Assembly: GCA_963765495.1 (NCBI GenBank)
Contig: CAVXWP010000001.1
Location: 160,001-224,000 of the forward strand
DNA from: Blastocatellia bacterium
GTDB taxonomy: Bacteria; Acidobacteriota; Blastocatellia; UBA7656
Direction: 5' to 3'
Length of the DNA: 64,000 nt
Part shown: piece by piece, positions 1 to 64,000 of the stretch
Layout of the letters: each line of letters starts with the position of its first letter
Numbering within the stretch: position 1 is the first letter of the stretch
Program-made: the position numbers and the translations under genes
The notes under the pieces: model-generated
The model's input: the letters and a program-made list of their open reading frames with translations, nothing else
Told to the model about the DNA's origin: nothing
Database searches by the model: none

Positions 1-1346
1 GTAGCGCACCCCGAGGCCGTGCCCCCAGCAGCCGAGTTACCGAAGATCGTACTGTTCGTGAGATTAACGATACCTTCACCGTTTAAAATGCCGCCGCCTC
101 TGCTTGTGACGCCAACTACCGTGCCGAACAGAGTGCCTGTGCTAACCGAATTTCCAAAGACCGTGCTATTCGTGATATTCAATGTTCCGGTAAAATTGCT
201 GATACCGCCGCCAAAGCTGCCTGTAACAGTTATCACGTTACCAGCGTCAGGTTCCCCCTGAATGCCGCCATTGGCTGAGTTGCCGGAAACAGTACAGCTA
301 TTGATATTAATAGTTCCGCTTCCGTTATTGATCGCGCCACCGGTGGCTCCGGTTTGCAATCCCGTGCCGCCGCCGCCAGGCGTGCAGTTGACACCGCCCG
401 ATCCAGCGTGTTGGGTGTCGCCCAGGGCGGATGAGTTCCCGGTGAGCGTGCTATTGGTAAGCGTTACCGTCCCAACGGTGTTGGAAATTGCGCCGCCACC
501 GCTGCCGCCCCCAAGATTGCCCGGATCGCCGCTGTTGTTTATGGCACTGCCTCCCTTTGCAGCGTTTCCCGAGAAGGTGGTATTCATTATTTTCACATTA
601 CCGGTACTCTCGTTATAGAGGCCCGCCCCGTCGCCATAACCACCCTTCCCAGCACCCAACCCGCCAACGCCGTCGCCGATGCCAGCGTTGCCGCCGGTGG
701 CGGTGTTGCCGGAGAGCGTGCTGCCTGTGATAATGAGCGTACCGGTGCTTCGGTTGTAAATAGCGCCGCCGCGGCCATAACCACCAATGGATATCTGGGC
801 ATTCCCGCCGGTCGCGGCATTGTTCGATAGGACGCTGTTGATAATGTTGAGCGTACCGGTGCTGTCATTGAGAATTCCACCGCCAAAGCCCGGTTCCCCG
901 GCAGGGTTACCATCTGCTCCGCGATTCAGTCCGTTAGCAATCGTCAAACCGGAGATCGTGACGTTGATCGCAGGTATCACGCCGCCAATATTGAACACCC
1001 GCACCGCGTTGTTGCCGCTGATGGCGAGCAGGCTTGCGCCCGGCCCTTGAATCTGGAGGTCCTTGTCTATCGCCAGTTCGCTCGCAAGCGTGATCGGACT
1101 TGTCACCGTCGTCATATCGAAGTCAATCGTATCGCCCGGCGCTGCCGTGGCTATCGCTTGCCGCAATGTGCAGTCGGCTCCCGGACAGGTTCCGCCCGCA
1201 TCGGCGCTGCTGTGTACCGTTATCGTCGCCGCTGGCGTCTTCTGGACCACGCTTCCTGCGACAGGAACCGTGACCGGCGTGAGCAACATTGCGAGCGCGA
1301 TGCCTCCCAACAGCGCGGCGATTGTAATTCTCTTATTGGATTTCAT
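1..1346 (-). CDS. Secreted beta-helix repeat protein (CSLREA / choice-of-anchor Q-like), runs off the window
   Basis: ATG at 1346 after GGAGGT RBS. MKSNKRITIAALLGG signal peptide, then CTLRQAIA..PGDTIDF and G/N-rich repeats. Not in the ORF track because it has no stop in the window. Confidence 0.8.
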   Translation of the reverse strand, partial: MKSNKRITIAALLGGIALAMLLTPVTVPVAGSVVQKTPAATITVHSSADAGGTCPGADCTLRQAIATAAPGDTIDFDMTTVTSPITLASELAIDKDLQIQGPGASLLAISGNNAVRVFNIGGVIPAINVTISGLTIANGLNRGADGNPAGEPGFGGGILNDSTGTLNIINSVLSNNAATGGNAQISIGGYGRGGAIYNRSTGTLIITGSTLSGNTATGGNAGIGDGVGGLGAGKGGYGDGAGLYNESTGNVKIMNTTFSGNAAKGGSAINNSGDPGNLGGGSGGGAISNTVGTVTLTNSTLTGNSSALGDTQHAGSGGVNCTPGGGGTGLQTGATGGAINNGSGTININSCTVSGNSANGGIQGEPDAGNVITVTGSFGGGISNFTGTLNITNSTVFGNSVSTGTLFGTVVGVTSRGGGILNGEGIVNLTNSTIFGNSAAGGTASGCA

Positions 1347-1740
1347 GATAGACCTCCATCTCTGCGTTTCTTGAGTAGCGCCTGTGTCCTAACCATTGCC
1401 CGATGAATATCATCGGACTTCATTACCGGACTGGCTTTCGACATTGCGGTTTTGCGTTCTTCTATTCGTGGCACAAGTATCTTTTCTCCATCGGCGCTTC
1501 CGCTCCGACTTTCCCAGTTGTCTTCACCAGGAGTACTTGCCCAATGTAGCGACGGCCATATCGGTGCGAGTTTCGTGCACCGGCAGGCGCGGACGTTTGC
1601 TATCAGCCTGCACTACTGGTTTTCACCTACTCATGCGATGAATCACTGTCGCTTACCCCATCGCGTTAGATTTTTTTAGGGCTGCCGCAGGCTATAACGA
1701 AATAAATATCTACTCACGACAAAAGCAGCGCGATGGTATA

Positions 1741-2112
1741 ATGAGAGCCGTTATGAATGAGCTTGAAACAAACTTCGAGGCACCCTTCACCATCACCGAG
1801 CATGGCACGATTAGAATTGCGGGATCGCGCGTTAGCCTTGATATGGTCATTCACCCTTACAAGCTCGGCGCGACCGCCGAACAGATCGCCTACTGCTTCC
1901 TGTCTCTGAGTCTGGCAGACATTTATCCGGCAATCGCTTACCACCTGACTCACCGCGAGGAGGTTGAAGAGTACCTGCGCAGGCAAGAGGCCGTAGCCGA
2001 CGCGCTTCTACAGCAAATCGAATCCGATCCGAAGCGCCGGCAGAGGATCACTGAACTGCGCGAGCGCATTTTAGCCCGCCGGAGGAATCAGCATGAGCCA
2101 ACCCTACATTGA
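1741..2112 (+). CDS. DUF433 family protein (putative antitoxin)
   Basis: GTIRIAGSRVSLD...GATAEQI...LSLADIYPAIAY matches the DUF433 pattern. Confidence 0.8.
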   Translation: MRAVMNELETNFEAPFTITEHGTIRIAGSRVSLDMVIHPYKLGATAEQIAYCFLSLSLADIYPAIAYHLTHREEVEEYLRRQEAVADALLQQIESDPKRRQRITELRERILARRRNQHEPTLH

Positions 2113-2410
2113 GCAACGCGACGGCGGATACTGGATTCAAGGGACGCGCGTATCACTCGATTCAGTAGTCTACAGGTGGCTCGAAGGACTGTCTCCCGAA
2201 ACCATCGCCGACTGCTTCCCCGCGCTGACGCTGGAGCAGGTCTACGGCGCGGTCGCTTACTATCTGGCCCACCGCGACGAGGTTGACGCCTACCTCAAAT
2301 CCGCCGACGAGGAATATGAACAGTTCCGCCAGCGCGTGCGCACAAAGTATCCTCGCCTGAGCAGCAGGCTCGATGAGTTGCTCAACACCTCTGAGGCAAC
2401 CAGGCGATGA
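2093..2410 (+). CDS. DUF433 family protein (putative antitoxin)
   Basis: IQGTRVSLDSVV...GLSPETIADCFPALTLEQVYGAVAYY. Confidence 0.85.
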   Translation: MSQPYIEQRDGGYWIQGTRVSLDSVVYRWLEGLSPETIADCFPALTLEQVYGAVAYYLAHRDEVDAYLKSADEEYEQFRQRVRTKYPRLSSRLDELLNTSEATRR

Positions 2411-2757
2411 AGATTCGGTTCCAGGCCGATAACGACCTCGACCATCGCATCATTGCCGCGACCAGGCGGCTCGACCCGGCAATAGATTTTCAAACAGCGA
2501 CAGCCCTCGGACTTCACACCGGAGTGCCCGACGACCAAGTGCTGGCCCTTGCCGCCCAGCAAGGCCGAATCCTGGTGACGCATGACCGGAAAACGATGCC
2601 TGACCACTTCGAGCTTTTCGTCGTCTCACACACGTCGCCGGGGCTGATTATCCTCTCGCAAGCCCTCCCCATCGGACGCGCCGCCGAGTGGCTGCACCTG
2701 ATCTGGGCCGCCTCCGAGGCCGAAGAATACATCAACTCCATTTACAGCCTGCCCTAA
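2407..2757 (+). CDS. DUF5615 family PIN-like protein (putative toxin)
   Basis: RFQADNDL...PDDQVLALAAQQGRILVTHD; overlaps the DUF433 stop (ATGA). Confidence 0.85.
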   Translation: MKIRFQADNDLDHRIIAATRRLDPAIDFQTATALGLHTGVPDDQVLALAAQQGRILVTHDRKTMPDHFELFVVSHTSPGLIILSQALPIGRAAEWLHLIWAASEAEEYINSIYSLP

Positions 2758-2762
2758 AATGT

Positions 2763-2888
2763 TCACCTGCTCCCCTCACAACCCCGCGCCTTATCCATCG
2801 CGTTGGCCCCTGGCGCAGCAAGGTATAGCGCGATCAGCAATTGACAGCAGAGGGTCAACAATAGTGAGATCGATATTGCGCGTTTCAT
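2763..2888 (-). pseudogene. Signal-peptide-only stub of a secreted protein
   Basis: GAGGAGG RBS, then MKRAISISLLLTLCCQLLIALYLAAPGANA and a stop after 41 aa. Confidence 0.45.
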
Positions 2889-3017
2889 TTTATCCTCCTC
2901 TATCTGTGCGTTGTGGACTCTGGCCGGTTTGCAATTGCCGGATGATCACTCGCTTAAACTTTCCATTTACCGCATTCCTTCGACTTAGATCGCGGTTCAA
3001 TTCAATCCTGCCCGGTT

Positions 3018-4877
3018 TCACTGCACGACGACCGTGAGCGTAGCGGTGCGCGTCTTGCCCGAATTGTCTGTGCCGGTGAAGACCAGATCATAAGTCCCTG
3101 GTGACGCCGAGCCTTTCACCTTCACCTTGAAGGTCGCGCTCGAAGTTGTGTTGACCGGATTGGCAGGTTTGACCTTCAGGCCCTTGGGCGAGGCCGGAGG
3201 CGTTATCGTCACATTACCGGAAAACCCACCTGTGCCGTTTATGGTGATCTTCGGTTTCGCCTTATTGCCTCGCGCCACCGTCACCATCGGTTGATCGAAC
3301 GATAATGTGAAGTCAGATTCGACCGTGCCCGTTATCGTGACAAATTGGGCCTTCGAATCCATCGCGTTGCCATTCGTCACGTAGACCAGTGCCGGTCCCG
3401 ACATGTTGGGCATCTTCGCGGTGATTTGGGTCGTTGACTCGGACCAGTTTATCGAGCCGTCCTGGATGTGATAAATCTTGTCGCCCTGAATCACAGACAC
3501 CACGTTCCCAATCACTGAGAAGTTAGTCCCTGAAATCTTCATGGTCGTGTTCGGATGCAGGTTCTGGGTTCCATGATCGGGCCCTGTGTCGTCGTTGAGA
3601 ATTCCGCCCTGATTGATCTCAGGACAGTTGCCGGGTATGACGGGGTTCTGTCCCTTTATCAATGCCTCAAGCGTTGTCCCAAGAGTCGTGATTTCCCCAT
3701 CGCTTCCTCTAAACAGTCCCCAACTGTTTTGCGGAGGCGGAGCATTGTCGATCACCTGCCAGAAAATGGCGTAGGATGCGCCGAAGGAGCCGGGACCTAT
3801 GACCGCATTGACCAGTTCCTTTGTGTAACTTGCCGCGTTGCACTCTCCATAATCGGTGCGGGCGAATCCGAACTCTCCAAGCAGAAACGACGCAGGCTCC
3901 ACATTGCTCTGGCCCTGGAACTTCACCTGTCCGGTCTTTACGAGATTGAGGCTTCCGCCCAATACGAAGTTGATCGCCTGCTTCAGGTCCACCTGAGGCT
4001 GGCTGACTTTGAGGCCGATTGTCTGCCAGGAAGAATATGAAAAATAGTCCACGTCGTGAACGCGCGGCGCGACGTAATCGATTACGCAGCGGTTGGCAAG
4101 CGAAGGCTGATTGCCCGGTCCTCCGAACGGTGTGCCTCCGCAGGGTTCACCGCCCGGCGCAACCACGTAGTTGAATTCTATTCCGAAGAAGACGTTGTTT
4201 ACTCCGGCGGCCTTCGCCATTGCGACGCCGTCCGCCCTCGACTGTTGCCAGTTCACGTAATTGTCCCAGACTGCCGGATCATTGTTCACGCCGAGCGCGC
4301 CCTGCACAGCGTTATCGCCTTCCCAGTTGAGTATGATGAAGGTCTTCGACGGGTATGTGTTGAAGAGGTATTCGCACAGGTTTTCGATCTGAGTGCGCTC
4401 TACATCATAAGCGGATGATGAGGGATCGAAGCCGTTTACCCATGTTGGAAGACTCTGATCGGCAGGCCCGTCGGCAGGCGTGTAAGTAGTCAGCAGGTAT
4501 GTCCGAAAACTGTCGGAACCAAAGAGCGTCTCGTAAGCGGAACTGGAAGCGACCTTGACAAGCCAGTTCGGATCATCGTCCTTTTTTATGGATGGATTGA
4601 CCATATAAGGGTCTCTGGCCGATATGGCGACACGGATGGTACGAGTGCCCATCTCGGCGATCTTTTCAGCCGCCCAGTTCAGTCTGTCGGTGGAAGAGTC
4701 ATAAGAAGAGTAGTCGACTCCCCAGTTATAAATGCCGATCATATCGGCCACATCGGTCGGGCGAGGCGGCACAGCGCGCGTGATTGGCGCGATCAGCAGG
4801 GCGACGGCGAAGAACGCCATAAATGAAAGCAGTCTGAATTTGTTGGACATCTCAAAGCTCCTTTTCAATGCGCACAC
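3018..4877 (-). CDS. Secreted glycoside-hydrolase-like (TIM barrel) protein with IPT/Ig-like C-terminal domains
   Basis: Signal peptide; NWEGD and LGEFG clan-A-like glutamate motifs; ISGTNFS IPT-like domain and C-terminal Ig-like domain. Confidence 0.6.
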   Translation of the reverse strand: MCALKRSFEMSNKFRLLSFMAFFAVALLIAPITRAVPPRPTDVADMIGIYNWGVDYSSYDSSTDRLNWAAEKIAEMGTRTIRVAISARDPYMVNPSIKKDDDPNWLVKVASSSAYETLFGSDSFRTYLLTTYTPADGPADQSLPTWVNGFDPSSSAYDVERTQIENLCEYLFNTYPSKTFIILNWEGDNAVQGALGVNNDPAVWDNYVNWQQSRADGVAMAKAAGVNNVFFGIEFNYVVAPGGEPCGGTPFGGPGNQPSLANRCVIDYVAPRVHDVDYFSYSSWQTIGLKVSQPQVDLKQAINFVLGGSLNLVKTGQVKFQGQSNVEPASFLLGEFGFARTDYGECNAASYTKELVNAVIGPGSFGASYAIFWQVIDNAPPPQNSWGLFRGSDGEITTLGTTLEALIKGQNPVIPGNCPEINQGGILNDDTGPDHGTQNLHPNTTMKISGTNFSVIGNVVSVIQGDKIYHIQDGSINWSESTTQITAKMPNMSGPALVYVTNGNAMDSKAQFVTITGTVESDFTLSFDQPMVTVARGNKAKPKITINGTGGFSGNVTITPPASPKGLKVKPANPVNTTSSATFKVKVKGSASPGTYDLVFTGTDNSGKTRTATLTVVVQ

Positions 4878-4949
4878 AGGCCATAAAGTCTCAGATTTTG
4901 TTCTCTCACTTATACATGCGATAAATCGCGACGGTTTACCCCATCGCTC

Positions 4950-5023
4950 AAGCCCTGAAGGATTATCGCTACTGTTACCCAGCGCGTTGCGCTGGGCTAT
5001 TGAATTGCGCCCCTTCGGGGCTT
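4950..5023. repeat. REP-like palindromic element
   Basis: aagccctgaagg...cccagcgcgttgcgctggg...ccccttcggggctt nested inverted repeats. Confidence 0.5.
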
Positions 5024-5128
5024 TTGTGGTCTTTTCAAACGCCCGCTGATCGCTGAGTACGCGGAGACAGATTATTTTCTCGACACTTCAAACTTCTCAC
5101 TCATCGCTCAGCGCTCGGCGCTCCCCTG

Positions 5129-5137
5129 TGATATAAT
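5129..5137 (+). promoter_or_regulatory. Extended -10 promoter element
   Basis: TGaTATAAT about 45 nt upstream of the likely ECF start. Confidence 0.45.
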
Positions 5138-5183
5138 CGCCCTCAATCTTTTGCGATATTTCGGGCTTGGGTTTAGCGATAAG

Positions 5184-5759
5184 ATGGAGGTCTCATCGAA
5201 AATTACAGAACTCCTCGTCGACTGGCGCAACGGTCGCTCCAACGCTTTCGATCAACTCTTCGCGCTCGTATACGACGAACTGCGAGCACTGGCTTCCGGC
5301 TATATGCGCCGCGAGCGCCCCGACCACACCCTGCAAACGACGGCGCTGGTCAACGAGGCGTACGTGAAGCTTGTTGGCCATAAAGACAGGCTGCTGGAAA
5401 ATCGCCTGCACTTTTTCGCAGTCGCGGCGAAAGTCATGCGGCAAATCCTCATCGACCACGCGCGCACGCGCCACTACGAGAAGCGCGGCGGCAAGGCGGT
5501 GAAGATTTCGCTCGATGAGGTCGTCATCATATCGGACGAGCGCGCCGCCGATTTAATAGTGCTTGACGACGCACTCAAATCATTAGCCGCTATTGACGAG
5601 CGCAAGAGTCAGGTCGTCGAACTGCGTTTCTTTGGCGGCATGACGATTGAAGAGACCGCCGAGTTCCTGAGCGTGTCCTTCAACACGGTGGTGCGCGATT
5701 GGGAGATGGCGCGCGCATGGCTTTACCGCAACATCTACGGAGATGGCGATGCAGGCTGA
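5184..5759 (+). CDS. ECF sigma factor, kinase-associated type (TIGR02999-like)
   Basis: LVYDELRALA...HTLQTTALVNEAY...VELRFFGGMTIEETAE...RDWEMARAWL. Confidence 0.9.
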   Translation: MEVSSKITELLVDWRNGRSNAFDQLFALVYDELRALASGYMRRERPDHTLQTTALVNEAYVKLVGHKDRLLENRLHFFAVAAKVMRQILIDHARTRHYEKRGGKAVKISLDEVVIISDERAADLIVLDDALKSLAAIDERKSQVVELRFFGGMTIEETAEFLSVSFNTVVRDWEMARAWLYRNIYGDGDAG

Positions 5760-8499
5760 ACTCTGGCAGCGAATCGAAGAGGTCTTTAGCGCGGCGCTCG
5801 ACGTTGCGGATGATGAGCGCGGCACGTTCCTTGTAGAGGCATGCGGCAGCGACGAGCCATTGCGTCGAGAAGTCGAGGCTTTGCTCGCGTCGCACAAACG
5901 CGCGGGCGATTTCATTCTAGCACCGGTCTTTGAAGTGGCTCTCAATCTTATCGAGCACTCCGAGGCCGCACTCGAAAAAGGCCGTAGAATTGGCCCTTAC
6001 GAGGTCGTCCGTGAAATTGGGCGAGGCGGCATGGGAACAGTCTATCTGGCCGCGCGCGCAGACGACGAGTACAGGAAGCAGGTCGCCATCAAGGTTATCA
6101 AGCGCGGCATGGATTCGGATGACATCCTGCGGCGGTTCCGCAACGAGCGGCAGATTCTCGCAAGCCTCGACCATCCGAACATTGCCCGGCTGCTGGACGG
6201 CGGCACGACCGAGGAGGGCTTGCCTTATTTTGTGCTTGAGTATATTGACGGTGCGCCCTTTGACAGGTATTGCGACGAGCACAGACTGCCGACATTGGAG
6301 CGCTTGCAACTCTTCCGCAGAGTTTGCGAGGCGGTGCAATATGCACATCAAAACCTTATCGTCCATCGGGACCTGAAACCGAGCAACATCCTGGTCACAT
6401 CCGAAGGTGAGCCGAAATTACTCGACTTTGGGATTGCCAAACTCCTCGATCCCGATTTGATCGAAGAGGTCTCCGCGCAAACGGAGACCTCCATGCGCCT
6501 GATGACGCGGGATTACGCCAGCCCCGAACAGGTTCGCGGCCATCGCGTGACTACGGCGACAGATATTTACAGTCTGGGGGTGGTGCTTTACGAAGCGCTG
6601 ACGGGTGTCCGCCCTTACAAGTCCAACCCTGCGTCGCCGGACGGTCCATCACAGGCAAGTCCCGAATCCGAGCCGTCAAAGCCAAGCGACGCGATTGCGG
6701 ATTCAGGATCACGGCGTGCGGGCTCCACGATCTCATCTTCAAATCCGCAATCCGGTATCCACAATCCGAAACTGCTCAGAGGAGATCTGGACAACATCGT
6801 TTTGATGGCGCTGCGAAAAGAACCGCAACGCCGATACGGCTCCGCGGCAGAGTTCTCGGCGGATATTCAAAGATATCTCGACGGGCTTCCAGTCATGGCC
6901 CGCAAGGATACTTTACAATATCGCCTGAGCAAGTTTGTCCTGCGTAATCGTGTTGCCGTGGCGGCGGCTGTGCTCATCCTCCTGACCGTGGTGGTTGGCG
7001 TCGCGATGACAGTTCGGGAAAAACGCAAAGCCGACAGAAGGTTCAGTGAGGTGCGACATCTGGCCAACTCACTCATATTCGAAGTGGATGACGAAATCCA
7101 GAAAGGGCCCACGAAGGGTCGCGCTATGATCGCCAAAAGGGCGCTGGAGTATCTCGACAATCTGGCTCGGGAGTCGGGCAACGAGTACGGGCTGCAACTT
7201 GAACTGGCCGCCGGGTACCTCAAGATCGGAGATATTCAGGGCAAGCCGTATCGGCCAAATCTGGGTGACACTGCCGGCGCGGAGGCGAGCTATCGCAAAG
7301 CAAAGGCGATTCTGGAATCACTGACCGCCGTTGAGCCGACCGACCTCGAAGCACAGCGTTATTTGAGCCTGAGTTATCAGAGCTTAGGCCGCGTACAGCA
7401 GCGCAATGGCGATTGGAACTCAGCGTTGGAAAGCGAGCGGAAGGCGGTGGCAGTCAGTGAGGCCTTGCTCGCTGCGAATCCGAGCAGCCTGCAATATCGC
7501 AATCTGCTGGCAGATAACTACCTGCATTTTGGCGAAGCCCTGTACCTGACAGGAAGAGAGACAGCAATCGCCGACCATCATCAGGCAATCGAGTACTTCC
7601 GCAAAGCGCTGGTGATTCACGCAAGTCTTGCCTTGGCAGAGCCGGACAAGGGTGAATATCGCTATGCCGCAGGAGTGGATTATGAATATGTGGGAATCGC
7701 TTTCAATCGGCTTGGCGATATGACGGGTGACGTCGAGAATTATCGCGCGGCGCTTGAGAATCATCGCAAAGAGCTTGAAATCAACGAAGCACTGGCCGCC
7801 TCGGATCCTTCAAATGCGGCCTACCGGCGCATCGTCGCCGATGTCTACGGCGAGGTCGGATTGTCGCAGCTGAAGCTCGGGCGGCCTGCCGAAGCATTAG
7901 AGAACCTGCGCCACAGGTTGGCTATTTTTGAATCGATAAGAACATCCGACCCGACCAATGTCGAAGCCCGGCGCGACGTGGCCAACTCTATGGCCGATCT
8001 TGGCCAGGCAATGGCGCAGAAGGGCGACCTGTCCGGAGGGTTGGCGCAGGAGCGCAAAGCCGTGGCGATCCTGCAAGCGTTGAGCGAAGCCGAACCTGCG
8101 AACACGGAGACGCGCAACACTCTGCGGTTTTCGTACGAAGCAAGCGGCGAGATGGAAGAAAAGATCGGCGATTACGCGGCGGCGCTGGGGACTTATCAGA
8201 AAGCCCTGGCCCTGCTTGAATCGTGGGCGTGCATCGAACCCGAGATTGTGCTGGTCCGTCGCCTGCTCGCAATCGAAAACGCGAACATCGCACGTGTGCA
8301 TGAAACAGCCGCAGCAGATCGAAAGTCATCAATTAATATACAAAAAGCGCATTGGCGAGCGGCCAAAGAGCGGTATCAACGCAGCCTCACCACTTGGCGG
8401 GATTTACAGGCAAAGGGCCAACTCAGTGAGGCAGACGAAATTGCCGTTACCGAACTCACGAAAGCCATTGCGAAATGCGACCTGGCTCTATCAAAATGA
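5743..8499 (+). CDS. Membrane Ser/Thr protein kinase with C-terminal TPR region
   Basis: GRGGMG, VAIK, HRDLKPSN, DFG, YASPEQ motifs; TM helix; TPR-like repeats; overlaps the ECF gene. Confidence 0.93.
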   Translation: MAMQAELWQRIEEVFSAALDVADDERGTFLVEACGSDEPLRREVEALLASHKRAGDFILAPVFEVALNLIEHSEAALEKGRRIGPYEVVREIGRGGMGTVYLAARADDEYRKQVAIKVIKRGMDSDDILRRFRNERQILASLDHPNIARLLDGGTTEEGLPYFVLEYIDGAPFDRYCDEHRLPTLERLQLFRRVCEAVQYAHQNLIVHRDLKPSNILVTSEGEPKLLDFGIAKLLDPDLIEEVSAQTETSMRLMTRDYASPEQVRGHRVTTATDIYSLGVVLYEALTGVRPYKSNPASPDGPSQASPESEPSKPSDAIADSGSRRAGSTISSSNPQSGIHNPKLLRGDLDNIVLMALRKEPQRRYGSAAEFSADIQRYLDGLPVMARKDTLQYRLSKFVLRNRVAVAAAVLILLTVVVGVAMTVREKRKADRRFSEVRHLANSLIFEVDDEIQKGPTKGRAMIAKRALEYLDNLARESGNEYGLQLELAAGYLKIGDIQGKPYRPNLGDTAGAEASYRKAKAILESLTAVEPTDLEAQRYLSLSYQSLGRVQQRNGDWNSALESERKAVAVSEALLAANPSSLQYRNLLADNYLHFGEALYLTGRETAIADHHQAIEYFRKALVIHASLALAEPDKGEYRYAAGVDYEYVGIAFNRLGDMTGDVENYRAALENHRKELEINEALAASDPSNAAYRRIVADVYGEVGLSQLKLGRPAEALENLRHRLAIFESIRTSDPTNVEARRDVANSMADLGQAMAQKGDLSGGLAQERKAVAILQALSEAEPANTETRNTLRFSYEASGEMEEKIGDYAAALGTYQKALALLESWACIEPEIVLVRRLLAIENANIARVHETAAADRKSSINIQKAHWRAAKERYQRSLTTWRDLQAKGQLSEADEIAVTELTKAIAKCDLALSK

Positions 8500-8638
8500 C
8501 AGGCTTCCAGACCTTGATCGAAGTGTTGCGCTCGCCCTGCTAATTGTTTCGAGTTCTTTCGCCCCCATCGCCTTCTTTAGAAATCACTCTTCCCTCTAGA
8601 TCGATCTTCACTTCCAGATAGACTGCAATGGTCTTCCT

Positions 8639-9020
8639 GTGTCCGTACACACAGTGTCTGCTTCGCCGCATGAAGTCAGACTTGTCGGAGAAACTCTCAC
8701 TGAAGTTTTTACAGACCAAAAGCCTCAGCGACTCATAGGAGACAGAGCGTATGACTCGGACCCATTGGATGAGGAACTTCGACAGCAAGGAATGGAGATG
8801 ATCACGCCACACAGGTCGAATCGTGTAAAAGCACCGACGCAAGATGGGCGAGTGTTGAGACGATACAAGAGGAGATGGAAGGTGGAGAGGTTGTTTGCGT
8901 GGCTGCAAAACTTCCGGCGAATAGCTACGAGATTTGACTACTTGGATGAGAATTATCTTGGATTTGCTCATCCTAGCTGCATCCTGATCTTGCTCAGATG
9001 CTATTTATGAGACTGCTTCT
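8639..9020 (+). mobile_element. IS5-family transposase, 3' fragment with right end
   Basis: LIGDRAYDSD...RYKRRWKVERLFAWLQNFRRIATRFD; N-terminal part missing. Confidence 0.85.
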
Positions 9021-9040
9021 ATTACTACTGTGTTACAAGT

Positions 9041-9382
9041 TCAACCAGACGTTTTGAGCTTTGTCGCGCGCTCAGCGGCAAGAGTCGAACTGTCGCCGTG
9101 GTGAATCTTGATCTTGCCTTCGAGTTTATTCTTGCTCTCCATTTCCAGCCATCCGCTTCCTGATGCCGGATCACATTCATCATTTCCGTCCCACGTGAAT
9201 TCAAATCTATCTCCGTCCTCGCTCTTCACAACCTCTCCGTCGATTTGCCCTGAGACGAGCCCGAACTGAAAGTCACCGCCTCCATCGCGCCGTATCCTTA
9301 TATAGGCTTGGACTTCCATATTCAGGTAGTCGTCGCCCCACATCTCCATCTCTATGATCTGCCACGTCCCTTCGTATTTCAC
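9041..9382 (-). CDS. Hypothetical protein (small beta-rich)
   Basis: 113-aa ORF with GGAGG RBS; FTWDGNDECDPASGSGW. Confidence 0.7.
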   Translation of the reverse strand: MKYEGTWQIIEMEMWGDDYLNMEVQAYIRIRRDGGGDFQFGLVSGQIDGEVVKSEDGDRFEFTWDGNDECDPASGSGWLEMESKNKLEGKIKIHHGDSSTLAAERATKLKTSG

Positions 9383-9398
9383 GGCCCCCTCCTTCGTG

Positions 9399-9590
9399 TC
9401 ACTTCTTGATTGGTGGTCGGTTTTTGACCGTTTCGACCAGTCGCTTTACCGTGGTCGTCACAGGCAGCGTCGATAGAAAATACTTCGTCGGTTCGGGCTC
9501 ACTCTCGGGCCACTCGATCAGTAGCCACTCCTGCTCGCGCACCTCGCCCAGTGTATAGTCCCGATGTGCCGAGCGAACCCGCAACGCCAG
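9399..9590 (-). pseudogene. IS701-family transposase fragment
   Basis: VRSAHRD...EWLLIEWPESEPEPTKYFLSTLP. Confidence 0.75.
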
Positions 9591-9850
9591 AAATCGTCCG
9601 CTGAGTTTCCGCTAGTGAAGTTACGTTGCGCTCTTACACGGCCTGTGAAATCTATATGCGTAGACCGCAATCCGGTGTCCAATACGGCAACAGTAAGACC
9701 ATTCCCTGTCACCGAAAATGCCTGCCGCGCCTGTCTAACGCGGATTAGTGTGTCAACTTCCAGATCTTGAATGCGAATTTATCTTGTTTCAAACTGCACT
9801 GGAGGCTCAGGATTTGGAATTCGACGAATTTGAGATGACGTATTACTCAT
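9591..9850 (-). pseudogene. Subtilisin-like (S8) peptidase N-terminal remnant
   Basis: MSNTSS...ETR*IRIQ...TGNGLTVAVLDTGLRSTHIDF; in-frame stop; truncated by the IS701 fragment. Confidence 0.7.
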
Positions 9851-10075
9851 GGAAGTCTACCTCTCTTTTTTCAGAAGCCTAATACCTTAAACGAAGATAT
9901 CCAAACGCGTGTCGGCTAAAACCTCCGCGCGTGGATACACCTCCTGCAATTGTAAGCACGAAATAGTCTTTATAATGCGATAACCAGACCAACGCCTCTT
10001 AATCTTCCTATTACAAAGCACCCACATCACAATATGACGAAAGTGGAAGAATATTACATATAATCAGAGAAGAGA

Positions 10076-10160
10076 GCCTAACGACAAGTTCAGCGGCGCG
10101 CCGGTAGCTGGTGGAACACGAGATGGTGGAATGCGCATCCGCTGGAATGAGCGGTTAGGC
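10076..10160 (-). repeat. Integron attC site (complete, 85 bp)
   Basis: Minus strand GCCTAAC-cgctcattccagcgga...cgcgccgctgaacttgtc-GTTAGGC. Confidence 0.9.
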
Positions 10161-10198
10161 TTTGAGGCACACGTTACATAGATTCATCTGCTGTACTG

Positions 10199-10723
10199 CT
10201 ATTGCCTTTTTGTTGAAGAAGATTCGAACTCAAGGTTCGATCTCTTAATGTCGATCAGTGGTCCCAACTCATAAACATTCCTGTACCCGTAGTTGTAAAG
10301 GGCGATATATGTCGAAATGTTTAATGATGCAGTCGGTAATTTTGTCGGGAACGGTCCTTCTGCATCCCGGAAGTTGTTATTGCAATAGATGAGAATGGTA
10401 GTCTTCTTGTCGGGAAGTAACTGCCTGAGGCTCTCGACTGTTATGTCGGAGAAATTCAAGTTGATTGCTCCTCTTACGTGGAGTTGATCGTACTTCTGTC
10501 TGCTTCGTGCGTCTAGGATGAAAGTTCCAGCTTTCCGACTTATGTGAATGAAATCTGCTTCTGAGATCCTCCTAGATTCCCGATATTTGGCAGCCTCAAG
10601 CGAGATACGGAGATATCCATCCATATCAATCGCTGGGTTAGTGATGTCAGACTTATCTTGAGCGTTGACGATAGAAAAAAGAGAAGAAATGGTAAACGAA
10701 AGGATCAACACTCGAAATTTCAT
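10199..10723 (-). CDS. Secreted rhodanese-like domain protein (gene cassette)
   Basis: Signal peptide; ILDARS...HVRGAINL...ILIYCNNN; bounded by attC sites. Confidence 0.8.
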   Translation of the reverse strand: MKFRVLILSFTISSLFSIVNAQDKSDITNPAIDMDGYLRISLEAAKYRESRRISEADFIHISRKAGTFILDARSRQKYDQLHVRGAINLNFSDITVESLRQLLPDKKTTILIYCNNNFRDAEGPFPTKLPTASLNISTYIALYNYGYRNVYELGPLIDIKRSNLEFESSSTKRQ

Positions 10724-10811
10724 AAGCAAAATACTCCCAATTGCAGCAGAATAATCTACAGATAAGACGCTCGAAGACCGAGTTTGTTCCAAAAACGTTG
10801 GATTAACGGAA

Positions 10812-10896
10812 GCCTAACGACGAGTTCAGCAGCGCGCCGTGGGCTTCGATGCAACTGAGTAGGTGGATGCGCGTCCGCTGGAATGAGCAGTTAGGC
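10812..10896 (-). repeat. Integron attC site (complete, 85 bp)
   Basis: Minus strand GCCTAACtgctcattccagcggacgcg...cgcgctgctgaactcgtcGTTAGGC. Confidence 0.9.
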
Positions 10897-10924
10897 GGGT
10901 GACCAGGGAACAAAACCGCATCGT

Positions 10925-11494
10925 TTAGATTTCTACTTTATCGTATATTTCTGTTAGTGCTAGCTCACAGCCAATCGATACGAGTTCAATCTCGTCTGCT
11001 AGCTTCTTAGTTTCGGCCATAATCCATCGGCCATCAAGTTGCTTTATGAAATGCTCAACATGAGGTTTCTGTTGAGCGATGAGGATATATTCTTTGAAAG
11101 TATCTATCTCGCGGTATTGCTCAAATTTCCCACCACGATCATAATCCTTCGTCGAGTCGGAAAGCACTTCTACAATAAGTGTTGGGTTTATCAATGTGTC
11201 TTTCTGTTCATCGCTAAATTCTGCTTTATCGCAGACAACAATCACGTCAGGATAAGTGTAAAGGCCCGCCGGGCTAACCCTTACGCGTAAATCTGTGGAG
11301 TAGACTGTACATGGGCGACTCTTAAGCTGTGATCGCAGTTCAGATACGACATTCGTAACGATTAGAACATGATTTGGACTAGCACCCCCCATTGCAAAGA
11401 TTTCTCCATCCAAAAATTCGTTTTTGGAATCAGAGTTTCTTTCAAAGGCCAGATACTCATTTGGTGTAAATTTTGTCCTCGGTTGTGAAGCCAT
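10925..11494 (-). CDS. Uma2 family endonuclease (gene cassette)
   Basis: YTYPDVIV...NPTLIVEVLSDSTKDYDRGGKF. Confidence 0.9.
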   Translation of the reverse strand: MASQPRTKFTPNEYLAFERNSDSKNEFLDGEIFAMGGASPNHVLIVTNVVSELRSQLKSRPCTVYSTDLRVRVSPAGLYTYPDVIVVCDKAEFSDEQKDTLINPTLIVEVLSDSTKDYDRGGKFEQYREIDTFKEYILIAQQKPHVEHFIKQLDGRWIMAETKKLADEIELVSIGCELALTEIYDKVEI

Positions 11495-11552
11495 ATCTCC
11501 CCCCCTAAACTCCAAAGAGTACATGTGAATTCTACCACTATCAACATTGTTC

Positions 11553-11563
11553 GCCTAACGACG
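11553..11563 (-). repeat. attC R' half-site, truncated next to the ISKra4 remnant
   Basis: gcctaacgacg is identical to one end of the attC at 10812 and the attC at 17887; the rest is absent. Confidence 0.65.
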
Positions 11564-11570
11564 TAGGGCA

Positions 11571-12281
11571 GGGTGTAATTAAAAATGGGACTCAAGCATG
11601 GATAGATTCCACAAATACAATATCCAAAAGAAAGGAATCCTATCCCACTATGACCTTAGTTGATGAGATTATAGAAGCTGTCACCCAGTGGAGCCAACAG
11701 CTTGAGCAATTCCAAAAACTCAATCCCCTAGAAGCGAGCAAGGTTTCTGTCTTGGAAGAAACTGCTCAACAATTGGGGCGTAAAGTCGCTCTCATCGGCC
11801 TTCAACGCTCTATCCATCAGCCTGATCCCTGTGCCGTCCCTGCTTCATTTGATTGCCAGTGTGAAGTTGGGCGACTCTCCTTCCAGCGATTGGCTCAACG
11901 TCGTGTTCGCACTCTTGTCGGCGAGATTACTTTCTCAAGACCTTATTACTACTGTCGAGAGTGTGGGGCCAGTCGTTGCCCTTTCGATGAGGAGTTGGGA
12001 CAAAGCAAGAGAGAAATATCGGCTGGCCTTGAGCGAGCCTTATCCTTGTTGAGTGCACATCTATCTTTCTCAACAGCAACACTTGTCTTGCAAGAGATAG
12101 GTAATGTGAAGCTCTCAAGCCGACAAGTCGAAACTGTGGCAGAAACAGTAGGAGTGGATGCGATCTTAGCGTTGAGATGTTGGATACTCAATGGGAGACT
12201 CGATGAGTTACGACCAAAGCCAGGAATAGTAATCGAGTGGGCTAAAGCTGCCTGACGCTGCAACTTTGACTTCGTGCACCC
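11571..12281 (+). mobile_element. Internally deleted ISKra4-like element (ORF 11650-12255)
   Basis: GGGTG...CACCC ends; RTLVGEITFSRPYYYCRECG N-terminus fused directly to the C-terminal AILALRCWILNG; DDE core missing. Confidence 0.7.
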
Positions 12282-12320
12282 ATGCACAAGCCGGCAATTT
12301 GTCTATTCGCTTCTATATGC

Positions 12321-13634
12321 CTATGTTCCGCGAACACGTTTCTTTTGCCCTTCTTTTCTTAGAAATAGGATGTACACGCCTTCAAGAATTCCCGACAAGC
12401 CAATTAGTCCCGCCAGTACCCAAAGCTGCGAGGGGCTGTTCCGTAATACGTAGCTCATTAGGGCTAGAAGCGCAGCGGCGCAGAACAGGACACCGCAAAC
12501 AGCGAGCAGTCTGTTGCTTTTCGCTTCTTTCCACTTAACCAGGTTGGCAAGGTTGACGAGCGCAAAAATGATCAAGAAGCTTGCGCTAGCCATCATCGAG
12601 ATGCTGGACAGGTCAGCCAGGTTCGATAAGGTCAGCGCTGCTCCAGACGTGATTAGCAGGCCGACGGGCTGGTTCCAGACTTTGCGCTCGAAGTTTTTTG
12701 GTAGCTCTCCCTCGACAGCAATGGAATAGCTTAGACGAGCAGCGCCGTACAGGGTCGAGTTGAGGGCGGAGAGGGTTGCCAGTACGGCCGTAATCCCTAC
12801 CAGCGTGAACCCAAACTGCCCTAGCGTTGGTCTTGCCGCTTCGGCCAGAGCGAAGTCTTGTGCTGCTGCAATCTTATCGGGTGTCAACGAGCCAACGACA
12901 ATCAAAGCGATCAGGACATAAAGCAGTATCACAAACAGTACCGTGAAGTAATAAGCCCTTGGAAGGGTTCTGCGATAGTCTTTTACGGATGCGGCAGTAT
13001 TTGCTATAAGCTCAAACCCTTCGTATGCAACGAATATGATCATCCCGGCGCTCACAATCGACAGCACCGACGGCCAGCCACTCGGCTTTATGCGCTGCGG
13101 CTCTATGGCGCTAAAACCCAAAGCTACAATTAGCACGAGGATGACGACCTTCAGGGCGACGATATATGTCTCGGTCTTGCTGACGATTACGGCACTCAGC
13201 AGATTGAGGGCAGTTGGTAGGACGATTCCGGCAGTTATCAAGACATGACTCATTGCCGATGTCTGCAAGTGCTGGGGAAGAAACGTTGCAGCATAGTTCC
13301 CAAAAGCTACTGCGTAGAGGGATAGTGTGACGATGTATCCCAGCCACAGGAGCATGTTGCTGGTGCCCGTAAACCAGCCGATGTTAAACGCCTTGTCGAT
13401 AAAAATAATGGTTCCCCCATTATTGGGGTACGCAACCGAGAGTTTGGCGTAAGAATAGGCAGTTAGTAGGGCGACGCAACCTGCCACCACGAATGCTACT
13501 GGCGTTGCGCCCCCAGCGAGCACGGCTGCCAAACCTAAAACTGCAAAGATGCCACCGCCGACCATCCCGCCAACGCCGATTGCCATGGCTCCGAGAAAGC
13601 CTATCTGCCCCTCCTCAACTCTTCGGGTATCCAC
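12321..13634 (-). CDS. APC family amino acid permease
   Basis: GGMVGGGIF, FVAYEGFE, about 12 TM helices. Confidence 0.9.
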   Translation of the reverse strand: MDTRRVEEGQIGFLGAMAIGVGGMVGGGIFAVLGLAAVLAGGATPVAFVVAGCVALLTAYSYAKLSVAYPNNGGTIIFIDKAFNIGWFTGTSNMLLWLGYIVTLSLYAVAFGNYAATFLPQHLQTSAMSHVLITAGIVLPTALNLLSAVIVSKTETYIVALKVVILVLIVALGFSAIEPQRIKPSGWPSVLSIVSAGMIIFVAYEGFELIANTAASVKDYRRTLPRAYYFTVLFVILLYVLIALIVVGSLTPDKIAAAQDFALAEAARPTLGQFGFTLVGITAVLATLSALNSTLYGAARLSYSIAVEGELPKNFERKVWNQPVGLLITSGAALTLSNLADLSSISMMASASFLIIFALVNLANLVKWKEAKSNRLLAVCGVLFCAAALLALMSYVLRNSPSQLWVLAGLIGLSGILEGVYILFLRKEGQKKRVRGT

Positions 13635-13835
13635 GATAAGTTCCTACGATCCTTGTTGATGTCATCCAAGTCGACGCGAGTGTTCTATCATGTTGGTGAC
13701 GATACTTAAAGCAATTTGTTCTTGGGGCGTAGCATCGCTCATCGTCGAATCTCTCTCTTATTGGGCCTGGAGAGTCCCAAGCTAGGGGACCGAGTCGGGT
13801 CGAAAGCGGACATCGCCTTTGTCACAGGAAACGCC

Positions 13836-13919
13836 ACCTACGCCGAGTTCAGCGGCGTGCTGTCGTGAAAGGGATAATAAAACGGTGGCACGCGCGTTCG
13901 CTGGAATGAGCAGTTAGGC
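13836..13919 (-). repeat. Integron attC site with a mutated R' core
   Basis: Same body as the other sites (ctggaatgagcagttaggc; gagttcagcggcg). R' reads GTAGGT on the minus strand, lacking one T. Confidence 0.8.
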
Positions 13920-13985
13920 TCAGCTTTGACCTGTTCCTCACATGTTCAGCATAAGTATGTTTAACGGATAGTCACTTATTGAATA

Positions 13986-14684
13986 CTATTTCTTCCCGAA
14001 CAGGTGCCCCAATGATTGGAACATATCTGTATAAAAATTTCCTCCGATCTCCCTGACAACCTCGAAGGGTAAATGAGGCGCTCCAAAAAACGGACGCAGA
14101 GTCCAAGCCAATTGTGTTCCTACAAATGCAAAGAGTATTAGCCATAATCTTAGAAACATGCGTCGAGTGTGCTGCGACTGAGTCCCATCTTCCGATAATT
14201 GGACATACATGCGATTGAAAAATAAGATCCCTAACATTCCTGAAACTGCGAAAAATACAACATTTATTATCTTGAAAAACTGATAACTGCGAGTCGTCAC
14301 AATGAAGAATAAAGTGATTGGTGAGAAACCGACAAGCGCGAGGCCAATGATCGTGCTGCCTGTTGACAACAATACAAATGTTTGAAGAATGGACCGTTTA
14401 GACCCGAAGAAAGAACTGAAAATGAAGAGTGTAGGCATGCAGATTGCAGTGGTCAACAAGAATAACAACGGAAGTTTGATACAAGATGAAATGGATTGGA
14501 GGAGGCTATGCTGGCTTCCGATAATCGCGCCATAAATACCAAATGATGCAGAAGCAATTGCATTTAGCTGAACCAGCTTGCGCTTCAAATTGACACCATC
14601 GGCAATTTCCTTCACAAATGGATCGCGATTCTGGAGAATGGAAATGAGAGTTTTCATAAAAAAAGCACCAACAATGAATATCAA
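13986..14684 (-). CDS. Multi-pass membrane protein (Yip1-like; gene cassette)
   Basis: KLPLLFLLT..IC.P...W...FVGTQLAWTLRPFFG; 5 hydrophobic segments. Confidence 0.7.
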   Translation of the reverse strand: MIFIVGAFFMKTLISILQNRDPFVKEIADGVNLKRKLVQLNAIASASFGIYGAIIGSQHSLLQSISSCIKLPLLFLLTTAICMPTLFIFSSFFGSKRSILQTFVLLSTGSTIIGLALVGFSPITLFFIVTTRSYQFFKIINVVFFAVSGMLGILFFNRMYVQLSEDGTQSQHTRRMFLRLWLILFAFVGTQLAWTLRPFFGAPHLPFEVVREIGGNFYTDMFQSLGHLFGKK

Positions 14685-14792
14685 TAGCAGTTAAACATGT
14701 AAGTAAGACTAAAAAAGCGAAAAGATTCTATGCATGATAGTTGAGATAATCAAACTGAATAGGTGAATTTATTGAAAACCTTGCGTCATAAT

Positions 14793-14811
14793 GCTTAACG
14801 GGGAATTGAGG
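14793..14811 (-). repeat. Probable attC R' half-site next to the IS110 end
   Basis: Minus strand ctcaattcccc-GTTAAGC at the position expected for the start of the 13.9-14.8 kb cassette. Confidence 0.45.
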
Positions 14812-14825
14812 ACAACCACGCGAGC

Positions 14826-16318
14826 CTACTATGAAAATGTCCGGATGTGGCTCACGCAGCAGGTTGAACCTCTTCAACAGTGACTTTCAATCCCGTTGCT
14901 TCGAGCCGATCAATCAATCGCTTCCTTTGCCTCTCTACATTCTGTTTGTCAAGGTAATCTCCTCCCAACTCTTTATAACTCATCTGTCGTTCGATCACAT
15001 GATAAACAATTACCAAAAGTGTGTGGCCGACTGCCACCAATGCCTTCTTCTTCCCCAGCCGCTTCGCTAGCCTTCTATACTGCGCTGACAGATATGTCTG
15101 CTTTGTATGACTCGCTGCCCACGCCGCTTGTACCAGCGCCTCCCGCACATAGGTATTCCCTTTCGTCGTCTTCCCGCTACGCCGCTTGCCTGCCGATTCG
15201 TTATTTCCCGGACACATCCCTGCCCAACTCGAAATATGGCTGTCTGTCGGAAAGCGATCCATATCCACTCCGATCTCTGAGACTATTGTTTCTGCCACTC
15301 TCTCTCCTATCCCTGGTATTGTTTGTAGCAGTTCTACGGCTTTAGAGACAAAAGGGTCGGCGCTCTCTCCCACCTCCTCGTCAATCTGTTGCTCGACTCG
15401 TTTGACGGCAACTTCTACTTCTTCATATCGGGTCAGTAACTCGCCCAGCACAAAGCGTTGAGATTTCGTCAGTCGGCCTTCAAGAGCACGTTTGAGTTGG
15501 GGACGCTTGCTTCGCATACGTCGGCGAGCAAACTCACTCAACTTCTCGGCATCGCGCTCACCTGCTGCCAGTGCTCGCAACATCTGCCTGCCACTGACTC
15601 CCAAGACGTCGGTGGCGACTTGTCCGAGCTTGATGTTGGCACTCTCGATCAACTTCTGTATGCGATTGGCAATAGTCGCATTCTCTTTAACCAACTGCTG
15701 ACGATAGCGTGTCAACTCTCTCAACTCCCTTATCTCAAGCGGAGGAATGAAGCTGGGCTTTAACAGACCGTGGCGCAGCAAATCGGCCAACCATTCGCAA
15801 TCTTTTACATCGGTCTTACGGCCTGGAATACCTTTGTAGTGGCGGGCATTGACAAGCAAGACTTCTACGTTGCCTTCAAGGATGTTGAAGACAGGCTTCC
15901 AGTAAACACCCGTGCTTTCTATTGCAGCAATCGTGCAGCCTTCGGCTATGAGCCAATCCGAAAGACGAAGTAAGTCATCGGTCATAGTAGAGAAAGTGCG
16001 GACTTCTTTCTTGCCGTGCTTAATGAGGCAAGCGACAACAGTCTTGGCGTGAACATCGAGGCCGCAACAACAAGAATAGATGATCTCCATAGCTACCTCT
16101 TTCTGGCCAGGGCGTGAGAGCCTTGTTAATGAAGAGTCTACTATGCGTGCTCGAAGCAACAGTTGGTGGTGCCAGAAAGGCTCTCAGGTCAGGCTGCTAT
16201 TCGGGCTTGAGGCACCAAGGCTGTACGACCTTATCTGACGCCGCTGACCACAGAGAGTTTAGTCGAACTCGCCCATATTTTCATCATTCGTGGCGAAGCC
16301 TCGCTTCATGACGGGCTG
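14826..16318 (-). mobile_element. IS110-family element (ends approximate)
   Basis: Intact transposase; subterminal inverted ATGAAAATGT (14831) / ATATTTTCAT (16275); about 200-nt noncoding region upstream of the ORF. Confidence 0.8.
14852..16090 (-). CDS. IS110 family transposase (DEDD recombinase)
   Basis: GLDVH, IESTG, KTDVKDC, TIPGIG, ESAGK motifs. Confidence 0.95.
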   Translation of the reverse strand: MEIIYSCCCGLDVHAKTVVACLIKHGKKEVRTFSTMTDDLLRLSDWLIAEGCTIAAIESTGVYWKPVFNILEGNVEVLLVNARHYKGIPGRKTDVKDCEWLADLLRHGLLKPSFIPPLEIRELRELTRYRQQLVKENATIANRIQKLIESANIKLGQVATDVLGVSGRQMLRALAAGERDAEKLSEFARRRMRSKRPQLKRALEGRLTKSQRFVLGELLTRYEEVEVAVKRVEQQIDEEVGESADPFVSKAVELLQTIPGIGERVAETIVSEIGVDMDRFPTDSHISSWAGMCPGNNESAGKRRSGKTTKGNTYVREALVQAAWAASHTKQTYLSAQYRRLAKRLGKKKALVAVGHTLLVIVYHVIERQMSYKELGGDYLDKQNVERQRKRLIDRLEATGLKVTVEEVQPAA

Positions 16319-16605
16319 TGGTGCGGGAATACGGGTCATTCGGAAACGCCCCAATCGCGACGGGCGAGATAGCGCAACAAAGGGTTCACGAAACCCGACC
16401 CTCCTGTCGCGTCGAGTCGTGCCCGTCTCGCCGTTGGCCGCGAGCGCGACCAGATGTGGATTGATCGCGGGTCAAATCAAGCAATCGGTGACGATTGGCC
16501 CCCTCTGAGATTTCCGTGTGACGGCAGATGCATCGAGAGCGCTCTCAATACCCGCCGTGCCGCCTCTAATTGCGTCGATGATGTCCTTGACTCGTAAGTA
16601 TGCAC

Positions 16606-17597
16606 TCAGTGCTTGGGAGATCTCGCGACTGATGAAAGGCAATCCACCAGCCACCGGGCAAGATCCGCCTCGTCGACGATCGACCAAGCGTGCGGGAGGC
16701 GAATGCCGCCGAGGTCCGGACGTACGCCCTTACCATGCGTGACGACGAGTTGCGCTCGGGTGTTACCAAGTACACGTAGCTGGTTGATCATTGCCGCAGC
16801 ATCGACTGCGTTGATGCTGTAGTAGTCGGCTGCGTAGTGATTGATCCAGAAGTCGATGTCCGGCTCCGTATACAACCTCACAGGTGTCGCGCGTAGCAGC
16901 CTGGCGTTACCCCCATCTGGTGCGAAGGCGACGAGTGGCGACGTGCGCCGATATGCATCTGGCACCTCGTCAGGCGACCCGCCAAGGTTACTCCGTAGCG
17001 CCTCAATGATCGCGTGCGCCTCGCTGGATTCTTGTTCGTTGGTCCCGCGACGAATGAGTAGATCCATGCCCCGCCACCACCGTTCGAAGTCGAGCGGTGG
17101 GTCAACACCAAATACTGCGAATGGCGGTGGCGAGTTCGGAAGCGCGCCGGAGATGCAGCGCTCAGCATAGCGTACGGCTCCGGTCCCGCCAGCCGAGAAG
17201 CCGCCTATAGCGACCCGATCTCTCGCACTCGGAGCCGGGACGTCGCGTCGGCAACGATGGCGTCTAGGGCTGACAGCGAGGCATCGTCGAGGTACCCGGT
17301 GCCAGCCGGCGTGGGGCTCACGATGATCGTTGCAACGCCACGTGCCGCTAGCAATCCAGGAAGTTTGGAGTTGGCGAAGGAGTTGACAGTTCCGCCGTAC
17401 TCCGGAAGGAGTACTAGGAGCGCGCGCGACCTCGACGGGCGGAAGAGTCGGTAGCAGTTCTGCGTCGTATCACCGGGTGTCAAACAGATGACTGTGCTTG
17501 CCGACTGCCGTGGCTGGTGCGCGCCCACCGTACTTGCTTGGATAATTAAAGCGAGCAGGCCAAGCCCAAGTGCCAGTCCAACTAGTCGAAGCCCCAT
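16606..17597 (-). pseudogene. Secreted alpha/beta hydrolase, frameshifted near 17215
   Basis: Signal-peptide ORF ends at 17205. The shifted frame continues IAIGGFSAGG (GxSxG)...DPPLD...PHAWS into ORF 16606-17067. Confidence 0.7.
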
Positions 17598-17886
17598 TCG
17601 ATTACCTCCCTTACACGTTGATGTCAAATCTGCTGTGCGCCTGTGTGCTGCGGTGTACGTCGCGCGCGGCGAAAAGGTTGCACGCGTCGCTCGTTCAGTG
17701 AACTACATTTACAAGCCTTTTTACGTGTCGATACGACAGCCAGCAAATTCACCACTACGAGGAAAGTTCGACCCGTGATAGATCTGCAAAACACAGACAT
17801 CCGCTGCGCGACCCCTGGAACCATCAGGGGCAACAGAAGCATGTATGTTAGCGTGCCCGGTTCCGCTTGCAGCACCAAATCGTGCC

Positions 17887-17971
17887 GCCTAACGACGAAT
17901 TCAGCGGCGCGCTAGAGGTAAAGGAATAATGAAACGATGGTATGCGCGTCCGCTGGAATGAGCAGTTAGGC
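17887..17971 (-). repeat. Integron attC site (complete, 85 bp)
   Basis: Minus strand GCCTAACtgctcattccagcggacgcg...cgcgccgctgaattcgtcGTTAGGC. Confidence 0.9.
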
Positions 17972-18043
17972 GGCCTCCTAAATCAATATGTGAAGGAACA
18001 TTGGGATTACCTTCCTTGCTCAAACCTTTCTATTATCCTCTTG

Positions 18044-19251
18044 CCTGAAGGATGGACACATTTGCTAATTGAACGAGTAGCAACAAGTTATAAACCTGTG
18101 GAAGATTTGTTTTGTGAAAAAAGATCAATCTTCTGCTACTCGTTTGCGTGATTATATCACTGCGCTGCTGCCTTCGGCGCACGGACATCAACTTAAAGCG
18201 ATCTGTGATTTCGTCGCTGCGATCATTGAAAATCAAACTGCCAATCAGGCTGAGTTGGCTCGCTGTTTCGGCTCTCAGGAGGCTGCTGTTAAACGCCTAT
18301 CTCGCTTGATTCATAACAAGCGCATCCATCCTGATGATCTTGCTGAGGGCGTTTTGCTTCAAGCCTTGTCTCAATTGCCTAGACGAGGCAAAATCCGTCT
18401 GGCAATTGATTGGACTATTGAAGGCGACCATCACCTGCTCGTTGTTTCGCTTGTGACTGGCTCTCGCGCTGTGCCCGTTTATTGGAGAGCTTACTCTCAG
18501 AGCCTGCTTAAGGGCCGTATGCGCCGCTATGAGGTTGCTGTAATCAAGCGCGTCGTCTCCGGCTTTAACAATCGCATTGGTCGCCGTCGCCTGATTGTCA
18601 CAGCAGATCGTTGGTTTGCGGATGTCGCTTTAGCGCAACTGTTTGAAGATATGAAGCTTAGCTACATTATCCGAGTCAAAAACAGCACGAAGATTTACTA
18701 TGGTGGTCAATGGCAAAATCTCAAGCGAATGAGATTTTCAGGCAATGCGCGAGGTCGCAACTTTGGGCGCTGCAATTACAGAGAGGGTTCTCAGCACAAG
18801 TTGTATGTGAGTATGAGCCGAGCCAAAGACAAGGAAGGAAAGTGGGAGATATGGTATCTGATAAGCAACAACCGCTACAGTGCAAAGCAAGCAGCAAATG
18901 AATACAGCAGACGCTTCGGGTGCGAGCAGGGATTTAGAGATGTGAAATGGGAGAAAGGATTTTCTCGAGCGAGAATAGAGGATGTGAAAGCGTGGTCGAG
19001 GATGTTCGCACTGTTTGCGATAGCGTTGCTGGTAGTAGTAGTGCTAGGAATGAAGTTGTTAGCTAGAGGGAGAAAAGGAGCCAGGGAGTTGCTGAGGAGA
19101 GTAGCGAGGCGAAAAAAAGGAAGATGGGAATTGAGCATCGTGAGTGCAATGGTGAGCCTGCTGAGAATGGATAAAAGCTTGTTTGAGCATCTCACTCCTC
19201 AAGCGAAACTCAACCTCGAGGCTGCTTTATAAAATGTGTCCATCCTTCAGG
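18044..19251 (+). mobile_element. IS4-like element with 20-bp perfect terminal inverted repeats
   Basis: cctgaaggatggacacattt (18044) / aaatgtgtccatccttcagg (19232-19251); no target duplication visible. Confidence 0.85.
18114..19232 (+). CDS. IS4-family DDE transposase
   Basis: LAIDWT, TADRWF, YSRRFGCEQGFRDVK (YREK-like). Confidence 0.85.
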   Translation: MKKDQSSATRLRDYITALLPSAHGHQLKAICDFVAAIIENQTANQAELARCFGSQEAAVKRLSRLIHNKRIHPDDLAEGVLLQALSQLPRRGKIRLAIDWTIEGDHHLLVVSLVTGSRAVPVYWRAYSQSLLKGRMRRYEVAVIKRVVSGFNNRIGRRRLIVTADRWFADVALAQLFEDMKLSYIIRVKNSTKIYYGGQWQNLKRMRFSGNARGRNFGRCNYREGSQHKLYVSMSRAKDKEGKWEIWYLISNNRYSAKQAANEYSRRFGCEQGFRDVKWEKGFSRARIEDVKAWSRMFALFAIALLVVVVLGMKLLARGRKGARELLRRVARRKKGRWELSIVSAMVSLLRMDKSLFEHLTPQAKLNLEAAL

Positions 19252-19325
19252 ATCGCCGGGTAAAAATCAAGGTAAAGGCTCTTGCGCCCGTCTGAAATCT
19301 TCTTTTCTCTGACCGTCACTTTCAT
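19252..19325 (-). pseudogene. N-terminal stub of a tyrosine integrase
   Basis: MKVTVREKKISDGRKSLYLDFYPAI, an arm-binding-domain-like start that runs directly into the IS end. Confidence 0.7.
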
Positions 19326-19348
19326 AATTGCTTATGTCCTTCCCTCTA

Positions 19349-19699
19349 TCACTCAAACAAAGCTTTGAGGCTTGTTCGCTTGATAATGGTTCGGCCTCCC
19401 AATTTGGTTGCCGGGATTTTCCCACTTTGCAGCAGCCGATAAAGACTTGCTCGACTAAGCCCCAACAGGGCACAGGTTTGGGTGATGCTCAGGTATTCTT
19501 TGGCTTGAAGTTCTTCGATAGGTTTATTGCGAACTGTCTGAGTCTCTGTATTTGAGTTTTCGATTTTGGCTTGCCGAACCCTGGCCTTGTAAGCGCGTTT
19601 GGCGCACACATCCCCACAATACTAAGTTACGGTAGTTCTCGCCGTGAATTCGTTTCCGCAATGCTTACAAATTCTTTGAACACGGATACTTGTCGTCAT
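19349..19699 (-). pseudogene. Zn-finger + MerR-like HTH excisionase with a premature stop
   Basis: MTTSIRVQRICKHCGNEFTARTTVT*YCGDVCAKRAY...YLSITQTCALLGLSRASLYRL; TAG at 19622-19624. Confidence 0.8.
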
Positions 19700-19715
19700 A
19701 ATTTCGCCCGCGATT

Positions 19716-19843
19716 GTCTCAGAACGTCTCAATTCGTCTCAGTATGTCTCAATAGCTGTCGTGATTTCGCCCTGAGCCAAGAAATCTTGTACCTCGCTTG
19801 TACCTCGACCTCTAAGGTACAAGAAAGGTACAAAAAAGTACAG
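19716..19843. promoter_or_regulatory. Phased repeats, putative Xis / integrase-arm binding sites
   Basis: GTCTCA x4 at 10-bp period (19716, 19726, 19736, 19746); CTTGTACCTCG x2 and inverted AGGTACAA x2 at 11-bp period. Confidence 0.6.
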
Positions 19844-19954
19844 ACTAAAGATGAAAATCCATAAGAAACGATTGAAACAAAATGCGAGATAACTATAGTT
19901 TTTACTGTACTTATAGTGATTTGTTATTGGATTTTGATGGCTGGTTATGGCGGG

Positions 19955-21337
19955 TTACTTTCCGATACAAAAAGTAGAGAAGATCTGGCCAAGGATGTCT
20001 TCGGTCAATGTTTCGCCCGTGACTTCTCCGAGTGCAAAAAGCGCGGCGTGCAGCCTGAGCAATACGACCTCTTCAAACTCGCTCTGAATCATCAGGACGC
20101 GGGCATCCTTTAATAGCTCGACCGCGCTTTGCACCGACGAGTGCTGTCTGGCATCGGTTATCATTATGTCGTCGCGTTCTGTGCTTGCCTCCCCCGACAG
20201 CCGCAGGAAGATCGCTTCGGTCAAGCGATCAAAGCCGCTTCCGGTCAACGCCGAAAGGGCGATAGCTTCTTCTTCGCTCTCGCCCTCATCCCGAGGCAAG
20301 TCCAATCGAATCGCGCAAGGCAAATCTATTTTATTGAGCAGGATTATTCGCTTGCTTCGCGGCACAAGCTCAAGCAGTCGGGCGTCGTCTTCGGTCAACG
20401 GCTCGCTTTGATCGAAGACCAGAAACGATATATCCGCTTCATCGATTGCCGAGCGGCTTCTGGTGATGCCGAGGCTTTCTATCACATCGCTCGTCTCGCG
20501 TATTCCTGCCGTGTCAATCAGGCGCACGGGAACGCCTGAAATCGACGTACTTTCATAAAGCGCATCTCTTGTGGTTCCGGGCAACTCGGTGACTATTGCC
20601 CGGTCGCTTCCGACCAGCCGGTTGAAGATCGAGGATTTCCCCACGTTTGGCCGTCCGATGATCGCAAGCTGAAATCCTTCTTTGACGTAGCGGCCAAAGG
20701 CGAAACTTGCCGCGATATCGGTCAGCCCTTCGATTACGCGATCAAGCTTCAAAAGCAGGGCGGTGATTGTCTCGGGCGAAATGTCCTCTTCAACAAACTC
20801 GACCGAAGATTCCAGATTTACGATGATTTCAACAAGCGTGTTCTTGAGCGGAGTGAGCCTTTTTGAGAGCGCGCCTTCGAGTTGTCGTGTGGCCACGCGA
20901 GCCTGATATTCGGTCTGCGCGTTTATTACATCTCTTACGGCTTGAGCCTGAGCAATATCTATGCGTCTGTTAAAGAATGCCCGGAAGGTGAATTCGCCGG
21001 GTTCGGCTACGCGCGCGCCTTGCGCCGTAAGTAAAGCGAGCAGGCGGGCGAGGATAACGGGGCTGCCGTGGCAACTCAACTCCACGACATCTTCGCCCGT
21101 GTAAGAGTGCGGGGCTTTGAAGTAGACAAGAATCGCTTCGTCAATCACGTTGTCTGTCGCGCCATCAATTATGTGACCGAACTGCGCGCGAGCAGGCTGA
21201 CCGAGTGGCACGTCCGCGGCCCCGTGAAAAACAGTCGCGGCTATCAGAAGCGAGTCGGGACCGCTCAACCGCACTACTCCTATGCCTCCGCGACCGGGTG
21301 GTGTAGAAAGGGCTGTGATTGTGTCACCCTGTTGCAT
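19955..21337 (-). CDS. mnmE: tRNA modification GTPase MnmE
   Basis: [39 protein letters not shown]-terminal FCIGK. Confidence 0.98.
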
Positions 21338-21347
21338 TGGAATTGAG

Positions 21348-21463
21348 ACGTGATGCGAGATGCGTGATTCGTAATGCGTGATTTATGAGGCGAGCCATGA
21401 ACCTGTAAACAGCTTTGCGTTAGAGTCACGCATCACGTATCACTCATCACGAACCACGTATCA
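21348..21463. repeat. Inverted heptamer array (GTGATGC / GCATCAC)
   Basis: gtgatgcgagatgcgtgattcgtaatgcgtga ... tcacgcatcacgtatcactcatcacg. Confidence 0.75.
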
Positions 21464-21913
21464 TACGGGCAAGATAGTGACTTTGCGGTCGGGGCCGTTG
21501 CCCCGGCTTTCGGTCGTGACCGTTGTGTCATCGGCCAGAGAGAGGTGGATTATGCGCCGCTCGTTGGGCGTCATCGGATCAAAGCTGAAAGGGACGCGCG
21601 AAAGGCGGACTTTCTCGGCCGCTTTTTCGGCCATCAGACGCAATTCCTTTTCACGCCGCGCGCGATAATTGCCCGAATCAAATACTATGTGCGATTCTTC
21701 GTTCGTTCGATGCGTGAGCGCGCGATTGGCCAGGTATTCCAGCGCGTCGAGCAGTTCCGCGTTGTGTCCGAGCAACAGGGCTACATCGTCTCCGCGCACT
21801 TCGATCTTAAATGTATCTTCATCAGCCACAGACGCGGCGGTCAGATCAAGCCCGCTTGCTTTTAGGACTATGTTAGTGAACTCAACGACAAAGTCTTTAT
21901 TATCTTCTGACAT
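21461..21913 (-). CDS. jag: Jag/KhpB (EloR) RNA-binding protein, KH + R3H, short form
   Basis: LDALEYL...DSGNYRARRE...MTPNERRIIH; synteny between yidC and mnmE. Confidence 0.9.
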   Translation of the reverse strand: MSEDNKDFVVEFTNIVLKASGLDLTAASVADEDTFKIEVRGDDVALLLGHNAELLDALEYLANRALTHRTNEESHIVFDSGNYRARREKELRLMAEKAAEKVRLSRVPFSFDPMTPNERRIIHLSLADDTTVTTESRGNGPDRKVTILPV

Positions 21914-24078
21914 TACTTGACGCTCCCGACCACTTCTCTCCTAGAGGCTTTACGTTTTGACGAATCGTCGCTATTTTTATCGCCCTTCTTGCCCGGTTTC
22001 TGCTTGCCCGGCTGATCCACCTCGCCCGGCGGAGTCGGCTCAGTCGTCTTCTTGTTTATCACCAGCTGGATTCCAACGCCTACGAGATTCGAGACCATCC
22101 AGTAGAGGACAAGGCCGCTCGGTGCTGACCAGAAAAAGAACCACGTCAGCATTATGGGCATAAGCCAGGTCATCATTATGCGTTGCATCTTCATAGCCGG
22201 GTCGCCCTGATTGGGCTGCGGCGTCAACTGGGTTGAGGCGATCATCGAAACGCACATGACTATGGGCAATATGTGCAAAGGATCGGATGTTGAAAGGTCG
22301 TTCACCCACAATACCCACGGCGCGTGACGCACGTCGAGCGAGATCGTCAGATAGACAAAAAACGCCCAGAATATAGGCATCTGAAGAAGCATCGGAAGAC
22401 ATCCGCCCAGAGGGTTGGCCTCCTTCATTATGGCCATCTGCTCTTGCTGAAGCTGTTGCAGTTCGCGCTCGGATTTCTTTGGATTCTCTTTAAGCTTCTT
22501 CATCTTTTCCTGAAGCTCTTTGAGACGCGGCTGATGTTTTGCCGCCTGTTTCATCTTCTTGGAACTGAACCAGCGGAGCGGAGAAAGCGCCAGATTGATG
22601 AGGATCGTCACGGCGACTATGGCCCAGCCGTAGTTGTGAAACAGCTTTGCCAGTCCATCGAGCGCCCAGCCGATCAGCGGGATGAGCGGGCGCACCATAA
22701 ATGAAAGCATTCCGTAATCGAGCAGGGCTCCAAGGTCTGTCCCGTACCTGTTTCCGACCTCGGCAAGCAGTTCACGGTCTTTAGGGCCTATGAAGATATG
22801 AGTCATCGCTTCCGGCTGAACGGGTATCGCAATCAAAGGGTAATCGCGAGGCGCTTCCTGCGCGGGCACTTTCATATGCACGTCGGTCAGAATGGCCTCA
22901 CTGACCGGCTGCGGCGGTATGGCCACCATCCCAAAATAATGATCCACGATGCCTGCCCAGAGGAGTTGATGCCTTACGGTGTCGATTCCCTGAGCCACGC
23001 CGCTGCCTATGTTTACGCCTTCGGGCAGAGAATCGAGCGTAATCGTGCGTCCGTCGCCTTCGCGACCGACGACGCGGGCAAAGCCCAGAAGCGTAGTGCC
23101 GTCAGCGCCAATAAGCTTGATTTGATCTACGTCACCGGCAAGCGGTTTTTCGATCTGTATGCGTTTCCCGGCCTGATCCACTGCCGTGACTTTGGCAAAG
23201 ACGGGTGTGATCTTCGCGCCCAGGAATTGACGGCGCTTGCCTTCGATGTCATAGGTGATGACTTGAGGCGGCGTGCTGTAGCTGCCCGACTGTTTGTCGG
23301 TCTGATCGCCTATGCGCGGGCCAAGCGTGAGGTAAACGGGCTGATCCGCGCCGTTTGATTTGACATCGGCTGTCGCATCCACGACAAACTGGCCGCCGTA
23401 AAATGTGAAGGTCTTGCGAGCCGTGGCCGAGGGCGACGTGTAAACGAAGGTGATCTGCCGCTGTTCGCCCTCGCTTAGATTGATCTCCTGCTGGTTTGGC
23501 TCTATGCCTTCTATCTGAAAATTGACCCTGTTGAGTTCGGATGCAAGATCGGGCGACCAGGGGAGACGCAGGCTAAAGGGCGCGCCGAGCTTCTCGAGCA
23601 TTTCCTGCGGGATAAGTTCAAGCGGCCCGCCGTTTGCCGCGCGCAATTCAGGCTCGACCGAATTTGTCTTTCGTCGAGTCAGAATCCACGATGTTGCGAC
23701 CGCGCCGTGATTGGAAAACTTCGCTTTCCATAAAGGGGTTGTGATAGTCAGTTCCTGCAGCGCGGCTTCGGTTATAGGGACCTGCGGCTCCTGGGCGGCT
23801 TTTTCAGAGTGCTGCGCGGGCGAAGGGGGCGGGCTCTGAATTTGAGATGCCTGAGTTTGAGATGCCTGAGTTTGAGATGCCTGAGTTTGAGATGCCTCAG
23901 TTTTAGGCGCGACGCCGGAAGGCTTGAGGCCGGAAGACTCGGGCTGCTCCCCGGAGGGTTGTTGAAGCTCGGCTACAGGTTCGGGCGGTGACGGAAAAAA
24001 CCGATGCATTATGAGTGGCCAGCCTACGATGACCACTGCTGAAAGTATTATTGCTAACAAGAAGCGCGTTCGATCCAT
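21913..24078 (-). CDS. yidC: Membrane protein insertase YidC
   Basis: NYGWAIV, NPLGGCLPMLLQMPIF, PSGLVLYW. Confidence 0.97.
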   Translation of the reverse strand: MDRTRFLLAIILSAVVIVGWPLIMHRFFPSPPEPVAELQQPSGEQPESSGLKPSGVAPKTEASQTQASQTQASQTQASQIQSPPPSPAQHSEKAAQEPQVPITEAALQELTITTPLWKAKFSNHGAVATSWILTRRKTNSVEPELRAANGGPLELIPQEMLEKLGAPFSLRLPWSPDLASELNRVNFQIEGIEPNQQEINLSEGEQRQITFVYTSPSATARKTFTFYGGQFVVDATADVKSNGADQPVYLTLGPRIGDQTDKQSGSYSTPPQVITYDIEGKRRQFLGAKITPVFAKVTAVDQAGKRIQIEKPLAGDVDQIKLIGADGTTLLGFARVVGREGDGRTITLDSLPEGVNIGSGVAQGIDTVRHQLLWAGIVDHYFGMVAIPPQPVSEAILTDVHMKVPAQEAPRDYPLIAIPVQPEAMTHIFIGPKDRELLAEVGNRYGTDLGALLDYGMLSFMVRPLIPLIGWALDGLAKLFHNYGWAIVAVTILINLALSPLRWFSSKKMKQAAKHQPRLKELQEKMKKLKENPKKSERELQQLQQEQMAIMKEANPLGGCLPMLLQMPIFWAFFVYLTISLDVRHAPWVLWVNDLSTSDPLHILPIVMCVSMIASTQLTPQPNQGDPAMKMQRIMMTWLMPIMLTWFFFWSAPSGLVLYWMVSNLVGVGIQLVINKKTTEPTPPGEVDQPGKQKPGKKGDKNSDDSSKRKASRREVVGSVK
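23841..23900. repeat. 15-bp tandem repeat x4 inside yidC (TQASQ)
   Basis: tttgagatgcctgag x3 plus tttgagatgcctcag. Confidence 0.9.
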
Positions 24079-24136
24079 TATGAAATTACCTGATCAAATC
24101 AATTCGCGGCCCTGGTATTGGGCCGCTCCCTTATAG

Positions 24137-24346
24137 TTATTTTACGGGATCATAACCACCCGGATGAAACGGGTGACATCTGAGCAGTCGTCTGATTCCC
24201 ATATAAGTACCGCGCAATGCGCCGTACTTTTGAATTGCTTCGATTGCATATTGAGAGCAGGTTGGGGTAAATCTGCACGCGGGCGGCAGCAGCGGTGAGA
24301 TGAGCATTTGATATGCTCTTACAAAAGAAACCAGAACCACCTTCAC
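24137..24346 (-). CDS. yidD: Membrane protein insertion efficiency factor YidD
   Basis: [10 protein letters not shown]...[13 protein letters not shown]. Confidence 0.97.
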
Positions 24347-24696
24347 TTCTTACCCGCCTTCTCAAGAAAAGTTGTGAAGTCGTCTTCCAGTTCGACGTAA
24401 CCGACCGAGACCAGAGACTTCTTAACATTAATGACTATATCAACTCCCTCAGGGACAAGCCATTTGTTTTTCCTGAAGACCTCGCGCACGAGCCTGCGCG
24501 CGCGATTGCGCTCGACCGCATTGCCGACCTTCCGCGTTACGGTTATGCCGATTCGAGGATTGATAACCGGGTTCGGCAGCAAAAACGCGGTGAAATACCT
24601 GGCCTGATACTTCCGGCCTTCGTCGTACACGCGACGGAAATGACCACGCCTGAGAATCCTCTCTGTCTTAGGAAACTTTTCAGATACCTCACCCAT
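24343..24696 (-). CDS. rnpA: Ribonuclease P protein component
   Basis: [25 protein letters not shown]. Confidence 0.95.
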
Positions 24697-24700
24697 TACT

Positions 24701-24789
24701 ATGATGCGTGATGCGTGATGCGTGAAACACGTGATGAGCCCGTAGAAAGGCAAATACCTGACTAGTCACGCATCACGCATCGCGTATCA
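24701..24789. repeat. Inverted heptamer array (GTGATGC / GCATCAC)
   Basis: tgatgcgtgatgcgtgatgcgtga ... tcacgcatcacgcatcgcg. Confidence 0.75.
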
Positions 24790-24792
24790 ACT

Positions 24793-24936
24793 TTAGTAGT
24801 GCGCGGGAGTCAGTTGTTTGCGCCCTTTTGCGCGGCGTCGCTTGATGACAAGCCTTCCGGCCTTTGTGCTCATACGCACACGGAACCCGTGAGTCTTGGC
24901 CCGGCGGCGGTTGTTGGGTTGAAATGTCCTCTTCAT
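24793..24936 (-). CDS. rpmH: 50S ribosomal protein L34
   Basis: [47 protein letters not shown] (translated by hand, below the ORF-track size cutoff). Confidence 0.97.
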
Positions 24937-25038
24937 ACCTGTTCACCTCTCTATAAACGTCTCTACAGAAAAGATTAAGCCTATCGGAATAAACAGGGGA
25001 TTGTCAAGGTTTGCCAAAGACGCCGCCCGCCCCGCCCG

Positions 25039-25231
25039 CAGGGTCATTCAGTTTTTGAATTGCGGGCAACATGCGTCAGGCGTTTTGCCAGGTTAAGTTG
25101 AATGCAAGGCGAATTGAAATAGGCCGCGGATAACGCGGATGCGACGGATTTTCGCGGATTAAATCCTATAGTGTCAGATCCGCGCCCGTCCCGGCCTATT
25201 TTCACCCAAATTGATTTTCAATACTGTTGAC
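25039..25231. repeat. MITE-like palindromic repeat, copy A
   Basis: cagggtcattcagtttt ... aataggccgcggataacgcggat ... cggcctatt. Confidence 0.65.
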
Positions 25232-25609
25232 GGACACTTGCCTGTTTGCCCGCCCGTATTTCTCAACCGGACTTTACTCGATTCTGGTCAGAATGAGGGA
25301 AATATTCGGGCATTTTGATTGATCCTTGCCAGCACGGATCATCCGGGGTAGCGGCTGTCAGACCGTCTGCTGCTTGCTCTCCGGCCGGTCAGACTCATTC
25401 TTCAACGACTGTTAAGATATTGTCGGCCAAAGAATAAGCCGAATAATCTTTAACCGGGAAACAGACCCCCGATGCGGAGTCGAGCCTGTAGGACAGGTTT
25501 CCCTGAAAAGCGGCACGTTGCTTGTTATTAATACAGTTGCCCCCGGTACCAGCGATTCATTACACGCGGATGCCCCCGAACCGAGCTTTGCTTAAAGAGC
25601 TATACAGAT

Positions 25610-26383
25610 ATGAATATGGAATGTAGCGCGCAGAGTAATCAGATGTTGACCTCCGTTGACATTGAAATATTGGCCGATCTGATTCTTGAGGAATCGGATC
25701 ACTATACGGTGCTGGGCGTGAACCGCGCCGCGTCTGTCAGTCAGATACACGAATCTTACTCTCTGGCGATCAATTCTTTTCACCCCTCGATTCGTGCCGA
25801 CATTACCGGCTCGAATCCCGTTATGCAATGGAAGCTGAGTCAGGTGATGAAGCGGATCAATGATGCTTACTCTACGCTATCGAATGAGCGTCGTAGAAAA
25901 GTCTATGACGATATGAGGAACTTCAGATTCGAATCTGATGATTTGATTGAGAGTTCACACGACGTATCGATGCTTTACGTAGAAAGCAAATGCAGATACA
26001 TCCAGAGCAAGCACATGGCAGCCGGATTAAAGCTGCCCGTCAACAAAACAAAGCTCGATCAGAGTAATGAGCCCCACAGCATTGGTTCAGGAGATGAAAG
26101 GCGACGGGTAGAGCGAGCGAGCCTGCGCCTGCCGGTACTTGTGAGATGCGATCAGATCAACTGGCAGGAGTTTGCCGAAAGCAGAGATGTCAGCCCTCTC
26201 GGAATCAGGTTCTCGGCATCGCGTCGCGTGGAGCCGGGCACAACCTTAAAGATAGAATTGCCCATGCCGAAAGACCTTCGAATACGCAGTTATGGCGAAA
26301 AGCTCTATCAGGTAGACGGCATAGTCATACGTTCTGTCGAGGACAAAATGGACTATGTCGTTGCGGCAGAGTTTCTATTTTAA
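25610..26383 (+). CDS. J-domain + PilZ domain protein
   Basis: DHYTVLGV...FHPS...INDAYSTLS; RRRVERA...DVSPLG PilZ motifs. Confidence 0.8.
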   Translation: MNMECSAQSNQMLTSVDIEILADLILEESDHYTVLGVNRAASVSQIHESYSLAINSFHPSIRADITGSNPVMQWKLSQVMKRINDAYSTLSNERRRKVYDDMRNFRFESDDLIESSHDVSMLYVESKCRYIQSKHMAAGLKLPVNKTKLDQSNEPHSIGSGDERRRVERASLRLPVLVRCDQINWQEFAESRDVSPLGIRFSASRRVEPGTTLKIELPMPKDLRIRSYGEKLYQVDGIVIRSVEDKMDYVVAAEFLF

Positions 26384-26400
26384 TGGCCCTGGACTGAATG

Positions 26401-26640
26401 CAGGGTCATTCAGTTTTCCAATATGTAGAAAGGGATAAGGCGAATAGGCCGCGGATAACGCGGATCGGGCGGATTTTCGCGGATCTGAATATATAAGGTC
26501 TAATCCGCGTAGATCCGCCAAAATTCGCGTCCGTCCCGGCCTATTTCAACTCGCCTTTGCGTCAAATCAACCTCTAATATTTTTTCCGCTTATTGCCCTC
26601 AACTCAAGAACTGAATGGCCCTGGACTGAATGGCCCTGCA
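26401..26640. repeat. MITE-like palindromic repeat, copy B
   Basis: cagggtcattcagtt...aataggccgcggataacgcggat...cggcctatt...aactgaatggccctg (terminal inverted repeat). Confidence 0.65.
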
Positions 26641-26735
26641 TCCTCGCACAGTTCTATTTTGACTGGCAATAAGAGATTATTTCTGTAGAATGTTCCACTG
26701 TATTCGGCTACCTTTCTTATAATTCGAGGGACACT

Positions 26736-28220
26736 ATGGCTACTCACTCCGAAGCCTCAGGCCCGGCTCGACCCGGTTTCGCCGAACTGAATGAAGACGT
26801 TTCTCACTCTTCACTGTGGAACCCGGACCTCGCGCCCACCACCATCAAAGAACGCACATGGACCACTTACAACATAGCCGCGCTCTGGATAGGAATGTCG
26901 GTGGTCATTACTACATACACGCTTGCGGGCGGGTTTATAGCGCAGGGCATGACGTGGTGGCAGGCGATGCTGACTATTTTGCTTGGCAACACGATAGTGC
27001 TGATACCGATGATTCTGAACGCGCACGCGGGCACGAAATACGGCATATCGTTTCCCGTGTTGTGCCGGGCGAGTTTCGGCACAAAAGGCGCAAACATCGC
27101 CGCGATGGCGCGCGCTATGGTCGCCTGCGGATGGTTCGGCATACAGACATGGATAGGTGGTACGGCGCTCGACGGGTTGATGAGGGTGATGTGGAGCGGG
27201 TGGAGCGCGGTCCCCTTTCACGAATTCATAATGTTTGGGCTGTTCTGGTTCATACAGGTGGCGATAATCATTCGCGGCATCGAAGGAATCAGGTATCTTG
27301 AAAGCTGGTCCGCGCCGCTCCTGCTTGTCGGGGGCGCTGTGCTTTTGTGGTGGGCTTCCTCCGAGGCGGGCGGGCTTGGCCGTGTGCTCGATTCTGTTTC
27401 ACTTCTTCGAAGCGAGGGGCAGAACGCGCCCTCGTTCTGGCGTATCTTTCCGCCCGCGCTTACCGCAAGCGTAGGCTACTGGGCAACGCTCAGCCTGAAC
27501 ATTCCAGACTTCACGCGCTATGCCCGCAGCCAGCGCTCGCAGGCGCTTGGTCAGGCGCTCGGGCTTCCGCTCACGATGACCGCCTTCGCCTTCATAGGCG
27601 TGGCTACCACATCGGCTACCGTGCTTATCTACGGACGAGCGATCCCCGACCCCGTTGAGCTTGTAGGCCAGTTCTCAAGCGTCATAATAGTTCTGTTTGC
27701 CACCATAGTGATTTTCGCCGCGCAGCTTTCCACAAACATGGCGGCAAACGTAGTCTCGCCTTCCAACGATTTTTCAAACCTCGACCCCAGGCGCATCTCG
27801 TATGTCACAGGCGGATTGATCACGGCAACTATAGGCATACTGATGATGCCCTGGTATCTATATCGCAGCAAAGCGGCTTATATCTTCACATGGCTGATCG
27901 GGTATTCGGGGCTGATGGGAGCGATAGCCGGGATAATGATCTGCGATTACTGGGTGATTCGTCGTCAGCAGTTGTCGCTCAAAGATCTGTTTCTCGAAGC
28001 GGGTCGCTATAGCTACGGCGGAGGCATAAACTGGCGGGCGGTTGTGGCCTTCGTCGTGGCCGTAGCGCCGGTAGTGCCGGGCTTTCTCCGCGCGGCGACG
28101 ACTGCCGGTGGAAGCGTTTCCGATCCGACCTTCTTCGACACCCTATACACTTATGCGTGGTTCGTCACCTTTGGCCTGGCATTCGTCATCTATTTCGCAC
28201 TGATGCGTAGAGAGGGTTAA
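26736..28220 (+). CDS. NCS1 family nucleobase:cation symporter
   Basis: GTKYGISFPV, CGWFGIQTWIGG, WATLSLNIPDFTRY. Confidence 0.95.
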   Translation: MATHSEASGPARPGFAELNEDVSHSSLWNPDLAPTTIKERTWTTYNIAALWIGMSVVITTYTLAGGFIAQGMTWWQAMLTILLGNTIVLIPMILNAHAGTKYGISFPVLCRASFGTKGANIAAMARAMVACGWFGIQTWIGGTALDGLMRVMWSGWSAVPFHEFIMFGLFWFIQVAIIIRGIEGIRYLESWSAPLLLVGGAVLLWWASSEAGGLGRVLDSVSLLRSEGQNAPSFWRIFPPALTASVGYWATLSLNIPDFTRYARSQRSQALGQALGLPLTMTAFAFIGVATTSATVLIYGRAIPDPVELVGQFSSVIIVLFATIVIFAAQLSTNMAANVVSPSNDFSNLDPRRISYVTGGLITATIGILMMPWYLYRSKAAYIFTWLIGYSGLMGAIAGIMICDYWVIRRQQLSLKDLFLEAGRYSYGGGINWRAVVAFVVAVAPVVPGFLRAATTAGGSVSDPTFFDTLYTYAWFVTFGLAFVIYFALMRREG

Positions 28221-28287
28221 CGGGATTTTGAAAGATTAACAAGGTTTCCTTGAATCTTTCAAAATCCCGTTAACCCTCTCTACGCAT
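28203..28287. repeat. 35-bp perfect inverted repeat including the NCS1 gene end
   Basis: atgcgtagagagggttaacgggattttgaaagatt / aatctttcaaaatcccgttaaccctctctacgcat. Confidence 0.9.
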
Positions 28288-28436
28288 ATCTCTTCGGGCG
28301 CAGAAACGGCTCTCAAGACCTCTGTTTGCGTATATACTGTTTTGTGGATTTTTCATATGTTTGCCGTGTGTGATAATTTTGTGCAAACTCACTCTGGTCG
28401 ATTTGAGCAGGCCGGTGAATTAATAAGGGGAGAAAG

Positions 28437-30653
28437 ATGAGACATTTGAGGCTGACAAAGCAGGGTTGGACCGCTATTTTACTGATCGCAATCGCGCTGT
28501 TGTCTGGACAGACGGCACGGGCCGACAATCCGCAAAAACGCGCCAAACCGCAAAAACGGGCCACTCCGCAAGCGGCTGCCAAACTGCAAAAGCCGGACCT
28601 TGTGATTCAAAACGGCCACTCCGCCAACATTACCTCTGTCGCCTTCAGCCCCGATGGACTGATGATCGCCTCGGGCAGCACCGACTACACAGTGAGGCTC
28701 TGGGATGCTGTAAAAGGGCGATTGATACGCGTTCTCGAAGGCCATTCCGATCACGTCACAAGCGTGGCTTTCAGCCCCGACGGAAAAGTTCTGGCATCGG
28801 GCAGCATGGATGCGACTATCGAATTATGGGATGTCGCGAGCGGCGCTTCAATCCTCACCATTGATGAAGAAACTTCTCCGATTCGCGCCGTAGCCTTCAG
28901 CCCCGATGGAAAGATCGTAGCTTCGGGCCAGTACGATAAGACGGTCAAGTTGTGGGACAGAGAGACGGGTGAGGAGATCAGCACGCTTGTGGGACACACG
29001 GCCTTTGTCAATTCGGTAGTCTTCAGCCCCAACGGAAAGACCATAGCTTCGGCAAGCGACGATAAAACCATCAGGCTATGGAATGTGGCTACAGGCGCGT
29101 CGATTCGCACGCTCACCGGGCACACGGCAGAAGTCCGCACCATCGCTTACAGTTCAGACGGCCAGACGCTTGTTTCGGCGAGCGAGGACAAGAGCATAAA
29201 ACTGTGGAATGCAAAGACCGGCGCTCTGGTTCGCACCTTCACCGGGCACAACACAGGCGTGCGCTCGGCTGCCTTCAGCCCTGACGGCAAGCTGATAGTT
29301 TCCGGGAGCGGGGATAAGACTGTAAGGTTCTGGGATGTTTCCACGGGCCGCCTTATTCACACCGTTGACGGGCCGAATAATACCGTCATCTCCGTAGCCT
29401 TCAGCCCTACCGGAAAAGCAGTGGCGTCGGCAAGCCTCAAGACGCTTTCGGTCTGGGATGTCGATGCGAGCAAGTTGATGTTCGATCTCGAAGGGCACTC
29501 TTTCGAAGCGAGCGCCGTGGTTTTCTCTCCCGATGGATCGAGCGTTGTGTCAGGGAGTCAGGATAAGACGATAAGGGTTTGGGACGCGGTAAACGGCCGC
29601 CTTCTTCGCAGTTCTTACGGCCACCTCGCCGGTATTCTTGCGCTAGCCTTCAGCCCCGATGGAAAGGTGGTCGCATCAGGCGGCATAGACGATACGATCA
29701 AGTTCTGGGACGCCGCCACAGGGAAATCGATTGGCACCATCAGCGGACATACTTTGGGCGTGCAGTCTCTCGCCTTCAGCCCCGACGGACAAACCATAGC
29801 CACAGGAGGCGGCGACCACGAGGTTAAACTCTGGGACGTGGCAACGGGTCGCCTCCTTCAAACCATGAAAGGCCATTACAGCCTGATCCAATCTGTAGCC
29901 TTCAGCCCCGACGGGCGTATGCTCGCATCGGCAAGCGTAGACAAGACCGCGCGAGTCTGGAATACATCAAACGGCGCACTTATCCGCACGCTCGAAGGCC
30001 ACACGGCCAAAGTAAACGCCGTGGCCTTCAGCCCCGACGGCAGGGTGCTCGCCTCGGGCAGTTCCGATAACACCATAATGCTTTGGGACAGCGCCTCCTG
30101 GCATCTGATCAATACGCTCAAGGGGAGTCACGCCGACGTTGAAGCCCTCGCCTTCAGCCCCAACGGGCATATGCTCGCCTCGGCCAATTTCGGCAAAACC
30201 ATCGAGCTATGGGATACCTCAGGCGGCGCGCTGCTCCGCACGCTCGCGGGGCACTCTTCCGATGTTCGCTCGGTAGCCTTCAGCCCTGACAGCAAGAGAA
30301 TCGCTTCGGTGAGCCTCGACACCACGACAAAAATCTGGCAGGCCGATACGGGCAAACTTCTTGTCTCGTTTATCGGATTTGAGGACGATAACTGGATAGC
30401 CTATACGCCCGACGGCTACTACAACGGGTCGGATAAGGCATCTCAATACGTGACGTGGCGAGTCGGGAATCGAGTCCTTGATTTCGATCAGTTCTTTGAG
30501 CGGTTCTTCCGCCCCGATGTAATTCAGCAGCTTCTCCAGGGCAAAAAAGTAGCAGCTACCTACACCATAACCAAAGGCGTCGCTCTGCCGCCCGAAGTAC
30601 CATCACCTCGCCCGAGCCGAATCAAACCTTCACCGATTCCGATCTGGAACTGA
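28437..30653 (+). CDS. Secreted WD40-repeat protein, frameshifted near 30600 and lacking a caspase domain
   Basis: About 14 GH...VAFSPDG...WD repeats; the shifted frame 30602-30796 continues ITSPEPN...DSGGGLDESRLYNNGK. Confidence 0.85.
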   Translation: MRHLRLTKQGWTAILLIAIALLSGQTARADNPQKRAKPQKRATPQAAAKLQKPDLVIQNGHSANITSVAFSPDGLMIASGSTDYTVRLWDAVKGRLIRVLEGHSDHVTSVAFSPDGKVLASGSMDATIELWDVASGASILTIDEETSPIRAVAFSPDGKIVASGQYDKTVKLWDRETGEEISTLVGHTAFVNSVVFSPNGKTIASASDDKTIRLWNVATGASIRTLTGHTAEVRTIAYSSDGQTLVSASEDKSIKLWNAKTGALVRTFTGHNTGVRSAAFSPDGKLIVSGSGDKTVRFWDVSTGRLIHTVDGPNNTVISVAFSPTGKAVASASLKTLSVWDVDASKLMFDLEGHSFEASAVVFSPDGSSVVSGSQDKTIRVWDAVNGRLLRSSYGHLAGILALAFSPDGKVVASGGIDDTIKFWDAATGKSIGTISGHTLGVQSLAFSPDGQTIATGGGDHEVKLWDVATGRLLQTMKGHYSLIQSVAFSPDGRMLASASVDKTARVWNTSNGALIRTLEGHTAKVNAVAFSPDGRVLASGSSDNTIMLWDSASWHLINTLKGSHADVEALAFSPNGHMLASANFGKTIELWDTSGGALLRTLAGHSSDVRSVAFSPDSKRIASVSLDTTTKIWQADTGKLLVSFIGFEDDNWIAYTPDGYYNGSDKASQYVTWRVGNRVLDFDQFFERFFRPDVIQQLLQGKKVAATYTITKGVALPPEVPSPRPSRIKPSPIPIWN

Positions 30654-30946
30654 CCGTACAGGCGAGCGACTCGGGCGGCGGTTTAGACGAAAGCAGGCTC
30701 TATAACAACGGCAAGGTTGTCGACACCGATTCGCGGGCGCTCGTCGTCAAGCGCGATCCTCAAAACAGGACCGTGACTTTAAGGCAAAATGGTTGACGCC
30801 GGTTTTCATCTTCAATGCTTATAGCTTCAGAAGCTTGCGAAATGTCTGAAAGCCGCATTGGTATTTCGACCATTTTGCGGTTTTGCCGGAGCGCGATTTC
30901 AAGACGGGCGCAACCCGACGGCGGCATTGCGAGTTGACATCCCGAT

Positions 30947-33900
30947 ATGACAAAGCTAAAGATAAAGTCAGACTCATTGAGAAATTTAATCGCCTTGAAG
31001 GGCGCGAGTCTGAGAGGGGATAAGGTGAAGCAGCGACATTTGGCCCAAAGGATTTTCCTTCAGCTCTTGATTATCGGAATCGTCTCTGGTTTTGGCGGGC
31101 TTGCGCGGGCCCAACGCCCGCGCAAGCCCGCCCCTCCAGCCAAGCGCGCGAAAACACCTCCCCCGCAATCCAAAAAGCCTTCGCCGCATGCCGAGAAGCC
31201 GATGCCGCCGTTGCCCAAGCCCGATCTGGTCATTCAAAGCGGACACGTTGACAATATCCGCGATGTTGTCTTTAGCCCTGACGGAAAGTTAGTGGCGTCA
31301 GCAAGCGCAGATAAGACCATCAGGTTATGGGAGGTCGAGACAGGTCACCTGCTGCGCGTTCTGGATTATCATCGCGACAGCGTCACCTCTATCGCCTTCA
31401 GTCCCGACGGAAAAACGATAGCCTCCGGAAGCCTGGATAAGACCGTCGCGATCTGTGATGTCAAAACTGGACGGCTGATCCACTCTCTGATCGATCACAG
31501 CGATGAAGTCGTCTCCGTGGCCTTCAGCCCGGACGGGAAAACTATCGCTTCCGGGAGCCGCGATAAGACCATAGATCTCTGGGACGCCAGCACCGGTGAA
31601 GTGATTCTGACCATCGACAACCCGGCTTCTGAAGCGCGCACGCTGGCCTTCAGCCCCGACGGGCAGATGCTTGCCTCGGGAAGCACGGATAAGATGCTGC
31701 GGCTCTGGCAGGTGGGTGACGGGCAGTTGATCCGCGCGCTGGAAGGCCACTCCGCCGCGATCCGTACGGTTGCCTTCAGCCCCGACGGACAGATGCTTGC
31801 TTCGGGCGGCGATGATCAAGCCATCAAACTCTGGAACGTCGAGAGCGGGCTGCTTCTCCGTACCCTTCAGGGGCATTCCAGCATCGTTACTTCTGTTGCC
31901 TTCAATCAGAGCGGGCAGTTGCTTTTCTCCGCGAGCTACGATAAAACGATCAGGGTTTGGGATATTCAAAGCGGCAAAACCGTCAACACGCTTACCGGGG
32001 CAAGCGCAACAATCACCTCGATGGCTCTCAGCCCCGATGGGAGCACTGTGGCGGCGGGGAGTTGGACGACGATTGATTTATGGAAGAGCGGCACGGGCAA
32101 GTGGATACGCACCCTCGAAGGCCGATTATCCAGCGTCCGCAGCGTCGCTTTCAGCCCGAATGGGAAGACGCTCGCTTACGCCACCCGAAACAGCATCAAA
32201 CTCTGGGACAGCGGGTCGGGCGCATTGATCGCTACGCTCGATGGCCATTCGTCTCAGGTCAATGCCGTGGCCTTCAGCCCGGACGGCAAGCTGCTGGCTT
32301 CGGCGAGCGCCGATAAAAAGATCACACTCTGGGATGTTGCCAGCAACAAGCCGCTTCGCAATCTCACGGGGCATATCTCGAATGTTTCCACACTGGCCTT
32401 CAGTTCTGACAGCAAGTTTATCGCTTCAGGCAGCGTTGATAAGACCGTCAAGTTATGGGATGTCAAGAGCGGCAAATTGCGGCGCACCTTCGAAGGGCAT
32501 TTCACGTTGATCAGTGCGGTAGCATTCGCTCCCGACGGCAAGACCATTGCATCCGGGAGCTATGATAATTCCATCAAGCTCTGGGACGTCGACAGCGGCA
32601 AAGCGATTTACACGCTCACGGGGCATGCGTCGGAAGTGACCGGTCTGGCCTTTAGTCCCGATGGAACCCTGTTGGCTACTTGCAGCCGGGATAAGACCAT
32701 CAAGCTATGGGATCCGCAAACGGGTCAACTGGTCCGCACCCTTGAGGGCCATGCTCAAGACGTTTTCACCGTCGCCTTCAGCCCGGACGGCAAGATGCTG
32801 GCATCGGGCAGCTATGACAAAACCCTCCGCCTCTGGGACGTCCAGAGCGGCAAACTGATGCGCACGCTCGAAGGCCATTCCGGCGCCATTCTGTCCGTTG
32901 CCTTCAGCCCGGACGGAAGATACATCGCGTCGGGGAGCGACGATGCGACGGCAAATATCTGGTCTCCCAATACGGAGGAGCCGCTTTGCACTCTGGCGAG
33001 TTTCAACAACGGAGGGGAATGGTTGGTCATCACTCCTGATGGTCTGTTTGACGGCTCACCCGAAGCTTGGCAATCGATTCTCTGGCGTTTTGCCAGGAAT
33101 ACCTTCGACGTGGCTCCGGTGGAAGCTTTCTTCAACGAGTTTTACTACCCCGGCCTGCTGGCAGATGTGCTGGCGGGCAAGAGGCCGAAGGCCGCTCAAA
33201 ACATCGCCCGATTGGATCGACGCCAGCCACGGGTAAGCCTCGCGTTAGTCGATGATGGCCTGAGCGCCGACCGGGCGATCCCCTCACGAAAAGTCAAGAT
33301 CAGAGTCCAGGTCGCCGAAGCCCTGCCGGATGCAGATCATCCAGCGGGCAGCGGCGCGCGGGACGTGCGGCTGTTCAGAAACGGCGCGTTGGTCAAGGCA
33401 TGGCGCGGCAATCTGTTGAGTTCGCCGCAACACGACGTGACGCTTGAAGAAACCATCTCGATTGTAGCCGGCGAAAATCGGCTCACAGCCTACGCTTTTA
33501 ATAGTGCGAACATCAAGAGCGCTGACGCCTCAATGGAGCTGAAGGGCGGTGAGGGTCTGAAGCGTAAAGGCACGGCATATATTTTGGTCATCGGCATCGA
33601 TAAATACGCGAATTCGCAATACGACCTGAGATTTGCTACAGCGGATGGGCAAGCCTTTGGCGACACGCTGCGACAGTCGCTGGGCAAACAGCGAGCCTTT
33701 GCTCAGGTCGAAGTGATTCCGCTGGTCAATCAGGATGCCACCCGATCCAACATTCTGGCCGCGCTAGGCCAGCTTGCCGGAAAGGATGACGCCGCGTTGC
33801 CCAACCCGCCGGAGGTCTTGAAGCGCCTCAAGACCGCTGAACCGGAAGACGCGGTGATCATTTATTTCGCCGGCCATGGCACGGCCCAGCAGTCCCGATT

Positions 33901-34507
33901 TTATTTGATTCCGCAGGACCTTGGCTACACGGGTGAGCGAGACGAATTGGATGAAAGCGGACTGGCCACGCTACTCGCACACAGCATCTCAGACCTCGAC
34001 CTGGAACAGGCATTTGAAAAGATTGATGCAGGGCAACTCGTTCTGGTGCTGGATGCCTGCAATAGCGGTCAGGCTCTGGAATCGCAAGAGAAGAGACGCG
34101 GCCCGATGAACTCCAAAGGATTGGCACAGCTTGCCTATGAAAAGGGAATCTACATTCTCACTGCCGCACAAGCCTATCAAGCCGCCCTGGAAGCTGATGA
34201 ATTGGGGCATGGATTCTTGACTTACGCGCTCGTCGAGGAAGGCTTGAAGATGAACGCCGCCGACACCTCGCCTAAGGACGATCAGATTACGCTGCGCGAA
34301 TGGTTGGATTACGCCGTGGGGCGAGTGCCGCAGATGCAAGCGGCGGCTCTGGCAGGGTCTCGTGGCCTGAAGGTGGTGTTCGTTGAGGGCGAAGAAAATA
34401 TTACTGATCCAGAAAAGCGGAATCTGCAACGCCCGCGAATCTTTTATCGGCGCGAAGCTGACCCTCAACCTTTCATTGTGGAAAGAGTCGTCGGAAAGGG
34501 TAACTGA
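30947..34507 (+). CDS. WD40-repeat + Ig-like + caspase (peptidase C14) protein
   Basis: About 14 WD40 repeats; VIGIDKY, YFAGHG, LDACNSG catalytic dyad. Confidence 0.92.
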   Translation: MTKLKIKSDSLRNLIALKGASLRGDKVKQRHLAQRIFLQLLIIGIVSGFGGLARAQRPRKPAPPAKRAKTPPPQSKKPSPHAEKPMPPLPKPDLVIQSGHVDNIRDVVFSPDGKLVASASADKTIRLWEVETGHLLRVLDYHRDSVTSIAFSPDGKTIASGSLDKTVAICDVKTGRLIHSLIDHSDEVVSVAFSPDGKTIASGSRDKTIDLWDASTGEVILTIDNPASEARTLAFSPDGQMLASGSTDKMLRLWQVGDGQLIRALEGHSAAIRTVAFSPDGQMLASGGDDQAIKLWNVESGLLLRTLQGHSSIVTSVAFNQSGQLLFSASYDKTIRVWDIQSGKTVNTLTGASATITSMALSPDGSTVAAGSWTTIDLWKSGTGKWIRTLEGRLSSVRSVAFSPNGKTLAYATRNSIKLWDSGSGALIATLDGHSSQVNAVAFSPDGKLLASASADKKITLWDVASNKPLRNLTGHISNVSTLAFSSDSKFIASGSVDKTVKLWDVKSGKLRRTFEGHFTLISAVAFAPDGKTIASGSYDNSIKLWDVDSGKAIYTLTGHASEVTGLAFSPDGTLLATCSRDKTIKLWDPQTGQLVRTLEGHAQDVFTVAFSPDGKMLASGSYDKTLRLWDVQSGKLMRTLEGHSGAILSVAFSPDGRYIASGSDDATANIWSPNTEEPLCTLASFNNGGEWLVITPDGLFDGSPEAWQSILWRFARNTFDVAPVEAFFNEFYYPGLLADVLAGKRPKAAQNIARLDRRQPRVSLALVDDGLSADRAIPSRKVKIRVQVAEALPDADHPAGSGARDVRLFRNGALVKAWRGNLLSSPQHDVTLEETISIVAGENRLTAYAFNSANIKSADASMELKGGEGLKRKGTAYILVIGIDKYANSQYDLRFATADGQAFGDTLRQSLGKQRAFAQVEVIPLVNQDATRSNILAALGQLAGKDDAALPNPPEVLKRLKTAEPEDAVIIYFAGHGTAQQSRFYLIPQDLGYTGERDELDESGLATLLAHSISDLDLEQAFEKIDAGQLVLVLDACNSGQALESQEKRRGPMNSKGLAQLAYEKGIYILTAAQAYQAALEADELGHGFLTYALVEEGLKMNAADTSPKDDQITLREWLDYAVGRVPQMQAAALAGSRGLKVVFVEGEENITDPEKRNLQRPRIFYRREADPQPFIVERVVGKGN

Positions 34508-34752
34508 TATTACGCAGACAGAGACTGCGGTTCGAGCTTGACATACTCTTGATAAGTGACCTTCAAGGACATCAGATAGATCTTTGACTTTAAGGCAAAA
34601 TCTTGTTGAATCCCCTTTGAATCTTGGTATCTTTTCAGAAAGGAAGAAAATTTGCCACAGAGCCACAAAGACACAGATGCGTCTCTGTGGCTACTGCTGA
34701 ACTCTTACGAATCTTGTCAATCCTGTCTAAAATCGGGCATGTTTGATACCAT

Positions 34753-35820
34753 ATGCGTGCACCGATGAAAAAATTCCTTTCAACGAAAAATAGACGAATC
34801 TTTATCGCCTCGCTTATTGCGGCGCTTGCGCTCTCAACTCAGGCATCGGGCCAATCGCCTGCCGCGCCCGCCCCCGCGCCAAAGGGGCTGCTTTCAGACC
34901 TCAAGGGCAAGACGGCGGAAACAAGGCGGGCGGCGGCAAATCAACTGGGGGGACTTCGAGCGCGTGATGCGGTGCGCCCGCTCTTTGCCGCGCTCGCAGA
35001 CAAGGATGGAGGTGTGCGCGAGGCAGCCGCGTTTGCGCTTGGTCAAATAGCGGACCCGATGGCCTCCGAGCCTTTGACGCGCGCCCTCAAGGACGCGAAC
35101 CCTGAGGTGCGCGCATCAGCCGCCTTCGCTCTTGGGATGATTGGAGACCAGAAGACAACCGAGGCGCTTAGTGATGCCTTGAGCGATGAAGAGGCGGGGG
35201 TACGCTCGTCGGTTGTGGCCGCCTTTGGCGTGATGCAGGATGCGGAAGGAATCGAAGACCTTATCGAAATGCTCGACGATCCTGATTTCGATGTGCGTTA
35301 TGATGCGGTCTGGTCGCTTGGCCAGATAGGCGAAGCAGACGCCTCAGACCAGCTTCGTGTCGCGCTCGTGAAATTGGATACGATCAAAGCAGACGCTTCG
35401 CTGCAAGAGATATTTCGGCAGGCGGTGCAAAACTCACTTGAGAACATACGCGCTCTAAGCGGTGAATCGCCCGCGCCCGATTCGCAGGGCCGCCCGCGCC
35501 GCGTTTCTGAGCCGCCGCCCGCCCCGGCCGAGGACAAACAAAACAGGAGCGCGTCGAGCGATTCGCGGCCCGTAAGCATAAAACAAATCGTTCAGCCTCT
35601 GCCGACCGAGCGGGCCTTGCGCGCCAAGATAAACGGCACGGTCGGGCTTCGAGTCCTTGTAAGCACAGGAGGCCGCCCTGTGCGCGCATACGTCACGCGC
35701 CGCCTCGGTTACGGGCTTGACCAGCGAGCAGTCGAAGCGGCTATGCAATACAGATTCGACCCGGCGACGCGAAAAGGCGTCTCGCAGGTCGAATGGATAT
35801 CTTTAGATGTGAAATTTTAG
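34753..35820 (+). CDS. Secreted HEAT-repeat protein with a TonB C-terminal domain
   Basis: VREAAAFALGQI repeats; GLDQRAVEAAMQYRFDPA TonB_C. Confidence 0.85.
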   Translation: MRAPMKKFLSTKNRRIFIASLIAALALSTQASGQSPAAPAPAPKGLLSDLKGKTAETRRAAANQLGGLRARDAVRPLFAALADKDGGVREAAAFALGQIADPMASEPLTRALKDANPEVRASAAFALGMIGDQKTTEALSDALSDEEAGVRSSVVAAFGVMQDAEGIEDLIEMLDDPDFDVRYDAVWSLGQIGEADASDQLRVALVKLDTIKADASLQEIFRQAVQNSLENIRALSGESPAPDSQGRPRRVSEPPPAPAEDKQNRSASSDSRPVSIKQIVQPLPTERALRAKINGTVGLRVLVSTGGRPVRAYVTRRLGYGLDQRAVEAAMQYRFDPATRKGVSQVEWISLDVKF

Positions 35821-35927
35821 GGGCCGGGGGTCAGGGGCCGGGGGCCGGTGATTTATGCCTGCGTGCTATTGATTACGGTTTGACCTTGCTGAGAAATGTT
35901 TCACCGACCCCCGGCCCCCGACCCCCG
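35820..35927. repeat. Inverted heptamer array (GGGGCCG / CGGCCCC)
   Basis: ggggccgggggtcaggggccgggggccggtg ... caccgacccccggcccccgacccc. Confidence 0.7.
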
Positions 35928-35944
35928 ATTAAGGAGGGATCGTT

Positions 35945-36814
35945 ATGGCAAGTATCGTCAGATGCGGGTTGATTCAGGCCGCAAATGTCTGCGCGACCGA
36001 TGAACCTATTGAGAAGATAAAGCAGGCTAATATCGAAAAGAATTTAGAGTTTATCGGACAGGCGGCCCGTGAGGGCGTTCAGATGCTTTGCATGCAGGAG
36101 GTCTTTACTACGCCTTACTTCTGCGCCGAGCAGGAATCAAGATGGTATGAGGCGGTTGAGAAGATACCCGATGGCCCTACCGTGAAGATCATGCAAGAGA
36201 CCGCAAAAAAGCATGGCATGGTTTTAATCGTTCCGATTTACGAAGAAGAGATCACGGGCGTTTACTACAACACGGCGGCCGTGATTGACGCGGACGGAAC
36301 CTATCTGGGCAAGTATCGCAAGAATCACATCCCTCATTGCGCCCCCGGGTTCTGGGAGAAGTTCTATTTCAAACCCGGCAATCTCGGCTATCCGACCTTC
36401 GAGACACAGTTTGCCCGCATAGGCGTCTATATCTGCTACGACCGCCATTTCCCCGAAGGCGCTCGGGCGCTCGGGCTTGCCGGAGCCGAGATAGTCTTCA
36501 ACCCGTCGGCCACGGTTGCCGGACTCAGCGAATACCTTTGGGAGCTTGAGCAACCGGCGCACGCTGTGGCAAACGGGTACTACATCGGCGCGATCAATCG
36601 AGTGGGACACGAGCAGCCGTGGGACATAGGCGAGTTTTACGGCAAGAGCTATTTCTGTAACCCGCGAGGCAAGATCATCGCCCAGGGATCGCGCGATTCG
36701 GATGAACTGGTTGTTGCCGATCTCGATCTGGAACAGATCCGCGAAGTGCGTAATGTCTGGCAATTCTATCGCGACCGAAGGCCGGAGACTTACATTCAGC
36801 TTGTGAGCGATTGA
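35945..36814 (+). CDS. Nitrilase-family N-carbamoyl-beta-alanine amidohydrolase (beta-ureidopropionase-like)
   Basis: QEVF, YRKNHIP, ICYDRHFPE (Glu-Lys-Cys triad); FWEKFYF. Confidence 0.9.
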   Translation: MASIVRCGLIQAANVCATDEPIEKIKQANIEKNLEFIGQAAREGVQMLCMQEVFTTPYFCAEQESRWYEAVEKIPDGPTVKIMQETAKKHGMVLIVPIYEEEITGVYYNTAAVIDADGTYLGKYRKNHIPHCAPGFWEKFYFKPGNLGYPTFETQFARIGVYICYDRHFPEGARALGLAGAEIVFNPSATVAGLSEYLWELEQPAHAVANGYYIGAINRVGHEQPWDIGEFYGKSYFCNPRGKIIAQGSRDSDELVVADLDLEQIREVRNVWQFYRDRRPETYIQLVSD

Positions 36815-36851
36815 CGTTCTGGCAGACGCCCGACTCAGGAGAGGACACCTT

Positions 36852-37847
36852 ATGCTTGAAATGGCTATAACCTTCAAACCCGACATGCCGCATACTCGAA
36901 TCGTCGCCCTATCAAAGCAGGCCGAATCGGCCGGGTTCAATTACGGCTGGATATTCGATTCGCACGTTTTGTGGCAAGACCCTTACCCGCTTATGACGCT
37001 TATGGCCGTAAACACCGAGCGCATGCGTATGGGCACCTGCGTGACCAATCCGGCTGTGCGCGATGTCACGGTGACGGCGAGCCTGCTTGCCACGCTCAAT
37101 CTCGTATCGGGCGGGCGCATGGACATGGGGATAGGCCGGGGCGATAGCTCTCGCCGCGTGATGGGCAAAAAACCGACGACGCTTGCGCGACTTGAAGAGA
37201 CCGTAGCGGAGATACGCGACCTCTGCGCGGGCAAAAAGATCGTGTACGAGGGCCGCGAAATTCAGATGCCGTGGGCTACAGAAGGAGTGCCGCCGGTCTG
37301 GGTCGCGGGCTACGGCCCGAAGGCGTTGCGCACCGCCGGGCGCGTAGGCGACGGCGTGATTCTGCAATTTGCCGACCCGCATCTGATCAAGTGGTGTCTG
37401 GGATTTGTGCGCGAGGGAGCCGAAGAAGCCGGGCGCGACTTCTCGAAGTTTCGCGTGATGAGCGCCGCCCCGGTCTGGGTTTCCGATGATCTGGCAAAGG
37501 CGCGCGAGCAGGTTCGATGGTTCCCGGCTATGGTCGGAAATCACGTGGCCGATCTGGTTTCGCGATACACACCCGAAGAACTGCCCGAAGAGTTGATAGG
37601 TTATATCCGCGAGCGCAAAGGCTATGATTATCTGCATCACGGCGAAGTGGGAAGCTCAAACGCGGATTTCGTGACCGACGAGGTGGTTGATCGCTTTGCG
37701 ATAGTCGGCCCCGCCGAAGAACACGTCCGCCGCCTGCGCGAACTTGAAAGCATCGGGGTCACTCAGTTCAACATATATTTAATGAGCGGCGATGAAGAAG
37801 CAACATTAGATATTTATGGCCGCGATGTAGTGCCGTCTCTGGCGTGA
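36852..37847 (+). CDS. LLM class F420-dependent oxidoreductase (TIGR03842-like)
   Basis: FDSHVLWQ, VTNPAVR, GIGRGDSS, ILQFADP. Confidence 0.88.
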   Translation: MLEMAITFKPDMPHTRIVALSKQAESAGFNYGWIFDSHVLWQDPYPLMTLMAVNTERMRMGTCVTNPAVRDVTVTASLLATLNLVSGGRMDMGIGRGDSSRRVMGKKPTTLARLEETVAEIRDLCAGKKIVYEGREIQMPWATEGVPPVWVAGYGPKALRTAGRVGDGVILQFADPHLIKWCLGFVREGAEEAGRDFSKFRVMSAAPVWVSDDLAKAREQVRWFPAMVGNHVADLVSRYTPEELPEELIGYIRERKGYDYLHHGEVGSSNADFVTDEVVDRFAIVGPAEEHVRRLRELESIGVTQFNIYLMSGDEEATLDIYGRDVVPSLA

Positions 37848-37943
37848 TGCGTGATGCGTGATGTGTGAAAGCAGGCGACTTGCTGGTTACAGCCAACTGC
37901 CTGAAAGTCACTCTTCACGAATCACGAATCACGAATCACGCAT
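37843..37943. repeat. Inverted heptamer array between convergent genes
   Basis: cgtgatgcgtgatgcgtgatgtgtga ... tcacgaatcacgaatcacgaatcacgcat; supplies the stop codons of both neighbours. Confidence 0.75.
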
Positions 37944-38492
37944 TCCTGCCAACTGCTCGTCGGGCGCAATCGTTGTGAAGTAGGTTTCCTGTTTGAAGGG
38001 CTTAAACCCGCGCTTTTTATAGTTTGGCACGGCCGCCGGATCATCCAGCGTACAGGTGTGAAGCCATACGCGACTCGCTCCTTCCAACCAGGCTTGCTCA
38101 ACGGCTATCGTCAACAGATGTTTCCCAAGCCCCCGGCCTATGAACTCGGGCAACAATCCGAAATAAGCGATCTCTAAGGACTCATCCTCATATTTCAAAA
38201 GCTCGAAATAGCCTGCGGGCGCGCCTTCAAAATACATTACCCAGAGGGACAAATCCGGGTTGGCAAGATGCGCGTCAATCTCTTCATCCGTCCAGCCGAG
38301 ACGGTCTACCCAGTGATAGTAGCGGCCCACCTCCCTGTAGAGATAGCGATAAAAAGAGGCGGGGCACCTGAGGACTCGCTCCACGCGAGCGGGCGCGTCC
38401 GTCAGTTGAGCGGGCCTGAAATCTTCGGGCGCGGTCATCTGGAAATAGGTTCGAATAACTTCAATTTGATTATCTTGCTCTTCCATAATCAC
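37929..38492 (-). CDS. GNAT family N-acetyltransferase
   Basis: AYFGLLPEFIGRGLGKHLL...WLHTCTLD. Confidence 0.9.
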   Translation of the reverse strand: MIMEEQDNQIEVIRTYFQMTAPEDFRPAQLTDAPARVERVLRCPASFYRYLYREVGRYYHWVDRLGWTDEEIDAHLANPDLSLWVMYFEGAPAGYFELLKYEDESLEIAYFGLLPEFIGRGLGKHLLTIAVEQAWLEGASRVWLHTCTLDDPAAVPNYKKRGFKPFKQETYFTTIAPDEQLAGMRDS

Positions 38493-38516
38493 AGGGTTTC
38501 GCTTCTCATTATCGAA

Positions 38517-39485
38517 TTACCATGTTCGCGCATCATTCAAAGCCCTTTGCGCCTCGGCCTGCATGTAGGTTCCAAAATTTGGCTTGCCCTGTTTGACTCG
38601 CGCAAGTATGTCGCGCGCGGTCTTGTTGACCTGCGCCCGGTCTTTTTTCCCTGCATAGCTCATCAGCAGATAGCGCGCGAAAGTCTGATTGTCGGGGTAT
38701 TTATCCTTGAGCTTGAGCGCGATGGCTATCGCTTCATCGAATCTGCTCTCTTTTAGTATGTATATTTCAAGAAGCGCAAGACCCGCATCCGCGCTTGTCA
38801 AAGAGCCGCGCTCGTGTGCGGTCTTCAAATACTCCAACCCCTTTTCGCGGTCGCCTGTGGGCAGCGCCTTTGCGCCAAGCATGGCCGTTGCTACCCTGCC
38901 TATGGAAGTGTCTGTCAGCAATCCTACCTGATAATAAATCCCGCCCGGCGCAAAATATATGTCAGCGTTATCGGGAGCGATCTTTATCAGTTCTTCAAAA
39001 TGGTTCTGCGCCGTTCGCGCATATTTGGCAGCAGGCAGCGCGTGGTTCTGATAGAGGTTGATTCGCGAACGGATGGCATAAGCCGATACGAGATAATATA
39101 GGGCGTCGCTTTCATCCTTTTTCGATTTTGTGGAGCGGGCAAGCACTGCTTCCGCTTTTTCAATGGCCGAGGCGAGCGAGGTCTCTATATCGGCATCGAA
39201 CCTGCGGTTTCCTCGTTCGAGCTTCGCATCGACATAGGATTTCCAGGTCAATGCGACCGCGTGATAGAAATCGCCTGTCGGGTCGGCGGGTCGCTTCTTC
39301 GCCATTTCATCGAATCGCCCGGCGGCCCCGTCATAGTCGCCTCGATATATCAATTCGCGGGCTTCGGTGATCGCTTTCCGCATACTTTCGTCACTGGTCT
39401 CCTGGGCCAACCCTGCGGCAGCCGGGGCAAAGAGAATAATCAATGCAAGCGCGAAGGTCCACAGATATCGAATCGGCGTCCTCAT
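38517..39485 (-). CDS. Secreted TPR-like protein
   Basis: Signal peptide, helical repeats, KYPDN. Confidence 0.7.
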   Translation of the reverse strand: MRTPIRYLWTFALALIILFAPAAAGLAQETSDESMRKAITEARELIYRGDYDGAAGRFDEMAKKRPADPTGDFYHAVALTWKSYVDAKLERGNRRFDADIETSLASAIEKAEAVLARSTKSKKDESDALYYLVSAYAIRSRINLYQNHALPAAKYARTAQNHFEELIKIAPDNADIYFAPGGIYYQVGLLTDTSIGRVATAMLGAKALPTGDREKGLEYLKTAHERGSLTSADAGLALLEIYILKESRFDEAIAIALKLKDKYPDNQTFARYLLMSYAGKKDRAQVNKTARDILARVKQGKPNFGTYMQAEAQRALNDARTW

Positions 39486-39648
39486 TTTCTACTCCGCTTT
39501 CTGACCGGCCTTTGGCCCGGACGGTTGATGTGGCTACAATTGTATGTCGGCACTGGTATTCTACTTTCCGAGCGCGCCCGACGCAAAGCAAGCCCGAGGC
39601 GCGCGTTCATGAATTGATCCAGACAGATGGAGTATCAAAGGAATTCTG

Positions 39649-41181
39649 ATGAGAAAAGTTGTTTTTCCAATTCTGCTTGTGCTGCTGGGTGTGGCGCTTG
39701 CGCCCGAGGTCGCGGCCCAATCTGCCGGTAAGATAATTGATCGTTACAAAAAGGCCGTGGGCGGTAAAGCCGTCAAGCGCGTCAAAAACGTCTTTATAAG
39801 CGGAAGCCTTAAATCGGGTGACACGACCGAGGGGCGTTTTACCTACAGGGCCGCCGCGCCCAACCGCTTGCGAATAGACGTGGAATCGACTGGTTCGAAG
39901 GTGAGCAGGTGTTACAACGGAAAGTCGGCCTGGCGATTGGACGAGCGCGGGCTCAGAACCCTGCTCGGAGATGAAGCAAAGTTGCTGCGTCTTGAGGCGC
40001 TTATTGCCAACAGCCGGTTGAATGATCTCGCGCGCAATCGCATCACCGCGCGACTCGCGGGCAAGGCGCAGATTGACGGGCGCGAGGTCGATTCAGTCGT
40101 ATTTGAAAAAGAAGGCGTGAGCCTCAAACTCTTCTTCGATCCGTCGAGCAGGCTCTTGATCAAACAGGAGAGGGAAACGCCCGAAGGACTTCAGGAAACC
40201 ACCTATTCAGATTACCGCCCGGTTGACGGCGTTATGGAGCCGTTCTCTATCAAGATCAAAAACGGCGAGCGCGAGATGCTCATAATTGCCGACAAAATAG
40301 AGCATAACACTTCGGTTGAAGAGGCTGCCTTTCGCTATCCGACGGTAGAAGGAGACCGCCCGCTGCCCGAAATCGAGCCTCTGATGAAGACAATCGAGGC
40401 CAATCAGGAGAAGATCGAAGAACTCAAAGAACTCTATACGTTTCGCGAGGCCGAGACCGAAAATAAACTCGACGGCAAAGGACAGATCAAAGAGAGCGAG
40501 ACGCGAGTCTATGAGGTCACTCCGGTCGCGGGCGATTTCGTGCGCCGCCTCGTGAGCGTCGACGGCAAGCCGCTCTCTGCATCCGAGCAGGAGAAAGAAG
40601 ACCGCAATGTGCAGAAAGAAGCGGAGAAGGCCCTAAAGCGCCGCGATAAGAAGAAAGAGCAGGAAGACAAGCGCGACCAGGAAGAAGATGATTCGGATGA
40701 TCGCCGCATAACTGTCCTCAGTTTTTTGCGGCTTTGCGAAATCACCTCCGTTCGCCGCGAGATGTTTCGCGGCCACGAAGTTATTGCCTTTGACTTCGAG
40801 CCTCGCAAGGGAATAAAACCGAGGAATAGAACCGAAAACCTCGTCAGCAAGCTCGCGGGCACCATGTGGGTAGACGAAGATGCGCGCCAGATCGTCAGGA
40901 TCGAAGCGCGGCTGATGGATTCATTCAAGATAGCGGGCGGGCTTTTCGCCTCCGTCGCGCCTTCGACCGCAGTCGCCTTCGAACAGGAAAAAATAGGCGA
41001 CGAGGTATGGCTGCCTTCATACGCCGAGGTGAACATCTTTGCGAAGGTGATGCTTTTCGCAAAGATAAATCGCAACGTCGTATCGCGGTACAGCGATTAT
41101 AAAAAGTACAGGATAGACAGCCAGTATGAACTGGCAAAACCGGATGAGAACAAGAAAGACGAGGAGAAGAAACCCGATTAG
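39649..41181 (+). CDS. Secreted two-domain LolA-like (lipoprotein-sorting-like) protein
   Basis: Signal peptide; YSDYRPVDGVMEPF and a second domain GTMWVD...VWLPS...YSDYKKY. Confidence 0.6.
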   Translation: MRKVVFPILLVLLGVALAPEVAAQSAGKIIDRYKKAVGGKAVKRVKNVFISGSLKSGDTTEGRFTYRAAAPNRLRIDVESTGSKVSRCYNGKSAWRLDERGLRTLLGDEAKLLRLEALIANSRLNDLARNRITARLAGKAQIDGREVDSVVFEKEGVSLKLFFDPSSRLLIKQERETPEGLQETTYSDYRPVDGVMEPFSIKIKNGEREMLIIADKIEHNTSVEEAAFRYPTVEGDRPLPEIEPLMKTIEANQEKIEELKELYTFREAETENKLDGKGQIKESETRVYEVTPVAGDFVRRLVSVDGKPLSASEQEKEDRNVQKEAEKALKRRDKKKEQEDKRDQEEDDSDDRRITVLSFLRLCEITSVRREMFRGHEVIAFDFEPRKGIKPRNRTENLVSKLAGTMWVDEDARQIVRIEARLMDSFKIAGGLFASVAPSTAVAFEQEKIGDEVWLPSYAEVNIFAKVMLFAKINRNVVSRYSDYKKYRIDSQYELAKPDENKKDEEKKPD

Positions 41182-41200
41182 CTGTATCTCGGCGAGACGG

Positions 41201-41926
41201 CTAGAGGCACTTGGCCAATCGAGCCTGATCGCCCAGAGTCAGATAGAAAGGTCCTATCTCTTCGTCGGTGTCTGTCAGGTGAACCATCAGCATCATCGTT
41301 TTGCCGTCGGTCCATCCGCTATAGCGAGCGGGCAGAGGAATAAAGTTCTCGTCTTCGTGTACGGGTCCCGGATGCTCGTGCGTAAACGTGCCTGCTACGT
41401 CAAAGCGCCCGGTGTCGTCGAGTACCAGCGGCTCATCTATCGAACCGTGAGCGCAATCGAATTCCACATCGCGTTTGTCTTGGGAAAGACTGAGCGCAAC
41501 GCTTCTGCCTCCCCATTCGCCGGGAGGCGCGGTGGTGATATTGCTTGTGTAGACTACGCGGAACTTCTTTTTTGCTTTGCAGGTGTTCGATTCGGTAGAA
41601 GCCGTTACCTTCACCTTCCACTTGCCGGGAGACACAGGGATGTACTCACCAAAAGAATCTATGCCGATAAACTGGCCGGAGAAATCGGTTACCGACGGGG
41701 CAAGCTCGATAAAGAAAATCTGTGATTGATGAGTCTGTTTGTTTTTGGCCAGGATATGTATCTTTGAGCCGGGAAGAAAATTGGTCCCGGCAATTTCATA
41801 AAGGTCGTGTCCATCATTGACGGGTGTAACCGTGATCGAACACCCGCTTTGCGCCCGGGCAGAACCGGCTGTCGCGACGATCATAAGCAATGCAAGCGCT
41901 GCTATAGCAAAAGTGATTCGTTTCAT
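41201..41926 (-). CDS. Secreted hypothetical protein
   Basis: MKRITFAIAALALL signal after a GGAGGG RBS; GEWGG...EFDCAHG...C-terminal KCL. Confidence 0.65.
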   Translation of the reverse strand: MKRITFAIAALALLMIVATAGSARAQSGCSITVTPVNDGHDLYEIAGTNFLPGSKIHILAKNKQTHQSQIFFIELAPSVTDFSGQFIGIDSFGEYIPVSPGKWKVKVTASTESNTCKAKKKFRVVYTSNITTAPPGEWGGRSVALSLSQDKRDVEFDCAHGSIDEPLVLDDTGRFDVAGTFTHEHPGPVHEDENFIPLPARYSGWTDGKTMMLMVHLTDTDEEIGPFYLTLGDQARLAKCL

Positions 41927-42110
41927 TTTACCCTCCCGCTGTGTCGAAAGCCCCTGTGCGACATGGTTTCGTCTTTCAAGCGACCAGGTGAGGTGAGTTT
42001 CGCCAGCAAAGCCGTTATTCTCGAAGCGTAGCCGCGTATGGCGGCTATGTGCGATTATATGCCCATCGGTTTTGAGTGTCAAAACTTGAGATGTGTAGCT
42101 AGGAAAATAG

Positions 42111-42247
42111 AAATAGGCCGAGGATGCGACGGCTATACCTGGATTAAATCAAATAAGGTCAGATCCGCGTAAATCCGCCGCATCCGCGTTATCCGCGGCC
42201 TATTCCCATTCGTCTTTAGGTCAAATTGCCTTTCAATACTATTGACG
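42111..42247. repeat. MITE-like palindromic repeat, copy C
   Basis: aaataggccg...atccgcgttatccgcggcctatt...ttcaatactattgacg; shares core and tail with copy A. Confidence 0.65.
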
Positions 42248-42273
42248 CCTGATGCCCGCAGGTCAAATACTCA

Positions 42274-43467
42274 ATGGCCATGATATACCGCGAAAAAATC
42301 CTGACGGCTCTCGAAAACCACAGAACTGAATTCACAGGCTTTGAAAGCGAAATGCGCGCTCAGTTTGCCGTCTATGGCGAAGCGCTCGACCGTCTTGCTT
42401 CGGCAAGCCTTGAGGACCTGCTTGCCCGGCTTGCACTGACTGATTCGCCCGGCGCATTGCCCACAAGAGAATTCCTGAGCGCCCCCGAACTTGTTTTGCC
42501 CTTTGACCACGAGTGGGGCAATCACGAAGAGGCGCGCGCCTGGGCCTTTGAAACATTGCTCGGGCGGACTACCTTTGCCGCCGACGGCAGTCAGATCCTG
42601 CCCTCGAAAGATTTCTCGGTCCCCGTGGCCGCCGTGCAAGTAGGATGGTTTGAAAACCCTCATACGCCGGGCGGGCGCTACATCAAAGATATAGCTTTCG
42701 AAGTGCTCACGCCCGATGAAGTGATGGTCCGCACGGGCGGCCTTACCGAATTCTCCGAGCAGATAGTTCATCGCCGCCGTTACGGCATGGAAGCCGACGC
42801 GATCAGAAATTTCTGCGTAGCCGCCGCCTCTCGCGGCTACGATGCCGCGCGCCCACCCGTAGTCTTTTTCGACAGCCTGCTTGTCATCTCTTTTGCCGAA
42901 CTGTTGCCCGATGATCAGCGCGCGTCCTATGTAGCGGAAATCGTCTCTTTACTTGCGACTTCCAAACAGACCGGCATACCGATTGTCGGTTATATAGATT
43001 CAAGCTCTGCGCGCGACCTGATAAATATGTTGCAGGTGACATTTGATCTGATCGATGCGCACAGGCTGGTGGATGCCGGGCTGCTCTCTTCACGCATGAA
43101 ATGGGGAGACAGGACACCCGTCTTCACCTGCGCCCGTCGCGGCATACTCGATTCTTACGCTGATGATTGGAGGCGCGGAGTCGGGTTTCTTTATTTGAAG
43201 ACATCAAGCGACGGCGCGCCCTCGCGGCTGGATGTGCCGCTCTGGGTCTGGGAGCAGGGCTTGCTCGATTACGTGGTCGATACCGTGCGTGGAGAGGTGA
43301 TCGTAGGCAACGGCTATCCTTATGCGATTGAATCGGCCGACGCAACGGCGGTGCTGACCACTCGCGACCGGGAGATGTTTTATGCCGTGTTTCAGGAATT
43401 TGCCGGACGCGAACAGCTCGGTCTGCGAATAGCTCGCAAAGCAATAAGCAAAGCGCATCGCAGATAA
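42274..43467 (+). CDS. NurA-domain nuclease
   Basis: FAADGSQI, FFDSLL, VGYID, GNGYPYAIESADATAV. Confidence 0.85.
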   Translation: MAMIYREKILTALENHRTEFTGFESEMRAQFAVYGEALDRLASASLEDLLARLALTDSPGALPTREFLSAPELVLPFDHEWGNHEEARAWAFETLLGRTTFAADGSQILPSKDFSVPVAAVQVGWFENPHTPGGRYIKDIAFEVLTPDEVMVRTGGLTEFSEQIVHRRRYGMEADAIRNFCVAAASRGYDAARPPVVFFDSLLVISFAELLPDDQRASYVAEIVSLLATSKQTGIPIVGYIDSSSARDLINMLQVTFDLIDAHRLVDAGLLSSRMKWGDRTPVFTCARRGILDSYADDWRRGVGFLYLKTSSDGAPSRLDVPLWVWEQGLLDYVVDTVRGEVIVGNGYPYAIESADATAVLTTRDREMFYAVFQEFAGREQLGLRIARKAISKAHRR

Positions 43468-43570
43468 TTAATCTCTCCGATCTTGCCGCGCAATGGATGC
43501 TTTGTTAGACTCAAAAATCCGCATTATTGCTTGGCCTTACGAACCAAATGGGAACATAGGAGAGATTTGG

Positions 43571-43939
43571 ATGCAATCTGCTGCACCGCTCATTTTTTGC
43601 ATTGAAGATGATGCAGACACCCGCGAGATGCTTGAGATATTGATTCGCGAGCACGGTTATCGCTTCGCCTCGGTTGATAACTGCAAAGCGGCACTGAGCT
43701 TTATACGTGAGAACGAAGTCGCGATTGTGCTGATGGACAATCTGCTCCCGGATGGCAGCGGCATAGATTTGTGCCGCGAGGTGCGCCAATTCGACCGGGG
43801 GCTGCCTATCATCTTTCTTTCCGGTTCCGGCGTGCAGAAAGACTATGACCTGGCGATGGAAGTAGGCGCAAACGCATTCCTGACCAAGCCTTATTCGCTC
43901 GAAGAGTTGTTCTCTTTGATTGACCGGTTAAAGCGATAA
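43571..43939 (+). CDS. Single-domain response regulator receiver
   Basis: IEDD, LMDNLLPDGSG, FLTKP. Confidence 0.9.
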   Translation: MQSAAPLIFCIEDDADTREMLEILIREHGYRFASVDNCKAALSFIRENEVAIVLMDNLLPDGSGIDLCREVRQFDRGLPIIFLSGSGVQKDYDLAMEVGANAFLTKPYSLEELFSLIDRLKR

Positions 43940-43995
43940 AAACCTCGCTCGCGCCTTTTGAATCAAATTCCCTCGGGTCTCTTACCTCAACTGCT

Positions 43996-44946
43996 TCACC
44001 CCTGCGGTTTGCTGTCGAGTTCAAGCTCCGGCTGGTCAGGGATTGCCGCTCGCCTGTGTTTTACGAGCGACCATAATTTACCTAACATGCCATGAGAGAC
44101 GTAAGCCGTCGTTATTATCAGCAGCGTCCACTGCGAGTAAAACCAGATGGCCAGAAACACAAGTGCCATCCCGAGTATCAAAATTACGGGATGATAATTC
44201 CGCGTGCCGACACCTTTGAAGCTTGAATATCTGAGCGTGGAAACCATCAGCGCGGCAAGTAAGACCACAAGCAACAGCAGCGCCGCCGAATAGATTCGCG
44301 CATCAACAGGGAAGCCCATCCCTCTGATCGACAAATTGTACTGAGCAGCATAAGCAAAAGGCATGGGCGCAAAATGAGCTATTGCGGCGATCAGGCTTGC
44401 GCCCATTGGAATGGGCAATCCCACAAAGGCTTTCTTGTCCACCTTTGGATTTTTGGGTGGCTGATTTGGCTTTGTTTGCCGGGCCTGTACGTTGAACCGG
44501 GCGAGCCGCAAAGCGCCGCAGATGACAAAAACAAACGACACGCCCCAGGCCAGCTTGTGCAATTCCGGCAACTGGCCGTACCCCCACGAGTAGGCAAGCA
44601 AGGCCGGTGCTATGCCAAAAGAGAGCACGTCGGCTATTGAGTCAAGCTCGATGCCGAACTCTGATGTAGCGCCGGTCATACGCGCGATGCGCCCGTCCAG
44701 AAAATCGAACAGGGCGGCGAACCCGATATTTATCGCGGCGCGGTCAAAGTGCTCGGCTGCCGCCGCCGCGTTTGCCAGGGAAAGCCATCGCACTCCGGCA
44801 AACGATTCCATCACGGAATAGAACCCGCAGAAGATATTGGCGGTCGTAAGCAAACTCGGCACGATGAAGACGCCTTTGCGGAACCGCCGCCTGCTGCGGC
44901 GAGCCTGCATCTCGTCCTGCGAAATGTTCGATGTTCTGTCAGCCAC
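43996..44946 (-). CDS. pssA: CDP-diacylglycerol--serine O-phosphatidyltransferase
   Basis: DFLDGRIAR...SEFGIELDSIAD; LRLARFN; adjacent to psd. Confidence 0.92.
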   Translation of the reverse strand: MADRTSNISQDEMQARRSRRRFRKGVFIVPSLLTTANIFCGFYSVMESFAGVRWLSLANAAAAAEHFDRAAINIGFAALFDFLDGRIARMTGATSEFGIELDSIADVLSFGIAPALLAYSWGYGQLPELHKLAWGVSFVFVICGALRLARFNVQARQTKPNQPPKNPKVDKKAFVGLPIPMGASLIAAIAHFAPMPFAYAAQYNLSIRGMGFPVDARIYSAALLLLVVLLAALMVSTLRYSSFKGVGTRNYHPVILILGMALVFLAIWFYSQWTLLIITTAYVSHGMLGKLWSLVKHRRAAIPDQPELELDSKPQG

Positions 44947-44973
44947 ACTGCCTCCTATCGGCGGTATTTCGGG

Positions 44974-45600
44974 TCAAGCGCCCCCGATACGACCGATCAC
45001 GGTCACACCGGCTCTGACGCGATCTCCCCGCTTTACAAGCACTTCCACCTCTGCGGGCATTACAACATCCATACGCGAACTGAATTTCATCAACCCGACG
45101 CGCTCGCCAAGCGCAACCCGGTCGCCCTGCTTTTTCCAGAATACGATTCGGCGCGCAAGTATGCCGGCGATCTGGCGAAAGGTTATAGTGATGTAGCGGC
45201 CTTTGAGCGTGATTATGTTCTGCTCGTTTTCTGCCGAAGCGATTTCACGCGAGGCGATGTGATAAGCGCCGGGCTTATAGACCATCTCCAGTATCTCGCC
45301 CGCCATCGGAGACCGATTTATGTGAACATCGAGAGGCGACAGAAAGATCGAAACCTGCGTGGGAGAGTCTTTCACATCGGCATCAACCGGGGCGACTACG
45401 ACTACGCGACCATCGGCGGGCGAAACAATTATCGAATCATCGTCCGGAGATTGCCGCTCTGGATCACGGAAAAAGAAGGCCATAAAAATGGCCAGCAATA
45501 AACACCCGATAGCGGCTATCCACCAGCCCAGAATGAAAAATATGATGGCCGGTATGAGAAAAAAAACTATAAATGGTATGCCTTCTTTCGCCATAATCAC
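44974..45600 (-). CDS. psd: Phosphatidylserine decarboxylase
   Basis: FFRDPER, SPADG, DVHINRSP, QIAGILARRI, KFSSRMD. Confidence 0.92.
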   Translation of the reverse strand: MIMAKEGIPFIVFFLIPAIIFFILGWWIAAIGCLLLAIFMAFFFRDPERQSPDDDSIIVSPADGRVVVVAPVDADVKDSPTQVSIFLSPLDVHINRSPMAGEILEMVYKPGAYHIASREIASAENEQNIITLKGRYITITFRQIAGILARRIVFWKKQGDRVALGERVGLMKFSSRMDVVMPAEVEVLVKRGDRVRAGVTVIGRIGGA

Positions 45601-45601
45601 C

Positions 45602-45783
45602 GCAGAACAGCAGGCAGCAGGCAGCAGGCAGTAGGCAGTTGTATTGAAGCTAAAACCTGATCGGCGTAAATCCGTGTCATCTGTGTCCTGTTCGCACCGT
45701 TCTAATCATGTCTAATCATGCAGTTGGATAGAGAGCGATAATTGTCCTTAAATAACTGCCTACCGCATACTGCCTGCTGTTTC
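45602..45783. repeat. Inverted heptamer array (GCAGCAG/GCAGTAG type)
   Basis: cagcaggcagcaggcagcaggcagtaggcag ... ctgcctaccgcatactgcctgctg. Confidence 0.7.
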
Positions 45784-45927
45784 TAAAAAATATGGCTACC
45801 CTATAACGAACGTTTGAGGCGCGTATTGGCACTTGACGCGCAACCACTACCGCTCGTGAGTAGCCAACGTTTGTATGTAATCAATGTTCTGTCTGATGCG
45901 CATCAGACAGAACATTGATCTGAGAAA

Positions 45928-46173
45928 TCAGTGTCCTGCAACTTGCTGTTGTTCGGCGTGATGGCGCAGGATCTCCTCCATCTGGTCCTTAAGGTATAAT
46001 TTCTTCTTCTTTAATGTAGATTCCTCCAACTGCTCCTCAGCGCTCGGATAATGCAGCGCAGCCAATTCACCCAATCTCTTTTCATACTCGCTGTGCTCGT
46101 TTGCTAGCGCCGCAAACTGTGCGTCATTGGCCAAGAGTGTCTCTTTGAGGGCCTCAGTATCGGAAAATGTCAT
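45928..46173 (-). CDS. DUF465 / YdcH family protein
   Basis: FAALANEH...LKKKKLYLKDQM. Confidence 0.8.
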   Translation of the reverse strand: MTFSDTEALKETLLANDAQFAALANEHSEYEKRLGELAALHYPSAEEQLEESTLKKKKLYLKDQMEEILRHHAEQQQVAGH

Positions 46174-46267
46174 AATAGAATCTCCTCCCTTTCATTGTTA
46201 GTAAGACCAGCTTTACAACTTGCAAAAATGGTACTCGAAAGCCTTTCCTGTTGCAAGAGAAGGAGAG

Positions 46268-46310
46268 GCGACGCGGGGACGGTGCGAAGGCGCGTCCCCG
46301 CGTCGTTTTT
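46268..46310 (-). terminator. Hairpin directly after the MFS stop
   Basis: gacgcggggac / gtccccgcgtc stem. Confidence 0.5.
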
Positions 46311-47680
46311 CAATCGCCGTAGCTTTCGCGAACGGCGTGCGAGGGTACATTGAAGCGCTTGAGCCACAGGGCCACAAGCCAGATCAGACCGGGGCTTGCA
46401 GACAGCAACCCGGATGTGATTATGACCGCGCGGGGGCTGAAATGCGAAAGCAGCCAGCCGCCTGCGACCATCGAAACCGCCATCATGCCGATTTCCAGCG
46501 AGCGGTCGGTTGTGAATACGCGCCCGCGATATTCATCCGGCAGCACTCTCATCATCAGGGTCTCCTGCACGCCAAACTCCATCCCCAGGACCAGTCGGCT
46601 GAATGCCGCAAACAACGCCATCAGCCCAAGCGAAGGCATAACCCCTGAGATTGCGAAGAGGATGCCGTGCAAGAGAAGCGACCACCCTATAAAACGGCCT
46701 GCGCGCCGCTCTTCGGCTGCCCACGCTCCGGCGCGCCGCGCAAGCATCATCCCGACGAACAGACCCGCGCCCGCGGCGGTCAGTAGCTGAGCAACGGCCC
46801 AGTCGCCCCGGTCGCCCTCGCCGTGAGCGAACATATGCCCGCCAACCTGATCGTAGATCAGATTGACCATCCCGCCCCCGGTCGCCCAACCTATGTTGAC
46901 CATTATCACCCCTCTCACAAAGGGTGTAGACCACACATAGGAAAGCCCTTCGCGCAGGTCGGTCAGGAATGATCTGCGGCCCGAAGCCGTCTCCGACTCG
47001 CCCTCATCCGTGGGCGTTTCATCTGCCGACACGGTCGATGTGCCAAAAGCGATGGCTTGCTGCAAAAGGGCCGCCTGCCGGGCGGCTTTGCTCATCACCG
47101 ACACCGGGATGGGCACGATAAAGATCGCCGACGCGATAAAGGAGAGCGAATTCACGACAAAGGCTACATCATAGCCGAACTGCGCCGCCGTAAGACCTCC
47201 GAGGGCCGAGCCTATCGTGAATTGCAGAAAACGCGTCGAATACATCATTACGTTTGCCGTCAACAGTTCGCGTGTGGTCACCATATTTGGCATGGCAGCG
47301 TTCTTTGCCGCCTCGAAAAACATCGTGAGCGACGACATCAACGCGCTGCAACAGATCACAAGCCACACCGAACCAAACGAGGCCGATGCTATGTAGGCAA
47401 CCGCTATACCTGCGCGAAGCAGATCAGCCGCGATCATTATCTTTTTTCGCGAGTACCTGTCGGCCAGCACGCCCGCTACAGGCGCAACCAGCAGGAAAGG
47501 CAGCGTCCGCGCCACAAGCAGCGCCATCGTCGCAAGCGGCGACCCGCTAAACATGCGGACCAGCCCAAGCTCGGCGATAAATGAAAACCAGGTGCCGAGT
47601 TCGCTGATTATCTGGCCCGTCCACAGACGGCGAAAATTCCTGTTGTTGCCCAGCAGTTCTCTATAGGTTGCTGATGACAT
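46310..47680 (-). CDS. MFS transporter (DHA3-like)
   Basis: FRRLWTGQIIS, GVLADRYSRK, PDEYRGRV. Confidence 0.92.
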   Translation of the reverse strand: MSSATYRELLGNNRNFRRLWTGQIISELGTWFSFIAELGLVRMFSGSPLATMALLVARTLPFLLVAPVAGVLADRYSRKKIMIAADLLRAGIAVAYIASASFGSVWLVICCSALMSSLTMFFEAAKNAAMPNMVTTRELLTANVMMYSTRFLQFTIGSALGGLTAAQFGYDVAFVVNSLSFIASAIFIVPIPVSVMSKAARQAALLQQAIAFGTSTVSADETPTDEGESETASGRRSFLTDLREGLSYVWSTPFVRGVIMVNIGWATGGGMVNLIYDQVGGHMFAHGEGDRGDWAVAQLLTAAGAGLFVGMMLARRAGAWAAEERRAGRFIGWSLLLHGILFAISGVMPSLGLMALFAAFSRLVLGMEFGVQETLMMRVLPDEYRGRVFTTDRSLEIGMMAVSMVAGGWLLSHFSPRAVIITSGLLSASPGLIWLVALWLKRFNVPSHAVRESYGD

Positions 47681-47782
47681 GATTTGCTCCGGACTTCGCT
47701 TGGGAAGTCATCCCCGACAATCAATGGCACGATCGATCGTCGAATCCACTTTAATGTTCCGATCCTGGCGGCACGAGACTCC

Positions 47783-47825
47783 AAAAAAACAGAAGCCGCC
47801 AGCATCAAGAAAGACGCTGGCGGCT
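47783..47825 (-). terminator. Intrinsic terminator upstream of the MFS gene
   Basis: Minus strand agccgccagcgtc-tttctt-gatgctggcggct followed by tctgttttttt. Confidence 0.75.
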
Positions 47826-47850
47826 ATCGCGCTTGAAGCTGTTGAACTCT

Positions 47851-48000
47851 TTATGGTGATTTGAAGGAAATTATTCCCATAGGAGTAAACAGCGGCGTGC
47901 CCCAGCGAGAGTCGAGGGCGCATGTAGGCTGCGCTCCCGGCTTAACGCTCCAAAGAGCGTCAAGGCGATCGACTTCGATTATCTGGTGCACATTAGCCAT
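47851..48000 (-). CDS. Putative 49-aa leader peptide / small ORF
   Basis: MANVHQIIEVDRLDALWSVKPGAQPTCALDSRWGTPLFTPMGIISFKSP; GGA-rich RBS; lies between a promoter and a terminator. Confidence 0.4.
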   Translation of the reverse strand: MANVHQIIEVDRLDALWSVKPGAQPTCALDSRWGTPLFTPMGIISFKSP

Positions 48001-48037
48001 AACTTTTTCCAATCAATCCGCACGGTTGCGGATGCTT

Positions 48038-48067
48038 GAAGATAAACCCGGAGCGCGGCCCGTGTCA
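48038..48067 (-). promoter_or_regulatory. Sigma70-type promoter
   Basis: Minus strand TTGACA-18nt-TATCTT, divergent from the tRNA. Confidence 0.5.
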
Positions 48068-48157
48068 ACAAGTATTTTCTCGATGTAATTGACAAATCGA
48101 CGGGAATAGGCGAAATTTATTTTTTGCCGGTTCGCGCTTTGATGCAACAACTGGTAT

Positions 48158-48230
48158 GGAGGGCATAGCTCAATGGTGGAGCACCACGCTGTGGACGTGG
48201 TGGTTGTGGGTTCGAGTCCCACTGCTCTCC
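48158..48230 (+). tRNA. tRNA-His (GTG)
   Basis: G-1 plus GAGGGCA/TGCTCTC acceptor stem, C73, CCACG-ctGTGga-CGTGG anticodon arm, GTGGG-TTCGAGT-CCCAC T-arm; CCA not encoded. Confidence 0.92.
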
Positions 48231-48231
48231 C

Positions 48232-48726
48232 TTATACTTCTTTTCCGAAATCCTGTATCTTTCGGTGCGCGGCTATCTTTAAGGCGCGTTCTATCAACCT
48301 TCTTTGATCCCGACTCAAATCCTTTGGCAACTCGTCGGGCATAAACCAAGCGAAAGTCTCTATTTCATTGCTTTGGGGACGGGCCTCCCCCGCCGGACGG
48401 CAGAGAAAAACGATCTCTATCTGATTGACTCGCTCAAGTGAGCGCACAAAAGCCAGTTCCGCGCTCTCAATCTCCATCCCTATTTCTTCTTTTAGCTCAC
48501 GCCGGAGGGCCTGTTCGGGCTGCTCTCCGCCGGTCATGAATCCGCCGGGGATGCCCCAGCCGCTGCCCATGCGAAATACGTGTTTCAGCAAGAGTAAGCG
48601 GTCATTATGATCCAGAATTACGCCCGCTGCCGTCACCGTAAATCGCGCCTGAGAAAAGAGTACGGCCCATCGTCTTATCTGCCTCGGCGCGCTTTGCCAT
48701 ACGGCCCTGAACACTTTTCGCAACAT
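48232..48726 (-). CDS. NUDIX hydrolase
   Basis: PGGFMTGGEQPEQALRRELKEEIG Nudix box. Confidence 0.92.
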   Translation of the reverse strand: MLRKVFRAVWQSAPRQIRRWAVLFSQARFTVTAAGVILDHNDRLLLLKHVFRMGSGWGIPGGFMTGGEQPEQALRRELKEEIGMEIESAELAFVRSLERVNQIEIVFLCRPAGEARPQSNEIETFAWFMPDELPKDLSRDQRRLIERALKIAAHRKIQDFGKEV

Positions 48727-49008
48727 TAGCAGATCCTGTCCATACTCAGATTCGGGCTGACGGCAACCCTGCGCGCTCTACACGATAAAGAAATCTCCAT
48801 GCTCAAAAAGCGCGTCTATAAGCGCCACTCCCGCGATCCACAAAATGAGCCTTTAAGTAACACTTGCACATCTCATGCCTGGCCTGACAGCCCGCTCAAG
48901 CTAGAGTAACAGGGAAGCGGAACACGGTCCAACTATAGCGATGATCAATGCGGGCAATTAACAAATGCCCGCCAAATAAAACAAACTTTCGCGGGGCTGA
49001 ATGCGAAC

Positions 49009-49037
49009 TTGACACGACTTTGAATATGAAGTAGGAT
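49009..49037 (+). promoter_or_regulatory. Sigma70-type promoter of the EPS-locus leader
   Basis: TTGACA-17nt-TAGGAT. Confidence 0.55.
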
Positions 49038-49382
49038 GCGGTTGCTCCTCACAATAAGATCAATAAATACAAGAAAAAGCGGAACAGGTCTTGCACCTGA
49101 CTTTAGCCTCGATGATGGTTGTTTTTTCATAAGTGGGTTGCCCCTCTGTAGTACGACTAAACGCTGAAGGCTATCAATACCGGAGCTTGCATCCGGCATA
49201 GGGACGGCGTGGTCTGGCTGATCGAGTGGTTTTCTTCTTAGCAGATCAGCCTTCTGTACAAATCTGGAACGGCCCCGGAGGCGGAAAGCAAAGCAAACCC
49301 GCCCGTGAATAGTTGTGTGTCTGTGTAGCCCCCGAAGTCCTCACGCCCCAATTCAATCGAATAATCTTTGGGAAAGGACGCT

Positions 49383-52076
49383 ATGAGGAGATATCTCTGG
49401 ATCATTTCTTTGATTGCAATAATTCTATGTCCGGGTAAGCAATACCCGGGCAAAATGCTGCTCTTGACCCTGAACGATTCTGTTCAGGCCCAGGCTTCTA
49501 CAGAACCTGAGCCGCCTCGTGTCTGGCTCAACACCGCTTACACGCCGCCTGCCGGAAATACGATCAATGTTCAGGCCGGGGGCAATCTTCAAGCCGCGCT
49601 CGATCAGGCGCAACCCGGCGATCAGATCGTGCTTCAGGCCGGGGCCTCCTTTACAGGCAATTTCGTGCTGCCCGCAAAGACGGGGTCGAATTGGATCGTG
49701 CTGAGGAGTTCCAATATGGCGGGTATCCCACAGGAAAATGAACGGGTGGTACCCGGTGTCCACGCATCCGCGATGCCCAAAATATTGAGTCCGAACAATT
49801 CCGGCGCTATAACCACCGCCGCTCAATCTCATCATTACAGATTTATCGGCATAGAGTTTGGCCTTGCGTCTTCGGTGGCCGCCAATACGGGCATCATTCG
49901 TCTGGGCGATCCTTACGAAACGCACTTAAACAACGTGTCTCACGACCTGATCATAGACAGGTGTTATATTCACGGCAATCCTTTGGTCAATGCCCGCCGG
50001 GGGGTGGCGCTCAACAGCGCATCGACCGCCATCGTAGACTCATACATATCCGAGATTCACGAAGTCGGGGCCGACTCGCAGGCCGTGTGCGGATGGAATG
50101 GCCCCGGCCCTTACAAGATCGTCAATAATCACCTGGAAGCATCGGGTGAAAACGTGATGTTTGGCGGGGCCGATCCGGCCATTTACGGGCTCATACCCTC
50201 CGACATCGAATTTCGCCGTAATCACTGCTTCAAACCGCTTTCCTGGAAACAGGGCCAGCCGGGGTTTGCGGGCACTGCGTGGTCGGTCAAGAATCTGTGC
50301 GAGCTTAAAAACGCGCAGCGAATCGTGCTGGAGGGCAATCTGTTTGAGAATAATTGGATGGAGTCACAGACCGGCTACGCGATACTGATCAAATCGGTCA
50401 ATCAGGATGGGACAGCGCCCTGGTGCACTACGCAGGATGTTGATTTCAAAAACAACATAGTGCGCCACACCGGATCGGCGGTAAACATTCTGGGCCGCGC
50501 GCAGGACCAGCTCGGCGGGCAGACGAAAAGGGTTCGCATCAAAAACAACCTCTTCGAAGATGTGAGCAGCACGCCCTGGAATGGAGCGGGGGCTTTCCTG
50601 CAAATATCCGATACCCCGGACGTGACCGTAGATCACAACACGGCGATGCAAACCGGAAACATCATCGTAGCCTATGGACCCGCCTCGCCCGGTTTCGTCT
50701 TTATAAACAACGTGATGCCTCATAACACATACGGTGTAAAGGGGGACGGCACTGGCGTAGGCACACCCACAATCGACCAGTACTTTCCCGCGAGCGTGTT
50801 TCGAAGGAATGCGATGGTCGGGGGACAGGGATTTCCGTATCCGGCCGATAATCTCTTTTTTGCAACGCTCGGCGAGATCGGATTCGTGGACCGCGCAAAC
50901 GGCAATTATCGCCTGACCCCAAACAGCCCGTGCCGAAATGCCGGAACCGACGGACAGGATTTAGGCGCAGACATTGATGCCATTGAGGCAGCCATGTCCG
51001 AAAACGGCCCGCCCTCTGGAAACCTGCCGCCGCAGGTGAGCGCTTCGGCTTCTCAGACATCGGGCGCTGCCCCGCTCGGAGTAAGCTTTACAGGAGTCGG
51101 GCAGGACCCCGACGGCTGGATAGCTCAATACGATTGGGATTTCGGAGACGGACAAACCTCAAACATCGCATCGCCCATGCACGTCTATCAAACGCCGGCA
51201 AACTACACGGCGCAGTTGACCGTAAGAGACAACCTCGGCGCGACGGCAAGCGCAACCGTGGGACTCACGGTAAACGGCAATGGAACCATTACGGCTGAAA
51301 ACGTGGTCTGGACCAATTCGGTAGGCTGCGCGGTCACAGGCAACTCACTGCGAAAGACATCAAGCGAGGGCTGGGGAAATTCGGGCGCATCGTCGTCGCA
51401 AAGAATACTTTCAGGCGACGGCTATATGGAATTTACGGCCTCCGAGACCACCCTCGAACGAGTATGCGGTTTGACCGGCAACGATTCGAATCAATACTAC
51501 AACACCATCGCTTACGCCGTTCAACTGAGCACTGGCCGCGCGTTTTATGTCTTCGAAATGGGAGCAAGCCGGGGGTACTTCGGAGACTACAACTCAGGCG
51601 ATGTCTTCCGCATAGCTATCGAATCGGGCGTGGTCAGGTATTACCGCAACGGCGCGGTCTTTTATACGAGCGCGGTCGCGCCTGCATATCCGATGATGGC
51701 CGATGCTTCGCTTGGCGGGACAAATTCGACGATCAGCAACGCGAAGATAGCTTTCATATCGGAGGAGCCGGACCCGACAGCTCCTCCCGTCGTGCGCGTG
51801 CTCACGCCAAACACAAACGAGAATATAAGCGCGGGAGCTACATACTCGATTACCTGGACGGTGACGGGGCCAAAGCTAAGGCGTAACACAATCGAGCTAT
51901 CGCTTGACGGAGGGTCGAGCTGGAGCCTTGTCGCCAAGACCTCGGGCGCGGCCACCAGTTATAACTGGAGAGTTCCGCGCCGTCCAAGCAGCAGGGCGCG
52001 CATTCGCGTCACCGCTCTGGCCGCGAACGGATCGACCGGCGAGGATCAAAGTGATACGACCTTTGTAATTCGCTGA
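49383..52076 (+). CDS. Secreted parallel beta-helix (polysaccharide lyase-like) protein with PKD and C-terminal Ig-like domains
   Basis: LQAALDQAQPGDQIVL, beta-helix repeats, DPDGWIAQYDWDFGDG PKD, LSLDGGSSW. Confidence 0.8.
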   Translation: MRRYLWIISLIAIILCPGKQYPGKMLLLTLNDSVQAQASTEPEPPRVWLNTAYTPPAGNTINVQAGGNLQAALDQAQPGDQIVLQAGASFTGNFVLPAKTGSNWIVLRSSNMAGIPQENERVVPGVHASAMPKILSPNNSGAITTAAQSHHYRFIGIEFGLASSVAANTGIIRLGDPYETHLNNVSHDLIIDRCYIHGNPLVNARRGVALNSASTAIVDSYISEIHEVGADSQAVCGWNGPGPYKIVNNHLEASGENVMFGGADPAIYGLIPSDIEFRRNHCFKPLSWKQGQPGFAGTAWSVKNLCELKNAQRIVLEGNLFENNWMESQTGYAILIKSVNQDGTAPWCTTQDVDFKNNIVRHTGSAVNILGRAQDQLGGQTKRVRIKNNLFEDVSSTPWNGAGAFLQISDTPDVTVDHNTAMQTGNIIVAYGPASPGFVFINNVMPHNTYGVKGDGTGVGTPTIDQYFPASVFRRNAMVGGQGFPYPADNLFFATLGEIGFVDRANGNYRLTPNSPCRNAGTDGQDLGADIDAIEAAMSENGPPSGNLPPQVSASASQTSGAAPLGVSFTGVGQDPDGWIAQYDWDFGDGQTSNIASPMHVYQTPANYTAQLTVRDNLGATASATVGLTVNGNGTITAENVVWTNSVGCAVTGNSLRKTSSEGWGNSGASSSQRILSGDGYMEFTASETTLERVCGLTGNDSNQYYNTIAYAVQLSTGRAFYVFEMGASRGYFGDYNSGDVFRIAIESGVVRYYRNGAVFYTSAVAPAYPMMADASLGGTNSTISNAKIAFISEEPDPTAPPVVRVLTPNTNENISAGATYSITWTVTGPKLRRNTIELSLDGGSSWSLVAKTSGAATSYNWRVPRRPSSRARIRVTALAANGSTGEDQSDTTFVIR

Positions 52077-52084
52077 GATACTTC

Positions 52085-52158
52085 AGACAGGATTGACAGG
52101 ATTAACAGGATTTCCCAATCATCTTCGGAAATCTTTTCTAATCCTGTTAATCCTGTCA
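52085..52158. repeat. Inverted nonamer array (GACAGGATT / AATCCTGTC)
   Basis: gacaggattgacaggattaacaggatt ... aatcctgttaatcctgtc; a related half occurs near 34710. Confidence 0.7.
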
Positions 52159-52519
52159 AAAAAATCGGACTCCCATCACCTGCCTGCCGCTTGCGCCTCG
52201 ATTTATCCGGGCTTTTTTTGCGCTCATAATTTTTTGCAATATTTCCCGAGTTCCGAGTGTTGATAAACATGAGACGCTCACTGAGAGCCAAAGCGGTAAA
52301 TTATAGTGATCGCAACGAACAAGCAAAGGGAAAGGCAATGAACAAGGAAGGCGGGAAACCCACATATATATTTAATCATCCAGCGGGGATTATTCTTTCC
52401 TGCCTCAGGAACGGCGTTCCACTGCCAATTAACAAACTCTCCGTTTAAGCCTGCGGCTTAGGCGTTGAGACAGAAAAAGACCGACGGCTGTTTTGATCGT
52501 TTGATACGAGGATATCTCT

Positions 52520-52855
52520 GTGCCCGGAAAAAATAAGATAAAGACTCTTGCGCTGATTACCTTAACAATATTCTTCTTCTGCATATTCGCAGATCAGGCG
52601 CGTTCGTCCGTTTGCCTTGCCAACACAGCCGCCACCAGATCGGGCGGAGAGGCCGAAACATCAGAATCTCCGCACCAGCTTGCCAGCAATAGAGAATCTC
52701 AGAGTATAGATGCAGGTGAGCGCACCGCTATCGTGATCCCGACGCATGTAGAGCCGCTGCTTCTGCTAATGCTCGGCTCACTACTGTTGTCGGCCGCCTC
52801 GGCCGCAAAGCTCGCGGTCTCGCGCAAGACTAAAAGCAAACCAAATATGCTTTGA
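52520..52855 (+). CDS. Small secreted protein with a PEP-CTERM-like tail
   Basis: Signal peptide; HVEP-LLLLMLGSLLL-...RKTK C-terminus. Confidence 0.55.
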   Translation: MPGKNKIKTLALITLTIFFFCIFADQARSSVCLANTAATRSGGEAETSESPHQLASNRESQSIDAGERTAIVIPTHVEPLLLLMLGSLLLSAASAAKLAVSRKTKSKPNML

Positions 52856-52933
52856 CCCGTTAACCGCGTCCGGCCTCGAAGGCCGGACACCGGATCACAA
52901 TCCAGTTGATCACTTTTGAAGGAGGGCTACGAA

Positions 52934-54505
52934 ATGCCAAGCCTCAGACCTCGAACCCTTTCTGAATACGTTCAGGCGTTCTGGCGGAGAAAGTTGCTGT
53001 TTTTTTTGATGTCAACCGCTATGTTGATTTCAACATTTTTGATTATCAGAAGATTGCCTGACTATTTTCAGTCAAGCGCCTCTGTCGTAGTATCGGGCGA
53101 ACAGCAGGACCGACAGGCGGTCTCTGCCCGGGTGGCTACGATAACCGAACGCATCGACAGCCGTTCGTTTCTCGAATCGCTTATCAAGCGCCATAACCTT
53201 TACCCCGAAGAGATGCGTAATGACGGAGTGGAAGCCGCCATCGCGCGCATGCGCAAGGATATAAAGATCGATACAAAGTATCGCGGCGATGATCCCGAAA
53301 CGTTGACTATCGTATACCGTTACTCGGACCCTGCTACCGCAAAGAATGTGGCGACAGAGATGATCTCCGCGTTTGGCAGGATGAATGATGCCGTCGAGCA
53401 GCAGGTGACCGACGAATCGGGCAAGGTCGCATCTGAAATTTCAGAGATCGAAACCCGCCTCGATCAGCTTGGCCAGCAGCGAGCCGTAGCCGCAGCCCGC
53501 AGTCGCGCAGCCGCCCGCATACAGAGCGTGTCGAGCGAGATTCGCGCTCAACGAATCGCCGCCCGCTCATCGTCCGAGGAACTGAGCAACAAACAATACG
53601 CCCTCCAACAACAGATAGCCCAGCAAAAACAGCAGATTGAGGATCAGGAAAAGATAGTCAAATCCGCGCCTACCGATACGCACGCGGGCGGGTCTTACGG
53701 CGTGCTGCTCGTTCGAAAGGCCGAGATAAACGCTCAACTGAAAGAGTATGCCACGCAATATACGGATCAGAACCCGAAGGTGATCCAGGCCCGCACTCAG
53801 CTTGCCGAAGTCAATCGCCAGATCGAGCAACTGAACGCTTCATCTCAGCAGGGCGCGCCCGTAAGCTCGCCCGAAGCGCGCGAACTTCGAGCCATGCAGC
53901 GAGAACTCGCCCGCATGCAAACCGAACTCGAAGTCACGCGGCGCGAGCTTGAAAACAAGAAACAGACGCTCGACTCGACCCCGGCTGTAAGCGCAGTAAG
54001 CGTGCCTGTGGCATCAACCGGCCCCGCCATAGCAAACATCTCGACCGAAAACGATGTGGAGCGACTGCGGGATCGTTATAACGCATTGCTCAGAAAACAG
54101 GAGTCGCTTCAGAACATGCAGGTCGCGGCAGCGGGACTCGATCCGGGAGTCTTTCAGATCGTGGATTTACCGGCCGAATCGCAGATGGCGTCGGGGCCAA
54201 ATCGCACACGGCTCATTCTTGTCGCGCTGGCGCTCGCTCTTGTAGTGGGGCTTGCGGTGGCCGCCGCCGTAGAGTTTCCGCACCTCCTGCGCATACACGA
54301 TGATCGAGACACCCAGTATTATCTGGGCGCGCCCGTGATTGCGCTTATCCCGGAAACCCTTACCCCGGTCGAGCAGGGCCGCACGCGCCGCCTCGCCTTT
54401 ACGCGCACGCTCGGTCTGTTCCTGCTCAGCGCGGCGCTCGTGCCGTTGCTTGTTTTCCTGCTCGGCCATCTAAAAATCTTTCAGGCTCTTGCAATCCGAT
54501 GGTGA
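52934..54505 (+). CDS. Polysaccharide co-polymerase (Wzc/GumC-like chain length determinant)
   Basis: N-terminal TM, coiled coil, YTDQNPKV, GPNR-TM, YLGAPVIALIP. Confidence 0.88.
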   Translation: MPSLRPRTLSEYVQAFWRRKLLFFLMSTAMLISTFLIIRRLPDYFQSSASVVVSGEQQDRQAVSARVATITERIDSRSFLESLIKRHNLYPEEMRNDGVEAAIARMRKDIKIDTKYRGDDPETLTIVYRYSDPATAKNVATEMISAFGRMNDAVEQQVTDESGKVASEISEIETRLDQLGQQRAVAAARSRAAARIQSVSSEIRAQRIAARSSSEELSNKQYALQQQIAQQKQQIEDQEKIVKSAPTDTHAGGSYGVLLVRKAEINAQLKEYATQYTDQNPKVIQARTQLAEVNRQIEQLNASSQQGAPVSSPEARELRAMQRELARMQTELEVTRRELENKKQTLDSTPAVSAVSVPVASTGPAIANISTENDVERLRDRYNALLRKQESLQNMQVAAAGLDPGVFQIVDLPAESQMASGPNRTRLILVALALALVVGLAVAAAVEFPHLLRIHDDRDTQYYLGAPVIALIPETLTPVEQGRTRRLAFTRTLGLFLLSAALVPLLVFLLGHLKIFQALAIRW

Positions 54506-54570
54506 GGCAAGGACGCGACCCCGCAAGGCAGATTTCATAACGAAGAAATCCTTTAACAAGAGAGAAGACG

Positions 54571-55458
54571 ATGGGAAAAGTATACGAAGCCATAAAGAAA
54601 GCCGAAAGCGAGCAGCCTCCGATGGCGGGGGTCTTCGCCGGAACAGTTCACTCAAACGGTCATCCGACCGATGACGGGATGCTCGAACAGGACGAGTTCG
54701 ATTTCGTCCATTATTCGCTCAATACGCCTTCGGCATCCGAACTGGAAAATCTGCAACGAGAGAGAGAAGCCACCGCCCTGTTGCGCCAGTCTCTGACCGA
54801 ACCCGCCAGCGAGGCGACGATAGACCTGATGAGAATGGATCCTCATCTTGCGGCTTTTTACGATTATGACAGGCGAGCCGTCGAACAATATAACAAGCTT
54901 GCGATAGCCCTGATTTCCGGGGCCGCTTTGCGCCCGATCAAGCGCGTGCTCATAGCCTCGGCCCAGCACGGCGAAGGCCGCACGCTTGTCACGCTCAATC
55001 TGGCCTGCGCCCTTGCCCAGGCCAAACAACGTGTTCTGGTAGTCGATACCGATTTTCATCGCCCCTCCGTGTTGCGGCTGCTTGGGATCGAAACCGAGCT
55101 TGGAATAGCCGAGGCGATTGCGCGAAACCTCAGACCCGGCGCGGCTGCGATTCGCGTCCTGCCTTATGATTTCGTAGTGCTGCCCACACGCGAGCGGGTC
55201 GAAACCCCGGCTGAACTTCTGGCATCAAACGCGCTTCGAGAGATGCTCTACGCCTTCAGTCTCGATTATGACTTTATCCTTCTGGATTCTCCGCCGCTTT
55301 TGACCACGGCGGATTCGAACCTTTTATTGCGGCTCGCCGACGCGACGTTGATGGTAGTCCGGGCGGGAAAGAATACATCCGCGCAGATGGGCAAGGCCAT
55401 CTCTCCGTTGACCGAAGAGAGCCTGTTTGGCGTAGTGCTAAACCGCGCGACCAGATAA
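54571..55458 (+). CDS. CpsD/CapB-type BY-kinase domain protein (degenerate Walker A)
   Basis: SAQHGEGRT, VLVVDTDFHRP, ILLDSPP, GVVLN. Confidence 0.88.
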   Translation: MGKVYEAIKKAESEQPPMAGVFAGTVHSNGHPTDDGMLEQDEFDFVHYSLNTPSASELENLQREREATALLRQSLTEPASEATIDLMRMDPHLAAFYDYDRRAVEQYNKLAIALISGAALRPIKRVLIASAQHGEGRTLVTLNLACALAQAKQRVLVVDTDFHRPSVLRLLGIETELGIAEAIARNLRPGAAAIRVLPYDFVVLPTRERVETPAELLASNALREMLYAFSLDYDFILLDSPPLLTTADSNLLLRLADATLMVVRAGKNTSAQMGKAISPLTEESLFGVVLNRATR

Positions 55459-55502
55459 GCCCGACACGGATGAAAGAAGAACAGGAAAGCAGATAGCCCC
55501 TG

Positions 55503-56885
55503 ATGAAATCGAGAAATCGTTCACGCGCATTATGTATTTTGCTCTTCGAGAGCCTGCTCACCTATCTATGCGGGCTGGGGGCGATCTATATCAGGTTTGC
55601 CTCCGAGGCCAGGGATGCGCTTGTGGGCGAGCGCGGCTGGTTGAAGGTGATACTGCTGATGGTGATCGTTCAAGGCTCTTTTTATGTATTCGACCTTTAC
55701 GATTTCCGGCTGATCCGCCGCCGCATAACGCTCTACATCCGCATATTTCAAGCCATCGGTCTGGCCTCGATTGCGCTGGCCGTGGTCTTTTATTGCGTGC
55801 CGCAGGTGATGCTCGGTCGCGGCGTGTTTCTGGTAAGCCTGCTGCTTATGCTCACGGTTATGGCCTGCTGGCGCGTATTTGCGATGTGGCTTCTGGGCCA
55901 CCCGCGCCTTGCCGAGCGCGTGCTCATACTCGGCACCGAAAAGGGCGCCGTAGACCTTGCCCGTGAAGTGCTTGAACGGCGCGAGGTCGGCTATGAGGTG
56001 GTCGGATTCGTAGGCGATGATCCGAAACTGCTCGGGCAAAGCCTGATAAACCCGAGGGTCATCGGCCTGACTCCCGATCTTGAAGAGATAGTGCGCCGTT
56101 ATCGCCCCGACCGCATAGTTGTGGCGATCAGCCAGCGGCGCGGGCGGCTGCCGCTCGACCCCCTGCTCAGGCTGAAGCTGCGCAGTGATGTCGCGGTCGA
56201 AGACTCGACCTCGTTTTATGAGAGGCTGACGGGCAAGATCAGCACGGAGATGCTCAGGCCAAGCTGGCTGATATTTTCAAACATCTCGCCCGGTCTGCCG
56301 GTCTATAAACGGATACGCCGATTCGTAGATGTAGTGATGGCGCTTTTCGGCTTTATCACTTCGCTGCCGCTGATGGTGCTGACGGTGCTTGCCATAAAGC
56401 TCGATTCGCGCGGCCCCGTCTTCTACACGCAGGAGAGGGTCGGAACACACAACGAGACATTCAAGATCATAAAATTTCGCTCCATGCGCGTCGACGCCGA
56501 AAAGGGCGGACCCGTATGGGCCGATGAGGCTGACCCGCGCGTCACTCGCGTAGGGCGCATCATCAGAAAGCTTCGCATAGATGAACTGCCGCAGTTTGTA
56601 AACGTGATCTGGGGCGACATGAGCTTTATAGGGCCGCGACCGGAGCGCCCCGTCTTTGTAGCCCAGCTTGAACGCGAAATACCATATTACTCGCAGCGCC
56701 ATATGGTGAAGCCTGGGCTGACCGGGTGGGCGCAGATTCGTTACCCGTACGGTGCGTCCGTCGAAGACGCGATTGAGAAGCTACAGTACGACCTCTACTA
56801 CATCAAGAACCAGTCGCCTGTGCTTGATGCAATCATTTTATTTGAGACCGTCAGAATCATCCTCTTCGGAAGAGGAGCCAGATGA
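55503..56885 (+). CDS. Priming sugar transferase (TIGR03013 XrtA/PEP-CTERM-like)
   Basis: KFRSM, RIDELPQ, GDMSFIGPRPERP, KPGLTGWAQ, EKLQYDLYYIKN. Confidence 0.93.
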   Translation: MKSRNRSRALCILLFESLLTYLCGLGAIYIRFASEARDALVGERGWLKVILLMVIVQGSFYVFDLYDFRLIRRRITLYIRIFQAIGLASIALAVVFYCVPQVMLGRGVFLVSLLLMLTVMACWRVFAMWLLGHPRLAERVLILGTEKGAVDLAREVLERREVGYEVVGFVGDDPKLLGQSLINPRVIGLTPDLEEIVRRYRPDRIVVAISQRRGRLPLDPLLRLKLRSDVAVEDSTSFYERLTGKISTEMLRPSWLIFSNISPGLPVYKRIRRFVDVVMALFGFITSLPLMVLTVLAIKLDSRGPVFYTQERVGTHNETFKIIKFRSMRVDAEKGGPVWADEADPRVTRVGRIIRKLRIDELPQFVNVIWGDMSFIGPRPERPVFVAQLEREIPYYSQRHMVKPGLTGWAQIRYPYGASVEDAIEKLQYDLYYIKNQSPVLDAIILFETVRIILFGRGAR

Positions 56886-56895
56886 GAAAGGAGGC

Positions 56896-57679
56896 ATGAC
56901 GATGAAGAGAAGAAGACCATATTTGATGATCGCTGATTTTATGCTGGGGGCGCTCGTTTTCGTTTATTCATTCCCGGCAGTTCGCGCAGACGCAGGCAGC
57001 CGCGCTCGCCAGCGCGAAAGATGATAAGACCGACAGCAAGGCGAGTAGTAAGGCGGCTCAGCCCGAAGACCCGTATTTCACAAACATCTATCGGGATTTT
57101 TATGACAGCTACAAACTCGGTCCCGATGATGAGATCGCCGTTCGCATACTGGGCCAGCCCGATTACTCGCTCGAAAAGGTGGAAGTCTCTCCGGTGGGGC
57201 GCATCTATCATCCGCTGCTTGGCGATGTCGAGGTAGCCGGGCTGAACGTCGAACAGGTGACCGCAAAATTGAGCACGCAGTTGAGCCAGTACATCATAAA
57301 TCCAAAGGTGAGCGTCTCTTTGCTCGAAGCAAAAAGCGCGATGATCGGCGTGATTGGCGATGTCACGCGGCCCGGCATAGTAGTGATGGCGCGGCCCATG
57401 ACGGTGCTTGACGTTCTGTCTACATCGGGCGGCATCACAAGCCTCGGCAGCCAGTCCAATGTCACGGTGCTCAGACAGCTTGGCGGCGGTCGCACAAGCA
57501 CGATGAAGGTCAATGTGAAACGAATAGTCGAAGGCAAGGCCAACGCGGAAGAGAACATCTCCTTGCAGGCAGGCGATACCGTGATCGTACACGGCAACAA
57601 GATGAAGAAAATCGCCTCCATCACATCACTTCTGGGATTCGGGCAATTCGTCGGTTTTATCGCGGGCGTGGGCAGATAG
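56896..57679 (+). pseudogene. Polysaccharide export protein (Wza-like), frameshifted near 56985
   Basis: Signal-peptide frame stops at 57024; the other frame has YKLGPDDEI...NPKVSV...GDV.RPG...LQAGDTVIV. Confidence 0.75.
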
Positions 57680-57703
57680 AGCGAAAACGAGGAGGGAGTG
57701 CAA

Positions 57704-58486
57704 ATGTTCAACATAGGGCAGGAGGTCAACACCAGATACGGCGTAGGCACGGTAGTCTGCGTCAGCAGCGTCAACCCTCACGTTTATGTTCGCCTGCGCT
57801 CGCGCTCGGGAATCTTCATGCTGGAGGAATCGGATGTCGCCGCAATCGAAGAGATAAGCTCCGATTTGCGTGATGCCAGCCAATCACCGGAAGAGGCAAA
57901 AACAGAGGTAAAAGGGCCGGACACCCGATCTGAAAATGGTGGATACCACGCAGACAGGGTTGACCCTTCCGCGTCCGTTCATTTCAAAGATCACTGGGGG
58001 GGCCGAATGAAAAAGAGATCAATCGACAAGCAAACGCCGCTTTCAATACTCGTGCGCAACCGTCTTGCCGAGCTTGGGATGAAGCAATCGGAGTTCTGTC
58101 GGCAGAACGGGTTCGATCAGGGGCTGCTGTCAAAGATACAGAGTTCGATGATAACCACGCTCAGTCTTGAAAGCACACTCAAGCTCGCCGCCGGGCTGTA
58201 CCTTTCGCCCCGGACGATACTGGAAATCATAGGCCGCCCGGAGATGCATTCACTGATCGTAAATGCTTATTCGGCGGATTCCGATTTGCCGAGTGTGACC
58301 GGCATGGCCGACATCTCTCCGGCCGTGGCCGAAATATCTCAGATGGCCTTGCGCGCTCATCGGATGGGGTGCAACCTCACGCCGATCTTGCAGCAGTTGA
58401 GCAGTCTGACCGTAGCCGCTTCCAGACGCGGAGAGGTTGATGCTGCGGGGGCGAACAGGCTGATCGCGGGAGAGGCGGCAGGCTAG
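57704..58486 (+). CDS. Putative regulator: SH3/KOW-like N-terminus + XRE-like HTH
   Basis: FNIGQEVNTRYGVGTVV...VYVRL; RLAELGMKQSEFCRQNGFDQGLLSKI. Confidence 0.55.
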   Translation: MFNIGQEVNTRYGVGTVVCVSSVNPHVYVRLRSRSGIFMLEESDVAAIEEISSDLRDASQSPEEAKTEVKGPDTRSENGGYHADRVDPSASVHFKDHWGGRMKKRSIDKQTPLSILVRNRLAELGMKQSEFCRQNGFDQGLLSKIQSSMITTLSLESTLKLAAGLYLSPRTILEIIGRPEMHSLIVNAYSADSDLPSVTGMADISPAVAEISQMALRAHRMGCNLTPILQQLSSLTVAASRRGEVDAAGANRLIAGEAAG

Positions 58487-58558
58487 GCATATGAACGGGT
58501 GGTCCCCGGGGTCCGCTCAACGAGAAGTCTGCTGAAAGAAGCCCGCAAGAGGAAAGTG

Positions 58559-59926
58559 ATGGAAGAGAGAATAGATCGAATCGAAGAAGGGAAACAAAGA
58601 GATTCACAAACACTCGCATTCGCCGGGTTGTTTGTCTTTACGCTGCTGCTTTACTGGCGGCCAAACGAGATGTTTCCCGAACTGTTTGGCGAATTTCCTC
58701 TTGCCAAGATAGTCGCAATCGCAACGCTTGTGGCCTATATCGCTTCAAGGTTCACAGAGGGCAAGAGGCTCACGATCTGGCCGATTGAATTAAAGATGCT
58801 TCTCGTAATCGCGGCTCTCGGCATCGCATTTATTCCGACCGCCGCCGCGCCTCAAGACAGCATAGATTTGCTGACGGATGTCTTCTTCAAGGTGATCATA
58901 ATCTTTGTTCTGATGATAAACGTTCTGGATACGCGCGAGCGGCTCAGGTCTATGTTGAGCCTCGTGGTGATCTGTGGAACCATCCTTTCACTTATCGCCA
59001 TCGGCAATTACCTGTCGGGCCATTTCGCGGTGCAGGATAAAGGGACCGAAGGGCGTGTGGCGGGGATAGTCGGCGGGATATTCGGCAATCCGAACGACCT
59101 GGCGACGAGCCTTGACCTGTTGATTCCTTTTTCGGTCGCGCTCGCGCTCACGAGTCGCGGCCTGTTGCGGCTGGCCTATTTCGCCTTCTCGGCAATTCTC
59201 GCCTCGGGTGTCGTGCTCACCTTTTCACGCGGCGGCTTCCTCGGCCTCATAGCCATGAGCGCCGTCCTGATGTGGAAGGTTGGACGGCGTAACCGCGCCG
59301 TGATGGTCTTTGCCTTTATGGCGATGCTCGCCGTGTTTGTTACGATGATGCCCGGTGGCTACGCAGATCGAATCACAACTATCTTTGACTCTTCGAGCGA
59401 CCCGACGGGGTCATCGCAGGCGCGCAAGGAGTTGCTTGAGCGCGCCGCCTCGGTCGCGGCTGCACACCCGCTAATCGGCGTCGGAGCCGGGAACTATCAC
59501 ATCTATTCGATACGCGAACAGCGCGCGCACAACTCTTATCTTGAGATCGCGTCCGAGCTTGGTCTGGCCGGGCTCGTGGCCTATCTGATTATGATATTTG
59601 CGCCGCTGAAACAGTTGCGCCGGGTCGAGCGCGATTGTATACGGACAGACAAAGGCCCCGAGGGAGATGATCAAAAGATTTACTATCTGAGCGTAGCCCT
59701 GCAAGCCTCGATAATCGCATACATCGTTTGCAGCTTTTTCGGGTCTATCCAGTATCTATGGTACGTCTATTTTCCAATCGGGTACGCCATATCGCTCAGA
59801 AACATTCACGCGGCGGAAAGGGAAGTTTCACCCGCGCAAGCGAGCGAGTCGCTGGCGGATGAGAAGAGACGGGGAGGCGTTTTATGGAGGCCCGATCAGA
59901 AGCGGGAGCGCCCGTCTGAGATTTGA
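58559..59926 (+). CDS. O-antigen ligase / Wzy-like polymerase
   Basis: GNPNDLA, TFSRGGFLGL, HPLIGVG, AHNSYLEIASELG. Confidence 0.9.
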   Translation: MEERIDRIEEGKQRDSQTLAFAGLFVFTLLLYWRPNEMFPELFGEFPLAKIVAIATLVAYIASRFTEGKRLTIWPIELKMLLVIAALGIAFIPTAAAPQDSIDLLTDVFFKVIIIFVLMINVLDTRERLRSMLSLVVICGTILSLIAIGNYLSGHFAVQDKGTEGRVAGIVGGIFGNPNDLATSLDLLIPFSVALALTSRGLLRLAYFAFSAILASGVVLTFSRGGFLGLIAMSAVLMWKVGRRNRAVMVFAFMAMLAVFVTMMPGGYADRITTIFDSSSDPTGSSQARKELLERAASVAAAHPLIGVGAGNYHIYSIREQRAHNSYLEIASELGLAGLVAYLIMIFAPLKQLRRVERDCIRTDKGPEGDDQKIYYLSVALQASIIAYIVCSFFGSIQYLWYVYFPIGYAISLRNIHAAEREVSPAQASESLADEKRRGGVLWRPDQKRERPSEI

Positions 59927-61125
59927 GATTTAAGAACTTTAGGAATCTGAAAACGGAAATATTTGTGATAGCCACCATCATATTCATAGCCTCGATAGCA
60001 GTGATAGCCTACGCGTACGTAGGTTATCCCGCGTTTGTCTTTGCGTTGTCGCGCCTGTTTTCGCGTCCCGTCAATCTTTCAGGCATCACACCAAAGGTTT
60101 CTGTGATAATCGCCGCCTACAACGAAGAGCGCGACATCGCCGCGAAGATCGAAAACACGCTGGCGCTCGATTATCCGTCCGACAGGCTTGAGGTGATAGT
60201 AGCAAGCGACTGCTCTGCGGATCGCACGGACGAGATAGTCTGTTCTTACAGAGAGCGTGGCGTGCGGCTCTTCAGGCAGGCGATGCGGCACGGAAAGAGC
60301 GTGGCGCAGAACAAGGCGATGAAGGTTTCGACGGGCGAAATTCTTGTCTTCTCAGACGCTACGACCATGTACGAGCCGGACGCGTTGAGAAAGATTGTAC
60401 GCAGCTTTGCCGATCACGAAGTCGGCTGCGTGGCGGGTCAGCTTATCTATGTTGATCGCGCCGCGACCGCCGTGGGGCAGGGGTGCCGCTCGTACTGGGG
60501 ATACGAAAAATTTATAAAGGAAAGCGAAAGCCGGTTGGGGTCGCTTATCGGGGTGAGCGGATGTCTTTACGCGGTCAGGCGCAGCAACTACGCGAAAATC
60601 GCTCACGATATGAGCAGCGATTTTGTTATTGCGACCGAAATATTTCTGCAAGGCATGCGCACTGTTTACGACCGGGAGGCGATCTCGATAGAAGACACAA
60701 ACAACCGCAGCCGCGATGAATTCCGCATGCGCGTGCGCGTGATCGAGCAGACCATGAGCGCGCTTGATCGTTACAGCGAAGTGCTCAACCCGGCAAAGAG
60801 CGGGCTGTACGCGTTTCAGATGATTTCACATAAGGTGCTGCGATACGCGGTCCCGGCCTTTTTGATTTCGGCCTTCATATCGAATCTATTCCTGATAAAC
60901 GCGCTGGGGTTTTTCCGGCTTGCGCTTATTGGGCAGGCGGCTCTTTATATGGCGGCGCTGGCCGGATTTCTTGCTGATCGGATGGGGCTGAATCTTGGAC
61001 CCCTGTCAATTCCTTATTATTTCGTGCTGGCCAACGCCGCCTCGCTCGTCGCATTTCTGAAGTTTATGCGTGGAGAGGCACACGTGTTGTGGGAGCCTGT
61101 TCGCGGGTCGGGATCGGCTGAATGA
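59923..61125 (+). CDS. Glycosyltransferase family 2
   Basis: SVIIAAYNEE, SDCSAD, FSDA, C-terminal TMs; start may be GTG near 59965. Confidence 0.92.
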   Translation: MRFKNFRNLKTEIFVIATIIFIASIAVIAYAYVGYPAFVFALSRLFSRPVNLSGITPKVSVIIAAYNEERDIAAKIENTLALDYPSDRLEVIVASDCSADRTDEIVCSYRERGVRLFRQAMRHGKSVAQNKAMKVSTGEILVFSDATTMYEPDALRKIVRSFADHEVGCVAGQLIYVDRAATAVGQGCRSYWGYEKFIKESESRLGSLIGVSGCLYAVRRSNYAKIAHDMSSDFVIATEIFLQGMRTVYDREAISIEDTNNRSRDEFRMRVRVIEQTMSALDRYSEVLNPAKSGLYAFQMISHKVLRYAVPAFLISAFISNLFLINALGFFRLALIGQAALYMAALAGFLADRMGLNLGPLSIPYYFVLANAASLVAFLKFMRGEAHVLWEPVRGSGSAE

Positions 61126-63647
61126 AAAGACTGACGATACAACTTGAAAAACTTCGCGGCAAAAGCCTCAAGGAACTGCGCGAGCGAGCGGGCCAGGAAT
61201 TAAACAAGCTTGGCGAGCGTATGACGGGCCTCTCCACGGAAGAGATGAGCGACGCGCGATTCTATCGGCAGATAAGCCCCGCCGAGCGCAACGGCTCTGC
61301 CAAAGGCACGGCTCAAGCGATAGCCCGACGCATCGAGGGAGGGGTTACGGGGGGGATTACGGCAGGGGTTCGTTCGGGCGGTAATAAATTCTTTCCCTCG
61401 TTTGATGGGCGCGACGAAATCCGCTCCATTATGGAATGCCGCTTTCCCGATCAGAGCCGGGCAATCATCGAGCGGGCCGAGCGCGCAATCCGGGGGCGAT
61501 TCGACCTTCTGGGTCTGAGCGATCTCAGCTTTGGCCAACCCGTTGACTGGCATTTGGAACCCGTATCCGGCAAGCGAGCGCCCCGCGCGCACTGGAGCCG
61601 GATCAAATATCTGGACCCGACCGTGGCGGGAGACAAAAAGATCACGTGGGAGTTGAACCGGCATCAGCATTTCGTAACGTTCGGGCAGGCTCACCGGCTC
61701 ACCGGAGACGAGCGCTTTGCCGAAGCGTTTGTCGCTCAAGCGAGTTCGTGGATGGATGCGAATCCGCCAGGTGTAGGAATCAACTGGGCAAGCAGTCTCG
61801 AAGTCGCCTTCCGCGCCGTTGCGTGGATATGGGCTTTGCATCTGCTTGCGGGTTCGCGCCATCTTTCGGGAGAGTTTGTGTTGCGCGCGCTCAAGCATCT
61901 TTCGGCACACGGTCGCCATATCGAAAAATACCTGTCGCATTACTTCAGCCCGAACACACATCTTTCGGGCGAGGCGCTCGGGCTCTTTTATCTTGGCGTG
62001 GCGCTGCCGGAATTCAGACGGGCGGGCAAGTGGCAAAGACTCGGGCTCGGGATACTCGTTGAGCAGCTATCACGCCAGGTCCGCGAGGATGGAGTCTATT
62101 TCGAGCAGGCGACCTATTATCACCGCTACACGGCGGATTTTTATACGCATCTGCTCGTGCTTGCGCGTGCCGCAAACATCGTGCTGCCTTTCGCGGTCGA
62201 AGAGAAACTCGCGGCCCTCCTCGATCACCTGATGTGGATAACGCGCCCCGACGGCACATCGCCGCTTGTGGGCGATGATGACGGGGGGCGATTGATAAAG
62301 CTGGGCGAGCGCAGGCTCGATGATTTCCGCGACACGCTTGCGGCGGGTGCCGCGCTTTTCGGGCGCGGTGATTGGAAATATGTCGCAGGCGGCCCGGCGG
62401 TCGAAACGCTCTGGCTGCTCGGTCCCGAAGGGCTTGCCCGTTACGATGAGATCAGGGGCGTAAAACCCGAAGCGAAGTCTCGCGCATTCGCCGCGAGCGG
62501 CTATTACGTGATGCGCGACGAGTGGGAAAAGGATTCGAGTTTTGTTCTGATGGATTGCGGCCCGCACGGGGCGATGAACTGCGGGCACGCGCACGCCGAC
62601 GCGCTCTCGCTCGAATTTGCCTCGGAAGGTAAGCCGTGGTTGATTGATCCCGGCACGTTTACTTATACGGCAGATTCTCGCTTGCGCGATGAGTTTCGCG
62701 CGACCCATGCTCACAACACCGCGACCGTTGACGGCGAGTCGCAATCGGTTCCCGCCGGGGCATTTTCGTGGCATCACATCGCCCTCGCAAAAGACACGGA
62801 TTTCATAGGCGAAGAGAGCTTTGATTATCTTGAAGGCGCGCACGACGGATACGAGCGATTGAGCGATCCAGTCACACACAGGCGAGCGGTCCTGTTCACA
62901 AAGACTGCAAAAGACTGCAAGGGTGCAGCCCGGCTTAACTCCCGGTTGAACTCTTATCTGGTTGTGCGCGACAGGTTCACCGCTACCGACCGCCATCATT
63001 ACGCCATGCGCTACCATCTGGCTCCGGGGTGTTCGGCCGTGGCGATTGGAAATCATGTAAAGATCACACGACCCCGTGGCGAAAGGCTCGACCTCATAGC
63101 GTTCGGGCGTGTGATGCCACGGGCGCAAATCTTGTCGGGCTGGGCGTCATCGAGTTATGGAGCGCGTACCCCTTCGCTTATCGTCGCGTTCGAAGCCGAA
63201 GGCATTCAGGCGCAGGAATTCGTGACCTTTGCGCTTCCTTTGACAAGAGAGGGGGCAATTCATATCGAACAGACAGATCATTCGGCTCGCGGTTTTCTTA
63301 TCACAACTGGCAACGTGATGGACGCGGTCTTGATCGGCAACGGCTCGGACAGATTCGAATGCGGGCCGCTTTCGGCCACGGGGCAGATCGCCTGGGGTCG
63401 CTTTGTAAATGACAGACTCGCAAAGGCGTGTCTGATTCACGGGCGCTCACTTGAAACAAGCGACGGGCTTTCGCTCGATCACCGCAAGCCCGTCAGGTAC
63501 CTGACCGTCAGCGAGTCGGGCAACGGTTTTGAGGTGAGGGTTGACGGTACAGGCAAATTTTTTACGGCAAACAACAGGACGCAGGATGCGCGCGGCTTGC
63601 GTCAACACTCGCATCAACCGGAGTTGATGAGTAAGGCAGCAGAATAA
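61122..63647 (+). CDS. Heparinase II/III family protein
   Basis: WELNRHQH, SPNTHL, EQATYYH, GHAHADALS, DPGTFTY, AHNT. Confidence 0.9.
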   Translation: MKRLTIQLEKLRGKSLKELRERAGQELNKLGERMTGLSTEEMSDARFYRQISPAERNGSAKGTAQAIARRIEGGVTGGITAGVRSGGNKFFPSFDGRDEIRSIMECRFPDQSRAIIERAERAIRGRFDLLGLSDLSFGQPVDWHLEPVSGKRAPRAHWSRIKYLDPTVAGDKKITWELNRHQHFVTFGQAHRLTGDERFAEAFVAQASSWMDANPPGVGINWASSLEVAFRAVAWIWALHLLAGSRHLSGEFVLRALKHLSAHGRHIEKYLSHYFSPNTHLSGEALGLFYLGVALPEFRRAGKWQRLGLGILVEQLSRQVREDGVYFEQATYYHRYTADFYTHLLVLARAANIVLPFAVEEKLAALLDHLMWITRPDGTSPLVGDDDGGRLIKLGERRLDDFRDTLAAGAALFGRGDWKYVAGGPAVETLWLLGPEGLARYDEIRGVKPEAKSRAFAASGYYVMRDEWEKDSSFVLMDCGPHGAMNCGHAHADALSLEFASEGKPWLIDPGTFTYTADSRLRDEFRATHAHNTATVDGESQSVPAGAFSWHHIALAKDTDFIGEESFDYLEGAHDGYERLSDPVTHRRAVLFTKTAKDCKGAARLNSRLNSYLVVRDRFTATDRHHYAMRYHLAPGCSAVAIGNHVKITRPRGERLDLIAFGRVMPRAQILSGWASSSYGARTPSLIVAFEAEGIQAQEFVTFALPLTREGAIHIEQTDHSARGFLITTGNVMDAVLIGNGSDRFECGPLSATGQIAWGRFVNDRLAKACLIHGRSLETSDGLSLDHRKPVRYLTVSESGNGFEVRVDGTGKFFTANNRTQDARGLRQHSHQPELMSKAAE

Positions 63648-64000
63648 TGTGCGGAATTTGCGGCATAGCCGCTCCAGCGAAATTGAATCGCAGCGTTGAT
63701 GAATCGCTCGTCAAACAGATGCGAGACCGGCTCGCGCACAGAGGGCCAGACGACGCGGGGATCTTTCGGGGAGGCTCGGTGGGGCTCGGTCATCGCCGCC
63801 TTTCAATCGTAGACCTCGGCGGCGGCGGCCAGCCCATGTCAAACGAAGACGACACGATATGGATAGCCTTCAACGGTGAAATCTATAATCATCGCGACTT
63901 CCGCCCTGTGCTCGAAGCGCGCGGTCACAGGTATCGCACCTCAAGCGATACGGAAACGATAATTCACCTCTACGAAGAATACGGGCCGCGTGCAGTCGAG
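63647..64000 (+). CDS. asnB: Asparagine synthase (glutamine-hydrolyzing), partial
   Basis: MCGICG, HRGPD, GHRRLSIVD, QPM, FNGEIYN, SDTE; runs off the window. Confidence 0.93.
   Translation, partial: MCGICGIAAPAKLNRSVDESLVKQMRDRLAHRGPDDAGIFRGGSVGLGHRRLSIVDLGGGGQPMSNEDDTIWIAFNGEIYNHRDFRPVLEARGHRYRTSSDTETIIHLYEEYGPRAVE

What the first reader, a model, noticed from the sequence alone, without database searches (positions are those of the whole stretch)
10076..17971. Integron-type cassette array without an integron integrase, inside an mnmE island
Seen: four near-identical 84-85 bp attC sites (10076, 10812, 13836, 17887) plus two half-sites (11553, 14793). All are oriented with single minus-strand ORFs: rhodanese-like, Uma2, APC permease, membrane protein and hydrolase. 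Cassette ends are complementary beyond the core (aaGCCTAAC/GTTAGGCtt; cGCCTAAC/GTTAGGCg), as expected for excisable circles. No intI is in the window. Known: this is the CALIN configuration, and homogeneous attC sites typify sedentary chromosomal integrons. Inference: a lineage-specific attC family in a probable Acidobacterium, carried by or trapped in an integrative element. The IS4-associated deletion may have removed intI/attI. This is the best candidate system in the window.
Basis: partly seen in the sequence, partly recalled or inferred. Interest (0 to 1): 0.75.

Follow-up and report, generated by a model that had tools for sequence, protein, structure and literature searches.

The report
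Decaying integron cassette array lacking integrase
This is a small, IS-damaged row of integron gene cassettes with no integron integrase nearby (a CALIN) in an acidobacterium, an ordinary example of a common, well-described element.

Summary
The four sites are real attC sites. A covariance model built only from sites in other genomes ranks exactly these four first, on the expected strand (24.7-52.9 bits), and it also finds 2 of 3 class 1 attCs in a control. No intI is in the 64 kb window, so the CALIN call holds. Several details were overstated. The sites are 66-79% identical, not near-identical. One (13836) has lost the GTT crossover. Two of the five genes lack their own complete attC. The extra end complementarity is no better than in non-cognate pairs. 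The arms are shared with betaproteobacterial and dfrB3 attCs, so they are not lineage-specific. New here: next to mnmE lie an excisionase pseudogene and a 24-codon stub of a non-IntI tyrosine integrase. An IS4 without target duplication cuts the stub and sits where intI/attI should be. The island's far end was not found, so 'inside an island' is unproven. The host is probably Blastocatellia. CALINs are abundant, and acidobacterial attCs are already modelled. Verdict: new member of a known kind, low interest.

The parts
10076..10160 (-). attC-1 (85 bp), complete R''/L''/VTS/L'/R'; bottom strand = window plus strand
   Evidence: CM R1 41.3 bits; box scan; pair counts
10199..10726 (-). Cassette gene, rhodanese-like protein (175 aa); the only cassette flanked by two intact attC sites
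   Evidence: PF00581 E 2e-9; the 4 of the top 120 homologues that name an organism are Pyrinomonadaceae/Blastocatellia, 65-68% identical
10812..10896 (-). attC-2 (85 bp), complete
   Evidence: CM 41.8 bits
10925..11494 (-). Cassette gene, Uma2 putative restriction endonuclease
   Evidence: PF05685 E 4e-33
11553..11563 (-). attC remnant: R' box plus 4 bp, identical to the family end; rest missing
   Evidence: 11/11 match to sites 10812 and 17887; chance control
11571..12281 (+). Internally deleted ISKra4-family element, 7 bp from the 11553 remnant, no target duplication seen
   Evidence: NF033572 E 4e-18 over model positions 15-161 of 422, below cut-off; ends read
12321..13634 (-). APC amino-acid permease; probable cassette gene whose own attC is largely lost; 201-bp leader, GC 53%
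   Evidence: PF13520 E 6e-39
13836..13919 (-). attC-3 (84 bp), R' damaged by a 1-bp loss in GTT; probably inactive
   Evidence: CM 24.7 bits; alignment A2; missed by the strict scan
13986..14657 (-). Cassette gene, uncharacterised membrane protein
   Evidence: no curated family above cut-off; Atlas look-alikes at 0.95-0.97, unnamed families
14793..14810 (-). Possible attC remnant (R', spacer, L'-like) of another sequence type
   Evidence: arm pattern, about 1.1 chance hits per 64 kb; not found by the CM
14826..16317 (-). IS110-group element with CT core at both ends and 227-bp upstream leader (ends inferred)
   Evidence: NF033542 E 2e-88, above cut-off; ends and leader
16606..17627 (-). Frameshifted alpha/beta-hydrolase-like gene, GC 61%, no complete attC behind it
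   Evidence: six-frame reading; Atlas 0.97 to alpha/beta-fold hydrolase cluster; no Pfam hit for the pieces scanned
17887..17971 (-). attC-4 (85 bp), complete, best-folding site
   Evidence: CM 52.9 bits; fold z -3.3
17972..18043 (-). 72-bp remainder of a cassette cut by IS4
   Evidence: sequence; no frame continues the integrase
18044..19251 (+). IS4-family element, 20-bp perfect terminal inverted repeats, no target duplication; marks a deletion or rearrangement junction
   Evidence: NF033591 E 2e-30, below cut-off; ends
19252..19325 (-). 24-codon N-terminal stub of a non-IntI site-specific tyrosine integrase
   Evidence: 62.5% identity over 24 aa to the Bacteroides integrase of L009, tblastn E 5e-5, 0 of 1000 shuffles as high
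19349..19699 (-). Excisionase-like HTH gene with an internal stop at codon 26
   Evidence: TIGR01764 above cut-off; 68-73% identical homologues named Acidobacteria/Blastocatellia
19955..21337 (-). mnmE (trmE), intact host gene; its 3' end is the likely integration site of the xis-int element
   Evidence: Pfam; homologues naming an organism are Blastocatellia/Acidobacteriota at 69-71%
8639..9851 (.). Distal debris: IS5 fragment, 113-aa ORF, IS701 fragment and broken S8 peptidase start following attC-1

Best explanation
This is the remnant of an integron cassette array (a CALIN) in a Blastocatellia chromosome. An integron integrase built it in the usual way: it recombined the folded bottom strand of each cassette's attC at the G/TT of R' and stacked the cassettes head to tail, reading right to left in the window. 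The intI/attI/Pc end would lie to the right of attC-4. There an IS4 without target duplication joins a cut cassette to a cut integrase gene of an mnmE-targeting element. I infer that an IS4-associated deletion or rearrangement removed the head of the array and most of that element's integrase. ISKra4, IS110, IS701 and IS5 insertions and point mutations then eroded the rest. The array is now static unless an IntI acts in trans. Only the rhodanese cassette lies between two intact attC sites, and attC-4 could still accept or release DNA. SHOWN: attC anatomy, orientation, no local intI, IS ends, integrase stub. INFERRED: the former intI at the IS4 junction, the order of events, and recombination competence. 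That it is a CALIN: about 0.95. The confidence given is for the whole history.
For: An independent CM ranks the four sites first, on the predicted strand, and detects two class 1 attCs. With the canonical extrahelical G and T, 94% of 83 cells pair, against 27-40% for slid controls; the structure was derived from these sequences, which favours it. Genes end 28-66 bp before R''. IntI1 has no hit in six frames, best E 0.56. The IS4 has perfect 20-bp repeats, no duplication, and unrelated truncated sequence on its two sides. Polarity puts attI on the IS4 side. IS elements neighbour 38% of CALINs and are a proposed cause (PMC4889954 section 20). Host genes are unbroken, so the lesions look like decay rather than sequencing error.
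Against: No trace of intI or attI survives, so their former presence is not shown. Half of CALINs occur in genomes that encode IntI elsewhere, and the rest of this 1.31-Mb contig (length) and genome was not available. There is no covariation among the four sites. Three of the four fold no better than shuffles (z -0.5 to -1.2). The surrogate CM gave one false hit at 18.9 bits in the control and missed the qacE attC, so 24.7 bits for attC-3 is near its noise level. IS-free reconstructions at the two half-sites do not give complete attCs.
Confidence: 0.6

Rival explanations
1. No intI ever sat here. An IntI encoded elsewhere inserted a first cassette at a secondary (attG) site, later cassettes entered at its attC, and the IS4 lesion is incidental.
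For: IntI inserts cassettes at GWT sites, and many small CALINs may arise this way (10.1101/2022.09.11.507474 section 27 and passages). 95% of CALINs have no intI pseudogene nearby. No intI remnant is present.
Against: The array is cut by IS4 inside a cassette exactly at its proximal end. Five or six cassettes with uniform 85-bp sites fit a former integron well.
Confidence: 0.25
2. The array and the mnmE element were never neighbours. Recombination between two copies of the IS4, or a mis-assembly across them, joined two distant loci, and the head of the array with intI may survive elsewhere in the genome.
For: The flanks have no target duplication and are unrelated. No second mnmE attachment repeat is in the window. 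Splitting of integrons by rearrangement is a described route to CALINs.
Against: The whole 9-20 kb zone on both sides of the IS4 is IS-rich and mostly low in GC, as expected of one decayed island. There is only one copy of this IS4 in the window.
Confidence: 0.12
3. The repeats are REP-like intergenic palindromes or terminators, not attC sites.
For: Folding is weak for three sites, there is no covariation, and the genome-wide distribution is unknown.
Against: They match a CM trained on other genomes that also finds class 1 attCs, with clear strand asymmetry. The box spacing and extrahelical bases are canonical. All copies lie in one 8-kb stretch of 64 kb, in one orientation. There is no Rfam match.
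Confidence: 0.03

Closest known systems
CALIN (Cury et al. 2016, PMC4889954)
   Same: At least two attC sites under 4 kb apart on one strand and no intI nearby. The size is typical (83% have fewer than six sites), there are no resistance cassettes, and IS elements lie in and beside the array.
   Different: Nothing categorical. It is heavily eroded: 1 of 4 sites is damaged, there are two half-sites and five IS pieces, and it sits beside an mnmE element stub.
Acidobacteria chromosomal attC set (Ghaly et al. 2021, PMC8352920; model from 120 attCs)
   Same: By eye, the model's top-strand R'' and the L''-plus-stem consensus (positions 1-26) agree with these sites at most positions.
   Different: The model is 106 positions long against 85 bp here. 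I could not run it, so no score against its 64-bit cut-off is available; its sensitivity is only 30%.
Soil/freshwater-type attCs: betaproteobacterial array L008 and dfrB3 attC of R751
   Same: Nearly the same L boxes and flanking stem with the extrahelical G and T.
   Different: The L'-R' spacer is 6 bp there and 5 bp here. Lengths vary there (58-105 bp), whereas the sites here are uniform at 84-85 bp.
trmE/mnmE-integrating islands (SGI1 family; PMC7449626 and PMC8409611, search listing only)
   Same: An integrase module at the 3' end of trmE/mnmE with integron cassettes nearby.
   Different: The integrase stub resembles Bacteroides site-specific integrases that lie behind an HTH gene (Tn4555 tnpA-int layout). 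It was not compared with SGI1 Int. There is no class 1 integron, no mobilisation gene and no attachment repeat.
IS1111-attC group (passages of PMC11187229)
   Same: An IS110-family recombinase lies next to an attC remnant.
   Different: The long non-coding region is upstream of the gene (IS110 group), not downstream, and the empty site is not a complete attC.

Membership tests
attC site | Complementary R''/R' boxes with AAC/GTT | tested here: met
   Met in 3 of 4 sites; 13836 has lost one T of GTT
attC site | L''/L' boxes, unpaired central spacers, extrahelical bases on the bottom strand, variable terminal structure | tested here: met
   4 of 4 sites: 5/5-bp spacers, extrahelical G and T, VTS 29-68% identical. 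The box layout is from my own knowledge; the terms are as in PMC4889954 Fig. 2
attC site | Located just downstream of an ORF, same polarity | tested here: met
   3 of 4 sites follow intact ORFs at 28-66 bp; the fourth follows a 72-bp IS-cut remainder
attC site | Passes the IntegronFinder or attC-taxa covariance model | not testable with these tools
   The published models could not be run. Surrogate CM R1 (8 non-window sites) scored all four and found 2 of 3 class 1 attCs in the control
attC site | Recombined by IntI | not testable with these tools
   Needs a recombination assay
CALIN | At least two attC sites within 4 kb on the same strand | tested here: met
   Gaps of 651, 2939 and 3967 bp between sites; definition
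CALIN | No intI or intI pseudogene nearby | tested here: met
   IntI1 tblastn and phmmer on six frames of 64 kb, best E 0.56 and 0.65; no PF00589 among the families listed for 65 ORFs (only the best 5 shown per protein)
Sedentary chromosomal integron | intI with attI next to the array | tested here: not met
   No intI; attI cannot be searched for without a known sequence
Sedentary chromosomal integron | More than 19 attC sites, or present in all strains of the species (operational rule in PMC4889954) | tested here: inconclusive
   Only 4 sites; no conspecific genome was found
mnmE/trmE-integrating island | Tyrosine integrase module beside the mnmE 3' end | tested here: met
   Met as a remnant only: xis pseudogene plus a 24-aa integrase stub
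mnmE/trmE-integrating island | Direct repeat of the mnmE 3' end at the far boundary, enclosing the array | tested here: not met
   One match only at up to 3 mismatches in 20 nt; nothing with E below 0.6 in blastn-short
IS1111-attC group | Long non-coding region downstream of the transposase and insertion into an attC end | tested here: not met
   227-bp leader upstream and about 25 bp downstream; the reconstructed empty site is not a full attC

The most novel reading that the evidence does not exclude
A Blastocatellia family of integrative elements that target mnmE carries its own integron as cargo. It would be an acidobacterial counterpart of SGI1 with a non-class-1-5 integron, moving cassette arrays between soil bacteria, and this locus would be a decapitated copy. 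The roughly 70% identical excisionases in other Blastocatellia records would mark intact copies.
Probability: 0.15. Interest if true: 0.45.

Novelty: new member of a known kind. Interest (0 to 1): 0.17.

Why it matters
It matters little. CALINs are counted in the thousands (2961 in 21,105 complete genomes; 10.1101/2022.09.11.507474 section 27), integrons are already listed for Acidobacteriota (PMC8618304 passage), and an Acidobacteria attC model exists (PMC8352920). The locus adds one Blastocatellia example and a tidy case of IS-driven decapitation. A search for 'Blastocatellia' with 'integron' gave 3 papers, none on this subject by title (listing only), so class-level descriptions may be thin in the searched library. 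It would matter more only if intact mnmE elements carrying intI plus an array were found, since that would be an environmental route for moving whole integrons.

Tried and rejected
(1) Genome scan with the conserved 19-nt arm: 8 loci among 185,579 species representatives, about the chance count by my estimate (about 9). Of these, 2 are real attC-like sites (L002, L008), 4 are one Pseudomonas context and 2 are unrelated. No Acidobacteriota hit, so the source genome and relatives with intI were not reached. (2) IntI in L002 and L008: none (best E 0.005 over a short stretch, and 0.46). (3) Plasmid searches with attC-2 (best E 0.6 among the 30 of 79 rows listed), with the rhodanese protein (no match) and with the IS110 region (5 records, transposase part only) gave no context. 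(4) Extended end complementarity as evidence for circles: rejected. (5) IS-free reconstruction of the two half-sites gave no complete attC. (6) Promoter and terminator scans were at shuffle level: 10 against 10.4, and 10 against 11.7. (7) Rfam on 8000-21500: no match. (8) The mnmE attachment repeat: not found. (9) Lysine of 'IS110 targets attC': not supported, and untestable with one copy. (10) An RYYYAAC motif near 9733 is coding sequence of the S8 fragment, not a site. (11) PMC13323075 passages gave nothing usable. Left unchecked: the exact-sequence cluster look-up for the cassette proteins, the metagenome and viral contig collections (closed), file 5 of the PMC8352920 supplements (scanned) and bioRxiv supplements (closed). 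These could hold taxon-level counts of CALINs in Acidobacteriota.
Full report
OBSERVATION. The repeat finder returns one four-copy family in 10-18 kb (D10). Self-BLAST shows no further full copy in 64 kb, only an 11-bp exact match at 11553. The full sites are 10076-10160, 10812-10896, 13836-13919 and 17887-17971. They are not near-identical: pairwise identity is 66-79% overall, 81-96% in the two arms and 29-68% in the central 31 bp.

ARE THEY attC SITES? Read on the minus strand, each has R'', a 5-bp spacer, an 8-bp L'', a variable centre, a 7-bp L', a 5-bp spacer and R' (box layout from my own knowledge). On the plus (bottom) strand the arms pair with an extrahelical G in L'' and an extrahelical T two pairs further on. 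With that structure, 94% of 83 cells pair, against 27-40% when the partners are slid. The structure came from these sequences and there is no covariation, so this is descriptive only. A strict box-and-stem scan finds 3 of the 4 sites and nothing else in the window, and 1 hit in 10 Markov controls. For an independent test I built a covariance model from 8 sites of two other genomes. It ranks the four window sites first, on the plus strand, at 52.9, 41.8, 41.3 and 24.7 bits. Their reverse strands score 15-18 bits and the best other locus 12.5. On plasmid R751 the model finds the dfrB3 and DUF1010-cassette attCs (34.1 and 32.5 bits), misses the qacE site and gives one false hit at 18.9 bits. Against this, only attC-4 folds better than shuffles (z -3.3; the others -0.5 to -1.2). 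Site 13836 has lost one T of the GTT triplet and is probably inactive.

CASSETTES. All cargo genes are on the minus strand. Rhodanese, Uma2 and the membrane protein end 38, 28 and 66 bp before an R''. The APC permease and a frameshifted alpha/beta-hydrolase have no complete site behind them. Each is followed by an IS and then an R' remnant: an internally deleted ISKra4 element before 11553 and an IS110 before 14793. The 11553 remnant is solid (0 of 30 controls hold the 10-mer). The 14793 arm is of another type, and its pattern, written after I saw the site, arises about 1.1 times per 64 kb by chance. Removing either IS in silico does not give a full attC. Only the rhodanese cassette lies between two intact sites.

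INTEGRASE. IntI1 from R751 finds nothing in six frames of the window (best E 0.56 by tblastn, 0.65 by phmmer). By the definition in PMC4889954 (passages and section 20) this is a CALIN; the largest gap, 3967 bp, is just under the 4-kb threshold.

SURROUNDINGS. MnmE is intact, and its homologues that name an organism among the best 120 are Blastocatellia or Acidobacteriota at 69-71%; the protein lies on a 1.31-Mb contig. Behind mnmE is an excisionase-like gene with an internal stop. Its closest named homologues are Acidobacteria/Blastocatellia proteins at 68-73%. In plasmids, 11 of 12 hits are Bacteroidales, and in the two I fetched the HTH gene is followed by a site-specific integrase. The 24 codons after the window's excisionase match the N-terminus of one of those integrases at 62.5% (E 5e-5; 0 of 1000 shuffles as high). 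An IS4 with perfect 20-bp inverted repeats and no target duplication cuts the stub, and on its other side lie 72 bp of a cut cassette and attC-4. So the IS4 marks a deletion or rearrangement, and the polarity of the array puts intI/attI on exactly that side. No second copy of the mnmE 3' end was found, so the far end of the island, and whether it ever enclosed the array, is unknown. Host genes are unbroken, which argues that the lesions are decay and not sequencing error.

RELATED LOCI. The one genome scan, with the conserved arm, gave 8 loci. Two are real attC-like sites, in a Rhodanobacteraceae MAG and a betaproteobacterial MAG; none is from Acidobacteriota. The betaproteobacterial locus holds 17 same-strand model hits in 20 kb, 7 of them training sites. 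The arms are therefore a widely shared type, also close to the dfrB3 attC, and 'lineage-specific family' rests only on uniform length and spacers. By eye the sites agree with the first 26 positions of the published Acidobacteria model (PMC8352920 supplement 4, parts 24-25), which I could not run.

MECHANISM. Most likely (0.6), an IntI built the array, an IS4-associated event removed its head and most of the neighbouring element's integrase, and further IS insertions eroded it; it is now static unless an IntI acts in trans. The rivals are build-up at a secondary site by a distant IntI (0.25), a junction of two distant loci through IS4 copies or mis-assembly (0.12), and non-attC palindromes (0.03). 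The CALIN identity itself is about 0.95.

KNOWN CONTEXT AND VERDICT. CALINs are common: 279 in the 2016 survey, 38% with a neighbouring IS and half in genomes with IntI elsewhere (PMC4889954 section 20), and 2961 in a later one (10.1101/2022.09.11.507474 section 27). Integrons are listed for Acidobacteriota (PMC8618304 passage), and 120 acidobacterial attCs were modelled (PMC8352920 passages, section 12 and supplements; also PMC9176274 passages). trmE is a known island target (PMC7449626, PMC8409611; search listing only). IS1111-group targeting of attC is known (PMC11187229 passages), but this IS110 does not fit that group. The paper searches showed no title on a Blastocatellia CALIN or an acidobacterial mnmE island with an integron, but they cover only the open library. 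Verdict: real, ordinary, a new member of a known kind; interest 0.17.

Noticed in passing
window 16091-16317 (minus strand): The 227-bp IS110 leader looks like a bridge-RNA region. It holds an 8-nt match to the element's right end plus core, a 6-nt antisense match to the target flank on the 14793 side, and 7-nt matches in both senses to the other flank. Guide assignment is unresolved.
   Followed up: partly
window 11553-12281 and 14793-16317: Both half-sites keep the R' end and lose the rest on the side where an IS sits (7 bp and about 15 bp away). This could be IS insertion into attC followed by deletion, but two cases prove nothing.
   Followed up: partly
L008 282-19430: A betaproteobacterial MAG with 17 same-strand attC-like sites in 20 kb, several IS elements and no intI in the stretch held: a larger array than the one in the window.
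   Followed up: partly
L002 482-551: A single attC-like site near a contig end, downstream of a sulfate adenylyltransferase-like gene pair (annotation recalled from the translation, not scanned) in a Rhodanobacteraceae MAG.
   Followed up: no
window 19349-19699: The excisionase has a four-cysteine N-terminal part and 116-aa homologues at about 70% in other Blastocatellia records, suggesting a family of integrative elements in this class.
   Followed up: partly
window 21345-21463, 24703-24789, 37839-37945; 25118, 26443, 42103: Intergenic heptamer-repeat palindromes and a 67-bp repeat (families D11-D13), REP-like and unrelated to the attC sites.
   Followed up: no
window 28437-34507: Two adjacent large WD40 proteins with 14 matched repeats each; they dominate the repeat scan.
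   Followed up: no
window 19955-24753: An rnpA-yidD-yidC-jag-mnmE cluster; no DnaA among the 65 ORFs scanned, though this cluster often lies beside dnaA (recalled).
   Followed up: no
window 1741-2757: Two DUF433 genes followed by DUF5615, a toxin-antitoxin-like arrangement (recalled) with a duplicated DUF433.
   Followed up: no
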